Source: a virus
Taxonomy: Duplodnaviria > Caudoviricetes
IMG/VR virus record: IMGVR_UViG_3300025401_000648
Length of the DNA stretch: 64,000 nucleotides
Strand: one strand, 5' to 3'
Shown: in pieces, positions 1 to 64,000 of the stretch
Numbering within the stretch: position 1 is the stretch's first letter
Layout of the letters: every line of letters starts with the position of its first letter
Made by a program: the position numbers and the translations under genes
The notes under the pieces: generated by a model
Databases searched by the model: none
Seen by the model: only the letters and a program-made list of their open reading frames with translations
What the model was told of the DNA's origin: nothing

Positions 1-8901: not shown

Positions 8902-9116
8902 AAGAACGGCATCTGCGTTTCTTTAGCCGTTTTTAAATTATCTTCAATTATCTTAGTGGCAATTTTTCTTTCATCAGGAGTCATCATATGACTCTCTGTG
9001 TAACTTAGGCCGCCTCGCATATACCAACAAATTCTTAAAAGTTCTTCTTTTAAGGCTTCTGTATCTTGTTCTAACCCCTTGACTAGTTTGTTGAGGCCGT
9101 CAAGGTCTAGATACAA
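8898..9116 (-). CDS. Baseplate hub assembly protein, gp51-like
   Basis: 72 aa, GGLSYTESHMMTPDER motif, directly downstream of the gp26-like gene. Confidence 0.5.
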   Translation of the reverse strand: MYLDLDGLNKLVKGLEQDTEALKEELLRICWYMRGGLSYTESHMMTPDERKIATKIIEDNLKTAKETQMPFF

Positions 9117-9121
9117 AAGCC

Positions 9122-9985
9122 TTACCCGAAAAAAGTTGAAGCGTCGAATGTTAGTGGTACTTCAACAGTGTCACCAGTAATGCCCTTTTCTCTCATTTCA
9201 TCCGTAACTTCAACAGTCATTGGTTTTAATGAGTTGTTTACTCTAAGTTCGTTGAGATGATCCTGTATCTTGTTGAATGTGTTCTTATCTATGTTGTCAA
9301 TAAATTCTTTGATGGTGTCAGGATCGCTAACACTGCCATGTGGTGAATCAATCCTATACACACTCTTGGACACAACACCTATGGTAGATTCAGTTAATTT
9401 CTTAAAACTTTCTTTAAACATCTTGATCTTATCGTCTTCAGAGATCGAATCGTTGTTGGCCAGTTGAATTATTTTTTGTGTTTCAAAAGTCTGTAGAGCA
9501 GTTTCTGTCATCTGACGATAGATCAAAGGTTTAACAAACACTGTTAGTTCATTGCTAACTTCTACGGCACTATCCCATTTAATCTGTCTACGTAGGTCGT
9601 CTAGTATTACTCTTAGATCCGCTTGATACTCCATTTCAACATCGCCGCCAAATGTAACTGGCGTGTTCATGAACTCACCGTAGGTAGACAATCTTATGGC
9701 AATTAGTATAACATCCATGTCAATGCTGGGTATCTCCCAGGCATTTTTAATATTTGGAATACAACTTTCCACAACATCCACAATGGCCTGTCCATTCATT
9801 AAAGCATCTGGCACATTGAGCAATAACTCATCTTTGGCAGTCATGGAATAAACTGCCAATTCTCCATTGTCAGGCATTTCCAAAGCTCCGGGTGCCCAGT
9901 ATTCCCCATTACTGGGCAATTTAATGTAGATCTTAGGCTGTCTCATATACATTGCCAAGGGGTTGAATGTGGTGCTACGGTCCAT
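9122..9985 (-). CDS. gp26: Baseplate hub subunit, gp26-like
   Basis: NPL..YMRQPKIYIKLPS.G, MTAKDELLL..PDALMNG, DMD.ILIAIR..TYGE, typical of T4-like gp26. Confidence 0.75.
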   Translation of the reverse strand: MDRSTTFNPLAMYMRQPKIYIKLPSNGEYWAPGALEMPDNGELAVYSMTAKDELLLNVPDALMNGQAIVDVVESCIPNIKNAWEIPSIDMDVILIAIRLSTYGEFMNTPVTFGGDVEMEYQADLRVILDDLRRQIKWDSAVEVSNELTVFVKPLIYRQMTETALQTFETQKIIQLANNDSISEDDKIKMFKESFKKLTESTIGVVSKSVYRIDSPHGSVSDPDTIKEFIDNIDKNTFNKIQDHLNELRVNNSLKPMTVEVTDEMREKGITGDTVEVPLTFDASTFFG

Positions 9986-10068
9986 GGTTTTTCTCCGAAT
10001 AAATAAGTTTAAGATAAAAGGTTATCTTCTTTTTAGTATTTATATACGCAGAAAACCCTGGATAAACA

Positions 10069-12468
10069 ATGGCAGACGTGTACGGCCGAATAGGCAATGA
10101 AGAAGTAGAATTAAACAATGCCGCTACCGAGGCCACGCTGAAGGCTCTGTTGGCAGCCACAGCCACATCAAACATAGAACAGCTGGCAACTTTAAGAACG
10201 CTGGCAAACAAGTCTGGAGTAGCAAAATCTACCACTGACGAAGCTCTTGGGCAAATTAAAAATGTAGGCAGTGCTTCGAGTCAAACCACTGTGGGTATGA
10301 AGCTCTTGGGCGATGCGGTGGATAACGCATGGCAAGCAACTAAACAAACATATAGACAAGTGGAAGCGCTGGGTGCCAAGATGGCTGACGGTACTGCTAA
10401 GACTTCTGATGTATTTGATGCTCTTGCCAAATTGCCTGGACCATTAGGCGCAGTAGCTGAGTTATTTGGAAAAATAGCCAGTTTTCAAGAAACTAATTTA
10501 GACACATATCAAAAAATATCTGCTTCGGGTGTTAATTTCAGTGGCAGTTTGGATGACATGCGAATAGCACAGGCCAAATCCTATCTAACACTTGAACAAT
10601 TTACCTCTACTATTCAAAATAATCAAGAAGCGTTTGCTAGGATTGGCGGTAATGTCAATGATGGTGCTACGGCGTTTTTTAATTTTAGTAATAGTTTTAT
10701 CAAAAGTGATTTTGGACAAAATCTAAGAGCCCTAGGTTATACATTTCAAGAATTAACTGACAACGAATTAACATACATGCAGATTCGAGGTGGAGTAAGT
10801 AAAGCTGAATTAGCCAGCAAGGATGCCATGTATGCTGTTGCTGAAGGTACACACGCTTATATCCAAGAGCAAGCCATACTCACTGAACTAACAGGCAAAA
10901 ATAGAAAGCAGTTAGAAGATGAACAGAAAAAAATCGCTCAGCAAGAAGCGTTCCAAGCACATTTGACCCAGTTAAGATTAACTGGTGAAAGTGAAAGAGC
11001 ACAAGCGGATAAAGAATTAGCTTTGGTGCGTTCACAAACATCACAATATGGTGAAGAAGCTGGGTTGAACATGATGGCATTGACCATGAACCTAGCACCA
11101 GTGACAAAAGGTCTTCAACTTTTTGCTGGTGTAAATGCCAGTTTCTACGCAGAGCAACGTAGACAAGCGGCGCTAGCCAGAGATAGAAATATCAGCGAAG
11201 CAGAACTGCTAAAACAATCGCATGCTGCAGGCTACTATCTAGCTGAAACTGCTAAAAATATGGGGGAAAATGCCTTTTATCAATCATTGGCTAATACAGA
11301 GTTGGCACCAGCTGTCAATGCAGGTCTTAAACAACAAGTAATAGCACTAAACAACAACCTAACTGCTCATGAACATTGGTTAGATCGAGGTGGTGAGATT
11401 GCTGATAAGAACGATAAAGCCGCCAGCAGTCAAGCAGCCGCGGCCGCAAAAACTCAACAAAAAATGAACGAGGCCAACCAAGAGGTTGTAAAATCCCTAG
11501 TTTTACTTAATGAAAAAATAGAGCCAACATTCAATAGTTTATTTCAAGCCATACAAGAAAGATTTGTCAAAGCACTAGATGACGCTACACCAAAAATAGC
11601 CGCAGCCATTGATTGGGTATTTCAGCATGGACAAGCATTAAAGCATCTAACAGAGGAAGTGGGATTGGCCTACCTAGCATGGAAAGCATTTAACATAGCC
11701 AGTGCTGTAAAATCAGCAGGTGGCGGATTAGGTGGACTAGCCAATGCCGCATTAGAACGCGGTACTTTTGCCAATCCCATGTGGGTGGCAATTAGGGAAG
11801 GGTTTAAACCTGGGGGTGGTGTTCCAACACCAGAAGGTGGTGGAGGTGGCAGTTCTGAAAACAAACCTAAGAGTAGATTTAATAAAGGCAGACTAGGTAG
11901 TGTAGGGATTGGCTCAGCTTTAGGAATATACGGCGGATATGAAGAAAGTAATGCTATCGAGGAAGCAAGAAAACAAAAACAAATTGATGATGCTGAAGCA
12001 GCCAGACAACAAAATCGTAATAGAGTAGGAACTGGATTAGAAGTAGGATTATACACCGCCGCTGCACTTCTAGCTCCCGAAACTTTTGGATTATCCTTGT
12101 TATTACCCTTATTAGCAGGACCGTTGGGTAGAATAATTGGCGAAACTGCTTATGATCAATTTGATCCAGCAAAGGTCAAAACACCAGAAGGTAAAGCATC
12201 GGGCGGTCCAATAAATCCCGGATCTTATCTAGTTGGTGAAAAAGGCCCAGAAATTATATCTACTAACAGCAGTGGTAACGTGATTACCAACGAAAATTTA
12301 ACAGCAATGATAGAATCGAGCATAGGCCAGAAAGCTATTGGAGAATCACTAAAACAGTTAAATATCATTATGAATGATATTCGGTCTCTTATGAGAGAAA
12401 CTGTAGACAATACTGATAGACAGATATCTGAATTAAAAAATCTAAGTGGCAATCAAATGCCACATTAA
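10069..12468 (+). CDS. Tape measure-like protein
   Basis: Ala/Gln-rich helical 799 aa with hydrophobic Gly-rich segments and the C-terminal ASGG...YLVGEKGPEII motif common in tape measures; divergent from gp26. Confidence 0.7.
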   Translation: MADVYGRIGNEEVELNNAATEATLKALLAATATSNIEQLATLRTLANKSGVAKSTTDEALGQIKNVGSASSQTTVGMKLLGDAVDNAWQATKQTYRQVEALGAKMADGTAKTSDVFDALAKLPGPLGAVAELFGKIASFQETNLDTYQKISASGVNFSGSLDDMRIAQAKSYLTLEQFTSTIQNNQEAFARIGGNVNDGATAFFNFSNSFIKSDFGQNLRALGYTFQELTDNELTYMQIRGGVSKAELASKDAMYAVAEGTHAYIQEQAILTELTGKNRKQLEDEQKKIAQQEAFQAHLTQLRLTGESERAQADKELALVRSQTSQYGEEAGLNMMALTMNLAPVTKGLQLFAGVNASFYAEQRRQAALARDRNISEAELLKQSHAAGYYLAETAKNMGENAFYQSLANTELAPAVNAGLKQQVIALNNNLTAHEHWLDRGGEIADKNDKAASSQAAAAAKTQQKMNEANQEVVKSLVLLNEKIEPTFNSLFQAIQERFVKALDDATPKIAAAIDWVFQHGQALKHLTEEVGLAYLAWKAFNIASAVKSAGGGLGGLANAALERGTFANPMWVAIREGFKPGGGVPTPEGGGGGSSENKPKSRFNKGRLGSVGIGSALGIYGGYEESNAIEEARKQKQIDDAEAARQQNRNRVGTGLEVGLYTAAALLAPETFGLSLLLPLLAGPLGRIIGETAYDQFDPAKVKTPEGKASGGPINPGSYLVGEKGPEIISTNSSGNVITNENLTAMIESSIGQKAIGESLKQLNIIMNDIRSLMRETVDNTDRQISELKNLSGNQMPH

Positions 12469-12500
12469 GTAGGCCTACATATTATTAAAGGAGCGTTGAT

Positions 12501-14240
12501 TTGAGCTGGAAAAAATACTTTACCCCTGTAAATCTTTCAGGCAAACTTAGCCCTGTGAGTGGTAGCATGAGTACAGCGGGTAGCAGTAACCCTAGCCGTA
12601 CCAATTACAGCAGTTATCTTCCTGATGTGTATGCTGGACATCCTAATCGTTTAGAGCGTTACGGACAGTATGATACAATGGACAGCGACAGTGAAGTCAA
12701 TGCCGCCTTTGATATTTTGGCTGAATTCTGTAGTCAAACCAACGAAGAAAACGGTACACCATTCCAGATCTATTTTAAAGATCAAGCAACAAATACTGAA
12801 GTTAAGATTATTAAAAAATACCTACAACAGTGGTGTAAGTTAAACAAATTCCCTGTTCGTATTTTTAAAATTGTACGCAATGCCTTCAAGTATGGCGATA
12901 GTTTCTTTGTTCGTGACCCAGAAACACAGGCTTGGATGTATGTGGATCCTGCCAAGGTAGACAAGATTATTGTTAATGAAAGTGAAGGTAAGAAGCCTGA
13001 GCAATATCACATCCGTGACTTCAATCCTAACTTTGAAACACTGGCCACAACTGCTATTCAACCCAGCAATGTCAACGGCGGCGGCAGTCAATTTGGCGGT
13101 TCTTATGGCACTGGACAGGGAGGCGCCGGGGGTAGTAGGGGTATGGTAGGTTCCTATCCAACCACCGCAAATAGTAGTCGATTTAGCCAAAATCAAAACC
13201 AATATGCCATAGATGCTCGTCATGTAATTCACATTTCAATGAGTGAAGGCTTGGACAGTAACTTCCCATTTGGCAACAGTTTAATGGAAAGTATCTTTAA
13301 AGTGTTCAAACAAAAAGAACTGCTAGAAGATGCTATTCTAATCTATCGTATACAACGTGCTCCAGAGCGTCGTGTGTTTTATATTGATGTGGGTAACATG
13401 CCCAGTCACTTGGCCATGAGCTTTGTTGAACGTGTTAAAAATGAAGTAAACCAACGCAGAATCCCCAGTACTACTGGCGGAAGTCAAAGTGTTATTGACG
13501 CAAGTTACAATCCACTAAGCGTCAACGAAGATTATTTCTTCCCAACCACAGCAGAAGGTCGTGGTAGTAAAGTTGAAATTCTTCCTGGTGGTACTAATTT
13601 AGGAGAAATTGATGACCTTAAGTACTTTACTAATAAACTGTTTAGAGCTTTGCGTATTCCAAGTTCTTACCTACCAACTGGTAGTGATGATGGAGGGAGC
13701 AACTTCAATGACGGACGAGTCGGGACAGCCTATATACAAGAATTACGATTCAACAAATACTGCGAACGACTACAATCGTTGATGAATGAACCGTTTGATC
13801 TTGAGTTCAAACTGTATCTACATAACAAAGGCATCAACATAGACAGCAATATTTTTGATCTTAAATTTAATCCTCCACAAAACTTTGCGAGTTATCGTCA
13901 AGCAGAAATGGATACCGCCCGTGTTAACACATTCAATACCATGGTGGCAATTCCCATGATATCCAAGAGATTTGCCTTAAAACGATTCTTGGGATTGACC
14001 ACTGAGGAAGTCACAGAAAATGAAACACTGTGGAAAGAAGAAAACATCGACGATGACACACAATTAAGTGCCAGCGCAGAACTTCGTACAGCAGGTATTA
14101 CTGCTAATGGCATGTCTGGAGATTTAAGCAGTTTAAGTGATAACACTCCTCCCCCTGAACTAGGCGATGAAAATGCTCCTACTGATGGATCGGTAAGTCC
14201 TTCTCCTGGTGGTGATGCTGGCGAAGCTCCACCTCAGTAA
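12501..14240 (+). CDS. gp20: Portal protein
   Basis: LEDAILIYRIQRAPERRVFYIDVGNMP...EDYFFP...GRGS.VEILPGG.NLGEIDD..YF..KL.RALRIP. TTG start after an AAGGAG RBS. Confidence 0.93.
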   Translation: MSWKKYFTPVNLSGKLSPVSGSMSTAGSSNPSRTNYSSYLPDVYAGHPNRLERYGQYDTMDSDSEVNAAFDILAEFCSQTNEENGTPFQIYFKDQATNTEVKIIKKYLQQWCKLNKFPVRIFKIVRNAFKYGDSFFVRDPETQAWMYVDPAKVDKIIVNESEGKKPEQYHIRDFNPNFETLATTAIQPSNVNGGGSQFGGSYGTGQGGAGGSRGMVGSYPTTANSSRFSQNQNQYAIDARHVIHISMSEGLDSNFPFGNSLMESIFKVFKQKELLEDAILIYRIQRAPERRVFYIDVGNMPSHLAMSFVERVKNEVNQRRIPSTTGGSQSVIDASYNPLSVNEDYFFPTTAEGRGSKVEILPGGTNLGEIDDLKYFTNKLFRALRIPSSYLPTGSDDGGSNFNDGRVGTAYIQELRFNKYCERLQSLMNEPFDLEFKLYLHNKGINIDSNIFDLKFNPPQNFASYRQAEMDTARVNTFNTMVAIPMISKRFALKRFLGLTTEEVTENETLWKEENIDDDTQLSASAELRTAGITANGMSGDLSSLSDNTPPPELGDENAPTDGSVSPSPGGDAGEAPPQ

Positions 14241-14257
14241 TTGATAAATACTTGACT

Positions 14258-14503
14258 ATGATACTACGAGAATTTATGTATTTTGACAAAGAACACGAGG
14301 CTCCCCAGGAGGATGATCGCTATCTAAGTCAAAATGATACCAGCATTTTAAAAGACAAAGAACTAAGAAAGACTAGATTAACACTAGGAATGCTTAACGA
14401 TTTACGCAAAGCTGGCGATGCTCGTGAGAAAGAAAAAAAGCAAGAATTGGGTTTGACTAGAAAAATGTACGCGGCTCCTCCGCCAGAAGCGGCTGCTACA
14501 TAA
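14258..14503 (+). CDS. Small hypothetical head-region protein
   Basis: ORF track starts at TTG 14252; ATG 14258 lies just after TAAATA (14245-14250). Confidence 0.6.
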   Translation: MILREFMYFDKEHEAPQEDDRYLSQNDTSILKDKELRKTRLTLGMLNDLRKAGDAREKEKKQELGLTRKMYAAPPPEAAAT

Positions 14504-14688
14504 ACGTATACTATAACTTTTTCTGTCAGAAACTAAATATTTTTGACAAAAAGATATCAAAAACAGAGTCAACTCTGTCACAAAAAGGCCAAAACGACTG
14601 ATTTTCGGCCTATTTCGCACATCTATTTTAATCTCCCTGTAAATAAAGCTATAGCAATGCCGCTAACCTAACAGGAGAATTAAAAATT

Positions 14689-15705
14689 ATGTCTACAAAA
14701 TTTGAACAACTATTAGACTATCTTGTAAACGAGGATCACGAAAAGGCTAACGAACTTTTCCATGAAATCGTTGTAGAGAAGAGTCGTGAAATTTATGAAA
14801 ACCTTATCGCTGAAGAAGATCAGGATATGGAAGAAGCCCGTGACGAAGATATGGAAGAAGCCGCTGACGAAGATATGGAAGAGTCAGCTGATGACGACAT
14901 GGAAGAAGCCTTTGACGCAGACATGGACGAGTCCGAAGATTCATACATGATGGATAGCGATGAAACTGGCGACGAAACTGACGACTTTGGTGGTGATATT
15001 TCTGCTGATGGCGACAACTTTGACGCTCCAGAGGATGACGAACACGGTCACGAAGGTCAAGAAGACAACGCAATCATGGACATCAAGAACGCCATTGCTG
15101 AACTAGAAGCTGCCTTTGCTGAATTAGAGCAAGCTCAAGGTGAAGAAGAACACGAAATGGGCATGGACGGTGATGACGACATGGACATGGACAGTGATGA
15201 CAAAGAAGATGCTGACGAAGACATGATGGGTATGATGGAAAACCGTCGTATGACACGTGAATACGTTGAGAAAGTCGGTAACGACTGGGAAAAGTCTGGT
15301 ACACAAAAAGCTCAAGGTAAGAACGTTGGTTCTGGATCTGGCGATACAGAAGGTGCCCCAGTAGAAGGCCGTAGCCCAGTAAGTTCTGGTAAAGGTAAGC
15401 CAACAACTGGTGCTGATGCTAAAAATATTGGTCAAGGCGGAGACGAAGGTCAAAGCAACACAGGTACAAGTCCAGGCAAAGTAAATCGTGGTATCACTCC
15501 AGAAAGTGGTGACAAGTTTGCTAAAGAAGCTGGTAATGTTCCAGGTGGAAAAATGGGTGTTAAGAATCTAAAGAAAGTTGGTTCTGGATATCCTAACAAC
15601 AACAAGAATCCAGGTCCAGTAGGTTCTGGCTCAGGCGACAAAGCAGGTCAAACAAGTATTGATCCAGCTACAAAACGTCAATTCTTGCCACAGCATACAA
15701 AATAA
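14689..15705 (+). CDS. Acidic prohead core-like protein
   Basis: Between portal and protease; very D/E/M-rich middle and G/K/S-rich tail; AGGAG RBS and TAAATA at 14640-14645. Confidence 0.6.
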   Translation: MSTKFEQLLDYLVNEDHEKANELFHEIVVEKSREIYENLIAEEDQDMEEARDEDMEEAADEDMEESADDDMEEAFDADMDESEDSYMMDSDETGDETDDFGGDISADGDNFDAPEDDEHGHEGQEDNAIMDIKNAIAELEAAFAELEQAQGEEEHEMGMDGDDDMDMDSDDKEDADEDMMGMMENRRMTREYVEKVGNDWEKSGTQKAQGKNVGSGSGDTEGAPVEGRSPVSSGKGKPTTGADAKNIGQGGDEGQSNTGTSPGKVNRGITPESGDKFAKEAGNVPGGKMGVKNLKKVGSGYPNNNKNPGPVGSGSGDKAGQTSIDPATKRQFLPQHTK

Positions 15706-15718
15706 TTAGAGAGACAGG

Positions 15719-16348
15719 ATGCAATATTCTTACTTACGCGAACATCTAAGTTATGATCAGGCTCAAGTAATTCTTGAGTCTGATGATAAGGACGGCAAAA
15801 ATCTTTATCTAAAAGGTATTGCCATCCAAGGTGGCATTCGTAACGCAAATCAACGTGTTTACCCAGTAGACGAAATTGATCGTGCGGTTAGTACTCTTAT
15901 GGATCAGATTAAAAATGGCTATAGTGTACTAGGTGAAGTTGATCATCCTGACGATTTAAAAGTAAATTTGGATCGTGTGTCCCATATGATAACTCAAATG
16001 TGGATGGAAGGTCCTAATGGTTATGGTAAGATGAAAATTTTACCTACACCGATGGGTAACTTAGTTCGTACTATGCTTGAAAGTGGAGTAAAACTTGGTG
16101 TTAGTTCTCGTGGTAGCGGCAATGTTAACGACATGAACGGCCATGTATCTGATTTCGAGATTATCACAGTAGACGTAGTTGCTCAACCAAGTGCGCCTGG
16201 AGCGTACCCTACTCCTGTTTATGAGCATTTGATGAATGCTCGTGGTGGGAATAGAGCGTTTAGAGTAGCGCAAGAAGTAAAAGAAGATCCAAAGGCCCAG
16301 AAATATTTGAAGGAATCATTACTTCAAATTATTAAAGGTCTAAAATAA
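15719..16348 (+). CDS. gp21: Prohead protease
   Basis: N.NQRVYP, LGEVDHP, SHMIT, GVSSRGSG, FEIITVDVVAQPSAPGAY motifs of the T4 gp21 family. Confidence 0.92.
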   Translation: MQYSYLREHLSYDQAQVILESDDKDGKNLYLKGIAIQGGIRNANQRVYPVDEIDRAVSTLMDQIKNGYSVLGEVDHPDDLKVNLDRVSHMITQMWMEGPNGYGKMKILPTPMGNLVRTMLESGVKLGVSSRGSGNVNDMNGHVSDFEIITVDVVAQPSAPGAYPTPVYEHLMNARGGNRAFRVAQEVKEDPKAQKYLKESLLQIIKGLK

Positions 16349-16364
16349 GCCCGAGGAGAAATAT

Positions 16365-17462
16365 ATGTTGGACGCATTCAAACAATTAGTAGAGTCAGGA
16401 GTAATGACAGAAGACACACGTACTGTCATTGAGTCTGCCTTTGCTGAAAAAATTAAAGAGAATCGCGAACAAGTAACCGCAGAACTTCGTGAAGAGTTTG
16501 CTCAAAAATATAACCAAGATAAAGGTGCTATTGTTGAAGCAGTCGACAAGATGTTAAGCGAGAGATTGCTCGCAGAAATGAGTGAATTGCATGAAGACAA
16601 AAAAGCTCTAGATGAAGCAAAGACAGCATATCGTACAAAGATTGCTGAAGATGCTAAGAAGCTAGAAGGATTTGTAATCACACAATTAGGAAAAGAATTG
16701 GTTGAATTCCAAGGAGACCGTAAAAAAGTATCCGAGAATTTTTCCAAGCTAGAGAGTTTTGTAGTACATGCTCTAGCAAAAGAAATTAGTGAATTTGCCG
16801 CAGACAAGAAGGACCTAGCTGAAACAAAAGTTAAGTTAGTTCGTGAAGCTAAAAACAAATTTGCTGAAATTAAACAAAACTTCATTCAACGTGCTAGTAA
16901 GGTCGTTGAAGGGACTGTTACAACCAAGTTGACATCTGAAATCAAGCAATTGAAAGAAGACATTGACAGTGCTCGTAACAATGACTTTGGTCGTAAGATC
17001 TATGAAGCATTTGCGCAGGAGTTTGCTGGTTCCTATTTAAATGAGAAATCTGAAACAAGTAAATTGTTAAAGATCATTGAAAAGAAAGAACAACAAATTG
17101 CTGAAGCCAAACAAGCCGTAGCAGAAAAAACACAACTAGTAGAATCTACACAACGCGATCTTCGTGTTACTAAAGATCTAATGGAACGTAAAGCTGTTAT
17201 GGGTGAGTTGTTAGCACCATTAGGTGCTGATAAGAGAGATATCATGAAAGAGTTGTTGGAATCCGTTCCAACAAAGAAACTAAATGAGTCTTTCGACAAA
17301 TACCTACCAGCAGTAATGGAAGGACAATCACGTAAAACAGCTCCTAAGAAAGCTATTTTAAGTGAAGGTGCTGAAGTAACTGGAAATCGTGAAGTAAAAG
17401 CCGAGGTAGGCTTAGACAATATTGTTGATATCCGCAAGTTGGCGGGATTAACAAAAATATAA
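16365..17462 (+). CDS. gp22: Prohead core scaffolding protein
   Basis: E/K-rich coiled coil of 365 aa between protease and capsid gene. Confidence 0.8.
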   Translation: MLDAFKQLVESGVMTEDTRTVIESAFAEKIKENREQVTAELREEFAQKYNQDKGAIVEAVDKMLSERLLAEMSELHEDKKALDEAKTAYRTKIAEDAKKLEGFVITQLGKELVEFQGDRKKVSENFSKLESFVVHALAKEISEFAADKKDLAETKVKLVREAKNKFAEIKQNFIQRASKVVEGTVTTKLTSEIKQLKEDIDSARNNDFGRKIYEAFAQEFAGSYLNEKSETSKLLKIIEKKEQQIAEAKQAVAEKTQLVESTQRDLRVTKDLMERKAVMGELLAPLGADKRDIMKELLESVPTKKLNESFDKYLPAVMEGQSRKTAPKKAILSEGAEVTGNREVKAEVGLDNIVDIRKLAGLTKI

Positions 17463-17478
17463 TTCAAGGAGACACAAA

Positions 17479-18657
17479 ATGTCACAACTATTAAATGAAA
17501 GATGGTCAGAGACCAAAGAAGCTCTGCTTGAAGGCCTATCTGGTACACGCCGTGCTTCTATGCAAGTTTGCTTAGAAAACACTCGTAAGTATTTGGCTGA
17601 AAGCGCAACAGCAGGCGCGACAAGCGCTGGTAACGTAGCAACACTTAACCGTGTTATTCTTCCAGTAATCCGTCGTGTTATGCCAACAGTTATTGCCAAC
17701 GAAATCATCGGTGTACAACCAATGACTGGTCCAGTTGGCCAAATTCACACATTGCGTGTTCGTTATGCTGATTCTGGCGATAACGTACAAGCTGGTGAAG
17801 AAGCATTAAGCCCATTCAAGATTGCTAGTGCTTACAGTGGTAACAACACTGACGCTACTCCAGGTGCCGCTCAAACATCATTGCTTGAAGGTCAACCAGG
17901 TAAGCGTATGAGCATTCAAATCTTGAAGAGCCCAGTTGAAGCTAAGTCACGTAAACTAAGCGCTCGCTGGACTTTTGAAGCTGCACAAGATGCACAAAGC
18001 CAACAAGGCATTGACATCGAAGCAGAAATCATGGCTGCTCTAGCACAAGAAATCACAACTGAAATTGATCAAGAAATCCTAGCTTCTCTACGTAGCTTGG
18101 CAAGTGTTGAACAAACATACGATCAAAGTTTAGTTTCTGGTACAGCAACATTCGTTGGTGACGAACATGCTGCCTTAGCTATCCAAATCAACCGTGTTGC
18201 TAACTTAATTGCTCAGCGTACACGTCGTGGTGCTGGTAACTGGGCTGTTGTTTCTAACCAAGCATTGACAATTCTACAATCTGCTACTACTAGCGCATTT
18301 GCTCGTACAACAGAAGGTACATTCGAAGCTCCTACAAACACTAAGTTTGTTGGTACATTGAATGGCGCTATGCGTGTTTATGTTGACGCATACATGACAG
18401 ACACTGGTAACGATAACAACCAAGTTCTAATTGGATACAAAGGTTCTAGCGAAGCAGATGCTGCAGCGTTCTATTGCCCATATATTCCTCTAATGAGCTC
18501 TGGTGTTGTTCTAGATCCAGCAACATTTGAGCCAGTAGTTGGCTTCCTAACACGTTACGGTTACGTAGAACTAAGCAACACTGCTTCTTCTCTAGGTAAT
18601 GCAGCTGACTACTTAGGTAAAGTTGCTATCACTAGCGCAAACGTTTCATTCCAGTAA
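17479..18657 (+). CDS. gp23: Major capsid protein
   Basis: IIGVQPMTGPVGQI, VEAKSRKLSARWT.E.AQD, EI..EIDQEI, YKG..E.DA..FYCPYIPL, FEPVVGF.TRYG. Strong RBS, followed by a terminator. Confidence 0.96.
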   Translation: MSQLLNERWSETKEALLEGLSGTRRASMQVCLENTRKYLAESATAGATSAGNVATLNRVILPVIRRVMPTVIANEIIGVQPMTGPVGQIHTLRVRYADSGDNVQAGEEALSPFKIASAYSGNNTDATPGAAQTSLLEGQPGKRMSIQILKSPVEAKSRKLSARWTFEAAQDAQSQQGIDIEAEIMAALAQEITTEIDQEILASLRSLASVEQTYDQSLVSGTATFVGDEHAALAIQINRVANLIAQRTRRGAGNWAVVSNQALTILQSATTSAFARTTEGTFEAPTNTKFVGTLNGAMRVYVDAYMTDTGNDNNQVLIGYKGSSEADAAAFYCPYIPLMSSGVVLDPATFEPVVGFLTRYGYVELSNTASSLGNAADYLGKVAITSANVSFQ

Positions 18658-18681
18658 TTCGTTACTGTTATTAAAACAAAC

Positions 18682-18706
18682 AAAAGCCCACTTAGGTGGG
18701 CTTTTT
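18682..18706 (+). terminator. Rho-independent terminator after the capsid gene
   Basis: AAAAGCCCAC-TTAG-GTGGGCTTTTT. Confidence 0.85.
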
Positions 18707-18718
18707 GTTGACTATGGG

Positions 18719-18800
18719 TAAATAATACTGTTCGCTCTTAATCGAGAGTTTATGCGGTCCCCGCCGCGTAGGCAATAGAACTGTCTATATTCAAGGAGAA
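18719..18800 (+). promoter_or_regulatory. Late promoter plus structured 5' leader
   Basis: TAAATA 18719-18724, then hairpins CTCT/AGAG, TATGCGG/CCGCGTA and ATAG/CTAT before the AAGGAG RBS. Confidence 0.5.
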
Positions 18801-18806
18801 AATAAA

Positions 18807-19709
18807 ATGGGACGTCCAATTAAAAAGAGATTTTTTGTAAGAGGTGGTGGCGCTACACCCACTGATGTAGTTCAATATGAGGGTGTTACAGTCAGTATTA
18901 ATAATACTGGATCACACTATTCTTTAGGTGCTACAGCCAGTGTTTCAGCACCACAAGATGCAGCAGGGGTAACAGCCACTGTAGTTTTAACAGTTACAAC
19001 TACAACAAACGTAGGTGGCGGTTATGGTGGTTTTATCAGTGCCGCAACAATTGCAAATCCAGGTTCTGGATATAACGCAAACCCAACTGTTACAGTTGTT
19101 GCTCCAGCAACTCAAACTGCCACAGTAACAACAAGTTCAACTGCCACTATTACACTAAACGGTGTAAATGGTATCTATGTAGGTATGCAGGCATCAGGAA
19201 CAGGTATTAATGCCTCCACTACTTATGTTACAGCAGTTAATGTAGGTACAAATACAGTTACATTATCAAGAAACAATCAAGCAGGTAGTTTGATTGGTAA
19301 TGTTATCACATTTAGTGATGTTGGTGCTAGTGCTACATTCACAGTTGGTTTAACTCACGTTGAAACAGATACAAATACAATCGCTTGTACAGCTTATCTA
19401 ACAACTGGTTCTAGTGCTGTAAGTTCTGCTATTATCAAACAAGAAGCTGCACATCGTTATCTAGTTGAAAACAACCAAGGTCGTGGTACATGTAAATTAT
19501 CAACCGCCACTGTGTTAACAGCTGGTTTAATGACAATTACTGCTAAAGATACAAGTAATAATGTTTATTTTGTTACAAAATTGACTTCTAAGAAAGCACG
19601 TTTGTGGCAAAAATCTGGTAGCGGCTATTTGTTCAATAACGGACAAACTGTTCACTGGGTAACTGGAACAAACGTAGTTTCAACATTAGTTTCTATTGTA
19701 CTAAACTAA
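18807..19709 (+). CDS. Virion structural protein (possible capsid decoration or fibre)
   Basis: T/V/G/S-rich beta-type 300 aa directly after the capsid gene, with its own late promoter and terminator. Confidence 0.6.
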   Translation: MGRPIKKRFFVRGGGATPTDVVQYEGVTVSINNTGSHYSLGATASVSAPQDAAGVTATVVLTVTTTTNVGGGYGGFISAATIANPGSGYNANPTVTVVAPATQTATVTTSSTATITLNGVNGIYVGMQASGTGINASTTYVTAVNVGTNTVTLSRNNQAGSLIGNVITFSDVGASATFTVGLTHVETDTNTIACTAYLTTGSSAVSSAIIKQEAAHRYLVENNQGRGTCKLSTATVLTAGLMTITAKDTSNNVYFVTKLTSKKARLWQKSGSGYLFNNGQTVHWVTGTNVVSTLVSIVLN

Positions 19710-19723
19710 TATTTGATACTAAT

Positions 19724-19753
19724 ATGAAAAGGGCTCTTGTAGCCCTTTTTCAT
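19724..19753 (+). terminator. Rho-independent terminator
   Basis: ATGAAAAGGGCT-CTTGT-AGCCCTTTTTCAT. Confidence 0.8.
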
Positions 19754-19789
19754 TTTGTGCGTACACAAACAGATTAGGTAAATATTGGT

Positions 19790-20323
19790 ATGAGTACACT
19801 TTGGACATCGCCAACAACTATTACGCAGTATGATGAACCTGGCGCTGAACAAGGTTTAGAATTATCAAATGTTGCTTGGGACGATTCTCAAAATTTTGGT
19901 CAACTGATTTCTAATAGCGGATCATTGACTACTAAAGGACAGCTACAGCATATAGCTCGTGCGCCCAAGGTAGATTTAACAACAAAAACTTTTTATCTAC
20001 GACTTTCTGGATTCAATTTTGTTAATTTACCTGAAGTTCTTTCTGGAATACAACTAAGGCTAACTGCTAATAGGGGAGGACGAGTAACAGATGAAACAAT
20101 TCAACTCTGCCTAAACAATGCTGGCATCGGCGATAATTATGGCACACTTAATCTGGACCCAATAAAATTTTATGGTGGTCCCACAGATTTATGGAAAACG
20201 GAATTGAGTATACAAGATATAGTAGATCCAACATTTGGAGTAATTTTAAGATTCCAAGCACATCCAAGATATCCGCACCGAGACGGGGCCTATATCAACC
20301 ATGTTGAATTACAGATATTCTAA
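19790..20323 (+). CDS. Hypothetical virion protein
   Basis: 177 aa; TAAATA at 19779-19784, 5 nt before the ATG. Confidence 0.65.
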   Translation: MSTLWTSPTTITQYDEPGAEQGLELSNVAWDDSQNFGQLISNSGSLTTKGQLQHIARAPKVDLTTKTFYLRLSGFNFVNLPEVLSGIQLRLTANRGGRVTDETIQLCLNNAGIGDNYGTLNLDPIKFYGGPTDLWKTELSIQDIVDPTFGVILRFQAHPRYPHRDGAYINHVELQIF

Positions 20324-20351
20324 AACAATAAATACTCTAAAGGAATAAGAA

Positions 20352-23300
20352 ATGACCACTGTAACGGTATCCGGAACTCGAGTACAAACCCCGCAAGGGA
20401 TAACAAATTTATCCGCACCTAATGGCGGAGTTACCATCAGTTCTACTAACACGAACATTACAGGTAACACCAATATAGGCGGAAATACATTTATTTCCAA
20501 CACGCTGACGGTGGCATTACAGAGTACCTTAACTGGACAGGTAAGTATTCTATCTCCCTTGGCTTCTACCGGTACACAATCTGGCGGATTAACAGTTGTT
20601 GGTGGTGTAGGTATTGGCGGTGTAGTGTTTATTGGTAGTAATACTAATGTTGAGGGAAATTTAGATGTACAAGGTGTGACAACTATCACAGGAACATTAG
20701 AAGTTATGGGGTTGCTAAACACAGCCACAACTGCCACAACTGGTATTGTTATTAAGCCTAATTCAGACAACGTTGGTAATCCAATAAATCTTCTTTACAC
20801 AAATACTAACATTTATGACACTGCAGCTCATAGACAGCTAGGTGCTGTATATGTTAATGGTGGTGTTGGCATTGAAAAAGATCTAAACGTAGGTGGATTC
20901 ATCTACGGTCGTATTCAGCAAGCCACTACCTCACAAAGTTTCCAAGTTACCGCCACTAACGTTAATCAAATATTCTATCCAACATTTGCTCAATTTAGTG
21001 CTACAACAACTGGATCTGTTTATAGTCCCAATTATATTGATGATATATCTAGTGGTACTAACACTAGCACAGGTGGATTAACTTATAATCCATTTTTGGG
21101 TCAATTAACATCTGATCAAGTACAGGTAGCCGCTAACTATAATTCAACCAGCACAAATACTGGTGCTTTATTGGTTACTGGTGGTGCTGGTATTGGACAA
21201 GATGTTCATGTTGGTGGTAGAGCCTACGCAGAAGCAGTTTATACAAATTTATTGGCCAGTACACAAGGTGACATTGCTGTCAAACCAGCAGGTCAATTAA
21301 CTGACATTTTTGGTGATATTCGTGTTCGTGGTGTTAATCCTTTAGGTACAGGCCCAGTAGTTACTAATACATTGTATGTAACAATGGACGGTGATGATAC
21401 CAATGATGGTCGTGCTATGGACGCAAGTCGTGCTTGCCGTACCATTGGTGGCGCTATGAAGAGCCCATACTATCAACCAGGTACACAGATTCGAGTTAGT
21501 GCCGGACACTACTTTGAAAATAATCCATTGCCAATGAAGCCATATACCAGCGTTATGGGCAGTGACATTCGTACAACAGAAATTGAACCAATTAATAAGA
21601 CACAGGATTTGTTCCATGTAAATTCTGGTTGCTATTTGGCATTCATGCAGTTCTGTCAAGGACGTAGCGGATTGTTACCAGGTAACTATTATGCCAACGG
21701 CTATAATCGCGGTGCTTATGCTACTGCTTTCCCACCACAAACTGGTGCCAATAGAATTGATCTATTCCACTCACCATATATTCAGAACTGTACAAATCTT
21801 TCTGGACCATGGTTACAAGATGCTAGTCTATTCCAGCCTGATGGCACTGTTCAAGTTCCCATTGCTGTAGGTACTGCTACATGGGTAGCAAACACAACCA
21901 GTATGGTAGTTACTTTAGATCATTCAATATCTACAGGTACTATAGTACAAGGTATGTCAATGAATCAAGGTCCACAGCACAAAGGCTTCTTTGATGCTAG
22001 AACCTTGCTATTGGCTAATATACCATTTTTACAATCTCAAGTTGTTAGCTTTGTTGATCAAACATTTAATAGTGGTAGTTTTTCATATGACCAAGCACAG
22101 TGTTATCGTGACACTGGTTTAATTATTGATGCTATTGGTCTCGATATGTTATATCAAAGTCAAACAGAAACCACATTTGCTGGACTTCAATATTGGAGTC
22201 AAGATGTTGGATACACAGGTCTAATTGCTGAAGAAATTGCCACAACGACCAACGCAATTAGTTATTTTAGCACACTAACATTTGCTATTGCTGATGCGAT
22301 TGACGTAAGCGGAAATTCTTCTAACACACTAAGTAATTTATTTGGCGATATTTTAGAAATTTTGAATGTGGGTCCTGCTGATGCTTTTGGTACTGGCGTT
22401 TCAAATGCCTTTATCACGCCTAGCTTACCATCAACTGACGCAACCACTGTTGCTGTATATAATGCCTTGATTGCGGCTATACCTACTATTGCTTTGGAAA
22501 CTGTTAATTGGATCAATGCCAATAATCCGGGATTTGTTTATAGTACATCTACATGCTATCGAGATGTAGGCTACATGATTCAAAGTGTGGCCTTTGACTT
22601 GTTGACTAATAGCAACTGGCAAAGTATTAAATCTGGAGTTTACTACTACGGGTACGATTCAAGTCTTACAGCTATTCCAAACGAGATATCTCAAACCACA
22701 GTAGCATACGACTACATCAAAGCAATTATACCAAACATTGTACAAGGAAAACAATTAAGTACACAATTTAGTACAGCTACTCAGATTATCAACGGGTATC
22801 TCCCTGCTACTTCTTACGAATCAGCAACGCTTCAAAACAGTATTGATTATCTTACAAGCATTATTACCAACGGCCCAAGTGTGGCCGGAGCACAAGCACC
22901 TATCAATTATAACGAGTCAGGAAATATTGAAGTAATAAATGCTTGGAAATTATTAGAAGCCAATAGAAGTTTTATTCAAGCAGAAGTAGTTGCCTATGTT
23001 GACAGTCAATTCAATACATTCTCATACAATAGAGAATTGTGCTACAGAGATACTGGTATTTTAATTGAAAATGTATCTTATGATGCCACATTTGGCGGCA
23101 ACGCTAAATCTATTGAATCTGGCCTAGCATACTGGAACGGAGCAGTTAGTGTAATTGCTGGTCAACAACCACAGACAGCGGCAGCCATTAACTATCTAAA
23201 TTCACTGTGCCAACAAGTTATTACTAATACTACATGTACCATACTTGCCCCAGTATATGGAATATCATCTGGAACACAAGTCATCAACACTGTGTTGAAT

Positions 23301-26300
23301 CAAGGAGCAGTGGCCAGTTCTAGTATTGCTTCATGTTTTAATATTATCAGTACAATTATACAGAATGGACCAACTGCCGCACCTGAATCATTTAGTAGTA
23401 GTGCAGCTGATGCCGCATATCTAAGTGCTGAAGTATTGATGCAATTAAACAGAAAATTCATCCAGGAAGATACAATCAACTGGATTAACAATACCTTCCA
23501 AGCCTTCCCATATAATAAAGTAAAATGTGAAAGAGATATTGGAGTTGTTCTAAATTCTGTAATAGAAGATGTTTTATTCCCAACTAGTTCTTTCAGTCAA
23601 AGCACATTTGCTGGGCTACAATACTACAGTCAAAGCACAAGTACACAGTCGATTATACCTAACGAAATTAATCAAACAATAGAGGCTGTGGCGTACCTAA
23701 GCGATCTAAGTGCTAAAATTGTACAAAATATTACACCAGCAGATGATTTAGTGGCACGTTATCAAACAGCGGTTCCACAAGTCACTAATTTAACTCCAGC
23801 CAATGCTGCCGAAGCAGCCATTGTACAGGCAAACTACAATAATATTTTAAAAATATTAAATGGTCAAACCACTGGTTGGACTGATCAATTAGAATTTGGA
23901 TTCACAGCCAGCAGATTTTTAAGTGTCAAAAATGCCTATGCCTTATTACAGGCCAATAAAGCATATTTAGAAGCTGAAGTTGTGGCCTATATTAACGCAA
24001 CCAATCCTGGATTTAGTACTACATATAATCAAGCAACTTGTAAGAGAGACATTGGTTATATGACAGACTGTGTAAGTTTTGATTTGCTATATGGTGGTAA
24101 CAAACAAAGTATCCAAGCAGGTTTATACTACTATGGTTTCATAAGCACAGTGTCTAACATTGCGAATGAATCCACACAAACAGTAGCGGCATTTACATAC
24201 ATGTCAAACTTGGTTGGCGAAGTTATACAAAATATTCCTGTTATAGCATTGTCTACAGCTACACAAAATTTAGTGGCAGCGCCAGCAGTTACAAACACAG
24301 CAACGATTAATTTGTTTGCTCAGGCATTTAGTACCATAACAAATATTATTACTAATGGACCAAGTGTTGCCGCTGACGCAAGTCCTATTAGTCTAGTTGA
24401 AACAACATCAACTGATGCGCTAAATGCCCTAACAATTCTACAAGCTAACCTTAGCTTTATTCAAGCTGAAGTTTTACAATATATTGATAATGCTTATCAA
24501 TCAGTGCCTTATACCTACAACACCACAACATGTTATAGAGATACTGGGTTAATTATTGACAGCATTGCCACAGACATGTTGTACGATAGCATAAGCGAAA
24601 GTACATTTGCTGGCCTACAATATTGGAATCAAGGCGGTCTGACTGGATTAATTGGTGTTGAATTGACAACAACCACAGCGGCAATTAACTTTGCTAACTC
24701 ATTGACAGTGGCATTAATATCAGATACTGATGCGCAAGCAACTGTAACTGGATTGTTTAATCAAATTACATCCATATTAAATGGCGGAACAGCTGGAATT
24801 ACGGATCAAATAACTAGTAATGGCTTACCAAGCACAACTGGTACTATTGTCACGGCCTATAACACAATTCAAAACAATATTGCGTCAATACAGCAACAGA
24901 CTATAAATTGGATCAATTATACATATCCGTCATTTGTTTATAGTACATCAACTTGCTATAGAGACCTTGGTTATATTTTAAACAGTGTGAGTTTTGACCT
25001 ATTACACGGCGGTAACAAGCAAAGCATTAAATCTGGTGCTTACTACTATTCTTATATTTCCACAAGTAGTCAGGTATCTACAGAAATGCCTGAAGTTATT
25101 GCGGCTTATGATTTTGTTTCTGATCTAGTTCGTTATGTAGTACTGGCTGAGCCAGCACCTAGAGTATTCCAAACTGGCACTGTTCAGGTAACTACCTTGC
25201 CGGCAGCTACTAATGATGAAGTAGGTACCTTACAAGGTAATTTAACTGTTATCACTGATATTATCAGTAATGGTCCATCGGCAGCAGGGCCAAAATTACC
25301 AATTGGACAAACAATAGATTCAAATCCAAATGTTCTAAATGCCTACAATCTATTGGAAGCCAACAGATCATTTATACAAGAAGAAACAATAGCATTTATA
25401 AATGGCACATTTGTAAGGCCTGGTCCATCATTTAGTTATAATGAAGATCTATGCTACAGAGATACAGGATTAATTGTTGATGCTGTTTCGCAAGATGTAT
25501 TATTAGGTGGTAATCAGAAGTCTATCGAAGCTGGACTAGCATATTGGAATCAAGGTTACAATTATGTAACTGGACAAGAAACTACTACCACTTTAGCGAT
25601 TAGCCATGCTAGGGATTTAGCACTGAAAATTATTTCTAATGAACCAATAGTTGCTCAACCACAGACTGAAACTAAACAAATAATAAATCCGTTTTATAGT
25701 TATGGAAGCGCCTATATGCCTAAACAGGCAGTGGCTAGAAGTTTTAATATTGTAACAGATATTATTAATCGTGGGCCACTGTATGCTCCTATTTTATATC
25801 CAGGTAGCGGGTTAGTTAATACAACTGGATTAAATGCTTTAGATGTACAGATTGCTCCTAAGGTAACTAGTGTACAACAATTGACATCAAATACTTACTT
25901 GATAGGTATGAGTACATCAACAGTGGGATTTGGTGATTATGCTACACTATATTTTGGTGACACTTACATATGGCCTCTACAGGATCCTCAGGTTGAAGCA
26001 CTAGCACTTCAGTACACAGGTCATACTGGTACATGGGATCTACGTAAATTTGACCCAATTGGTGGTATGGGCGGATCTTTAGTTGACGGTGCTGTTATTA
26101 GTGATCGTAGTCCAATTCAATCTTTTGTTTATGATGCGTTTACACAATTGACACAAGGTGGTCGTGGTGTACATATTACCAATGATGGTTACGCACAGTT
26201 AGTTTCTGTGTTCACAATCTTCTCCAGTGTGGGTGTTCAAGTCGACAATGGCGGTATTGCTTCTATTGTTAACAGTAACGCTAACTTTGGTGATCTTTGC

Positions 26301-28820
26301 TTGGTTGCCAAAGGTTACGGGCTACGTAAATTCAGCGGTACTGTTTATAATCCTGCCTACATTGCTTACCCATATAGCCCAGGTCCAACTGGTTTAAATC
26401 AATACTATCCACAAGGCTTCTGGCCAAAGAACAGTAATGTTGAAATTTTCATTCCAGATCCTACTAATCGTCCGCACATATCATTGGTTATGGAAGTTGT
26501 ACCTCCAACTGAGTATATTAACTATGCTGGCAATGTTGTTCCGTACACAAACAGTCAAGGCTTCCCAGGATTCCTAAATGCTCAACCAAGTACAAGTACT
26601 ATAACAACTGGCAGTATCACAATCAATAACATTGATATAACCGGCATTGCTGTGGGCAATTTTGTATATATTACGGATCAATTTGGTTACACATACGATA
26701 GTTTCCCGTATGTTCATGATGAATTTGGTCGTTACTTAGATAGTAACGGTAATATAACCACCACAGTAACTAACTATATACCAAATGCGAATTACGGTAT
26801 TCAATATTTCACAACAGGTACCTATGTTACTGATGTCAACTATCAAAGTGTAACATTCAATTACGCTCTACCAACTGGCGGCGGATTTGCAGATAACCCT
26901 AACTATTTTACTTTCTACTTCTGTGGCAAGGCCTACTACACAGTATTGAGTAGTATTGTAGCAGACAATCCATATGTGACTGGTACAAATATTCTTTCTA
27001 CCAGCAATAGAAATATCACAGTGGATCAAGTAGAGGCACATATTAATTCATTAGAGTTTTTGAATGAGTTGGTTGATAATATTACAGGTAACATACCTGT
27101 ACAGACTATCCAAACTGGAACACAAACAAGTACACAAACATTCTTGTTAACGGTTCAAGGGGGAGCCGATGCTAACACATTCATTGATCTAAGATTCAAT
27201 GAAATGATAACAATCATTGGAGCCACATCAAGTACATATAACACAGTAGTGCCACCAAATCTAGTAAAGACATCTGGTACAATTCCACAAGGAGCAGGTA
27301 GTGCTATATCTCTAATAGAAGCAAATATGAGTTTCTTAGAAGATGAAATATCAGCATTTGTGGAAACATTGACCAATACCAGTACATTCTCATATAATCA
27401 AACAACATGTGCACGTGATTTGGGCTATGTTCTAAATGGCACATACTATGATGTTGCTCTTGGCACAAACTATAATGGTGTGACATCTGGTCTTGCTTAT
27501 GCTCGCGGTACTGCGTATGCTGTTACAGCAACTGAATTAGTAGCAACAATTAATGCTTATGATTTTGCTCAGCAACAAGCGGCGCAAGCATTGGCTAGCA
27601 ATGCTACAGCAGTGGCAAGAAGCACTGCCGAGTTTGATGAAATTAAAAATATTCTAGCTAATGGAGCGTCAGTGGCAAATGTTGTTACTTTCCCTGCTCC
27701 TACAAACGCTACAACTTCAACCATAAACGCTGTAGCACAATTAACTTCTAACAAGTCATTCCTACAATCTGAAATAATTGCTTGGATCGCAGCCAACTAT
27801 TCATATCTAACATATAATAGTGCGGCATGTTATCGAGATGTCGGTTTCCTAATTGACGCCATGTGTTATGATGTTATGTACGGTGGAAATAGTGCCACAC
27901 TAATTGCCGCTAACGCATACTTTAACAGCGCAGGACAGCTGGTAATCGCAGGCAGTGAAACAGCGGCTACCAGTGCGGCCTACTATTACTTGTCGCAAAT
28001 AGCTCAAAATGTTGTTTTAGGACAAACAGTAACACCGAGTGCTGGAAATACCCAAACGCAAAGTCAAAACGGTAATTACGGATCCAGTACACAAACAGGT
28101 CAAATATCCAATAATTTTGTCATAATTTACAGTGCCATTCAAAATGCCACTCCACCCACAGCCACACAAGTCAACCCTGATTTGTCATGGGTAGATTCTG
28201 GTATATTGGCCGCCGCCAATTATTTGGCAAGCCAACAAACAACTATTATAAATGACACAATTAGTTACATTAATACATCGTTTAACACAGGCCCCGGTAG
28301 CAATCAAATTAAATTGACTCCTGCTCAAGCATTGAAATGTAAGCGAGATATTGGTGTTACCCTACAAAGATTAATCTATGATTTAGAAACTGGGGGTAAT
28401 TACAACAGTGTACAGGTTGGATTAAGCTATTGGGCACAGGATGGTACTCATCATCTTGTGAGTTTAGGTGAAAATGTAACAGATGCTACATTATTCCCAG
28501 ATGGAGCAACAGTAAACTTCTATCAACGCAGTTACATTAGTGCGTCTGGATATGTATTTGAATATGTGGGTGCTGGCACTAACTACGGTGCTTTACCACA
28601 GTTTGGTATTGCTGATCCAGTACAGACTAAAGAAACTGTACAATTAGATACAGGTAAGGTGTTCTTTACCTCAACTGACCAAAACGGTGACTTCCGTATT
28701 GGTCCAGGGTTAGTTATCAGTCAAGCAACGGGTGTTCTAAGCGGTAGAACATTTACTAAATCGCTATTTGCTAATTTGACTCCATTTATCTTAGCAATTG
28801 AAGGCGGCGGAACATTCTAA
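20352..28820 (+). CDS. Giant virion structural protein with a split beta-helix-like region and 11 phycobiliprotein-like helical repeats
   Basis: 2822 aa. N-terminal fibre-like GAL.V.GG.G repeats, LYVTMDGDDTNDG beta-helix entry motif, 11 C-x-R-D-x-G repeats. TAAATA at 20329-20334. Confidence 0.8.
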   Translation: MTTVTVSGTRVQTPQGITNLSAPNGGVTISSTNTNITGNTNIGGNTFISNTLTVALQSTLTGQVSILSPLASTGTQSGGLTVVGGVGIGGVVFIGSNTNVEGNLDVQGVTTITGTLEVMGLLNTATTATTGIVIKPNSDNVGNPINLLYTNTNIYDTAAHRQLGAVYVNGGVGIEKDLNVGGFIYGRIQQATTSQSFQVTATNVNQIFYPTFAQFSATTTGSVYSPNYIDDISSGTNTSTGGLTYNPFLGQLTSDQVQVAANYNSTSTNTGALLVTGGAGIGQDVHVGGRAYAEAVYTNLLASTQGDIAVKPAGQLTDIFGDIRVRGVNPLGTGPVVTNTLYVTMDGDDTNDGRAMDASRACRTIGGAMKSPYYQPGTQIRVSAGHYFENNPLPMKPYTSVMGSDIRTTEIEPINKTQDLFHVNSGCYLAFMQFCQGRSGLLPGNYYANGYNRGAYATAFPPQTGANRIDLFHSPYIQNCTNLSGPWLQDASLFQPDGTVQVPIAVGTATWVANTTSMVVTLDHSISTGTIVQGMSMNQGPQHKGFFDARTLLLANIPFLQSQVVSFVDQTFNSGSFSYDQAQCYRDTGLIIDAIGLDMLYQSQTETTFAGLQYWSQDVGYTGLIAEEIATTTNAISYFSTLTFAIADAIDVSGNSSNTLSNLFGDILEILNVGPADAFGTGVSNAFITPSLPSTDATTVAVYNALIAAIPTIALETVNWINANNPGFVYSTSTCYRDVGYMIQSVAFDLLTNSNWQSIKSGVYYYGYDSSLTAIPNEISQTTVAYDYIKAIIPNIVQGKQLSTQFSTATQIINGYLPATSYESATLQNSIDYLTSIITNGPSVAGAQAPINYNESGNIEVINAWKLLEANRSFIQAEVVAYVDSQFNTFSYNRELCYRDTGILIENVSYDATFGGNAKSIESGLAYWNGAVSVIAGQQPQTAAAINYLNSLCQQVITNTTCTILAPVYGISSGTQVINTVLNQGAVASSSIASCFNIISTIIQNGPTAAPESFSSSAADAAYLSAEVLMQLNRKFIQEDTINWINNTFQAFPYNKVKCERDIGVVLNSVIEDVLFPTSSFSQSTFAGLQYYSQSTSTQSIIPNEINQTIEAVAYLSDLSAKIVQNITPADDLVARYQTAVPQVTNLTPANAAEAAIVQANYNNILKILNGQTTGWTDQLEFGFTASRFLSVKNAYALLQANKAYLEAEVVAYINATNPGFSTTYNQATCKRDIGYMTDCVSFDLLYGGNKQSIQAGLYYYGFISTVSNIANESTQTVAAFTYMSNLVGEVIQNIPVIALSTATQNLVAAPAVTNTATINLFAQAFSTITNIITNGPSVAADASPISLVETTSTDALNALTILQANLSFIQAEVLQYIDNAYQSVPYTYNTTTCYRDTGLIIDSIATDMLYDSISESTFAGLQYWNQGGLTGLIGVELTTTTAAINFANSLTVALISDTDAQATVTGLFNQITSILNGGTAGITDQITSNGLPSTTGTIVTAYNTIQNNIASIQQQTINWINYTYPSFVYSTSTCYRDLGYILNSVSFDLLHGGNKQSIKSGAYYYSYISTSSQVSTEMPEVIAAYDFVSDLVRYVVLAEPAPRVFQTGTVQVTTLPAATNDEVGTLQGNLTVITDIISNGPSAAGPKLPIGQTIDSNPNVLNAYNLLEANRSFIQEETIAFINGTFVRPGPSFSYNEDLCYRDTGLIVDAVSQDVLLGGNQKSIEAGLAYWNQGYNYVTGQETTTTLAISHARDLALKIISNEPIVAQPQTETKQIINPFYSYGSAYMPKQAVARSFNIVTDIINRGPLYAPILYPGSGLVNTTGLNALDVQIAPKVTSVQQLTSNTYLIGMSTSTVGFGDYATLYFGDTYIWPLQDPQVEALALQYTGHTGTWDLRKFDPIGGMGGSLVDGAVISDRSPIQSFVYDAFTQLTQGGRGVHITNDGYAQLVSVFTIFSSVGVQVDNGGIASIVNSNANFGDLCLVAKGYGLRKFSGTVYNPAYIAYPYSPGPTGLNQYYPQGFWPKNSNVEIFIPDPTNRPHISLVMEVVPPTEYINYAGNVVPYTNSQGFPGFLNAQPSTSTITTGSITINNIDITGIAVGNFVYITDQFGYTYDSFPYVHDEFGRYLDSNGNITTTVTNYIPNANYGIQYFTTGTYVTDVNYQSVTFNYALPTGGGFADNPNYFTFYFCGKAYYTVLSSIVADNPYVTGTNILSTSNRNITVDQVEAHINSLEFLNELVDNITGNIPVQTIQTGTQTSTQTFLLTVQGGADANTFIDLRFNEMITIIGATSSTYNTVVPPNLVKTSGTIPQGAGSAISLIEANMSFLEDEISAFVETLTNTSTFSYNQTTCARDLGYVLNGTYYDVALGTNYNGVTSGLAYARGTAYAVTATELVATINAYDFAQQQAAQALASNATAVARSTAEFDEIKNILANGASVANVVTFPAPTNATTSTINAVAQLTSNKSFLQSEIIAWIAANYSYLTYNSAACYRDVGFLIDAMCYDVMYGGNSATLIAANAYFNSAGQLVIAGSETAATSAAYYYLSQIAQNVVLGQTVTPSAGNTQTQSQNGNYGSSTQTGQISNNFVIIYSAIQNATPPTATQVNPDLSWVDSGILAAANYLASQQTTIINDTISYINTSFNTGPGSNQIKLTPAQALKCKRDIGVTLQRLIYDLETGGNYNSVQVGLSYWAQDGTHHLVSLGENVTDATLFPDGATVNFYQRSYISASGYVFEYVGAGTNYGALPQFGIADPVQTKETVQLDTGKVFFTSTDQNGDFRIGPGLVISQATGVLSGRTFTKSLFANLTPFILAIEGGGTF
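22040..28440 (+). repeat. Eleven C-x-R-D-x-G protein repeats
   Basis: Cys codons at 22101, 22554, 23040, 23526, 24039, 24531, 24954, 25452, 27408, 27828 and 28338. Confidence 0.9.
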
Positions 28821-28834
28821 TAAAAGGATAAATC

Positions 28835-29215
28835 ATGGCACAGTTACCATTAAATACGTTTAGATCAATGACAGCGGTATTGACCACAAGCTCAAGCACA
28901 ATTTATGTTGCTCCGGTTGGAGTAACCAGCATTGTACTAATGGCTCAGATATCAAATATAAGTACACAGACTACTGGGGTCAGTCTTATACATCATAGAA
29001 ACATTCCTATTCAGCAGAACGCACAAGGAAACAATGCTCAACCAGGCAACGTTGACAGCTATCTAATTGATCAGTTTGCTTTACCAACTAATGATGCGGC
29101 CAACGTATTGAGCGGTAAATTGATCATCGAAGCGCTGGACAGCATTAAGGCTTGGAGTACATCTCCAAATTCTGCTCAATTAGTTATGAGTATTTTGGAA
29201 AGTTCTAACGGTTAA
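28835..29215 (+). CDS. Small virion protein, probable partner of the giant protein
   Basis: 126 aa, AAAGGA RBS, beta-rich (IYVAPVGVTSIVLMAQISN), directly after the 2822-aa gene. Confidence 0.7.
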   Translation: MAQLPLNTFRSMTAVLTTSSSTIYVAPVGVTSIVLMAQISNISTQTTGVSLIHHRNIPIQQNAQGNNAQPGNVDSYLIDQFALPTNDAANVLSGKLIIEALDSIKAWSTSPNSAQLVMSILESSNG

Positions 29216-29230
29216 TATAGGAATAAAATC

Positions 29231-31594
29231 ATGGCAGCATTATTAAGCGGTGGCACATTAAGATCGGGTAGTACAAGTACATTTATTACCCTTAAAGGCG
29301 CACAGCCTCAGTTGCCTGCCACCCCTACTACCAGCACTGGCTTTACACTTATAACTTATCTTAAACCACCAAGTGAATTAGATACTATCTATGCTAGTAG
29401 CTTAGGCAATATTGAATTTAACACTGGCACAATGTATGCGAATATTCCTAATATGAACATACAAATTATTGGTACAGGCACTGGCACTGTAATTGTTTCA
29501 GGTACTGTGGCCAATACTGGCACAAACAGCGGAGTACTTGTTGTACAAGGTGGTATTGGTATATCACAAGGTTTCTATACTGGGGCCGATGTCAACATCA
29601 ATGGACTAACCGTTGGACAAGGTTATAGTAATACACAGAGTGGCGGCGGCATTAACAATATATCTATTTTTGGTATAGCCACACCTTCATCTAATTCTTA
29701 TCCTAATGGACAGGATAATATAAACATTGGATACAGTAGTCTACAGGGAATCAGTTCAGCATATCAAAGTATTGCTATAGGTCGATATGCCGCTAGTTCA
29801 GGCACACAATTACAAAATACCATAGCTATTGGTGACAGTGCCTTAAAGAACATCGGCACTACACAAACACAATTTGCTGGTTTTATTACATCTGCCACAC
29901 AGGCCGTCCCAGTAGTATTGACTGTGGCCAATCATGAATTGACATCTGGTACACCAATTAATGTTGATTATGTTTTAGGTATGACTGAAGTCAACGGTAA
30001 TAATTATTATGCCAAAGTGTTGTCCTCTTCCACAGTGGCTTTATATCTAGACAATATTTTAGGTACTCCGCTTGATGGACGAAACTTCAGTACATATACT
30101 AGTGGCGGCACATTATCTATTGATTTGGTATGGAATAATAATTTTGCGATTGGAACAAGTGCTGGTGTTAATCTTACCAACGGAACGGAAAACTTTTTCT
30201 TAGGTTATAACATTGCCAAAAACTTTACCACTGGCAGTTACAACTTCTTCTTAGGACATGATATTGCCCAAAACATGAAGAGTGGCAATAGTAATATATC
30301 AATTGGCGGTGATAACCTAGTTGATGGATTAAACAACCAAGTTAACATTGGATCAGTATTTTACTATAATGGTGCTGGATATCTACAACTTAACGCAGAT
30401 ACTGGTGTTGGATTGGGCGAATCTGCTACAAATACTCCAATAACAGCCACAATTAGTGCGATTTCTACAGGTACACAAACTGTTATTACCACAGTAGCGC
30501 CTCACGGTATTGTTACTGATCAGTATATTACAATTACAGGTGTAAATGGAACCACACAGTTAAACAATCAATCGTTTTATGTGCGTGTGACTGCTACAAA
30601 TTCTTTGTTATTGTTTACTGATGTGGATTTACAGGTGCCATTGAACAGTAGTAGTTATTCACATTATACCAACGGCGGTACTGTAACATTAAACAATATT
30701 GTTGGAGCACTGTCCGTACTGGGTGGTGTAGCAATTACTAAAAATTTATTAGTTGGCGGCCCAATCAATGTATTAAATTACACAGAGTCTAGCTCAATTA
30801 ACACAGGATCTTTGGTAGTCAACGGCGGTGTTGGTATTGCTGGAAACGTAAATATTGGCCGCGGATTAACAATAAACGGTCCAACTGATGTTAATATTTC
30901 ACCAGCAGGAGCAACTGTTTACCTAGAGCCCACAGTGGGCGGCAGTGTTCAGATCTATCCAAGTGTTACCACTGGTAATATTAATAATATGAATATTGGT
31001 AACGCTGTTCCAGCATGGGGCACATTTACCAATGTACGTATTACTTCAAATACTTCTGCTACAAGTTTAGGCACTGGCGCATTAATTGTAAACGGCGGTG
31101 CTAGTGTTAGCGGAGACTTCTGGTTAGGCGGAATCTTACACGCCAGTATCAGTGGCGGAGCAGGTCAAGCCAATAATATTGCTGGAGGTACCGCAGGCGC
31201 ATTAGTATATCAAGTGGCCAGCAGTTCTACTGGGTTTATCACCATTGGTCCAAGCAATTCTGTATTAATATCAAACGGCTCTAATCCTTTATGGTCAAAT
31301 ACACTTACTGTAACAACTCTTAATGTTGTTGGGACAGCCACATCAACCAGTACAACAACTGGTGCGGTTACTGTAGTAGGTGGCGTTGGAGTACAGGGGA
31401 ATATTTACAGTGCTGACGGTAATCCGCAACAAAATTATTTGTTGTATACACCAAAAGTCACCGTAACTGGTACTGGAATCCCACCAGCAAACCCAAATAT
31501 AGGAGATTTTTGGATTGATACCGTGGCCGGTGGACAGCTACAATACATTCAAGATGGAACCAGTACATTCTGGATCCAGATAACAACAATTTAA
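29231..31594 (+). CDS. Tail fibre/spike-like structural protein
   Basis: 787 aa. N..IG..AL-type repeats as in trimeric adhesin heads, two similar beta modules (V.TVANHELTSG / ITTVAPHGIVTD), G.L.V.GG.G repeats, C-terminal P.NPNIGDFWIDT motif. Confidence 0.7.
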   Translation: MAALLSGGTLRSGSTSTFITLKGAQPQLPATPTTSTGFTLITYLKPPSELDTIYASSLGNIEFNTGTMYANIPNMNIQIIGTGTGTVIVSGTVANTGTNSGVLVVQGGIGISQGFYTGADVNINGLTVGQGYSNTQSGGGINNISIFGIATPSSNSYPNGQDNINIGYSSLQGISSAYQSIAIGRYAASSGTQLQNTIAIGDSALKNIGTTQTQFAGFITSATQAVPVVLTVANHELTSGTPINVDYVLGMTEVNGNNYYAKVLSSSTVALYLDNILGTPLDGRNFSTYTSGGTLSIDLVWNNNFAIGTSAGVNLTNGTENFFLGYNIAKNFTTGSYNFFLGHDIAQNMKSGNSNISIGGDNLVDGLNNQVNIGSVFYYNGAGYLQLNADTGVGLGESATNTPITATISAISTGTQTVITTVAPHGIVTDQYITITGVNGTTQLNNQSFYVRVTATNSLLLFTDVDLQVPLNSSSYSHYTNGGTVTLNNIVGALSVLGGVAITKNLLVGGPINVLNYTESSSINTGSLVVNGGVGIAGNVNIGRGLTINGPTDVNISPAGATVYLEPTVGGSVQIYPSVTTGNINNMNIGNAVPAWGTFTNVRITSNTSATSLGTGALIVNGGASVSGDFWLGGILHASISGGAGQANNIAGGTAGALVYQVASSSTGFITIGPSNSVLISNGSNPLWSNTLTVTTLNVVGTATSTSTTTGAVTVVGGVGVQGNIYSADGNPQQNYLLYTPKVTVTGTGIPPANPNIGDFWIDTVAGGQLQYIQDGTSTFWIQITTI

Positions 31595-31604
31595 AGGCAA
31601 AGAC

Positions 31605-32450
31605 ATGACAACATTAGGTTTTCCAATTTATGCTTCCGGTACAAATGTCGGAGCAACCTATACCCTAAACGGGGTAACCTATACGTGGAATGGTTATGCT
31701 TGGTACAAAACCAACCAAGGTCCAATCAATGCTACCACAGTGACTGGCGGCACCATAGTTATTGGAACGGGCACACAGACTGTTATTATTAATAATGGAA
31801 ATATAACTATCAACGGAAGTAGCGTGTTAACAACAAGTTCGTTAATATCGGTATTTTCATCTGGCACAGACATTTCAATTGTCTATAACACTCTAACACA
31901 AAAAATTGTTGTTAGCGATACATCTACTTTCCAAACTGTTATTAATCGTGGCGCAACCACAACTAACATTGTAACATTTGCCAATACCACTAATTCTGTA
32001 AGTACTATATCAGGAGCCGTGGTGGTAACTGGCGGTGTAGGTATTGGTGGGGATGTCTATATGGCCGGTACCCTAAATGCGGAACATATCCAAATAGCTC
32101 ACGCTGTTTTTGATACATCGGCAACTATAGTCACAACAGCATTGCCTGCCTTGATTGATTCTTATCCTGTAACACAATTTAGAAGCGCAAAATATCTAGT
32201 CCAAATAGATGATACAAACAATAATAGTTACCAAGTAAGTGAACTATTGATGCTAGTGGCCAACACTGGCACAGGTTGGTATGGTACTAGCCTGCTTGAA
32301 TACGGTATTAATACCAATGGAGGTGAAATCGGACAATTTAGTAGCCAGGTAAATACTGCTACGAACCCGCCGACAGCTGAATTATATATAACCATGTACG
32401 GTCAATCATACAAAACTGTCCAGGTTCTAAGAACTGCGATTACACCTTAA
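31605..32450 (+). CDS. Fibre-associated structural protein
   Basis: 281 aa; its C-terminal domain (IDSY...FRSAKYLVQ...EYG) is shared with the next gene. Confidence 0.7.
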   Translation: MTTLGFPIYASGTNVGATYTLNGVTYTWNGYAWYKTNQGPINATTVTGGTIVIGTGTQTVIINNGNITINGSSVLTTSSLISVFSSGTDISIVYNTLTQKIVVSDTSTFQTVINRGATTTNIVTFANTTNSVSTISGAVVVTGGVGIGGDVYMAGTLNAEHIQIAHAVFDTSATIVTTALPALIDSYPVTQFRSAKYLVQIDDTNNNSYQVSELLMLVANTGTGWYGTSLLEYGINTNGGEIGQFSSQVNTATNPPTAELYITMYGQSYKTVQVLRTAITP

Positions 32451-32461
32451 CGGAAAATACT

Positions 32462-35362
32462 GTGGCAATAATTCCTGCTAGTCAAGACTTTATAATTAAG
32501 AACGGTTTAATTGTCTTAGGACAAAACCCTGTTACAGACTCACAAAATCAAATTGGAGCGTTGCAAGCCTATGGCGGCGCGGCAATTGCACAAAACTTAA
32601 TTGTAGGAACAACTGGTACATTTGGCGATGCATTATTTGTAACTACAACTGCCACGATTGGTTTAGATTTATCTGTAGGTGCTGGTGCAAACATTAGTCA
32701 AGGATTGATAGTAAGCGGCCCTGCATCTTTTGGTGGTACTGTTAGTGTACAAAATACTACAACACTACAAGATTTAACTGTACAAGGTGCATTAAATGTT
32801 GCAGGGGGTATTTCTCTAACTGGCGCACTAAATTTTAGTGGGACTAGTACGTTCTCGCAAAATCTTATTGTCGACAGTACTTTATCTAGTATTACAACAA
32901 TAACATCCAATGCCATATATGTAGCAGGTGGTATTGGCATTGAGAACAATTTAGTTGTAGGTGGGCCTGTTTTATTTAAAGACACTGTAACATTCAATGG
33001 TACTGCTACCAATGTACTGTCTTCAAACACTTACTATACTGATAACCTACTTGAACTTCATGTACCAAATGCGGGTGTATACACGCCGTGGGCGTTTGAT
33101 GACGGGAAAGACATTGGATTTAGGTTCCATTACTTTAACGGCACAGATACAAATGCCGCACTTGTGCTGGCCAATGATACAAAATATTTAGAATGGTATA
33201 ATACTGGTGCAGAAAGCACATTAAGTAATTTTACCAGTGCAACTTACGGCACATTTAAAACTGGTGCAATTAAACTTGTATCTGGAAAGCCAAGTTTAGG
33301 CAGTACTAATACTGGAGATTTAACTGTTGTTGGTGGCGTTGGCATATGGCGTGATTTAACTGTCGGATCAACTGCAACAATTTCTGGCCCACTAACTGTT
33401 AATAGTTCTGCAACAATAACAGGTAATTTAACAGTAAATGGTTCAATATTTGGTACAGTTACTACAGCTACATTTGCTAATTCTGCAAATACTGCAACAA
33501 ACTTGGCAGGTGGAGCCTACGGTAGTTTACCATATCAGAGTAATACTGGTACTACAGCATTTTTACCAATTGGTGCCAACGGTACTTTATTAACTGTTGT
33601 TGCGAATTCATTAACATGGGCAAGTGCTAGTGGATCCACTGTTGGATTTGCGTTAACTTCTACAAACTTATTAGCAGGTACCGCAGGTGCTGTGCCGTTC
33701 CAAGCATCGCCCGGTGTAACAGCATTTGATGGCGCTAACTTTTATTATACAAATTCTGGAACTACAACTGCTACGTTAAATGTAGAAAACTTATCTATAT
33801 TTGGTTCTACACCAGGCACATTTACCGGAACAGGCGCACTGTCTGTAACAGGCGGTGCCTATTTTGGCAAACAAGTTTATATCAACGGAACTAGTACAGG
33901 TGCGTTAACTGTTGTTGGAGCATCAAGTTTTGGTGGAACCGTTACCTTAACTGGCTCAATTAATGGAGTATCTACTGGCTTAGGTACATTAGTTTTAACA
34001 AACGGTGGTATATATGCACGCCAAGATTTGTATTCTGGCGGCACTGTTACTGGTGAAAATTTACAAGATAGAACACTGGGTGGTAATAATTTAGTTTATT
34101 CTGATGTTTCTGGATTCTTACAAAACGCACAGCCATACTATAACACATTAACAAACATTATTGTTGGTACAATTACACAAGCCAACAATTTAACCGGCGG
34201 CTCAACCGGAGCAATTCCTTTCCAAAGTACCTCATCATCAACAACATTTGATATCGGTAACTTGTATTATTCATCTAGTACATTGTTCACACCATCATTA
34301 AATGTAGCAACATCGGCTACAATTGGTGGAAACCTGTATGTTGATGGAACAATTTTTATTCAAGGCGTTGGCGTTGAAACAATTACCAGCACTACTGGAT
34401 CGTTTAGAGATGTAGTTTCTACTGGTACAATCTATGCAAATAATATCACTGCCACTGATGTTTTTGCAGTAATTGGTACATTTACTAATTTAACAATATC
34501 AAATACTTTAACATCTAATGATGTACAATCCACGACATTAGAAGTTAGCGGACAAACTACTTTAGGTAATACAACTGCTACCAACGTAACAGTTACCAAC
34601 TTAACTGTTACTGGGTTATCCACTATTGGATCCATTGGATTTACCAACGCTACTGCAAATAACTTAACTGTTACCAATGTATTGACTGTGGGTAGCTTGA
34701 TAACTGCAACTAATGCAGTGTTTACAGGTACTGTAAACATGTCAGGATTGACAGTTACAAACACAATCAACGGCAATTACATAATTGGCAATTACTTGCA
34801 GTCCAACGGCAGTGCATTAATTAACAATACATTATCTGTAGTGAATACTGCTACAGTTGGCAGTGTAATTTCTACCAGTACGCAAGATGCCATTTCTACA
34901 ACCACTGGCAGTATTGTAAGTTCTGGTGGAATTGCTATCGCAAAGAGCATATATGCCGGCGGCCCAATAACTGTTGGTACTACACTATCTGCCCCTGGAA
35001 ATGTAGTTCCTGCGTTATACAGCAATAATACCGTAGTAGCCAGTTATACAAGTAATACAATAAGCGGTTCAAGCCCTGTTAACTTGGATAGTTATAATGC
35101 AACTACATATAGAACAGCTAGATATACTGTTCAAGTAGTAGATCAAGTCAACGTCTCAACTACCAGCTGTCATATTACAGAATTAACTGTGTTCCACGAT
35201 GGTGTAAACGTCTATATAAACGAGTACGGTACTAGTACGAACAACGGGGAACTTGGCGGATTTGGTGCCAATTTAGTAAGCGGACAAGTTGTACTAACCT
35301 TTACGCCAGTCAGCGCAACGTCGATGACAATCAAAGTTGTTAGATTTGGTATAACAGCCTAA
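32462..35362 (+). CDS. Tail fibre-like structural protein
   Basis: 966 aa, GTG start, T/G/V-rich. N-terminal DFIIKNGLIV; C-terminal LDSY...YRTARYTVQ...EYG domain. Confidence 0.75.
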   Translation: MAIIPASQDFIIKNGLIVLGQNPVTDSQNQIGALQAYGGAAIAQNLIVGTTGTFGDALFVTTTATIGLDLSVGAGANISQGLIVSGPASFGGTVSVQNTTTLQDLTVQGALNVAGGISLTGALNFSGTSTFSQNLIVDSTLSSITTITSNAIYVAGGIGIENNLVVGGPVLFKDTVTFNGTATNVLSSNTYYTDNLLELHVPNAGVYTPWAFDDGKDIGFRFHYFNGTDTNAALVLANDTKYLEWYNTGAESTLSNFTSATYGTFKTGAIKLVSGKPSLGSTNTGDLTVVGGVGIWRDLTVGSTATISGPLTVNSSATITGNLTVNGSIFGTVTTATFANSANTATNLAGGAYGSLPYQSNTGTTAFLPIGANGTLLTVVANSLTWASASGSTVGFALTSTNLLAGTAGAVPFQASPGVTAFDGANFYYTNSGTTTATLNVENLSIFGSTPGTFTGTGALSVTGGAYFGKQVYINGTSTGALTVVGASSFGGTVTLTGSINGVSTGLGTLVLTNGGIYARQDLYSGGTVTGENLQDRTLGGNNLVYSDVSGFLQNAQPYYNTLTNIIVGTITQANNLTGGSTGAIPFQSTSSSTTFDIGNLYYSSSTLFTPSLNVATSATIGGNLYVDGTIFIQGVGVETITSTTGSFRDVVSTGTIYANNITATDVFAVIGTFTNLTISNTLTSNDVQSTTLEVSGQTTLGNTTATNVTVTNLTVTGLSTIGSIGFTNATANNLTVTNVLTVGSLITATNAVFTGTVNMSGLTVTNTINGNYIIGNYLQSNGSALINNTLSVVNTATVGSVISTSTQDAISTTTGSIVSSGGIAIAKSIYAGGPITVGTTLSAPGNVVPALYSNNTVVASYTSNTISGSSPVNLDSYNATTYRTARYTVQVVDQVNVSTTSCHITELTVFHDGVNVYINEYGTSTNNGELGGFGANLVSGQVVLTFTPVSATSMTIKVVRFGITA

Positions 35363-35367
35363 CCACA

Positions 35368-35420
35368 TTTTCCTTTTCACGCTAAATATAGCGTAACCAG
35401 CCGTTACGTGGAAAGGGAAA
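35368..35420 (+). promoter_or_regulatory. RBS-sequestering hairpin with a late promoter in its loop
   Basis: 35369-35381 pairs with 35407-35420 (13 bp, one bulge, one G-U), covering the GGAAAGGGAAA RBS; TAAATA at 35383-35388. Confidence 0.65.
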
Positions 35421-35423
35421 CTA

Positions 35424-38400
35424 ATGGCAACCATAGAAAATAATTTTAAGGTCAAAAATGGCCTTATCGTCAGTACCACAGCATCAATTTTAAGCACTGC
35501 TTCCAATGCCTTAACGGTCTCGGGCGGCGCAAATATAGGTGGGAATTTAGTTGTTCAAGGTTCAGTACAAGTAAATGGTACTGTAACTTCTATTGAAAGT
35601 ACCAGCGTTGACATCGGTACAAACGTAGTATATCTAAGTACACTATCCACTGTATCAGCATTACAAGCAATTGGATCAGGAATAGTAGTTGGTACAGATC
35701 CAAATAATACCACAAATACACAAACTTGGATAAGTTTAACCTTTGATGGATCCTCAAATTGGGCATCCAAGGGCGGAATTTATCCTAGCACAAATAATTT
35801 TTACGGATTAGGCTCAAATTCTAATGCCTGGTCTAGTCTTTATGTTCAAACCGTAGTAATTAAAGGGTTAACTACAACAACAAACGGGATAATGTACGTT
35901 GATGCCAGCGGAACATTACGTACAACCACTGCTACTTGGAACGCAGGAACTGGTCAAATTCAAGGTTCTATCACCACTGCTACAACTGCAACTTACGCAG
36001 GGAATTTACTGGGCGGTACTGTTGGTGCTGTTCCATATCAAAGTAATATTAATCAAACAACATTACTGCCAATTGGTATGGAAGGGCAAGTACTTGCTGT
36101 TAGCACCAGTACTGGATTACCATATTGGGCTTCTTTAGTTGGCGTTACAGTTAGTACAGCCACAAACTTTAGCGGTGGCGGTGTAGGAGCAATTCCTTTC
36201 CAGTTGGCATCTGGCCAAACAACATTTGATGATTTTTACTTTAGATATTCATATCCAGGTAGTACAGCATCTTTGTTAGTCACACAGAATATTACGGTAC
36301 AAAGTGGATCAAGTGCTACTAGTCAAGTAACGGGCGCACTACAAGTTACGGGTGGTGTAGGTGTCACAGGAGCAATATACGCAGGAAATATTTACAGCAA
36401 CGGTAGTGCTGTTCTAAGTAGTACAGGAACAAATACTGGCTATGTCAGTGCTGTTCTTGGCGGTGTAGATATTAGTGTTAGTACAACTACGGGTGTTGTA
36501 ACAGTCAGTGATACTAGCACTTTGCAAAGTGTTACTGGACGTGGAAATAGTACAACTAACGTTGTTAAAATTTTAAACACATCGGCAAGTTTTAGTACAC
36601 AATCTGGAGCATTAATTGTTACCGGCGGTGTTGGCATTGGTGGAACTGTTTATGCTGGAACAATGTACAGTAACGGCAACCAAGTTCTTACCAGCGGTGG
36701 TGGTGGAAGTGGCTATGTAAGTAGCGTAACTGCTGGTACAGATACAGCCGTGACTACCAGTACTGGTGCTGTGGTTGTGTATAGTACTGCAACATTGCAA
36801 AGTATTACTGGCAGAAGCAATACTACAACATTCCCTATCTATGCCGGACAATTATACGACAACAATAATAGAGTTGTTACAAACGTAAACCCAGTAAATG
36901 GCACAGCAATTAGTATCACTAACGTAACATCTACTGGTACAGCAACAACATTTACAATTAATAACTTAGGTGTAACAACTTTAACTACTGGTAGTACTGG
37001 TATTAGTGTTAGTACAAGCACTGGTTCTGTCTCAATTAGTAACACTGATACCTTACAATTAGTAACTAGTAGGGGTAACAGCACTAATCAACAAATTATC
37101 ATTACTAATACATTATCAAACACAAGTTCTGTTGCTAACAATGCGTTATACGTTGCTGGCGGAATTGGTGCTAATGGTGGATTTAACGTAAACGGAAACA
37201 GCGTATTAACTGGTAATTTGTATGTAACCGGCTTCATTACTGGTACTAATATCTCATTGAATACACTAGTTGCTACCAGTGGTACATTCTACGGAAATGC
37301 TATTGGTGCTAATGCGTTATATGCTGGGGTATTAAGCCCTTATGATCAGTTTAGTCAAACAATTTTCCAAGCCACTGCTAATTATAACGGTTACATGCAA
37401 ATTAGTGTTCAGAATGAAAATTCTGGAAACCAAGCAAGTACAGACATTGTAGCAAACGCTGATATTGGCACAGACAGTACTGGGTATATCGATATGGGTA
37501 TTACCAGCAGTTTATGGGACGGTACTCAATTATATAGCGTTGGAACTGCGGCGGGCAAAACAGACGGATACTTACTGGTTGGCCAAAATCCTACAGTTGG
37601 ACGTGGCAATCTAGTTTTAGCCACATCAACTACTGGCTCAAATATTAAATTTTTAGTAGCGGCGCCTAATACAGTAACAACACCAACCCCCGCGCAAGTA
37701 GCGATGGTCGTTAACTCCGTAGGTACCGCTAGCACAAGTACAAGTAACGGAACATTAGTTGTTTATGGCGGGGTTGGCATTGGCGGCACTGTTAACGTTG
37801 GCGGGAACATCTATGTCAATGGCAATGCTGTATTAACTGGCAGTGGAACTGGCACTTCCTATGTAACTAGTGTAAACGCAGGTACAGATACAGCAGTAAC
37901 TACAAGTACAGGAAATATAATTGTTTATAGTACTGCTACTTTACAAAGTTTAACCAACAGAAGTAACTCTACAACAAATGCAATCTATGCTAATGGGTTG
38001 TACGACACTAACGGTAGAGTTGTTACAAGCGTAACCCCGTCTGGTAGCACATACATTAGTGTTTCAAATGTAGTAACTACTGGCACAGCAACATCATTTA
38101 CAATTAACAATTTAGGTGTAACTAATCTTTCTGGAAGTTTGAATTTAGGAGCATCAAATAGTACTGGTTCTATTACATTAACTAACTTGGGTGTAACTGC
38201 TACCATAGCAGGAACAGCAATTAGTGTAAGTACAAATACAGGTTCAGTTACTATTACAAACTTGGGTGTGACTGCTACAATTGCAAGCACCTATATTGGC
38301 GTAAGCTCAAATACAGGTAGCGTAACTATTACTAACTTAGGTGTTCAAACACTGACAGCTGGTACAGATACTGTAGTAACATCAAATACTGGCACCGTAA

Positions 38401-41400
38401 CAGTTTACAACACAAGTACATTACAGAGTGTGACTAATCGTGGTGCAACTACTACTAACGCAATTAACATTACAAATGCTACACAAAGTACTAGCTCTAC
38501 CACAGGCGCATTGACTGTTACTGGTGGAGTGGGAGTACAGGGCAATATTTACGGTGGCTTAATTTACAGTAATGGGCAACAAGTATTAACATCTGGTGGT
38601 GGTGGCGGCACAGGATATGTCATTAGCATAGTTGCTGGTACTGATACAGCAGTTAGTACAAGTTCTGGTAATATTGTAATTTGGGACACAAGTACTTTTC
38701 AAAGTGTTACCGGTCGTGGAGCAACTACTACAAATATTGTTTATATTACTAATGCCACACAATCAAGCAGTTCACAAACAGGCGCTTTACAAGTAACTGG
38801 TGGGGTTGGGGTACAAGGTAATTTAAATGTTGGCGGAAGTATCACAGCGTCAACTATCACTGCTCAAACATTGATAGTTGCTTATACTACAGTAACACAA
38901 ACACTTGTTACCAGTCCAGATATATTCACAATCACCAATACTACAACATCTATTTCGTCAACAACAGGTGCTCTAGTAGTATCGGGTGGTGTTGGTGTTG
39001 GCGGTAACTTAAATGTATTTGGCACTATTACTAGAAATGGTATCACTGTTGGCTATGGTTATAGCGGAAGTTTTGGATACACGGGTAGTCAAGGATACAC
39101 TGGTAGCCAAGGTTACGCTGGCAGTGCCGGTTATAACGGAAGTGTTGGTTATTATGGATCTGTTGGATACACTGGAAGTCAGGGATACGCAGGTAGTCAA
39201 GGTTATGCCGGCAGCGCAGGATACACTGGTAGTGCTGGCTATAATGGTAGTGTAGGATATACTGGATCACAGGGCTATGCTGGATCAGCTGGATATAATG
39301 GAAGTGCTGGCTATAATGGTAGCGTAGGATATACTGGTAGTCAAGGATATGCTGGATCAGCTGGTTATAATGGAAGTGTTGGTTACACTGGTAGTACTGG
39401 GCCACAAGGACCACAGGGCTATACTGGATCAATGGGCTATTGGGGCAGTGTTGGCTACACAGGTAGTCTTGGATATTCTGGTAGTGTAGGGTACACTGGA
39501 TCACTTGGTCCACAAGGTCCACAGGGTTACAGTGGTTCAATGGGCTATTGGGGTAGTGTCGGATATACAGGTAGTGTAGGCGCACAGGGTCCACAGGGCT
39601 ATACTGGATCAATAGGACCACAAGGCCCACAGGGATATACAGGAAGTATTGGCCCGCAAGGACCGCAGGGATATACAGGAAGTATTGGCCCACAAGGACC
39701 GCAGGGATATACAGGAAGTATTGGCCCACAAGGACCGCAGGGATATACTGGTAGTATTGGCTATTCAGGTAGCGCGGGTTATTGGGGTAGTGTGGGTTAC
39801 ACAGGTAGCATTGGGTATGCCGGATCTGTTGGTTATTCAGGTAGTGTAGGCTATACCGGATCAATTGGTCCACAAGGACCACAAGGTTATACTGGTAGCA
39901 TTGGCTATTCAGGTAGTGCTGGACCAAGCAACATTATCAATGCTACAAGCACAGCTTCTGGCACCTTATATCCTGTGATGGTTGGCACAATTGGTAGCAA
40001 TCAAACCGCTTATGCTACAACAAACCTTTCATATAATGCCGCCACAAATAGCATTTATATTGCTGGTGATTTGTATATTGACGGACAACAAACTTACATT
40101 AATAAAACAAACTTAGCTACAGGCGATGCTACCTTAACATTTAGCACAAGTAGTGCTAGTGCGGCCACTGCGGCTAACAGCGGAATACAAGTTGGTACAA
40201 CAAGTACACCTTACGCATCATTCTTATACGATGGTAGTGCCAACTGGGTAGTTGGTGGCAGTGCGGCATCTGGATTAAAAGCTGCAAACATTACTGATAC
40301 AGGGTTGTCGGCCAACCAAGTTACTTATGCTGGCACAGGCGGCCTATTGAGCGGAAGTAATAATTTAACATGGAACGGGACCACACTAACAGTAACAGGA
40401 ACATTGAGTGTGGGCGGCACTGTGAGTCTTACACAGCCTACACCAATAAACTTTGCCAACGGTCAATACATAAAAGACAACGGCAGTGGTGGATTCGTTC
40501 AATATAGTGGTGCTGCATTTAATATCAATGCTGTTGGAGGCATCACAATGTCTCCAACATCCACCAGTTATGCTCAACAACAAGGGGCACTGCTCAGTGT
40601 AAATGGCGGTGCTTATGTTAACGGAACCACAACTTCTACAAATTTCTATTCTACAACTGGTGCTACAAACCCAGGTGCTAGTACAGCAGGTTTTGGTCAT
40701 GTTGCTAACGGCGCATACGGCGGTGGATATCTATTAGTTGACGGAACCTATAATTGGGGTATTTGGGACGTCACTGGTGTTTTAGAAATTGGTAATGGCA
40801 CATCAGGTGGTGCGCTAACACCAAGATTATATATCACGCCAACTGGTGGTATTGCATTCACTTCAACAACTGGTTATGGAACTGCTGGTCAGTACCTAAT
40901 GAGTAACGGCAATGCATCTCCTTCTTGGAACACAATCAGCGTGTCAACTGTTAACTTGACACAAACTTCCAGTGGCGCTACACCGCAATATATGGTATTT
41001 GCCAATACATCAACTGGTTCGGCAACACTAGAAGCTAACGGACCAACTGGATTAGTTTATATTCCTACTGGTAACAAGTTTGGTATTGGTACAAGTGCGC
41101 CTGCGGACACTGACAGTTACGGCGGCAATAATGTACTAGACGTCTACGGTCCCGTATACATGAGACAGAACGGCAGCGCTGGCAACCGTATGAGTATGGG
41201 TGTCAGCGGAGGTATTGCCTACGTTGACGTTACTACTGGTTTGGGTATGCAGACACAGATATCTGGTGGTACTGTGATGAATTTAGATACCAGCGGTAAT
41301 CTACAAATTAGTGCCAACTGGACAGCACCACAACAAGGCGCTAAACTCAGTGTTCAAGGTGGTGGTTATTTCAGTAGTATTGTTACTGCTACAACATTCG

Positions 41401-42731
41401 TTGGCGCATTTAGTGGCGGTGTCAGTCAAGTTCAAACTCAGGCCAATGCCGCTAACGCAACTAACTACTTGACGTTTGTTAGTGCTAATAACGCAAGTCC
41501 ATCAGCACAGTCAGTATATACTACTAGTACCCATGTTATCAACCCAAGTACTGGTTATATAGGTATTGGTACTAGTAATCTTGTTTCGCCATTAAACGTA
41601 TATGCCACTCAGGCATTGGGTGGCACTGCTGGCAACTATACTCCAGTATTGTCAACGCAAGCAAGTGGCGGTACTAGCAACAATGTGTACTTTCAAGAAT
41701 GGCGTACTAGAGCTAGTGCTGGTACAGATTGGACAACAGAAAAAATTACCCACGGAGTTTGGGTTGATGCTTCGTTCACTACTCCTGCTACAAGTTTAAC
41801 TTGGCACGAACGATATCCTAACGCAGGCACGCAGGCATGGGGTAATGGCGCATCTACCTTTATGTTCCTTAATGGCAGCGGGTATTTGGGTCTGGGTATA
41901 ACTAACCCAAGTTATCAATTGGTTGTATCTAATGCTGGTGCCGCTGGTATAGAAATCAGCCCAACTAGTGGTATTAACAGCGGCGGATTCGTACAGGCCT
42001 ATAATAGATCCACATCAGCGTATTTTGATTTAACATATTATGCTACGGCTCATCATTGGACCAATGGCAATACTGAAGTTTTACGATTAACTAGTGCTGG
42101 TCAATTAACCTTAGGAACTACTAGCCCATATACAACTGGCGGTACAGCGGCTCTAACAGTCTATGACGCAGGCGCAGGTAGCAGTCCTTCCATTGCTGTT
42201 GGCGCAAGTAGCAGTGATGAAATGTATGTGAGAAGATTGTCAGCTGGTAACTATCAACTACAATCTGTACAGTCTGGTGGCAATGCGGGTAGTATACAAC
42301 TACAGCCCTATGGCGGTGGCGTATTAATTGGTACAGCCACTCCTGGAAGTTACACACTACAGGTTGTTGGCAGTTTTGCGGCTTCAACCAAATCTTTCGT
42401 AATTGAACATCCAACACGTCCAGGATACGACCTACGTTATGGTAGTTTAGAAGGACCAGAAAACGGTGTTTATGTACGCGGCAGACTAAAGGGCAATAGG
42501 ATTGAACTTCCAGAATACTGGACTAAATTAGTCGATCCTGACTCAATTACTGTAAACTTGACCCCAGTAGGCAAACATCAAAAATTATATGTTGAAGAAA
42601 TTAAAGACAATGTGATTATCATAGGTAATGATAACTTGTTTGGTAAAACTGTAGACTGCTTCTACACAGTGTTTGGCGAACGCTGTGATGTTGAAAAACT
42701 GGTAGTTGAAATCCAAAAACCACAAGTTTAA
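35424..42731 (+). CDS. Giant tail fibre with a collagen-like domain
   Basis: 2435 aa with repeated TLQSVT.RG.TT modules, 97 Gly-X-Y triplets, and a C-terminal KSFVIEHP...[15 protein letters not shown] domain seen at phage fibre ends. Confidence 0.8.
39057..39929 (+). repeat. Uninterrupted collagen-like (Gly-X-Y)97 tract
   Basis: Counted from the translation; alternating GY(T/A/N/S/W)-GS(Q/A/V/I) with GPQGPQ blocks. Confidence 0.95.
39633..39740 (+). repeat. Three near-identical 36-nt tandem repeats
   Basis: GGATATACAGGAAGTATTGGCCC(G/A)CAAGGACCGCAG x3, encoding [12 protein letters not shown]. Confidence 0.95.
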
Positions 42732-42767
42732 CTTTATGGTAAATATAAGACAATATGGAATTAACAA

Positions 42768-45700
42768 ATGGCACTGACCGATAAAGACATTGTAATAACC
42801 CCCAATAAAGGCGCATCTGCCACAACGCCATCCACAATTAACTTTGTGGGAGCAGATGCCAGTAATAGTGCTTCGATAACACTACAGGTATTCAATAATG
42901 GTACTACTGGTATACTGGGATTTTTAGGTAATACCACAGGTAACCCTGCGATGGCTATTACTGATACTGCTACGCAAAAAGTAGCAATTGGTAGCACAGC
43001 TACATCGGGGTCTTACACACTTACTGTGACAGGTACTGCTGGTGCTAGCACAGCCATGTATGCGCCGGTATATTATGATACCCTGGGTAGTGGAGCTTAT
43101 TACATTACATCAGCAGGTACTAGCCACGTACAGGCAATTAGTGCTTTAGGCACTGAAACTAGCACACATGATCCTTATGGTTTAATTGCAGTTACTCGTG
43201 GTACCGGCGCTAACTATTCATATTATGGTTTAACAAGACAATCAAGCGTTGGTATGGGTATAGGTATCGATACCAGCAATAACTTATGGTTTGGTGGAAC
43301 AAGTGGTGGTATTAATGCCACAAGATCCAGTATATATTTTTACACTGATCTTAGTGGTAACGTTTATGCTAACACCAGTTTCCGTGCTCCTACATTTTAT
43401 TCATCCAGCAACTCTGCTTATTATCTAAATCTTAACGCAGCCACTGGAACAATTTTAAGCACTGCGGCCAGCACAGATACATTAGGTTACAATCCCACAT
43501 ACGGCATTTATATTGGTGGCACCCCCAGCGGCGTTTACTTATACAACGGTGGAACTAGTGGTTATCCTAACAGTCCTGTTTGGGTCAAAGGTGGCACTGC
43601 TTATGCTGTGTTAACCAGCGGTAATGTTGGTAGCTATGCTATTGGTACTTCTGGCGGCACAATTACTGGTCAGTTAGATATTAGTTTTAATAACAGCACT
43701 GTTATTTCTACCTATGCCAACGTAGGTAATGCACAACTAAGATTAGATAACCCTACAGGCAGTCAGTCACACATTGTTTGGACTTACAATGGTTCTTTAC
43801 TAGGAACTCAGCGTGTTGATAGTTCAGGCAACATGGTTTTAAATGCCAATAGCAGTAACTTTTATTTTAACAATGATTTAGCAGTAGGGTCATCTATTAA
43901 ATTAGTTGCTGTAAACGCTACATTTTTAACTGCTAATAACAGCGGTAACGTAACATTCCCGCAAAACTTTTATGGCCCAAGATTTTACGATAGTAATAAC
44001 AATGGTTATTATGTAGTGCCTAGTGGAACTTCTGTGTTAAATGCCGCTAACTTTGGTGGCACTGTACAGTTTGGTCCAACTTCTGGTTCAAATTATAATG
44101 AAAACATGCGACTAGTTCGTAGTAGTGCTAACAGTTATGTTAGTATTGCCATGGCAGCAGACACCAGTGGAAGTGGCCAAACTTCTGGGCAATTTACACA
44201 TTTGGTTTATCCTAGCGGAACCAACGGCGGTGCGTTTGCTATTCGTGCTAATAGTACAGATGCTCTACAAATTAGCACGACACCAAACGTAACTATTCCC
44301 ACCGGCGGTTTATATGTATCAACAGGTAATAGCTATGTCTACGGTACAATGTATGATTATCAAAATGCCGCATACTATGTCAAACCCAGTAGCACCAGTA
44401 ACCTAAATATTGGTTATTTTGCTGGATACTTACAAGCATCCACAGTGCTACAGGTTAACGGCAGCGGATTGGCTGTACCAACCAGTTACAAAAACGTACC
44501 TGGCATAACCCCTGGTACAAGCGGCGCCAGTTGGATACGTGGTAGTAGTACTATCATTCAAGCAGGCGCATCAAACACGGACGGCACTGGTTGGGCTTAC
44601 GGCAGCAGATTTTCTAGTGTGGACTACGGTGACGGCTTAGCCACTAGTGTAGACGTATTATATGCGGGTCCTTCATGGACTAACGATGTAATGACATGGA
44701 GTGGTCGTAGCGGACGTATTGGCAACGTTGGTATTAATAACACCGCCCCTACACACAAATTACACATATATACAGGCAATACTGAAGACGGTATTATCAT
44801 TGATGCCAATACATATCCAGAAATCGTGTTTGCTACACAGGGTACCACTAGAGGTTATGTAGCATGGAGTAACGCAAACGGTGGTTATGGAGCAAGTAAC
44901 GCCGGCATGGTTATGCAGTCAACTGGTAACTATACTACATTTATCACGGGCAACGGCAGTTATCAACCATTGATATTAAGTACGAACAATGCCTACTTGA
45001 CTGGCACGCTATATGATAACTCTAACTCTGCTTATTATCTAAAACCCAGTGGTACCAGCAACCTCAGTACGTTATACACATACGAGTTCTTAAAGAGACA
45101 CAACAGATACAACACCGGCGAAGCATACCCAGTAAGCTATCACAGTGATGGTGATCTAGTATGGAGTCTTGATCCAACTTGGGACAACACTGAACTTCAA
45201 ACGTATTTTGGTAACAGCAATGTCAGCTGGGTAGCAGACAGCACAGCACCAGGCGGATATGCTATCAGTATTGTGGGTGGAGTCAACGTGGGTTCAAATA
45301 CCTACGGTTCTGGCTTCCCAATGATTCCAATTGACAGTGTGGACGATATGTTCTACATGGAAGTTTGGATCAGAAACGTTAGCGGCAGTAACGGCCACTA
45401 TATGGGTTCTATTGATTACAACGAAAGTTTTGGTAACCTAGGCGGTAACCCAGGTAGTTACGGTTATTGGGTTATGGTTGGTAATAACCCCGGCTCTAGC
45501 TGGACAAAATACTACGGATATATCACTGGATTCAGCAGTAGTACTTACGGTACATTTAAAACTGGCGCAAAATATTGGACACCACAGGCATTGTTCAATT
45601 ATACTGGTGGCGGAACAACTTATATCAGCGGATGGAAAGTCCTACGTGTAAACCGTCAAACTTCCATGGTTATTAACACACCTAACGGCAGTAGCTCGAC

Positions 45701-48700
45701 AGGTAGTAGTAACTCAATGGGTCAAACATTGACCATTAAACGTAGTAATACTTCTCTGTTGAATTTGGGATCATATCCAGGTGCTTGGACCAGTGCGCTA
45801 CAGATTCAGGACAACAACGCAAGTAACTGGATTTGGATGAGCCCGCTGACAGGCAATACCCCAACATTGGCCACAAACTACGGTAGCATGTATTTTTACA
45901 TGACTGGTCAAAACACAGGTTTTGCTGGCGCCATGTACAACAACAGTTTTAGAAGTCCAATATTCTATGACTGGAACAACACTGGTTACTATGCAATCCC
46001 AAGTGGTACGTCTGTCTTTAATGCGTTAACTATCAACTCTGGTAGTGTAAACAGCAACGGCCGTTGGCAGTTTGGTCCAAACAGTTCGTGGGGACAATAC
46101 TTATTGATTGGTGGAAACGGTATTGACGGTAGTTATGCGCAAATTGCGGCTACTAGTGGTAACCTACACTTAGAAAGTTTAAGTAGTAGTTATGGTACAT
46201 ACTTAAACTACTATCGTAATGGTCCTATATACTTAATGGGTACAATTTACGCTAACGGTACAATTTACGATAACAATAACACTGGTTATTATGTTGTTCC
46301 CAGGGGTACTAGTAACCTTAACGTATTGTACACTGTTACTCATTACAACTATGCTGATATTGTAACTAACCCTAACGGTAATAACAGTACTCGATATTAT
46401 GGTGGTATTAGTTTCTGGACCAGTGCTGGCGCAAGTACCAGTTACATGGCTTTCAAATACGGTCCATACTTAAACGGTACACACGGTTATCAGTCAGATG
46501 GCTATGGTACATACTTTAGTATGGATACTAGTGGTCGTGCTTGGGTATTCTACAACGCAAGTACAAATGCCAACGTGGCCAGTATTACCAACAACGGTGA
46601 GGCCTACTTCAACGGTAGATTATATGCTGGTACTAGTACAACAAGTCCTATTTTCTACGATGCCAACGATAGTACTTATTTTGTAGATCCTAATAGCCGT
46701 AGCCGTTTAAGCAGTATCGACTACGGTAACAGTGGTTACTATTTTGCCAGCGGTGATTGGGGATGGAGACATAATACTCCCTACGGTTGGATTGAATTTG
46801 GTCCTGCTAACGGTAGCTACGCACACATTTACTCTAACAGTGCTCCATTCTACTTCAACAACAACGTATTCCACGGTGTATTCTATGATTATAACAATAG
46901 TGGATATTATTGTTCTCCAGCTGGTACTTCAAACTTCAGTACGTTATATATGCAGGGTAACTTTATCCCAGCCAGTAGCAACGGTGGCGGTGGTAACTTC
47001 TACTTTGGTAACCAATGGGGTGGAAACGTAGGTGGGAATAACTCTGTAACTGGTATTGGCTACAATGGCGGAAGTGGAAGTCAATTGTTCACATTCAGTT
47101 CGGGTCCTGGGCAACTGTCTGTCCAAGTAGACGGAAGTTTGTTTGCCGGTGACAACGCCAACAGCTGGAACCCCATAGGCATGAACGCCAGCTCCAACGG
47201 TTATCTCAGTATTGCCAACAGTATGCAGAACGGGGGCAGTTCATATACCAACGGAAGTCACTACGTAAGTGGTTACTATTACGACTATGCCAACACTGGA
47301 TATTACCTAAAGGCCAGCGGACAATCTGTATTAAGTTATCTATCTACACGCAGTGGTGCTATGGGTATATATCTAGGTTACTCAGACGAAGGCTCCATCA
47401 GTACCTACAACTTGGTGGGCTTGGGCTATAACGGCAACGACACCAACTACGCGATCTTCAAACCCACGGGTGGTTGGACACAGCCCTTATACATCCAGTT
47501 TTATACTGGTATAAGACACTACAGTCACCATGCTTATGACTCTGGCACCAGTTTCTGGAACATAGCCACTGGTACAAGAATGATGTGGATTGGAGGTGGT
47601 GATGACAACGTGCGTATACAAAGTAGTTTATTCATGTACGGTGCCCACTATGACTACAACAACACAAGCTATTACGTACAACCAGCCGGTGACAGCTACA
47701 TGTATTCAATATTTTCCGGTGGTGGTGTTCGCTTTGCCAGTAGTCAAGGTGACAGAGTCAGTGGCGCACCATGGTACGGTATAGGTCAAAGCAACGTGGG
47801 TGGTTGGATTGGCGCTGGTATGGTACAAGTGGCCAGCTACTATGGTCTGCGACTACGTGGTAATGCCACAGTATTGGATCTAGATGGTCCTAACTATGGT
47901 AACAGCTGGATGTATGCCAGCGGTACTAACTTTGCCATTGACAACCAAATTCGTGCCAACATCTACTACGATATTAATAATACTGGCTACTATATGCAGC
48001 CACGTGGTACTAGTGTGTTCTCTTACATACAGGCCAACAACTATATGTATAGTGCCAATCAGATATATGCCACTATCATGTATGACACCAATGATAGTGG
48101 TTACTTCTGCGACCCTAACGGTAATAGCAGATTAAATTATATTAATGCCAACGCCTTGGGTGGGCCAACTTCCAGCGGAGCACAGCTTGCGGGATCCTAT
48201 GGCGGTGCTTACAACTACTACAGTGATTTCTACAACACTACTGCTGAACGCTATAGCTATGTGGGAGATATTCCAGGCGGCACAGCCAACCCAGGCAATA
48301 CATGGTGGTTCAATACCAACTATCGTCATACCAACGGCGGCGGCTATTGGGGCACACAGGTAGCATGGGGTTGGGAAGATAACGCCAATAGACTGGCACA
48401 GCGTAACGTTAGTAACGGTAACTGGAGTGGTTGGGTCTACTACTTAAACAGTGGCAACTATACGGGCTATAACAGCTATGGCAGCATCTATTTTACCATT
48501 GGTTACGATAATAATAACAGTGGTTATTATATTGACCCAAATAGCACTAGCCAGTTAAGTTATGTTTTGGCAGACAACTGGTTTAGACCACAGGGACAGA
48601 CTGGACTGTACTTCCAAAGTTATGGTTATGGGCTAGTATCAGTCAACGGCTATGGAAGTTATGGTAATGTATCCACATACGGCGGTGGAGTAAACGGCTG

Positions 48701-49226
48701 GCAAGGCTATAATATCCAGTATGGTAATACCACATTCATGGGTAATGGCGGTACATGGGGTATCTATAATGCCGGCGGCGGCTGGGCAATCTACGGACAA
48801 CCCGGTAATTCCACTGTGGGTATTAATGGTGGTAACAACAGTAGCTATGCGTTATTTGTCAACGGTACAGTATATGCCACCAGTAACGTGTATGCTTATT
48901 CTGATGCTCGTAGTAAAGAAAATATTATCACAATTGATAATGCTCTAGGAAAAGTTACACAACTTCGCGGGGTATACTACAACAGAACTGATCGACCAGA
49001 GGGCGAAGAATCAGGATACACTAGTACTCTAAATTCTAGAGAATTAGGTGTTATTGCTCAAGAAATAATGGCGACAGTTCCAGAAGTAGTTTCATACTCT
49101 AAAAATACTGATAGATATGGAGTTAACTACGGTAACTTGGCTGGACTTTTCATTGAAGCTATCAAAGATTTGAAGAAAGAAATTGAGGATCTGCGATCTG
49201 AGTTAAATATGCTTAAAGGAAATTAA
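42768..49226 (+). CDS. Long tail fibre / receptor-binding protein with a C-terminal intramolecular chaperone (peptidase S74-like)
   Basis: 2152 aa, Y/G/N/S-rich, about 14 YD.NN.GYY..P.GTS.L repeats. C-terminal SDARSKENI..IDNAL.KV.QLRGV.Y...GVIAQE..coiled coil. TAAATA at 42740-42745. Confidence 0.85.
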   Translation: MALTDKDIVITPNKGASATTPSTINFVGADASNSASITLQVFNNGTTGILGFLGNTTGNPAMAITDTATQKVAIGSTATSGSYTLTVTGTAGASTAMYAPVYYDTLGSGAYYITSAGTSHVQAISALGTETSTHDPYGLIAVTRGTGANYSYYGLTRQSSVGMGIGIDTSNNLWFGGTSGGINATRSSIYFYTDLSGNVYANTSFRAPTFYSSSNSAYYLNLNAATGTILSTAASTDTLGYNPTYGIYIGGTPSGVYLYNGGTSGYPNSPVWVKGGTAYAVLTSGNVGSYAIGTSGGTITGQLDISFNNSTVISTYANVGNAQLRLDNPTGSQSHIVWTYNGSLLGTQRVDSSGNMVLNANSSNFYFNNDLAVGSSIKLVAVNATFLTANNSGNVTFPQNFYGPRFYDSNNNGYYVVPSGTSVLNAANFGGTVQFGPTSGSNYNENMRLVRSSANSYVSIAMAADTSGSGQTSGQFTHLVYPSGTNGGAFAIRANSTDALQISTTPNVTIPTGGLYVSTGNSYVYGTMYDYQNAAYYVKPSSTSNLNIGYFAGYLQASTVLQVNGSGLAVPTSYKNVPGITPGTSGASWIRGSSTIIQAGASNTDGTGWAYGSRFSSVDYGDGLATSVDVLYAGPSWTNDVMTWSGRSGRIGNVGINNTAPTHKLHIYTGNTEDGIIIDANTYPEIVFATQGTTRGYVAWSNANGGYGASNAGMVMQSTGNYTTFITGNGSYQPLILSTNNAYLTGTLYDNSNSAYYLKPSGTSNLSTLYTYEFLKRHNRYNTGEAYPVSYHSDGDLVWSLDPTWDNTELQTYFGNSNVSWVADSTAPGGYAISIVGGVNVGSNTYGSGFPMIPIDSVDDMFYMEVWIRNVSGSNGHYMGSIDYNESFGNLGGNPGSYGYWVMVGNNPGSSWTKYYGYITGFSSSTYGTFKTGAKYWTPQALFNYTGGGTTYISGWKVLRVNRQTSMVINTPNGSSSTGSSNSMGQTLTIKRSNTSLLNLGSYPGAWTSALQIQDNNASNWIWMSPLTGNTPTLATNYGSMYFYMTGQNTGFAGAMYNNSFRSPIFYDWNNTGYYAIPSGTSVFNALTINSGSVNSNGRWQFGPNSSWGQYLLIGGNGIDGSYAQIAATSGNLHLESLSSSYGTYLNYYRNGPIYLMGTIYANGTIYDNNNTGYYVVPRGTSNLNVLYTVTHYNYADIVTNPNGNNSTRYYGGISFWTSAGASTSYMAFKYGPYLNGTHGYQSDGYGTYFSMDTSGRAWVFYNASTNANVASITNNGEAYFNGRLYAGTSTTSPIFYDANDSTYFVDPNSRSRLSSIDYGNSGYYFASGDWGWRHNTPYGWIEFGPANGSYAHIYSNSAPFYFNNNVFHGVFYDYNNSGYYCSPAGTSNFSTLYMQGNFIPASSNGGGGNFYFGNQWGGNVGGNNSVTGIGYNGGSGSQLFTFSSGPGQLSVQVDGSLFAGDNANSWNPIGMNASSNGYLSIANSMQNGGSSYTNGSHYVSGYYYDYANTGYYLKASGQSVLSYLSTRSGAMGIYLGYSDEGSISTYNLVGLGYNGNDTNYAIFKPTGGWTQPLYIQFYTGIRHYSHHAYDSGTSFWNIATGTRMMWIGGGDDNVRIQSSLFMYGAHYDYNNTSYYVQPAGDSYMYSIFSGGGVRFASSQGDRVSGAPWYGIGQSNVGGWIGAGMVQVASYYGLRLRGNATVLDLDGPNYGNSWMYASGTNFAIDNQIRANIYYDINNTGYYMQPRGTSVFSYIQANNYMYSANQIYATIMYDTNDSGYFCDPNGNSRLNYINANALGGPTSSGAQLAGSYGGAYNYYSDFYNTTAERYSYVGDIPGGTANPGNTWWFNTNYRHTNGGGYWGTQVAWGWEDNANRLAQRNVSNGNWSGWVYYLNSGNYTGYNSYGSIYFTIGYDNNNSGYYIDPNSTSQLSYVLADNWFRPQGQTGLYFQSYGYGLVSVNGYGSYGNVSTYGGGVNGWQGYNIQYGNTTFMGNGGTWGIYNAGGGWAIYGQPGNSTVGINGGNNSSYALFVNGTVYATSNVYAYSDARSKENIITIDNALGKVTQLRGVYYNRTDRPEGEESGYTSTLNSRELGVIAQEIMATVPEVVSYSKNTDRYGVNYGNLAGLFIEAIKDLKKEIEDLRSELNMLKGN

Positions 49227-49229
49227 CAA

Positions 49230-49574
49230 ATGGCGATTACTAAAACTTCAGAAGTAGTGGGTATTAGATTCCACGCTGCATCAACACAGCCTACAATAGG
49301 CTTGGTTGCTGAAAAAGAAGATGTATTTTTTGTAGATAGTCTAGTTAGTTATACGGACTCTGATACCAATGTTACAACAACACAGCTAGTATCAAATAGA
49401 TTGAAAGCAAACAGTGATATTTCCAGTGAATCCACTGTAACTCAAGCTGTTTGGGGTATATTTTTTGCGGATACAGCACAAGAACAAGCGGCAATTGCCT
49501 TGGCGGCAGCGGCAGCTTTGGCTGCGGCAACCAGTGCTACAAACACAGTTACCAACATAACTACATCTACATAA
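49230..49574 (+). CDS. Hypothetical fibre-associated protein
   Basis: 114 aa directly after the fibre gene, with an RBS. Confidence 0.6.
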   Translation: MAITKTSEVVGIRFHAASTQPTIGLVAEKEDVFFVDSLVSYTDSDTNVTTTQLVSNRLKANSDISSESTVTQAVWGIFFADTAQEQAAIALAAAAALAAATSATNTVTNITTST

Positions 49575-49614
49575 ATAAACAATAATAAGCCAACATATCT
49601 TTAGGAGACAAATA

Positions 49615-50025
49615 ATGGCAACTGATATTCCATCATCAACAGTATTAACTTTCACTGACGGGTCAACCAGCACCGTTACGTACAGTTGGTCTGTTCACAC
49701 ATTAAAAACCAAAACAGAAGGTACTAATACCAATTCTGTAATTCATGCTCAGTGGAATCTAACTGCTACTGATCAACACGGAAATGAAGGCAGTTTCCGC
49801 GGAGCAACACCATTTACCAGCATTGGATCTCCAGATCCGTTCATTCAATTCAGTGATCTAGATGAAGATACTGTATTGAGTTGGGTTAAAGATATAGTAG
49901 TTGGCAGTTATGCCGAACACATCCAAGAGCAAATTTTTAAAGCCTTAGATGAAAAAGTTAATGCCACTGCTGAACCAACATTGCCATGGGCAAGTACATC
50001 TACAGTTGCTCCTCCTCCAGTTTGA
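49615..50025 (+). CDS. Hypothetical protein (possible fibre assembly)
   Basis: 136 aa, AGGAG RBS, TAAATA at 49572-49577; FIQFSDLDEDTVLSWVK motif seen in small fibre-adjacent phage proteins. Confidence 0.65.
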   Translation: MATDIPSSTVLTFTDGSTSTVTYSWSVHTLKTKTEGTNTNSVIHAQWNLTATDQHGNEGSFRGATPFTSIGSPDPFIQFSDLDEDTVLSWVKDIVVGSYAEHIQEQIFKALDEKVNATAEPTLPWASTSTVAPPPV

Positions 50026-50102
50026 TAACTCAAGATATTAAATCTGGCCAATCCTAAAGTATAAGTATTGTTACCTATTTTGCAAAATAAGGAGAAAAAG
50101 GT

Positions 50103-50318
50103 ATGAATGATCAAATGATCGAATTAAGTGTTGACATCAACACATTTAACATTATCATCCAAGGTTTGGATGAAATGCCTCACAAACTAAGCCGTCGTGT
50201 AATCGACGAACTAGCTCGTCAGGCACAACCACAAGTTCAACAACAAGGTGGCGCAATGGGCATGGCCCCAAATGCTGATGCTCCTCAAGGTCCATTGGGT
50301 AGCAAAGTTGTTAACTAA
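50103..50318 (+). CDS. Small hypothetical protein
   Basis: 71 aa, AAGGAG RBS, TAAGTA at 50062-50067, followed by a terminator. Confidence 0.65.
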   Translation: MNDQMIELSVDINTFNIIIQGLDEMPHKLSRRVIDELARQAQPQVQQQGGAMGMAPNADAPQGPLGSKVVN

Positions 50319-50338
50319 TCAGTGATTGACTGAAAACT

Positions 50339-50366
50339 AAAAAGCCCCATTCATTGGGGCTTTTTT
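50339..50366. terminator. Bidirectional Rho-independent terminator
   Basis: AAAAAGCCCCA-TTCAT-TGGGGCTTTTTT between convergent genes. Confidence 0.85.
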
Positions 50367-51552
50367 ATTTGTCAAAATAATTATATCCTAATTCTCGATC
50401 AAATATTCGCCATACATAGACATCAAATGGCGCAATGATCATATTACCGCCTTGTCTTTTTAAATCTTCATAATTATTTTTGTAGTAATCGACGGCTGTT
50501 TGAAATTGGGGTGTGTTCTTTAAATAATAAGATGTTTTTTCTTTGGTTGTTTGCCAAAATTTGGTATCATAAGTAGACCCACCGTGATATATGAATCGAT
50601 AAAACATAATCAATGATTCCATATCTTCTCTAGTGTATTTTATCAAGGCTTTTTTGGATACTTTGCCATTAATCATCAATAGATATCTCATGTTTAGGCT
50701 AGTGTAATATTCCATTGACATAGCTTCCATGGGTTCAAAGAACATAAATCTATTGCCATTTTTTAATATTCTACCATCTATCAAATTATCAGTGGCATAA
50801 TAAGGATTGAATGCGTACTCTCTAAAATTAGTTTCTTCAGGATCTAATTGTAAAATATCACAAACGTCTTCAATAGCATCATTCTTAGATGTTATGTCGC
50901 TGTTGTACATATATCCCCACCCTTGTCTAGATTGAAGTGGGATGCCAAACATCCATCCATGTTTGTGTGCCCAATGATGTGTGTAGTTCCAATCTCCAGG
51001 CTTCTGTATAGCAGTGACCAGTGCGCTATTCAGCGGTAGATCAATCATGGTATACCCCTTATAGTCTTTGGGGAACCCACCGCAGTCAATAACATAATCG
51101 TATTGACTTATTTGATTATTGATGGAAACTTCAACAGATCGTTCAGTGTTTTTAAAATAATCCACAGTACCTTCATGAATAACAAATCTAGTAGGATACT
51201 TTTCTTTAAACCTCATGAAGGCAAAATCTTTAAGACGTGTATTATCAAAATGCAACGCATAGGCCTGGGGGATTAACCAACTATGAAAACTATGCTCACG
51301 CCAATTTGAATATTTGACACTGAATTTTACCGTGGCATCTAAATGATGACTGTCCCTAGCAATAATAAAATCTGTGCCTTTGAATAGAGCATTGGGCGCA
51401 AGAGTACTGGTTGCTTCACCAACCCCTAAGATTGGTATTTTTGGATCATGTACAGAATGTATTTCCCAATCGTCACCCAACCCTTCTAGCATTTGACTCA
51501 GTGTCAAAATACCAGCAGAGCCTACTCCAATTACTAACATTCTTTTTTTCAT
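50365..51552 (-). CDS. Flavin-dependent halogenase (tryptophan halogenase family)
   Basis: GVGSAG FAD motif, GVGEAT, DATVK (catalytic Lys position), GWMFGIP (variant of WxWxIP), F.EP.EA.S. Confidence 0.82.
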   Translation of the reverse strand: MKKRMLVIGVGSAGILTLSQMLEGLGDDWEIHSVHDPKIPILGVGEATSTLAPNALFKGTDFIIARDSHHLDATVKFSVKYSNWREHSFHSWLIPQAYALHFDNTRLKDFAFMRFKEKYPTRFVIHEGTVDYFKNTERSVEVSINNQISQYDYVIDCGGFPKDYKGYTMIDLPLNSALVTAIQKPGDWNYTHHWAHKHGWMFGIPLQSRQGWGYMYNSDITSKNDAIEDVCDILQLDPEETNFREYAFNPYYATDNLIDGRILKNGNRFMFFEPMEAMSMEYYTSLNMRYLLMINGKVSKKALIKYTREDMESLIMFYRFIYHGGSTYDTKFWQTTKEKTSYYLKNTPQFQTAVDYYKNNYEDLKRQGGNMIIAPFDVYVWRIFDRELGYNYFDK

Positions 51553-51565
51553 AGTTAATTATAAA

Positions 51566-52006
51566 TTAAATTAAGTCCAAGAGCAATTCTAATTTGGCCT
51601 TGACCACTCGATTGTTGAGACTGTTTTTTACCCCCGAATGCAAGGGTTTGGGCCACGCACTGTAACTACACCAAGCATAGCTAGTATGTTCGTCATTTAG
51701 TACAGGAATAAACTCCTTTTCAACAATCAACACATAGGTATTGTATTGAAAATTATCATCGCTGGACACAAATAATTCTAACGGAACTATTTTTTTTATT
51801 TTAGGGGGTTTGCCCACTTCTTCCAATATTTCTCTATGTAGCGCATCAACAGCAGTGACATCGGTGGGTTCTTTTTTGCCACCAACTAGTCCCCAAGTAC
51901 CAGATGTTTTACCTTGATTTCTTAACAGTAATAGAAACCTTTTGGTGTCCTCAGCAAGGAATAGTCCGCCACTACAAATAATTTGATTTAAAGGATTAAC
52001 CGCCAT
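51566..52006 (-). CDS. NUDIX hydrolase
   Basis: GGKKEPTD.TAVDALHREILEEVG Nudix box. Confidence 0.9.
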   Translation of the reverse strand: MAVNPLNQIICSGGLFLAEDTKRFLLLLRNQGKTSGTWGLVGGKKEPTDVTAVDALHREILEEVGKPPKIKKIVPLELFVSSDDNFQYNTYVLIVEKEFIPVLNDEHTSYAWCSYSAWPKPLHSGVKNSLNNRVVKAKLELLLDLI

Positions 52007-53355
52007 GATGCCTTATCGTATACACCATCGTAACTCTTGCCCCACTCGGTGCCGTTCCACATGTATTGTATACCCGTATAAGCATTAGTTATGTATGTTA
52101 CAGTAGTGCTGGCAGCAGAATTGAATATAACACTCCATGATGATCCATTCCACTGTATAATGTCATTGGCATGAGCAACAAATCCTGACCCATCACTGTT
52201 TAACCATGCTGACGGACCTATCACAGGCACAGAGTGTATATCCTCTAAAATTAGATATCTAGTGCCTGCTACTTTGACACTGGGGTTAAATGTATCTGGA
52301 TTAATAACAGCATCCACTGAACCTCTTCCATCAATAATAGTATTTTCAGGTATGGTGGCTGCATCAAAATTTAATATCATCTTTGTTTCATCTGTTGGAC
52401 TTAGAGTCATGAATGCCACAATTTCTAAACCGTTGGGTTTCTTTAATCTTAGTTGACTCAACCCTGCTGTAAATTTTCCTGGATACAAGCCTAATACTGC
52501 GTTCCAAGAAATTGGCGGCTGATTGGCATTTATATCTAAATTAGTAAATGTGTTGGCCTGCAAAGTAGCAACACCATCTAAAACCAGCAAGTTGTAATCA
52601 GTTGGTGTAACGACCACACTGACATCTGGGGTGCCAAATATTTGAGCACCATAACCTGCTTCTAGTCCAGATATCAATCCCTGTGTATCATCAAATACAT
52701 TGGAAATAATTTGTGTAACAATGTTTAGTTGTGTGACATTGGCTGGGGGTGAAATCCATATAGGGCTTTCAAAAACCAATGATGATATATCAATATCTTG
52801 TTCCAGTCCTTGAGGAATTTGTCTGCTGGACCAATTACCTTGATCAGTCAATGTTAACGTGATAAGACTGGTCCAGTCCACATAGTTATCGGTAGTTTGT
52901 AAATTTAAACTAGGATTGAACACCATGGCAATTTGTTCAATTATTTGAAATTTTTGATCAGTATTACTGGTCCAGATATCTGCGGCAAAAGTTACCTTAT
53001 AGGGACTGGGCATGATTCTTTCCACAGTGTAATTATTACCCTGTGTGTTTAGCAAATTCCCATTGGCATCAATAGCACGTTGTTGCAGATTGACTGTACT
53101 GACAAATGTTGGATCCTGTAGTCTAGTGCGATCATACTTCATATCCTTGATGTAGCAGGCAATCAAAGGTGCGCTGGGCACTGTATTTTCACTGTTCTTT
53201 CTCAGTATTTGACCCACTTGTCTACTTAGGTCGCCGTAACGTACTGGTACCTGTGTAATTTTACCTGTGGCATCTTTATAACTGAAATTACTCATCAGTC
53301 GAATAAATTGAGTGATATATCGGCGCAGTTGGCCATCATAAAAATATTGAATAAT
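51988..53355 (-). CDS. gp15: Tail terminator / sheath stabiliser, gp15-like (probable AUU start)
   Basis: The ORF track starts at ATG 53295. The frame stays open upstream through (I)IQYFYDGQLRRYITQFIRL to a TAA at 53368-53370 with no ATG. QVPVRYGD..RQV and ERIMPSPY...IWTSNTDQK.QI.EQI..VFNPS are gp15-type motifs. Confidence 0.7.
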   Translation of the reverse strand: MIQYFYDGQLRRYITQFIRLMSNFSYKDATGKITQVPVRYGDLSRQVGQILRKNSENTVPSAPLIACYIKDMKYDRTRLQDPTFVSTVNLQQRAIDANGNLLNTQGNNYTVERIMPSPYKVTFAADIWTSNTDQKFQIIEQIAMVFNPSLNLQTTDNYVDWTSLITLTLTDQGNWSSRQIPQGLEQDIDISSLVFESPIWISPPANVTQLNIVTQIISNVFDDTQGLISGLEAGYGAQIFGTPDVSVVVTPTDYNLLVLDGVATLQANTFTNLDINANQPPISWNAVLGLYPGKFTAGLSQLRLKKPNGLEIVAFMTLSPTDETKMILNFDAATIPENTIIDGRGSVDAVINPDTFNPSVKVAGTRYLILEDIHSVPVIGPSAWLNSDGSGFVAHANDIIQWNGSSWSVIFNSAASTTVTYITNAYTGIQYMWNGTEWGKSYDGVYDKASWRLIL

Positions 53356-53408
53356 ATTACAACGGCGTTAAGCCGTAGCCTCCTTTAAATTTATAGATAT
53401 ACATATTT

Positions 53409-54626
53409 TTAGAGATCCGCTTTAGGTTTTAATACTTTACTCAATGGTTGACGTTGTGGATATGTTAATCCATCATTCAGTGTTATAGTAGCAGTATTAT
53501 TAATGAATCCAGTTTTTTCTGTTAGTCTAACTTGTTGTCCAGCAAACACTGTACCTGGCGCAACATCACTGCTACTGAAATTATTCATGGTCATTCTAAC
53601 ATCTTTTTGCCATTGTATCCAATGTTTACCATCAAATCTATAAAGTACATTTGGCAAATAGTCTGTTCTTAAAAAGAATTGACCTACCACTGCTCCGCCT
53701 GGAAATTCAATACCAGCGCTAAATGGTGCGCCATCAGGAGGTTGAGTACCACCTCCGTTGGGATAAGAAACATATTCAATCTTGCTGGGACTATGTAGCA
53801 CAATACTGGCATCATAGGCAGGTTGTTCAATACTAGCATCTTGATCCATTGTTGATGCGTCGGCAACGTCTAATAGCCCAGCATCTGTAAGAGGTACGAT
53901 GTACAAAGGGGTAGTGTCAAATCCACTTTGTGGCGCATCCAGTGTTGCTTGGGCGATAATTTGATTATTAATATCAACACTTTGTTGATATGTACTCAGT
54001 AGGTCTCGCAATGTGCTGCCGTCTCCATTACCAGCATCTTGATCAAAGATTTGTTTGTATTCTTGACTATCTACTAGAGGTACACATTTAGCACGTAGTA
54101 AGTGCGGGTACCATGTAGGGCTATATCCAGCCGCTGGACGAGTAACGTCTTGAACAACATAAAATCTTTTTAAGGCCACCAACGATTCGTCTAGTCCATA
54201 CTCGTCTTTTAAGTGAGGTAATTCAATGACATCGCCAGGCATAATTTTTCTAGACAGCGCATCTACAGTGCCGCGTAGGTGAAACATGATAAAAATATTA
54301 TCGTTACTTAAAAACATACCAAACTGACTTAGATTAAAATCCAAATCCTGCATGGTATAGATTCCACGGATAACATAAATGTCAGGAGCATAGTTTCTAT
54401 CTCTATTTTCCATTAAAAGCACATCTTGGATACTTAATTCAGGAATAGGATTAGCACTAGTATCTGGAACTGCCGGGGTAGCAGTCCCCTCTGCTGGATT
54501 TACAGGTCCTAGATATTTGTGAACAAATACATCAGTCCCACCAACTTGGAATTCTTCATTGATAATTCTATCAAGGAATCTAAAATCATTGCCCTTTTCG
54601 GGTTTGTATAAACTTAGACGAGGAAT
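53409..54626 (-). CDS. gp14: Neck / head-closure protein, gp14-like (probable AUU start)
   Basis: (I)PRLSLYKPEKGNDFRF...D.LLMENRDR.Y...G.Y..QD.DF.LSQFG.FL motifs. AGGAG lies 7 nt before ATT at 54626; the ORF track uses TTG 54653. Confidence 0.68.
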   Translation of the reverse strand: MPRLSLYKPEKGNDFRFLDRIINEEFQVGGTDVFVHKYLGPVNPAEGTATPAVPDTSANPIPELSIQDVLLMENRDRNYAPDIYVIRGIYTMQDLDFNLSQFGMFLSNDNIFIMFHLRGTVDALSRKIMPGDVIELPHLKDEYGLDESLVALKRFYVVQDVTRPAAGYSPTWYPHLLRAKCVPLVDSQEYKQIFDQDAGNGDGSTLRDLLSTYQQSVDINNQIIAQATLDAPQSGFDTTPLYIVPLTDAGLLDVADASTMDQDASIEQPAYDASIVLHSPSKIEYVSYPNGGGTQPPDGAPFSAGIEFPGGAVVGQFFLRTDYLPNVLYRFDGKHWIQWQKDVRMTMNNFSSSDVAPGTVFAGQQVRLTEKTGFINNTATITLNDGLTYPQRQPLSKVLKPKADL

Positions 54627-54769
54627 TTTAATTCTCCTTTGACAACCTTGCAATTATCAATATGATGTTTTTCTGTGTAATCGCTGGTTATTCTGCTCTG
54701 TGCGTTGGCAACAATTGCATAATACCAGCGAGTGTACTTGTTGGTCAAAAATGAATTTAGTATTGGCAT
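54614..54769 (-). pseudogene. Truncated HNH homing-endonuclease-like remnant
   Basis: 51-codon ORF MPILNSFLTNKYTRWYYAIVANAQSRITSDYTEKHHI-DNCKVVKGELKFLV. KY..WY..I...A..R...YTEKHHI resembles the N-terminus of phage HNH nucleases, cut off after HHI. Confidence 0.6.
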
Positions 54770-54808
54770 AGTAATGTATTTATGGCTAGCACACGGCTAA
54801 ATATTATC

Positions 54809-55567
54809 ATGAACGAAAATGAAAACGCCCGCCAACAAGTTATAGATTACATTAAGACTTTCCTAGGTGATGGGATGGTTGATGTAGAACTGGATCCCAA
54901 GCACTATAATGTTGCTATAGATCGAGCTCTTGCCAAATATCGTCAGAGAAGCAGTAATGCTCAAGAAGAAAGTTTTGGATTCCTAACGCTACAGGTTAAT
55001 CAGAATGATTACACCATGCCCAAAGAAGTAACAGAAATTCGACAGCTATTTAGACGTAGTATTGGTAGTAGAAGCGGTGGTGGCGATGGCGGCAGTTTGT
55101 TCGAGCCCTTTAACTTGGCCTATTCCAACACCTATCTATTGGCATCAACCAACATGGGCGGCTTGGCTACTTATTACGCATTTGCTAGTTACCAAAAACA
55201 AGTTGGTAAAATGTTTGGTAGTGATATCAATTTTACCTACAATAGGACCAATAAAGTATTGACTATTATGCAACGTCCGCAGTCTGAAGAAGAAGTACTG
55301 GTTTGGATGTACAACTATCGTCCAGATTTTGACATTTTAGCGGATAATTTTGCTGGACAATGGATCAAGGACTTTGCCCTGGCCAGTTCTAAAATTATAT
55401 TAGGCGAGGCTCGTGAAAAATTTGCCACTATTGCCAGTCCACAAGGCGGTATTCAACTAAACGGCACTGCTCTTAAAAATGAAGGCAAAGCTGAATTAGA
55501 AGTTTTAGAGCAAGATCTAATTAACTACAAAGAAGGCGGAACACCGTTGACATGGGTAACCGGCTAA
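54809..55567 (+). CDS. gp13: Neck / head-tail adaptor protein, gp13-like
   Basis: YIK..LGDGMVDVELD..HY..AI..AL..Y, WIKDFALA.SK..LGE.R.KF..I..PQGG..LNG..LK. The ORF track starts at 54782; ATG 54809 follows TAAATA at 54798-54803. Confidence 0.8.
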   Translation: MNENENARQQVIDYIKTFLGDGMVDVELDPKHYNVAIDRALAKYRQRSSNAQEESFGFLTLQVNQNDYTMPKEVTEIRQLFRRSIGSRSGGGDGGSLFEPFNLAYSNTYLLASTNMGGLATYYAFASYQKQVGKMFGSDINFTYNRTNKVLTIMQRPQSEEEVLVWMYNYRPDFDILADNFAGQWIKDFALASSKIILGEAREKFATIASPQGGIQLNGTALKNEGKAELEVLEQDLINYKEGGTPLTWVTG

Positions 55568-55576
55568 TGCTATACT
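55547..55576 (+). promoter_or_regulatory. Sigma70-type promoter, probably giving a leaderless mRNA
   Basis: TTGACA (55547-55552), 18-nt spacer, TGC-TATACT (55568-55576); ATG 6 nt after the -10 box and no RBS. Confidence 0.6.
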
Positions 55577-55582
55577 AGTTCA

Positions 55583-56323
55583 ATGAAACCTATTGAACTA
55601 TTTTACCATGTTTTTATTCCCGCTGATACTAGATACACCATGTGGAATTGGTGGATTGATCAGCAACTACAGCTAATCCAGCAAAGCAAATTACACACCA
55701 TAGCCCGTAAGGTCAGTATGGCGGTGACCATGCCACAGCATTATGGAGAAATTTCTCCTGGTACTGGCATTCCATTTAGATTGAACCGCAATAAATCTTC
55801 AGCGGTGACATTTATTTCAAAACTACGAGAATACGTCAGTGTTCGATATCCGTGGGTTGAAATTATTGACTTTAGAGATACCGGTGAAGTCAATATATTC
55901 GAAGGGCAGACGCTCCATCTACTATGGCTTAAATCTCAAACAGATGATTTTGATGTATTATACCTACATACCAAGGGTGTGGTCAGTGCTACTCCACAAG
56001 TGGCCTGCTGGCGAGAAATATTAAATCACTACTGTGTAACTGAGTGGCCCACTTGTATCAAAATGTTAGAAAATTGTGATCTTGTGGGAATTAAGGATCT
56101 GCGCTCTGATGAAAATAATACAGTTAGCGGTAATTTTTGGTGGTCCAAGGCAAGTCATATACGCACACTACCAGATCCACTAGCAGGTAACGATTCTGGC
56201 AGATATTATTACGAACACTGGATCAAATTAACAGATCCGTCAACACAGTTCATTGTAGATACTGAAACCGATCATCACGATGATTATTGTTTCCTGGAAA
56301 ATTTACTGAAAAAAAATCCTTGA
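55583..56323 (+). CDS. Hypothetical protein, glycosyltransferase-like
   Basis: VLYLHTKGV...WRE.L.HY...GNFWWSKASHI..LPDP pattern, which I recall from GT-like proteins of phages and giant viruses. Function not established. Confidence 0.5.
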   Translation: MKPIELFYHVFIPADTRYTMWNWWIDQQLQLIQQSKLHTIARKVSMAVTMPQHYGEISPGTGIPFRLNRNKSSAVTFISKLREYVSVRYPWVEIIDFRDTGEVNIFEGQTLHLLWLKSQTDDFDVLYLHTKGVVSATPQVACWREILNHYCVTEWPTCIKMLENCDLVGIKDLRSDENNTVSGNFWWSKASHIRTLPDPLAGNDSGRYYYEHWIKLTDPSTQFIVDTETDHHDDYCFLENLLKKNP

Positions 56324-56373
56324 CTGGTTTAACATTTCTGTAATAAAATAAATTATTAACTGGGGGATACTAT

Positions 56374-57081
56374 ATGATCATTGGTGTGTGTGGTTTTATT
56401 GGGTCAGGTAAAGATACTATTGCTGACTATTTGACAAATTTTCATGGTTTTCGAAGAGAAAGTTTTGCCGGTAGTTTAAAGGACGCAGTAGCACAAGTGT
56501 TTGGTTGGGATCGAACTATGTTAGAAGGTCGAACTAATTCTGCCCGTGAATGGCGAGAACAAGTGGACACTTGGTGGGCTGAACGGTTAGACATGCCACA
56601 CCTAACCCCACGTTGGGTATTACAATATTGGGGCACAGAAGTTTGTCGCAATGGTTTTCATGATGATATTTGGATTTCTGCTCTGGAAAACAAACTACGC
56701 AACAGTAAGGACGATGTTGTTATCAGTGATTGTCGATTCCCTAACGAAATTAAATCAATCCGTGATGCGGGCGGTATTGTTATTCGGGTAAAGCGTGGCC
56801 CAGAGCCTGACTGGTATCGAGATGCCGCAGACATGAATGCCGGAGATCACTGTATAAATTGGGCACTTGCTTCAAATCGAATGAGACAGTTGGGCATACA
56901 TGCGTCAGAGACTGCTTGGGTAGGTACCAAATTTGATCATGTTTTAGAAAATGACAGCAGTATAGACAATTTATATGCTCAGGTTAGATCATTGATTAAA
57001 AGTCCGGAGTTAGAGCCCCTTGACGCCAGCGAACGCCCTCTTTATGTAGGACTCGTTGACAATTGGCACACACCGTCTTAA
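56374..57081 (+). CDS. gp1: Deoxynucleoside monophosphate kinase
   Basis: IIGVCGFIGSGKDTIADYL, SFA..LKD, R..LQ.WGTEV.R, ISDCRFPNE motifs of T4 gp1-type kinases. Confidence 0.9.
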   Translation: MIIGVCGFIGSGKDTIADYLTNFHGFRRESFAGSLKDAVAQVFGWDRTMLEGRTNSAREWREQVDTWWAERLDMPHLTPRWVLQYWGTEVCRNGFHDDIWISALENKLRNSKDDVVISDCRFPNEIKSIRDAGGIVIRVKRGPEPDWYRDAADMNAGDHCINWALASNRMRQLGIHASETAWVGTKFDHVLENDSSIDNLYAQVRSLIKSPELEPLDASERPLYVGLVDNWHTPS

Positions 57082-57331
57082 GATTCAAGACGCTGTTGTT
57101 CATTAAATTTCCATCAATATGGAACACATCAAACTGTTCCATATGTTTGCTACTGAATCCACATTTATCACAGGCATTCTTCTTTTTATAGCCTGCTAGA
57201 GCCCATAACGGGTTTCCTTGTTCACGGCTTCGGCTACAGTGATCACACTTAGACCTATAATAAGGTCTTCCTTCTTTATAGTAGTTGACTGCTACTGGTC
57301 TTTGTCGACATATCTTACATAAATTTCTCAT
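56996..57331 (-). CDS. Small zinc-finger HNH-like protein
   Basis: CxxC pairs plus DVFHIDGNLMNNSVLNLKTVCANC; minus-strand TAAATA at 57362-57367. Confidence 0.7.
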   Translation of the reverse strand: MRNLCKICRQRPVAVNYYKEGRPYYRSKCDHCSRSREQGNPLWALAGYKKKNACDKCGFSSKHMEQFDVFHIDGNLMNNSVLNLKTVCANCQRVLHKEGVRWRQGALTPDF

Positions 57332-57431
57332 ACCCGCCCTTTTCGTGCCCTTTTGTCATGGTATTTACCCTGGTTTTTTTCTAATATACAGCTAAATAAA
57401 ACAAAGTAATCCAATTAAGGAGATTTAAAAC

Positions 57432-60400
57432 ATGGCTACAGTATTAGGTTCCCCAGGCGTAAGCGTAACGGTAGTAGACGAGAGTTTCTACACACCGGCA
57501 GCCCCTGGCAGCACTCCAGTTATTTTCGTTGCTACCGCGGCGAACAAACAAAACGCCAGCGCAACAGGCACAGCACAGGGTACTTTAAGTTCCAATGCTG
57601 GTAACGTGTATGTGCTATCAAGTCAACGCAACTTAACCGATACATTTGGTACACCGCGTTTTTACACAGATGCGTCAAGCAATCCTATTAACGGCGACGA
57701 ATTAAACGAATATGGATTACAAGCGGCATACAGCTTATTAGGTATTAGTTCAAAAGCCTATGTTGTTCGTGCTGATATTGACCTAGGACAACTTGTTCCT
57801 ACAACTACTGCTCCAGAAGGTACGCCAGTAGCAGGCACTTACTGGGTGAATCCAGTAACTAGCTCATTTGGTATTAACCAATGGAGTAGTTCAACACAGA
57901 GTTTTAGTGTAATAACTCCATTAATCATTGACAATGATAATTTTGACGCAACTACTACAGTAGCAGGTCTTCCAGCTGATAGTTTTGGCAAACCAGGCGA
58001 CTATGCTATGATTGTTACATCAGACAACGGCGCAACAATGACTCCTGATGCTTTATATTACAAGACATCAGCAAACAGCAATGCTTGGGTAGAAGTAGAA
58101 TATGGTTTTGATGGTGGAAAACAATTAGTAATTGGACCACACACAAGTTACCCAGATTTTACCACATCAACTGGATCAAGCGCAGATACTGGTAGTGTAT
58201 GGATTAAAACAACTACTCCTGGTATGGGCGCAAATTGGGTGGTAAAATATTACAATGGTGCTACATCTAGTTGGACTAGTGTAACAGCCCCATTATACAA
58301 CAGCAACCTACAAGCTCTATATAATTATGATTTTGCCGGTGGCGGATCAAACATCGCTGTAGGTACAACCTATGTTGAAACTGATCCTGATCATTATGGA
58401 ATAACAACTGCTACAACAGCGGTTGCTGAATTCAAAGTTAAGAGATACACAAGTAATGGTCCAACTTCTATTGTTAGTCCAGCAACTACCTTCAAGAGCA
58501 CATTAACTAACAAAACTTTTGTTATCAGAGAAACATTACAAGGTTCAGCACAGTGGGCCAATACAGCAACTATCACTGTTCCGTCAGATTTTGTAAACAC
58601 ATTGGCGGCTAACATTGCTACAGCAATTAACGTATCTGGTATGACTAATGTCAGTGCTAGTTACAATACACTTACAAACAAATTAACTATTACCCACGCA
58701 TTGGGTGGTGATTTTGAATTGTATGACTACGCAGGTACTCCGTTGGCCGATGTTGGATTTAGTGCTTACAGCTACGATTCAGCAACAATGACAGCTACTG
58801 GAACTCCTAATTTGTACACAGCTCCTATGGCTGATTTAACCACAGTATCAGGAAATCCTCCTTATACATTTATTGCCAGTAACTGGGCTCCATTGGTTTA
58901 CGAAGCATCCGCTGTAGCACCAAGTACTGCTCCAGCAGATGGTACACTATGGTTTGACAGCAGTATCAGTTCAGTTGATATTCTATACAACAACGGCAGT
59001 GCTTGGGTTGGTTATTTAAACGCTTTCCCAAGTACAGATCCAAACGGTCCAATTGTGTCAGCACTAGCTCCAACAACACAGAGCAATGGTAACGCATTGG
59101 TAACTGGTGATATTTGGATCAGTACAGCAGTCATTGACAATTATGGTCAAGTAATTTATGTTTACAACAGCGTAACTGGTGGCTGGGTATTACAAGATAC
59201 CACCGACCATCATACCCCAAATGGTTGGGTTTACGCAGATGCTCGCTGGACATCAGGAGTTGATACTAATTATCAACCAGCTACAATTTCAGCACTATTA
59301 AACAGCAACTATGTTGATAGCGACTGTGTAAGTCCATTACTATATCCAAAGGGTACACGTTTGTATAACCTACGTTGGAGTGGTAACAATGTTAAGAAAT
59401 ACATGATGAACTATATCACCGGAGTTGAAGGTGATGTGGGTGATCGTTGGGTTTCTGTTAGCCCTAATAATGCGCTTGGTCAAGGCCAATTTGGTCGTTT
59501 AGCACAACGCAGTATTATTGTTGAATCACTAAAAGCAACAATTGATACAAACACAGCAATCCGTGATACTGAAACATTGACATTTAACTTGATTGCCTGC
59601 CCAGGATATCCTGAAGTAGTACAAAACCTAGTTAACTATAATACAGATGTTGGTAACACAGCATTTGTCATTGGTGATACACCATTCCGTTTACCGGCAG
59701 ATTCTAACTCATTGAATAACTGGGGTAGCAACGCTGCACTTGCCGCAGATAACGGTGATCAAGGTGCGGTAACATATGATGACTATTTGGCATTCTTCTA
59801 TCCAAGTGGGTTGACCAATGACAATACTGGTAACAAAATTGTTGTTCCGCCAAGTCACATGATGTTAAGCACAATCGTTAACAGTGATGCCGTAAGCTAT
59901 GAGTGGTTTGCTCCAGCTGGTTTAAATCGCGGTGGAATTATCAATGCTACTTCAGTAGGCTACATTGATAGTACTACAGGCGAATTCCAAACAGTAAGCC
60001 TATATGAAAGCCTACGTGATATAATGGCCAGTGTTAAAGTTAATCCAATCGCAACACTAAAAGGTGCTGGCATTGTTAACATGGGTCAATACACACGTTC
60101 AAAGGTTTCTAGCGCATTAGATCGTATCAACGTAGCTCGCTTAGTAGGTTACCTACGTAGACAGTTAAGCATATTATCTAAACCATATTTGTTTGAGCCA
60201 AATGACAATCAAACACGTGGTGAAGTTAAAAATGCTGTTGAAAGTTTGCTATTAGAATTGGTTGGTCAACGTGCTTTGAATGACTTCATTGTAGTATGTG
60301 ATACAAGTAACAACACACCTGCTACTATTGATAGAAATGAATTGCATGTAGACATTGCTATTGAACCAGTTAAAGCAGTTGAATTCATTTACATACCGCT

Positions 60401-60473
60401 ACGTATCCTTAACACTGGTGCGATTGCGGCTGGTAACCTTGGGGCAGGATTTCCTGGCTCTGGAAGCAAATAA
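57432..60473 (+). CDS. gp18: Tail sheath protein
   Basis: SPGVSVTVVDESFY N-terminus; WFAPAGLNRG, VNPI, SALDRINVARL..YL, LFEPND..TR, F.V.CD.SNNTP..ID.NEL..DI.IEP.KA.EFIYIP. TAAATA at 57393-57398. Confidence 0.94.
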   Translation: MATVLGSPGVSVTVVDESFYTPAAPGSTPVIFVATAANKQNASATGTAQGTLSSNAGNVYVLSSQRNLTDTFGTPRFYTDASSNPINGDELNEYGLQAAYSLLGISSKAYVVRADIDLGQLVPTTTAPEGTPVAGTYWVNPVTSSFGINQWSSSTQSFSVITPLIIDNDNFDATTTVAGLPADSFGKPGDYAMIVTSDNGATMTPDALYYKTSANSNAWVEVEYGFDGGKQLVIGPHTSYPDFTTSTGSSADTGSVWIKTTTPGMGANWVVKYYNGATSSWTSVTAPLYNSNLQALYNYDFAGGGSNIAVGTTYVETDPDHYGITTATTAVAEFKVKRYTSNGPTSIVSPATTFKSTLTNKTFVIRETLQGSAQWANTATITVPSDFVNTLAANIATAINVSGMTNVSASYNTLTNKLTITHALGGDFELYDYAGTPLADVGFSAYSYDSATMTATGTPNLYTAPMADLTTVSGNPPYTFIASNWAPLVYEASAVAPSTAPADGTLWFDSSISSVDILYNNGSAWVGYLNAFPSTDPNGPIVSALAPTTQSNGNALVTGDIWISTAVIDNYGQVIYVYNSVTGGWVLQDTTDHHTPNGWVYADARWTSGVDTNYQPATISALLNSNYVDSDCVSPLLYPKGTRLYNLRWSGNNVKKYMMNYITGVEGDVGDRWVSVSPNNALGQGQFGRLAQRSIIVESLKATIDTNTAIRDTETLTFNLIACPGYPEVVQNLVNYNTDVGNTAFVIGDTPFRLPADSNSLNNWGSNAALAADNGDQGAVTYDDYLAFFYPSGLTNDNTGNKIVVPPSHMMLSTIVNSDAVSYEWFAPAGLNRGGIINATSVGYIDSTTGEFQTVSLYESLRDIMASVKVNPIATLKGAGIVNMGQYTRSKVSSALDRINVARLVGYLRRQLSILSKPYLFEPNDNQTRGEVKNAVESLLLELVGQRALNDFIVVCDTSNNTPATIDRNELHVDIAIEPVKAVEFIYIPLRILNTGAIAAGNLGAGFPGSGSK

Positions 60474-60495
60474 TTAAGAATAAGGAGCATTTAAC

Positions 60496-61128
60496 ATGCC
60501 AGTTTCAAGTTTAAGTAATTTTTCAGTACCGTTAGCAAACAACGCGGGATCAAGTTCCCAAGGTTTGTTGATGCCAAAACTAAGGTATCGTTTTCGCGTT
60601 ACTTTAAATGGCTTTGGCGTGGCTGGTAATCCTACAACAGAATTAACCAAACAAGTCATGAACGTGACTCGTCCAGAAGTTAGTTTTGAAGAAATTAAAG
60701 TGGCTGTTTATAACAGCACAGTAAAATTAGCAGGACGTCATAGTTTTGCTGATATTAAACTAAATGTTCGTGATGATGTTACTAATGCTGTTAGTAAAAA
60801 AGTTGCTGAACAAATGCAAAAACAATTTGATTTCTTTGAACAAGCCAGTGCAGCTTCAGGTATTGACTACAAGTTTGCCACACTAATTGAAATATTAGAT
60901 GGTGGTAACGGTAGCTTTACTCCAAATGTATTGGAAACATTCCAATTGGACGGATGCTGGATTAAAACTGTTACATACCAAGGTGGGGATTACACAAACA
61001 ATGATCCATTAGATATTGCTATGACAATTTGTTACGATAATGCTACACAAGTTGATGGAGCAGGAAACGTAACTGGTCTAGGCGTAAATATTGGACGTAC
61101 AGCACGTACTCTAGCCATAGGTGGTTAA
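60496..61128 (+). CDS. gp19: Tail tube protein
   Basis: After the sheath; PKLRYRFRV.L, V...RP.VSFEEI...YNS.V..AG, E.FQL.GCWI. Confidence 0.87.
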   Translation: MPVSSLSNFSVPLANNAGSSSQGLLMPKLRYRFRVTLNGFGVAGNPTTELTKQVMNVTRPEVSFEEIKVAVYNSTVKLAGRHSFADIKLNVRDDVTNAVSKKVAEQMQKQFDFFEQASAASGIDYKFATLIEILDGGNGSFTPNVLETFQLDGCWIKTVTYQGGDYTNNDPLDIAMTICYDNATQVDGAGNVTGLGVNIGRTARTLAIGG

Positions 61129-61145
61129 TTTTAACTAAAGCAGGC

Positions 61146-61176
61146 AAAGCCAGGAGTAAAAATCCTGGCTTTTTTT
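61146..61176 (+). terminator. Rho-independent terminator after the tail tube gene
   Basis: AAAGCCAGGA-GTAAAAA-TCCTGGCTTTTTTT. Confidence 0.85.
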
Positions 61177-61193
61177 ATTGACTAAATAATTTT

Positions 61194-62423
61194 ATGAGTA
61201 ATGCGTTCACTAATTTTCTAGGAAATGTAACTGACGGGTTTTTAGGCAATCCATCGCCTACTATGAAAGACCGTGTACATGCCAGCAATTTATATGTTGC
61301 CAACACGTATGCTAGAGCACCAAAGTTAGGATTTCTATATTTTTTATCTTTTAACTACAATCAAAATGTTGTAAGAGATGCCGCCTGGGCCAAGACAGGC
61401 GAAACAGATGTTGGACTATTGGCTAAAAAAGTGGATCTCCCTAGATTTAAAATTTCCACTGATACGTTAAATCAATACAATAGAAAAACCAAGATACAAA
61501 CTAAGTTAGACTACGAACCTATTAATATTGAATTTCATGATGATAACAGTAACCTTACTAGTGGGCTTTGGAGAAATTATTACAAGTATTATTACACAGA
61601 TAGTACTTATGGCGGATCTAATGATTTTACAGTGGCTAGCTCTCCAGCAAAATCAAGTGTTGTAAAACAACTATTTGGCGGGTTGAGCGCTCCTGGCAGT
61701 AAAAAGAATAAAGGATCTACAGCTAAACCAGCTATGAGTCAAGCATATAGTGATACAAAATTTAGTTCTTCAAATTATCTCTATGGGTTGAGCAGTTTCC
61801 AAAAAGATCCGTTTTTTAGTAGCATAGATATCTATGTGTTACACCAACACAAATTTACACAGTTTACACTAGTAAATCCACTGATAACAGAATGGGCACA
61901 CGACAATTTAGATCAAGACCAGGGCGGCAAGATTTTACATAATCGAATGACAGTGACCTACGAAAATGTGTTTTATCAATCTGGAAAAATTACCAAGGGT
62001 TCAGATTCTGGTGCGTTCACAAATTATTATTATGATACCACCCCTAGTCCATTAAGCATTGGTGGTAAAGGATCTAATTCATTGTTTGGCCCTGGTGGTA
62101 TTGTCGCTGGTACTGAAGCAATATTTGGTGAAAATGGCGCAATCGCAGAAGGAAATTATCTAGGGGCCGCACTTCAAACTGTTACCTTACTTAAAAATGC
62201 GGCAAATATCACCAAGTCAAGTTTAGTATCAGAAGGTTATAGTATAGCCAATGGAGCATTGAACAGCATAGCAAGTGGTGGAAATCAACCAGGTGGTATT
62301 GGAAGTCAAGCGGCTGCGGCAATTAGTCAAACTAATCCAGGCGCGGCAATATTCTTTTCAGGTTCAAATAATTCCAGCGTAAATGGAAATATTGTAGCTT
62401 CACCAGTTAACACACGAAAATAA
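61194..62423 (+). CDS. Tail tube-like baseplate protein (gp48/gp54-like)
   Basis: LAKKVDLPRF..T.TLNQYNRK...QTKLDYEPI.IEFHDD tube-fold motif; TAAATA at 61183-61188. Confidence 0.65.
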   Translation: MSNAFTNFLGNVTDGFLGNPSPTMKDRVHASNLYVANTYARAPKLGFLYFLSFNYNQNVVRDAAWAKTGETDVGLLAKKVDLPRFKISTDTLNQYNRKTKIQTKLDYEPINIEFHDDNSNLTSGLWRNYYKYYYTDSTYGGSNDFTVASSPAKSSVVKQLFGGLSAPGSKKNKGSTAKPAMSQAYSDTKFSSSNYLYGLSSFQKDPFFSSIDIYVLHQHKFTQFTLVNPLITEWAHDNLDQDQGGKILHNRMTVTYENVFYQSGKITKGSDSGAFTNYYYDTTPSPLSIGGKGSNSLFGPGGIVAGTEAIFGENGAIAEGNYLGAALQTVTLLKNAANITKSSLVSEGYSIANGALNSIASGGNQPGGIGSQAAAAISQTNPGAAIFFSGSNNSSVNGNIVASPVNTRK

Positions 62424-62425
62424 TA

Positions 62426-62803
62426 ATGGCAAATACCACATATAATAATATACCCTTTGAATCGGTACTCAGTTCAAACAGTACAGTACAGTCTTTTGAC
62501 AGCTATTATAGTAAGCCTGTTGAATTAAATTCAGGAGTACTAAATGCTGTGACGGCATTCTTTACCAAGAGAGGATTCGATCCACAAGCCGCACAATCAA
62601 TAGCTGTGATAATTATCAAACAGGCCAAAAAAGACAATTACAATCCAATGACTATTTTGGATACTATTTCAGGCTATGATTCAGCACAGATCAGCGCACT
62701 GGTCACTGAAATCCTAAACTACAATAGATATAAATCCAGTTTCCTTGGATATGCTTTGGCATTTGTTACCAATCCAGAAGTAGCACGTAATATTTTAGCA
62801 TGA
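62426..62803 (+). CDS. Hypothetical virion protein
   Basis: 125 aa coupled to both neighbours. Confidence 0.65.
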   Translation: MANTTYNNIPFESVLSSNSTVQSFDSYYSKPVELNSGVLNAVTAFFTKRGFDPQAAQSIAVIIIKQAKKDNYNPMTILDTISGYDSAQISALVTEILNYNRYKSSFLGYALAFVTNPEVARNILA

Positions 62804-63237
62804 AATTTAGTCAAGGTGTATATCAGGTAAAGAACCCTGAAAAATATATGGGTAATAAGGCTCCTACATATCGTAGTGGCTGGGAATATACCTTTATGAC
62901 ATTTTGTGATAATAATCCTAGTATACAGCAGTGGTCCAGTGAAAGTGTTAAAATTCCCTACAGGGATCCGCTGACAGGAAAAAATACAATTTATATTCCT
63001 GATTTTTTAATCAGCTATGTGGATAAAAAATTAAAGAAACATGTTGAACTTATTGAGATAAAACCTTCAAATCAAACACTAGCTGAAAAAGTTGGAAAAA
63101 ATCCCTATAATCAAGCTCAGTATGTTAAGAACATGGCCAAGTGGGAAGCTGCCAGCGCATGGTGTCGAAGTCAAGGAATCAAATTTAGAATATTGAATGA
63201 AACCGATATCTATCAAAATACTAAGAAAGTGAAATAA
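62800..63237 (+). CDS. gp4: Head completion nuclease (TnsA-like)
   Basis: KNPEKY.G...YRS.WE..FM..CD.NP.I..WSSE...IPY...Y.PDF...IEIKP..Q...N.AKW.AA..WC...G..F.I..E. Confidence 0.88.
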   Translation: MKFSQGVYQVKNPEKYMGNKAPTYRSGWEYTFMTFCDNNPSIQQWSSESVKIPYRDPLTGKNTIYIPDFLISYVDKKLKKHVELIEIKPSNQTLAEKVGKNPYNQAQYVKNMAKWEAASAWCRSQGIKFRILNETDIYQNTKKVK

Positions 63238-63245
63238 GTAAGAGT

Positions 63246-63725
63246 ATGACAAAGAAACTAGAAGAAATATTTGATTTACCCGAAGACAATGGTCCTGTTA
63301 TTGAGCCGCCATCGGGTCCAACAAACACACAGGTTATTAATCTAGAAGAAAAACTAGAAGAGTTTGATAAAATTGCTGCCGCCTTGCCTCGAGTAAAGGG
63401 CTTAGGCGACATCAGCGATTCGGAATTAGATGCCTTGGCCGCAAAAGCAGAACAGGCCTATGATGACCTAATGGACTTGGGCATGAATGTTGAAGCACGT
63501 TACGGAGCTCGTATGTTTGAAGTAGCCGCTAACATGATGAATGCCGCTATCACAGCTAAAACCAATAAAATAGAAAAGAAGTTAAAGATGGTAGATCTGC
63601 AGCTCAAAAAGCTGGCAATTGATAAGAAACACGGGAATGAGAGTGGGGAAACAGTTGAAGGTGAGGGTTATATACTTACAGATCGCAACAGCATCCTAGA
63701 AAAAATCAAAAATATGAATAAATAA
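63246..63725 (+). CDS. Hypothetical helical protein (possible small terminase)
   Basis: 159-aa helical protein ending LTDRNSILEKIK. The small-terminase idea is only a guess. Confidence 0.45.
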   Translation: MTKKLEEIFDLPEDNGPVIEPPSGPTNTQVINLEEKLEEFDKIAAALPRVKGLGDISDSELDALAAKAEQAYDDLMDLGMNVEARYGARMFEVAANMMNAAITAKTNKIEKKLKMVDLQLKKLAIDKKHGNESGETVEGEGYILTDRNSILEKIKNMNK

Positions 63726-63731
63726 ATTACT

Positions 63732-64000
63732 ATGAAAACTTTTAAAGAATATCTATCTGAATCTGTTGCTACACGCAAACACGAATTTCGTGTTAAGGTG
63801 GCTGGAGAATTTAGCGCGGATCAAGAATCAAAATTAAAATCAATGCTTGAACGTTTCCAAGTAGATGCTTTTAAAAAATTAAAAACTACCCCCGTCCAAA
63901 GTCTTCCACTAGACTTCCCGCAAGTACGTAACTGTGAAGTTACAATTTTTGAAGTTACATTGGATTATCCAACAACGCAACAGGAACTTAGAGAATATCT
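63732..64000 (+). CDS. Virion/head protein, partial
   Basis: MKTFKEYLSES N-terminus typical of T4-like head-packaged proteins; TAAATA at 63719-63724; open to the window end. Confidence 0.65.
   Translation, partial: MKTFKEYLSESVATRKHEFRVKVAGEFSADQESKLKSMLERFQVDAFKKLKTTPVQSLPLDFPQVRNCEVTIFEVTLDYPTTQQELREY

Follow-up and report, generated by a model that had tools for sequence, protein, structure and literature searches.

Phycobiliprotein-like repeats in a predicted fibre protein from an uncultured jumbo phage of fresh water

Introduction

In phycobiliproteins, a Cys forms a thioether bond to the bilin chromophore, an Asp hydrogen-bonds to the pyrrole nitrogens and an Arg holds a propionate. 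The same three residues recur, in the order C-x-R-D, along a very large protein (P0001) encoded in a 64,000-nucleotide stretch of phage DNA, referred to here as the window. A sequence-only reading of the window proposed that P0001 is a giant virion protein with 11 phycobiliprotein-like domains, and that the particle may carry a concatenated bilin- or tetrapyrrole-binding antenna. The locus raises the question of whether these repeats are relatives of phycobiliproteins and, if so, whether they would bring a pigment onto the virus particle. The source phage is an uncultured freshwater jumbo myovirus with a Rak2-like head; it is not an obvious cyanophage, and its genome is 44% complete.

Gene context and architecture

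The open frame encoding P0001 (Table 1) is located in the structural module, with the gene for the major head protein (17479-18657) on one side and those for other giant fibres and the tail sheath on the other; portal, protease and tail spike-like genes also belong to this neighbourhood. PHROG tail-fibre families match the protein strongly (phrog_5342, E 9e-88; phrog_4527, E 3e-81; phrog_17885, E 2e-47). The best stretch for phrog_5342 (aa 1924-1989) lies inside the central non-repeat region, and aa 2718-2817 align with the C-terminal end of both the phrog_3442 and phrog_17885 profiles. In the part of the gene that encodes the N-terminal region, a 49-nt match (query positions 821-869) was also observed to a cyanophage gene for a 'YadA domain-containing structural protein'. 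Pfam returned no match for the non-repeat parts of P0001, and none that would back a putative beta-helix reading of them. A family match and a position in the structural module, the two features that define the tail-fibre/baseplate fibre class, are both found here; on these grounds P0001 is predicted to be a fibre-type virion protein, and its location in the virion is likewise a prediction.

Table 1 Features of the P0001 gene, in window coordinates.
Feature	Position (nt)	Strand	Evidence
Whole gene P0001, predicted fibre-type virion protein, 2822 aa	20352..28820	+	Open frame; PHROG tail-fibre matches; structural module
N-terminal region, aa 1-525, Gly/Thr/Asn-rich, without family match	20352..21926	+	Pfam: none
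First array, aa 526-1802, eight phycobiliprotein-like repeats in tandem	21927..25757	+	HMM domains, E 1e-47 to 1e-57
C-x-R-D, repeat 1, Cys584	22101..22112	+	Motif scan
C-x-R-D, repeat 2, Cys735	22554..22565	+	Motif scan
C-x-R-D, repeat 3, Cys897	23040..23051	+	Motif scan
C-x-R-D, repeat 4, Cys1059	23526..23537	+	Motif scan
C-x-R-D, repeat 5, Cys1230	24039..24050	+	Motif scan
C-x-R-D, repeat 6, Cys1394	24531..24542	+	Motif scan
C-x-R-D, repeat 7, Cys1535	24954..24965	+	Motif scan
C-x-R-D, repeat 8, Cys1701	25452..25463	+	Motif scan; best single-repeat PF00502 alignment
Central non-repeat region between the arrays, aa 1803-2287	25758..27212	+	Pfam: none
Second array, 3 repeats, aa 2288-2757	27213..28622	+	HMM domains, E 1e-38 to 1e-49
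C-x-R-D motifs of the second array, Cys2353, Cys2493, Cys2663	starts 27408, 27828, 28338	+	Motif scan
C-terminal domain common to phage tail-fibre families	28623..28820	+	phrog_3442, phrog_17885

The repeats and the C-x-R-D motif

All 11 motifs extend to C-x-R-D-x-G, against a chance expectation of 0.017 from composition, and C-x-R-D is absent elsewhere in all six frames of the window. The Cys residues that the sequence-only reading had listed, from 584 to 2663, are at exactly those positions; the four example strings that it quoted are all present in the protein, and its spacing of 140-171 aa with a single 652-aa gap is confirmed. The 11 stretches form one repeat family of ~160 aa with pairwise identities of 18-43%, in which C, R, D, G, a second D and Y are invariant across the alignment, and a repeat HMM recovers every one of them (E 1e-37 to 1e-57). 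P0001 contains 22 Cys residues, 11 of them in the motif, and each repeat has one conserved Cys.

The motif is also conserved among homologues. Across 1217 repeats from 125 homologous proteins that are only 25-40% identical, the Cys is kept in 99% and the Arg and Asp in 100%. The family exceeds 1191 giant proteins, each with 9-24 units, compared with 11 in P0001. When relatives of 90-290 aa with one free-standing domain were sought, only fragments from short contigs were returned.

Relationship to phycobiliproteins

Searched as a whole, P0001 matches the Pfam phycobilisome family PF00502 at 30.8 bits (cut-off 22.2; E 3.4e-7), a score that is the sum over several weak stretches. Single P0001 repeats reach 12.8-15 bits (E 0.025-0.1), and the alignment of repeat 8 spans profile positions 24-139 of 155. 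When 72 diverse repeats were searched singly, 15 matched PF00502 (best E 7.8e-5), and any other Pfam family was matched by at most one. Profile searches of the PDB gave the same family: phycobiliproteins account for 35 of the 37 matches of repeat profile A1 at E <= 10 (best E 0.0015) and for all 21 matches of profile A2 at E <= 1 (best E 0.0027). Repeat 11 matches residues 37-104 of phycocyanin alpha directly (phmmer). An ESM Atlas feature search of one repeat gave low recognition and returned unrelated DUFs.

In the HMMER alignment the motif falls on Cys84, Arg86 and Asp87, in K-C-A-R-D-I-G-Y of phycocyanin alpha, and the GG at +18/+19 is kept. The alignment extends beyond the motif, covering helices A/B and E with matching spacing, and profile alignments begin at about residue 25-35 of phycocyanin alpha. 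Overall identity between P0001 repeats and phycobiliproteins is ~15-20%.

Predicted fold and chain-swapped packing

The repeats had been described as helical, and the AlphaFold models do predict helices. A check proposed in the sequence-only reading, in which each repeat is modelled by AlphaFold and compared by Foldseek, did not succeed for the single repeat, and the likeness emerged with a three-repeat model and VIA-align. For the single-repeat model, VIA-align superposed only helical hairpins (Z <= 5.2). All 50 Foldseek matches listed from the PDB were phycobiliproteins, yet at E 0.1-1.1 and TM 0.21-0.32, which we do not regard as a fold match. For the three-repeat model (aa 1333-1805; pLDDT 89.8, pTM 0.75), the top seven of 48,161 PDB representatives in VIA-align were phycobiliproteins, phycoerythrin, allophycocyanin and ApcE among them, with Z 15.1 to 12.2 and 113-149 residues superposed at 2.0-3.5 Å. 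The best match was 5aqd_M, a phycoerythrin (Z 15.1, 149 residues at 3.0 Å); 8or7_A scored Z 13.9 and 4xxi_A, the ApcE bilin domain, Z 13.2. Globin sensors ranked after the phycobiliproteins, at Z ~11. A Foldseek search with the three-repeat model returned unrelated membrane transporters at TM about 0.1 and was set aside.

Coevolution across 1301 repeat pairs (Meff 928) placed the top coupling between helix G of one repeat and helix B of the next, G(n)-B(n+1), with further couplings for H(n)-A(n+1), H(n)-F(n+1), B-E, G-H and E-F. As judged from these couplings, the globin-like unit is built from two neighbouring repeats in a chain-swapped manner, and the earlier assumption that one repeat equals one globin-like domain does not hold. 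This offers a later explanation for the single-repeat model, which would miss the fold because one repeat lacks the whole unit. The high-Z superposition of the three-repeat model probably uses a unit closed artificially from the model's two ends.

P0001 thus has the marks of the PF00502 superfamily, namely the profile score, a superposable helical fold (in a predicted model) and an aligned Cys-x-Arg-Asp at the start of helix E. The N-terminal X-Y hairpin and the alpha-beta disc with one domain per chain, which characterize light-harvesting phycobiliproteins proper, were not found in it; in both AlphaFold models, the ~20 residues ahead of helix A show little helix. In sequence and in fold, the repeats are related to phycobiliproteins, a likeness first proposed from the motif and now borne out by PF00502, the PDB profile searches and the superposition of the three-repeat model.

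Comparison with known systems

Phycobiliprotein subunits (C-phycocyanin alpha, phycoerythrin, allophycocyanin and the ApcE bilin domain; PF00502) share with the repeats the globin-like helices A-B-E-F-G-H, a unit of ~160 aa, a Cys-x-Arg-Asp that opens helix E and a GG that ends it. Unlike them, P0001 lacks the X-Y hairpin, has 11 copies in one chain with chain-swapped units, and is a predicted phage structural protein from a genome without detected photosynthesis genes.

The sequence-only reading knew of no described system of this kind, and in this it overlooked the bilin biosynthesis-associated globins (BBAGs) of heterotrophic bacteria, whose CXRD-bearing members self-assemble with bilins (PMC10151467). 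Compared by description, BBAGs and the phage repeats are both phycobiliprotein paralogues outside photosynthesis, with CXRD present in BBAG-1 and BBAG-3. BBAGs occur with heme oxygenase and bilin reductase in the same genome (PMC10151467), and so do the repeats in four of the phage relatives described below. BBAGs bind bilin without a lyase, which by analogy would fit the lyase-less jumbo phages (PMC10151467). However, BBAGs are single-domain, cellular and encoded beside the reductase, whereas the phage domains are arrayed in a predicted virion fibre.

Two phage systems are also related. In T4-like cyanophages, giant proteins of the baseplate or 'short tail fibre' type (P-HM1 gp7, S-PM2 p088 and p218) have the same CxRD repeat in 2-5 copies, and have PHROG families in common with P0001. 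They differ in having fewer copies amid other domains, in their cyanobacterial hosts and in being linked to cpeT, not to heme oxygenase and reductase. Phages that seem to infect heterotrophs encode working heme oxygenases and bilin reductases (PMC11480375). Their hemO + pcyX/pcyA (+ alaS) cassettes are of the same kind as those in relatives carrying the giant protein; studies of these cassettes found no bilin acceptor (PMC11480375). In searches of the phage and bilin literature, a jumbo-phage review included, no description of a phycobiliprotein-like domain in phages was found. The array family is a chain-swapped branch of the phycobiliprotein fold that had not been described before. To our knowledge, coloured phage particles have not been reported, which counts against a pigmented fibre.

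Bilin genes in the source genome and its relatives

The sequence-only reading saw no bilin synthesis or lyase gene in the window, and this extends to the available 44% of the source genome, in which searches for heme oxygenase, bilin reductase, CpeT and CpeS were negative. Photosynthesis genes were not detected in the source genome, and a search for psbA in five relatives was negative; pmoC, sought as a test of kinship to published peat-bog pmoC phages, was not found. No RNA run is listed among the sequencing runs holding the window. One contig with heme oxygenase and reductase (G067) has similar GC, comes from a sample with a 99% copy of the window, is collinear with G001 (a relative's complete genome) and has no overlap with G000. 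Its assignment to the source genome was not supported: the contig is not listed for the runs that contain the window in full, and just two runs contain both.

Among six relatives' contigs of at least 200 kb, four have heme oxygenase and bilin reductase, far from the fibre gene. The contigs with both genes and the giant protein are G001 (322 kb, complete), G083, G084 and G086; in G001, the repeats lie ~160 kb from the bilin genes. Repeats are carried by 6 of the 10 reductase-bearing viral contigs of at least 90 kb. The 120 reductase homologues listed lie on contigs other than those with the giant protein, mostly short ones, and no bilin reductase was found in 37 fragmentary relatives, all at most 33% complete, which makes this negative uninformative. 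A search for S- or T-type lyases in eight jumbo records was negative, which is compatible with self-assembly. G082 (332 kb, 93% complete) keeps CxRD in 17 of 17 repeats with heme oxygenase and reductase absent, and G001 has both bilin genes, yet CxRD in only four of its seven repeats. The absence of detected bilin genes from both the source genome (44% complete) and G082 is counter-evidence to bilin binding.

In the relatives' cassette, heme oxygenase adjoins a reductase of ~223-250 aa, for which the closest isolate sequence is the reductase of pelagiphage Mosig (40% identity). Mosig has heme oxygenase and reductase and lacks the repeat, and P-SSM2, which carries ho1 and pebS, likewise lacks it. 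Therefore, heme oxygenase and reductase serve other ends too.

Cyanomyovirus isolates, cpeT and light-dependent adsorption

Cyanomyoviruses offer a second link to bilin biology. Across ~459 cyanomyovirus records, the bilin lyase gene cpeT is present in 66 and the repeat in 88. At least 49 of the 60 cpeT records listed also have the repeat, compared with 12.3 expected, although these are raw counts to which shared ancestry may contribute. In 18 phages, the repeat matches have cpeT 1.5-6.5 kb upstream of them, and for S-PM2p218 this distance is 1.45 kb. A point against bilin attachment by CpeT is that the site known for T-type lyases is Cys153/155 and not the Cys84-type site (PMC10452541).

In some cyanomyoviruses, adsorption requires light but does not depend on photosynthesis by the host, and tail fibres may be involved (PMC6628666). 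Light-only adsorption has been reported for P-HM1, P-HM2 and S-PM2, and dark adsorption for P-SSM2 and P-SSP7 (PMC6628666). The repeat is present in the first three and absent from the other two, a correlation over five phages, two of them close kin, to which phylogeny may contribute.

Discussion

We give about an even chance to the interpretation that the fibre consists of bilin-binding-globin units that take up bilins. Much of the fibre would then be a chain of domains of the phycobiliprotein/BBAG kind, to which each repeat contributes helices A, B, E, F, G and H. A unit forms from G and H of one repeat and A, B, E and F of the next, and the array is a circularly permuted, chain-swapped necklace. 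Each unit would take up one linear tetrapyrrole during virion assembly, so that every fibre chain in the particle would have some twelve bilins or more. Jumbo phages would make the bilin with a heme oxygenase and a ferredoxin-dependent reductase of their own, with self-assembly as in BBAGs; in cyanomyoviruses, host bilins and the phage CpeT lyase would be used. Motif conservation, the bilin genes of relatives and the cyanomyovirus cpeT linkage suggest that a chromophore may be present on the virion.

A serious alternative, to which we give somewhat less than an even chance, is that the array is a pigment-free descendant of a phycobiliprotein-like globin that acts as a rigid helical spacer. Folding or assembly would then be the reason for keeping Cys, Arg and Asp, which might form a helix cap, a salt bridge or, in the extracellular particle, a disulfide between chains. 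The fold relationship alone needs no ligand, and an interlocked chain of repeats is expected for a structural rod. The intact motifs of G082 without phage bilin genes and the lack of a lyase in any jumbo relative are consistent with this, as are the invariant Asp (+11 from the motif Asp) and Tyr, which have no phycocyanin counterpart and look family-specific. However, keeping exactly the three chromophore-contacting residues at 99-100% would be unusual for a purely structural role; each repeat has a single conserved Cys and the protein has few others, and the linkage to bilin-synthesis genes and cpeT is left unexplained.

Quite improbable is a different ligand or function, in which the pocket holds heme or another tetrapyrrole, the domains recognise the host surface, or the Cys has some other chemistry. 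Globin-coupled sensors (heme) and photocobilin globins do appear among the fold matches (Z 10-11), and the tail-fibre context suggests receptor binding, but the columns conserved at >=60% include no His that could ligate heme, bilin proteins and not heme globins give the best matches in sequence and fold, and the CxRD triad is a bilin signature (PMC10151467). Chance or convergent resemblance of an unrelated helical repeat sharing a short motif is very improbable indeed: the single-domain E values are weak (0.025-0.1 for P0001 repeats; 0.1-1 in Foldseek) and helical models often yield middling Z, but Pfam, profile-to-PDB and structure alignment independently give this one family and no other, with helices A/B and E aligned at matching spacing.

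If the fibre binds bilin, it most likely uses it to put its conformation, or adsorption, under the control of light; a cofactor with a structural or photoprotective role may come second. The antenna proposed in the sequence-only reading is unlikely because no photosynthesis genes are seen in the phage, and light sensing or a structural or protective cofactor fits better. In its fullest form, the proposal is that the fibres are virion-borne biliprotein light sensors, with a bilin on the Cys of each unit and light-gated adsorption, which we consider unlikely. If true, no photoreceptor, and indeed no pigment, would have been seen on a virus particle before. The proposal would account for bilin synthesis by phages of non-phototrophs, for the target of phage CpeT and for light-dependent adsorption of cyanophages without host photosynthesis, and these three questions from the literature would become testable in cultured S-PM2, P-HM1 and P-HM2 and by simple co-expression. 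Even if pigment-free, this very large family is relevant to how phycobiliproteins arose outside cyanobacteria (PMC10151467).

Repeats and motif of the giant protein

The sequence-only reading described the giant protein as carrying eleven C-x-R-D repeats. When the frame and motif positions were recomputed, all of its coordinates, spacings and example strings proved right, and the eleven repeats are confirmed. The motif is followed directly by x-G in every repeat; its chance expectation in a 2822-aa protein, from composition, is 0.017, and a scan of all frames found it in no other frame of the window. When aligned, the eleven stretches form one family (~160 aa each, 18–43% identity) in which C, R, D, G, a second D and one Y are invariant. 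A repeat HMM finds all eleven (E 1e-37 to 1e-57) in two arrays.

By their post-motif segment (TFAGLQYW, SIKSGVYYY or SIESGLAYW types), repeats 1–8 sort into three flavours, arranged A B C A B A B C along the array, suggesting that a larger unit of two or three repeats recurs. The sequences flanking the eight-repeat array (SPYIQNCT... ahead, GGSLVDG...VNSNANFG behind) resemble, by eye, two halves of one beta-rich domain, so that the array may be an insertion; Pfam returned nothing on these flanks to back such a domain.

Features of the window and of related phage genomes
Feature	Location	Remarks
Portal, prohead protease, function-unassigned family (possibly scaffold), gp23-type major head protein	5' of giant-protein gene	
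Head maturation protease, next gene, major head protein	window 15719-18657	~69% DNA identity to Rak2-like jumbo phages
Giant-protein gene	window 20352-28820 (+)	single open frame, 2822 aa
C-x-R-D motifs (n=11)	residues 584, 735, 897, 1059, 1230, 1394, 1535, 1701, 2353, 2493, 2663	
First array, 8 repeats	aa 526-1802	repeat HMM
Second array, 3 repeats	aa 2288-2757	repeat HMM
Flanks of eight-repeat array	window ~21370-21930 and 25758-27212	by eye
Tail-spike-like protein	3' of giant-protein gene	
Collagen-like fibre, 2435 aa	window 35424-42731, 3' of giant-protein gene	several collagen-like tail-fibre PHROGs at central aa ~1170-1690
Fibre protein, 2152 aa	window 42768-49226, 3' of giant-protein gene	C-terminal 120-330 aa match tail-fibre tip families
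Tail sheath	3' of giant-protein gene	
G001 gene run with heme oxygenase and bilin reductase	L059 (G001 24000-42000) 8227-14549 (-)	these two genes overlap slightly
S-PM2 cpeT	L200 (stretch of AJ630128.1) 2453-2980	between gp5 and gp12
S-PM2 p218, repeat protein	L200 4429-15768	3779 aa
S-PM2 tRNA features (sixteen)	L200 7057-11884	inside p218 CDS
Sf-FP1 cpeT	PV340854.1 19469-19993	
Sf-FP1 bilin-reductase-like match	PV340854.1 21169-21726	weak; annotated hypothetical
Sf-FP1 repeat protein	PV340854.1 26534-27637	

Likeness to phycobiliproteins

The sole Pfam match of the whole giant protein is the phycobiliprotein family PF00502, at 30.8 bits against a curated cut-off of 22.2, a score that is the sum over weak stretches. 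When 72 diverse repeats were scanned singly, 15 matched PF00502 (best E 7.8e-5), and none of the 37 further families listed was matched by more than one repeat. Against all PDB sequences, phycobiliproteins make up 35 of the 37 matches of repeat profile A1 at E <= 10 (best E 0.0015) and all 21 matches of profile A2 at E <= 1 (best E 0.0027). These alignments extend from helix A/B to helix E, place C-x-R-D on Cys84-Ala-Arg86-Asp87 and retain the Gly-Gly 18–19 residues downstream. The phycobiliprotein-like motif claimed from sequence alone is borne out.

The fold comparison that had been proposed gave a divided result. A single-repeat model (aa 1638-1802) was mediocre (pTM 0.47); its best 50 Foldseek matches listed are all phycobiliproteins, whose helix order it shares, but it does not superpose on them (TM 0.21–0.32 with Foldseek; hairpins only with VIA-align). 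In contrast, a three-repeat model (aa 1333-1805) was confident (pLDDT 89.8, pTM 0.75) and does superpose. In a comparison with 48,161 PDB representatives, the seven top-ranking structures are phycoerythrin (Z 15.1, with 149 residues superposed at 3.0 A), an allophycocyanin of the far-red type (Z 13.9), the bilin domain of ApcE (Z 13.2) and further phycobilisome core chains, with heme globin sensors, RsbR and photocobilin globins below them at Z 8–11.

Mean-field coevolution over 1301 consecutive repeat pairs from 125 homologues (effective number 928) accounts for this difference. The top coupling overall joins helix G of one repeat (n) to helix B of the following one (n+1); further between-repeat couplings are H(n)-A(n+1) and H(n)-F(n+1), and those within a repeat are B-E, G-H and E-F. 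These couplings correspond to the classic globin contacts B/G, A/H, F/H, B/E and G/H, here supplied by G and H of repeat n together with A, B, E and F of repeat n+1. The array is therefore a string of globin-like units that are chain-swapped and, in effect, circularly permuted. Because each unit spans two repeats, the single-repeat model fails where the three-repeat model succeeds, and nearly every fold match covers model residues ~12 to 473. We infer that the three-repeat model probably joins two terminal orphan half-units into one sequentially ordered unit. The two orphan half-units of the eight-repeat array may pair, closing it into a loop.

Genome neighbourhood, source phage and family

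The giant-protein gene sits in a virion module, and its product matches PHROG tail-fibre families (E 9e-88 and 3e-81). The tip families matched by the 2152-aa fibre include a long-tail-fibre distal-subunit family. Collagen repeats are not confined to the 2435-aa fibre but turn up at other places in the source genome and in its relative G001. The source record, an IMG/VR virus contig, measures 156,630 bp and is estimated to be 44% complete. The Rak2-like phages matching its head genes infect Erwinia, Pectobacterium, Cronobacter and other enterobacteria; these isolates gave no match to the repeat domain.

The giant-protein gene was found in many freshwater and lake metagenomes. More than 1191 metagenomic homologues of 2200–4300 aa were found, many already flagged with PF00502 by precomputed scans, and the 125 fetched carry 9–24 repeats (median 18). 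Over 1217 full-length repeats, Cys is kept in 99% and Arg and Asp in 100%; the second Asp and one Tyr are also invariant. Among isolated phages, the repeat domain was seen only in cyanomyoviruses and one uncultured marine virus, together 88 records, within giant proteins whose annotation reads gp7, short tail fibre or structural protein; C-x-R-D is kept in P-HM1 and S-PM2.

Bilin genes in jumbo relatives

Related phages were examined for genomic corollaries of bilin binding by the repeats; several associations in jumbo relatives and cyanomyoviruses speak for such binding. In G001, the sole complete relative (322,512 bp, terminal repeats present), a heme oxygenase gene (58.5 bits) adjoins one for a ferredoxin-dependent bilin reductase (60.2 bits). 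The surrounding minus-strand run comprises ClpS, Hsp20, a metallophosphatase, an Rv2179c-like exoribonuclease, an HNH endonuclease and a ClpX-like ATPase, and contig G067 has the same order. Both bilin genes are present in four of the six contigs >=200 kb reached via the giant protein (G001, G083, G084 and G086). Neither was found in G085, which may be the same phage as G086 or a close one, less complete, since it comes from a sister sample and has equal giant-protein size and repeat counts. In G082 (93% complete) both are truly missing. Weighing against bilin binding, G082 keeps the motif in 17 of 17 repeats, and G001 in four of seven although its bilin genes are present. In the converse search from the reductase, six of ten viral contigs >=90 kb carry repeats. 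Pelagiphage Mosig, which has both bilin genes and lacks the repeat, is a further point against. A psbA search of five relatives gave no match.

As the sequence-only reading had observed for the window, no heme oxygenase, bilin reductase, CpeT or CpeS gene was found across the 44% of the source genome, which also weighs against bilin binding. A candidate companion contig that carries both heme oxygenase and reductase genes could not be linked to the source phage. CpeT- or CpeS-type lyases were found in none of eight jumbo records, which would fit lyase-free bilin attachment, as in the CXRD-bearing bilin biosynthesis-associated globins (BBAGs) of heterotrophic bacteria (PMC10151467).

cpeT and light-dependent adsorption in cyanomyoviruses

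Among ~459 cyanomyovirus records, 66 have cpeT and 88 the repeat. At least 49 of the 60 cpeT records among the matches listed also carry the repeat, against 12.3 expected (hypergeometric P ~3e-28, ignoring phylogeny), and cpeT lies 1.5–6.5 kb upstream of repeat matches in 18 named cyanomyoviruses. In S-PM2 it lies within the baseplate/tail-fibre module, on the strand that carries p218 and 1.45 kb upstream of that gene, with a 2OG-Fe(II) oxygenase gene between them. The tRNA features inside S-PM2 p218 share its locus tag, and their coordinates look wrong in the deposited record. In Synechococcus phage Sf-FP1, cpeT, the reductase-like match and the repeat protein all fall within ~8 kb (19469-27637). 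The Cys site for which T-type lyases are known is a different one (PMC10452541), a point against bilin binding.

P-HM1, P-HM2 and S-PM2 adsorb in light only, independently of host photosynthesis, for which light-sensitive tail fibres have been put forward (PMC6628666); P-SSM2 and P-SSP7 adsorb in the dark. The repeat is present in all three light-only adsorbers and absent from both dark adsorbers. The comparison covers five phages, of which two are close kin, so this match is a lead rather than a test. P-SSM2 carries ho1 and pebS, and its lack of the repeat counts against bilin binding.

Place among known systems

The profile score, fold and CxRD triad all place the repeats in the bilin-binding globin superfamily, and they are very probably homologous to phycobiliprotein-like bilin-binding globins. 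The repeat domain is not a canonical light-harvesting subunit: unlike those, the phage repeats lack the X-Y hairpin and are concatenated and chain-swapped. With BBAGs they share a non-photosynthetic setting and CXRD and, in some of the relatives, a genome with bilin-synthesis genes. Our literature search returned no description of the domain in phage structural proteins. The arrays represent a new and very large chain-swapped variant of an already known fold, and their setting is new as well.

We know of no report of pigmented phage particles; by our own rough arithmetic, 100–200 bilins per particle would be difficult to make out with the naked eye in routine preparations. We consider the chances of a covalent bilin on the virion fibre to be about even, and light-gated adsorption to be rather unlikely. 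Should the pigment prove real, the system would be of a new kind.

Follow-up and report, generated by a model that had tools for sequence, protein, structure and literature searches.

How is a phage tail gene translated when no canonical start codon precedes its conserved N-terminus? The question arises in a 64,000-nt stretch of DNA from a Caudoviricetes virus (IMG/VR record IMGVR_UViG_3300025401_000648), hereafter the window, which carries on its minus strand a gp15-like gene next to a gp14-like neck gene. The initial annotation had read this strand as AAAGGAGG (GGAGG 53383-53379), CU, ACGGC, UUAAC, GCCGU, UGUAAU, AUU, AUU, CAA UAU UUU UAU GAU, which is exact, and had proposed an AUU start reached through a Shine-Dalgarno (SD) sequence split from it by a hairpin. 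Our analysis leads to the view that, most likely, this gp15 of an uncultured freshwater jumbo phage, an essential tail gene, had its ATG taken over by a selfish nuclease gene and now starts at AUU. The gene and its borders are as follows.

51988-53352, minus strand: gp15-like gene for a tail sheath stabiliser / tail completion protein, about 454 codons if read from AUU 53352
53350-53352, minus strand: AUU at the Met position of the family, the likeliest start codon of the gp15-like gene
53293-53295, minus strand: ATG (MSNF), the first in the gp15 frame, an internal Met and not the start
53409-53411, minus strand: TAA that ends the gp14-like neck gene lying upstream (ORF 53409-54653)

The gp15-like gene lacks a canonical start codon

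As had been annotated, no ATG, GTG or TTG occurs from the in-frame TAA (53370-68) to ATG 53295, and the codons that follow this TAA are CGC CGT TGT AAT ATT ATT. The gp15-like protein (P0001) matches the Pfam family PF16724 (T4-gp15_tss) with 94.9 bits (cut-off 25; E 5.9e-27), where family positions 1-211 align to residues 8-229 and the match opens at the Y that follows AUU-CAA. Homologues from PA5oct, Atu_ph07 and GAP32 align from residues 2-6 of the query, and these phages, Phosso and dozens of IMG/VR orthologues begin with M(x)(x)[YWF]FYDGQ. Among orthologues with a plain ATG the Met position reads ATG CAA or ATG GAT, giving the N-termini MQYFYDGQ, MQFFYDGQ or MD[YWF]FYDGQ, in keeping with the start that had been predicted for them. 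Because this Met lies one or two codons before the QYFYDGQLRRY motif, ATG 53295 is an internal Met; as judged by comparison of sequences, the stretch upstream of it is coding. Orthologues thus carry AUG exactly where this gene has AUU with no canonical start in frame, as would be expected of a near-cognate start.

Two outcomes that would have overturned this reading had been named beforehand, a start at MSNF (53295) and an assembly error, and neither holds. The same ATT ATT is present in an independent assembly from another metagenome (L142, a 99.5%-identical contig) and in a 78%-identical relative (L196), therefore an assembly error is not the cause. The truncated gene would start at ATG 53295, the first canonical start in frame, coupled to an out-of-frame AUGAUG ORF (53339-53295) of 14 codons which ends in UGAUG at that ATG, its UGA overlapping the start. 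Such a gene would, however, skip 19 codons which form the most conserved block of the family, traceable back to T4 gp15, with synonymous third-position variation across relatives; neither ATG 53295 nor the ATG of the AUGAUG ORF is preceded by an SD, and about 58 distinct relatives are arranged alike. With the Pfam domain also starting upstream, we regard truncation as extremely improbable.

A conserved cassette in front of gp15

Between the gp14-like stop and the gp15-like gene lies a short leader with these parts.

53357-53404, minus strand: relic mini-ORF MYIYKFKGGYGLTPL*, 15 codons, from ATG 53404-02 to stop UAA 53359-57
53379-53385, minus strand: SD AAGGAGG, formed by the K-E-A codons of an endonuclease C-terminus (..KEASV*) in full-length copies of the insert
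53360-53378, minus strand: conserved hairpin, core stem 53376-72 with 53366-62, closing pair C53378-G53360
53371-67, minus strand: hairpin loop UUAAC, with an in-frame UAA (53370-68) that ends the endonuclease gene in intact copies
53353-53359, minus strand: 7-nt spacer UAAUAUU, containing both the relic stop (53359-57) and the first AUU (53355-53), which might serve as an alternative start

From GGAGG the linear distance is 23 nt to the first AUU, as annotated, and 26 nt to the second. AAGGAGG is among the strongest SDs of this genome, where GGAGG or AAGGAG is found upstream of only 5 of 94 long ORFs. The cassette runs from GGAGGC through a hairpin looped by UUAAC and a 7-nt spacer to ATT, ATC or ATA (AUH). 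A motif scan returned 77 IMG/VR loci, all of them upstream of gp15, and the scan of metagenome contigs added nine new gp15 loci, its sole other matches being seven GC-rich chance ones. In total the cassette is present in about 58 distinct relatives (49 aligned plus 9 from the metagenome scan), and every copy in phage context stands in front of a gp15 homologue. An exact cassette of the window type had no match in the metagenome contigs, a set which may lack near-identical records; the phage's own 156-kb record holds no other copies of cassette or nuclease beyond chance, and the cultured phages have no cassette, just distant GIY-YIG relatives. We found no description of the cassette in the literature.

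At the Met position the 49 aligned cassettes carry ATC (16), ATT (12), ATA (12), TCG (8) or ATG (1, the single case of L128). An AUH codon is thus found in 40 of them together with the retained hairpin, which supports the annotated combination of an AUU start and a split SD, as far as comparison of sequences can tell. The spacer measures 7 nt in all but one (48/49), and its first codon is ATT or ATC in 26. In L105 the spacing is 8 nt and the gp15 frame follows ATT, as expected if AUH sets the frame. That said, an AUH start does not cover the whole family, since A-UCG replaces AUH in 7 of the 49 aligned cassettes and in at least 10 distinct loci overall, leaving no in-frame near-cognate codon. 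The TCG of these members was considered as a native second codon (MS..), which found no support, as the nearest plain allele (L059) starts ATG GAA. Another type of cassette at the same site has GTG followed by U7, requiring a -1 slip. We also rejected conservation as a peptide (zero-frame GGFGLTPL), given that L010 has GGNSLTLL yet the same stem.

Folding and covariation of the hairpin

Taken alone, the hairpin of the window is not significant: its local minimum free energy is -8.9 kcal/mol (z -1.4), 17 of 200 shuffled sequences fold as well, and a 71-nt segment prefers an SD-occluding UACG hairpin with pairing into the coding region. The case for more than chance lies in the layout of SD, hairpin, spacer and AUH, which is conserved across cassettes. 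RNAalifold and single-sequence folds agree on this hairpin and on a closing C-G pair that adjoins the SD, and compensatory variants of the stem are found as ACGGC/GCCGU (window), UCGGU/ACCGA, CAG/CUG (L010) and AUCGG/CCGAU (L006). Three of the seven pairs are changed on both sides, and the invariant CGG/CCG core is due in part to retrieval, because the search pattern imposed it; controls in shifted registers did far worse, and the outer pair is an unpaired U-U in 26 of 49 cassettes. We thus consider the apparent covariation modest. The hairpin at the SD is kept even where the rest of the insert is gone. Two cassettes, L054 and L056, have SD and AUH without any hairpin, which indicates that the hairpin is not indispensable to AUH use.

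In a split initiation region of the T4 gene 25/38 type the SD is more than 13 nt from the start and an intervening hairpin reduces the spacing to a functional 5-11 nt. Here the linear distance is 23 or 26 nt, and with the hairpin folded the SD would be about 6-8 nt from the AUU codons. With the helix taken as 53379/78-53360/59, the SD comes to lie 3-8 nt from the first AUU and 6-11 nt from the second, depending on the extent of the helix. The relic ORF of the window would melt the hairpin whenever translated.

The cassette is the end of a homing endonuclease gene

The origin of this leader, which is new here and was absent from the initial annotation, becomes apparent in relatives with longer inserts. 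As read from sequence, a GIY-YIG homing endonuclease gene has inserted precisely where gp15 had its original ATG, and the 3′ end of this gene constitutes the cassette. Insert-free relatives have the gp15 ATG 0-5 nt after the gp14 stop. The inserted ORF begins at this very position and in the gp15 frame, and stops at the loop UAA. Full-length copies, starting at the same place after the gp14 stop, begin with M[YH]IYKFTH..RCYIGQT and score 24-34 bits against PF01541 (cut-off 22.6) and 25.6 bits against PF19835 (SegE). The MYIYKF of the window relic corresponds to the endonuclease N-terminus (GIY motif), and the relic ATG 53404-02 occupies the original gp15 start position; MYIYKF and the 3′ end are all that the window retains of the enzyme. 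In L095 the relic is still in frame (MHIYKFIKEASV*), and the window is 2 nt shorter.

The relatives form a series of decay, from endonucleases of 172-190 aa down to the cassette alone. The insert ranges from 30 to about 600 nt, with 52 nt in the window, and the insertion point is identical in all loci compared. Minimal relics in L126 and L097 consist of a 5-codon ORF, MEASV*, and in six loci (L093, L099, L138, L094, L091 and L006) neither nuclease ORF nor ATG is left while the cassette is still present. Plain-ATG and cassette alleles are intermixed in the gp15 tree with 17 changes, of which well-supported branches force 8 or more; a tight clade comprising L059 (ATG), L054 and L060/L072/L115 is one example of this patchiness. 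A group I intron with an endonuclease ORF was also considered and rejected, as no ribozyme core was found and the window insert is only 52 nt; a search of the window region and of four loci carrying complete inserts gave no Rfam family. What looks like the same pattern, there with an HNH relic, is seen in the adjacent gp14-like gene of the window.

How might ribosomes reach the AUU?

We consider it very probable that nuclease insertion at the gp15 ATG, decay to the cassette and an AUU start with hairpin-shortened SD spacing together account for this locus. A free-standing GIY-YIG (Seg-like) gene would have inserted exactly at the gp15-like start codon and taken over the ATG after the gp14-like stop, its 3′ end supplying gp15 with a replacement initiation region of four parts, namely the SD AAGGAGG within its last codons, a hairpin with its own UAA in the loop, a 7-nt spacer and an AUH start. 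In this phage the nuclease body would then have been deleted, leaving the 15-codon relic ORF (53404-53357) and the cassette. Translation of gp15 would most likely begin at AUU 53352-50, and AUU 53355-53 may be a co-start, while the strong SD 26 nt upstream holds the ribosome and the folded hairpin (53378-53360) cuts the effective spacing to about 6-8 nt. The AUU is presumably decoded by the initiator tRNA, and hairpin bridging may deliver the ribosome, either in place of or besides a restart after the relic ORF. The weak codon may hold output low for a low-copy virion protein, or may keep the site immune to the nuclease. A special initiator tRNA encoded by the phage was rejected, as its sole tRNA-Met(CAU) has a paired 1-72 end and is without the three G-C pairs by the anticodon loop.

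The same AUU could instead be served mainly by termination-reinitiation, an alternative with a real though minor share of the probability. Ribosomes coupled to gp14 would start at ATG 53404, read the relic through the hairpin, stop at 53359-57 and restart 1-4 nt downstream, so that the SD would just tether the 30S subunit after termination, and the hairpin would be incidental or would act once refolded. An upstream SD is known to aid re-initiation (PMC2268962), the relic ATG sits where insert-free relatives have their coupled gp15 ATG, the relic stop in the window is 1 nt upstream of the first AUU, and the minimal relics of L126 and L097 retain their 5-codon ORF. Relics starting with MxIY are in frame and end at the loop UAA in 14 of 18 cases (13 of 17 distinct) against one third expected (p about 3e-4), a count that is soft because the relics are not independent lineages; this excess suggests that translation up to the cassette matters. 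At least six lineages, however, have no relic ATG and show solely SD, hairpin and AUH right after the gp14 stop, in the window the frame of the relic misses the loop UAA, and the hairpin is conserved though a translating ribosome would melt it. A fusion by frameshifting, with a start at ATG 53404 or UUG 53362-60 and a +1 shift into the gp15 frame at UUG-UAA-U, draws on the NUG codon that follows the hairpin in every cassette, with gp15 in its +1 frame, and on the relic's ending in UUG UAA directly before the gp15-frame AAU AUU AUU. We rejected an NUG start with a +1 shift and hold the route as a whole to be very improbable: zero-frame stops fall at codon 2, 3 or later depending on the cassette with no common slippery site, the shift in the window would take place on UUG without a re-pairing codon, the closing pair C21-G39 of the helix accounts for the invariance of U38 and G39, and the route is closed to in-frame relics and to cassettes without ATG.

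A different matter is for whose benefit the hairpin and the non-AUG codon are kept. They might be maintained mainly for the mobile element, as an altered target that gives immunity to cleavage, with non-standard decoding as the price of protection, like the proposal for the T4 gene 60 bypass insert beside mobA; a homing endonuclease and a recoding insert acting as one mobile cassette provide a reported precedent (Bonocora 2011, as cited in PMC5009743). ATG is indeed avoided in 48 of 49 aligned cassettes, fully decayed ones included, other cassette types at this site bear different lesions (A-UCG, or GTG with U7), and the hairpin-less L054 and L056 also use AUH. On the other hand, when plain and cassette alleles are compared over the first 36 nt of gp15, nothing but the third base of the start codon differs systematically, and an ATG-bearing cassette does exist (L128). 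We judge this motive unlikely. Another view is that gp15-start cassettes are modules of immunity and recoding, in which target lesions (AUH, A-UCG, or U8 minus one U after GUG) are offset by non-standard decoding; here A-UCG would be read by a four-base start (AU-C-G, with C skipped) or an immediate +1 shift, and the U-rich type by a -1 slip two codons after initiation, a proposal that we find conceivable but rather doubtful.

Implications

If our reading is true, these cassettes would be among the largest natural sets of AUU/AUC/AUA starts, with one essential gene represented by dozens of diverged alleles that share the same structured split SD, and such a set would offer a test bed for trade-offs among SD strength, helix stacking and IF3 proofreading. 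A homing endonuclease would be able to occupy the start codon of an essential gene with no need of splicing, the element bringing along a portable initiation region for the gene that it enters, and after decay of the nuclease this region would stay as a scar that the phage cannot simply delete. For annotation there is a practical warning, since gene callers begin such gp15 genes too far downstream, at an internal Met (a loss of 19-20 codons here), or fail to find the start altogether.

Comparison with known systems

Split initiation regions have a documented precedent in T4 genes 38 and 25 (Nivinskas 1999; Malys and Nivinskas 2009; PMC3014915). As reported there, the linear SD distance is 22 and 27 nt in T4, against 23 and 26 nt here, and the hairpin reduces the spacing to 5-11 nt, against about 6-8 nt predicted here; both concern late virion genes with a structure that appears conserved among relatives. 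In contrast to T4, where the start is AUG, the start here is AUU, AUC or AUA, the stop of an upstream (former) ORF lies within the hairpin loop, and the region was brought by a mobile element and did not evolve in place. AUU initiation in E. coli infC, and also pcnB, is described as IF3-sensitive (Sacerdot 1996, cited in PMC2268962). Like infC, gp15 has a near-cognate AUU behind a recognisable SD, and by analogy low efficiency and IF3 sensitivity would be expected; unlike infC, it is a phage structural gene with no sign of autoregulation, and all three AUH codons are interchangeable across relatives, in tandem in 26 of 49.

The insert resembles free-standing T4-type GIY-YIG (seg) and HNH (mob) endonuclease genes, in that an ORF lies between conserved genes, is patchily present in closely related genomes, and has its translation coupled to that of the preceding gene via an overlapping TAATG (PMC2988022). 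It differs in its insertion site, which is the very start codon and neither an intergenic gap nor the interior of a gene, in usurping the ATG of the host gene while supplying a full replacement initiation region, and in a graded decay which leaves this region as a permanent scar. T4 mobA with the 50-nt bypass of gene 60 is alike, as described, in being an endonuclease travelling with a short non-standard decoding element in an adjacent essential gene (Bonocora 2011, PMC5009743), whereas here the element involves non-AUG initiation instead of a 50-nt hop and its protection is putative. A bypass of the gene 60 type was itself considered for gp15 and rejected: inserts range from 30 to about 600 nt, and since take-off would be at the initiation codon, there would be no nascent peptide. 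Finally, in genes split by endonucleases, such as nrdA of Aeh1 and gene 43, the downstream piece likewise needs a new route of translation (PMC2988022), yet the "split" of gp15 leaves the ATG alone on the upstream side.

The gp15 Start Codon

The leader of the minus-strand gp15-like gene agreed to the base with its initial annotation when the strand was re-read. It carries the leftover ORF (relic) of a homing endonuclease gene and comprises the following features.

53411-09, minus strand: stop codon TAA of the gp14-like ORF
53404, minus strand: ATG of the relic, downstream of the gp14-like stop
53404 to 53359-57, minus strand: 15-codon relic ORF MYIYKFKGGYGLTPL, from this ATG to UAA
53385-79, minus strand: Shine-Dalgarno sequence (SD) AAGGAGG, within the relic ORF
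53376-72 / 53366-62, minus strand: hairpin stem ACGGC/GCCGU with loop UUAAC, within the relic ORF
53370-68, minus strand: in-frame TAA inside the hairpin loop
53355-53, minus strand: upstream AUU, possible co-start
53352-50, minus strand: candidate start AUU at the Met position

Past the loop TAA the gp15 frame reads CGC CGT TGT AAT ATT ATT CAA TAT TTT TAT GAT, and its first ATG, at 53295, comes 19 codons downstream. The conserved Y-D codons give rise to an out-of-frame AUGAUG, the beginning of a 14-codon ORF (53295-53339, minus strand) that lacks an SD and whose UGA overlaps the ATG at 53295 (UGAUG); this ORF is probably incidental.

The translated gp15 frame matches the Pfam family T4-gp15_tss (E 5.9e-27) with profile position 1 on the Y after AUU-CAA, and in tblastn the homologues of cultured phages align from query residues 2-6. 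The annotated homologue of PA5oct begins with MNYFYDEQLRRY, those of Phosso and Atu_ph07 with MALDYFYDGQ and that of GAP32 with MKINYYYDGQ. Most of 80 IMG/VR relatives begin with MD[YWF]FYDGQ or with MQ[YFW]FYDGQ, the latter covering the MQ(Y/F)FYDGQ form that the initial annotation proposed to look for in orthologues, and their ATG lies directly 3' of the gp14-like stop. Together these comparisons make the ATG at 53295 an internal Met and place the start within six codons after the TAA; the alternative of a start at 53295 is therefore set aside, since the stretch upstream of it is coding. The only near-cognate codons among the six are the two ATT. Loss of an ATG through assembly error had also been considered, but ATT ATT is present in L142, a 4.6-kb contig from a different metagenome with 99.5% identity to the window, and in L196, a relative whose gp15 is 78% identical to that of the window and in which taatATTATTCAA is unchanged.

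A Structured Cassette Upstream of gp15

A protein-based sample of loci, chosen without regard to the cassette motif, included nine distinct loci, one of them the window, that have no canonical start and a common layout, namely GGAGGC, stem, UUAA(C) loop, second arm, UG, 7 nt and the Met-position codon. A motif scan of IMG/VR gave 77 loci, all upstream of a gp15 homologue (77/77), and a scan of metagenome contigs gave 9 further gp15 loci, its remaining 7 matches being GC-rich chance hits in unrelated contexts. At L105, one of the 77 IMG/VR loci, the spacer is 8 nt and the gp15 frame tracks the ATT. The cassette was not found in a search of cultured phages, and the phage's own 156-kb record holds no second cassette and no intact copy of the nuclease.

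The 49 distinct aligned cassettes of A1 have ATC (16), ATT (12), ATA (12), TCG (8) or ATG (1) at the Met position, and the preceding codon is also ATT or ATC in 26 of the 49, so that the window's tandem AUH is a common arrangement. The sole hairpin cassette with ATG at the start position (L128:88-151) marks this position as the start site and shows ATG to be tolerated there. Two loci, L054 and L056, the latter with its cassette downstream of a GIY-YIG C-terminus, have the SD AAGGAGA, 6 nt and ATC or ATT with the hairpin absent; the AUH start is thus independent of the hairpin.

One helix emerged both from RNAalifold on A1 and from folding five diverse members singly. Its closing pair, C21-G39, lies directly 3' of GGAGG, and its interior runs U-U or A-U, C-G, G-C, G-C, then U-A or U-G around a 5-nt loop, where the CGG/CCG core is imposed by the search pattern and the outer pair is U-U in half of the cassettes. 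Both-sided changes occur at three pairs: the outer one has both A-U and U-A, C-G occurs in place of U-A in the inner one, and L010 has A-U for G-C. Moving the 3' partner by 1-3 columns reduced pairing from 79-89% to 22-50% in five of six shifts; at the +3 shift pairing is 70-79%, and covariation collapses too. Folded by itself, the window sequence is no better than shuffles (z -1.4), and its 71-nt fold favours an SD-occluding UACG hairpin with pairing into the coding region, an alternative that does not match the consensus structure of A1. The strongest argument for hairpin function, drawn from the sequences, is its retention in lineages where the rest of the insert is gone.

Origin from a Homing Endonuclease Gene

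Following the gp15 frame back from the loop UAA gave ORFs of 172-190 aa in at least 15 distinct loci. They start with M[YH]IYKFTH..RCYIGQTIQ, end with GKTWKLIDGKRVW..KEASV and the stop, and match GIY-YIG (PF01541) and SegE_GIY-YIG (PF19835), both above cut-offs. Their ATG occupies the gp15 ATG position of insert-free relatives, 0-5 nt past the gp14-like stop and often as TAATG; the codons K-E-A form the SD, S-V the 5' stem arm and the stop the loop UAA, and endonuclease and gp15 share one frame. The cassette is thereby tied to the endonuclease ORF and, judged from these overlaps, is the 3' end of a homing endonuclease gene. An Rfam search of the window region and of four loci with full-length inserts found no group I intron or other family. 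The loop UUAAC (53367-53371) includes UAAC, which also occurs in loops of the T4 and RB69 gp43 operators (PMC3014915); as the UAA serves the nuclease as its stop codon, the likeness is probably a chance one.

The relatives form a decay series from ORFs of 69, 53, 48, 37 and 32 aa through the short relics MHIYKFTHTKEASV, MHIYKFIKEASV, MHIYINKEASV and then MEASV, to loci where the ORF is absent and the gp14 stop abuts GGAGGC. In the window the relic consists of MYIYKF fused to the cassette. It lacks 2 nt relative to the in-frame one of L095, and therefore crosses the hairpin in another frame and ends 1 nt before the first AUU. With the N-terminal residues left out, a gp15 tree mixes cassette and plain-ATG alleles and has 17 changes between the two, well-supported branches forcing at least 8 of them, which fits repeated invasion or exchange.

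The adjacent gp14-like gene (54614-54769, 54624-54639, minus strand) has a similar theme with the hairpin absent: a 51-codon relic ORF (MPILNS...) runs into AAGGAGA at 54639-33, followed by 6 nt, ATT at 54626-24 and PRLSLYKPEKG. The sole canonical start of this gene, TTG 54653, is upstream of AAGGAGA.

Variants at the Start Position

A-UCG occupies the start position (A1 columns 46-49) in at least 10 distinct loci of several gp15 clades (L022, L107, L135, L194, L091, L111, L060, L072, L115, L197). Their AUC comes one base too soon and lies out of the gp15 frame, and several have an in-frame UGA just past the hairpin, leaving no in-frame near-cognate codon. Their nearest relatives carry ATG GAA or ATC GAG (L059, L054, L140), which places UCG at the Met position and does not support reading it as an extra Ser codon. 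As the sequences stand, A-UCG could serve as a four-base start or prompt a +1 shift at once.

A distinct cassette in L033-40 and L082/83 consists of AGGAGG, 7 nt and GUG GAU UUU UUU A, ~30 nt upstream of FFYDGQ, its AGGAGG, 7 nt and GUG coming from a different GIY-YIG relic, MYIYKFIQKRRVIANQEGK plus stop. GUG GAU UUU UUU AUG is out of the gp15 frame and is kept in two diverged lineages; to give MDFFYDGQ it would need either a -1 slip on U7 or an extra U added by slippage of the polymerase.

These two variants and the near-total avoidance of ATG suggest that sequence changes beside the insertion site may confer protection from the nuclease. Comparison of plain and cassette alleles gave no sequence signal for such protection beyond the start codon itself. 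Such a role would match what has been proposed for the bypass cassette of T4 mobA / gene 60 (described in PMC5009743).

Probable Initiation at AUU and Known Systems

In T4 genes 38 and 25 the initiation region is split by a hairpin between SD and start, which shortens spacings of 22 and 27 nt to 5 and 11 nt, respectively, and has mutational support (PMC3014915). Here, by comparison, the helix abuts the SD and 6-7 nt are left to the consensus start, and AAGGAGG is among the strongest SDs of the genome, with equal strength in 5 of 94 long ORFs. Given this precedent, the position of the helix and the strong SD, we take AUU 53352-50 as the main gp15 start; AUU 53355-53 may act as a co-start. The strong SD and bridging helix would hold the ribosome, and the weak AUU codon would set a low gp15 output. 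T4 gp15 is present in six copies per virion, and by analogy low output would suit such a protein. The phage also encodes, outside the window, tRNA-Met(CAU) and tRNA-Asp(GUC) (G000:C1:5039-5116 and 7826-7900), the tRNA-Met being of elongator or Ile2 type, not initiator.

Ribosomes coupled to gp14 could instead translate the relic and then restart at the AUU, a route that sequence does not separate from bridging. Of 18 relics starting with MxIY (17 distinct), 14 (13 distinct) keep the frame as far as a stop at the loop UAA, against 1/3 expected (p ~3e-4), an excess which hints that translation as far as the cassette matters; the relic ATG is, however, wholly missing in at least six lineages. An upstream SD aids re-initiation, and non-canonical starts are disfavoured by IF3 (PMC2268962).

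AUU starts, split SDs, free-standing Seg-like endonucleases and endonuclease-linked recoding are each known singly. We found no published description of an endonuclease on a start codon combined with a portable, structured non-AUG initiation region; in this combination the initiation region is portable and outlives the endonuclease that brought it.
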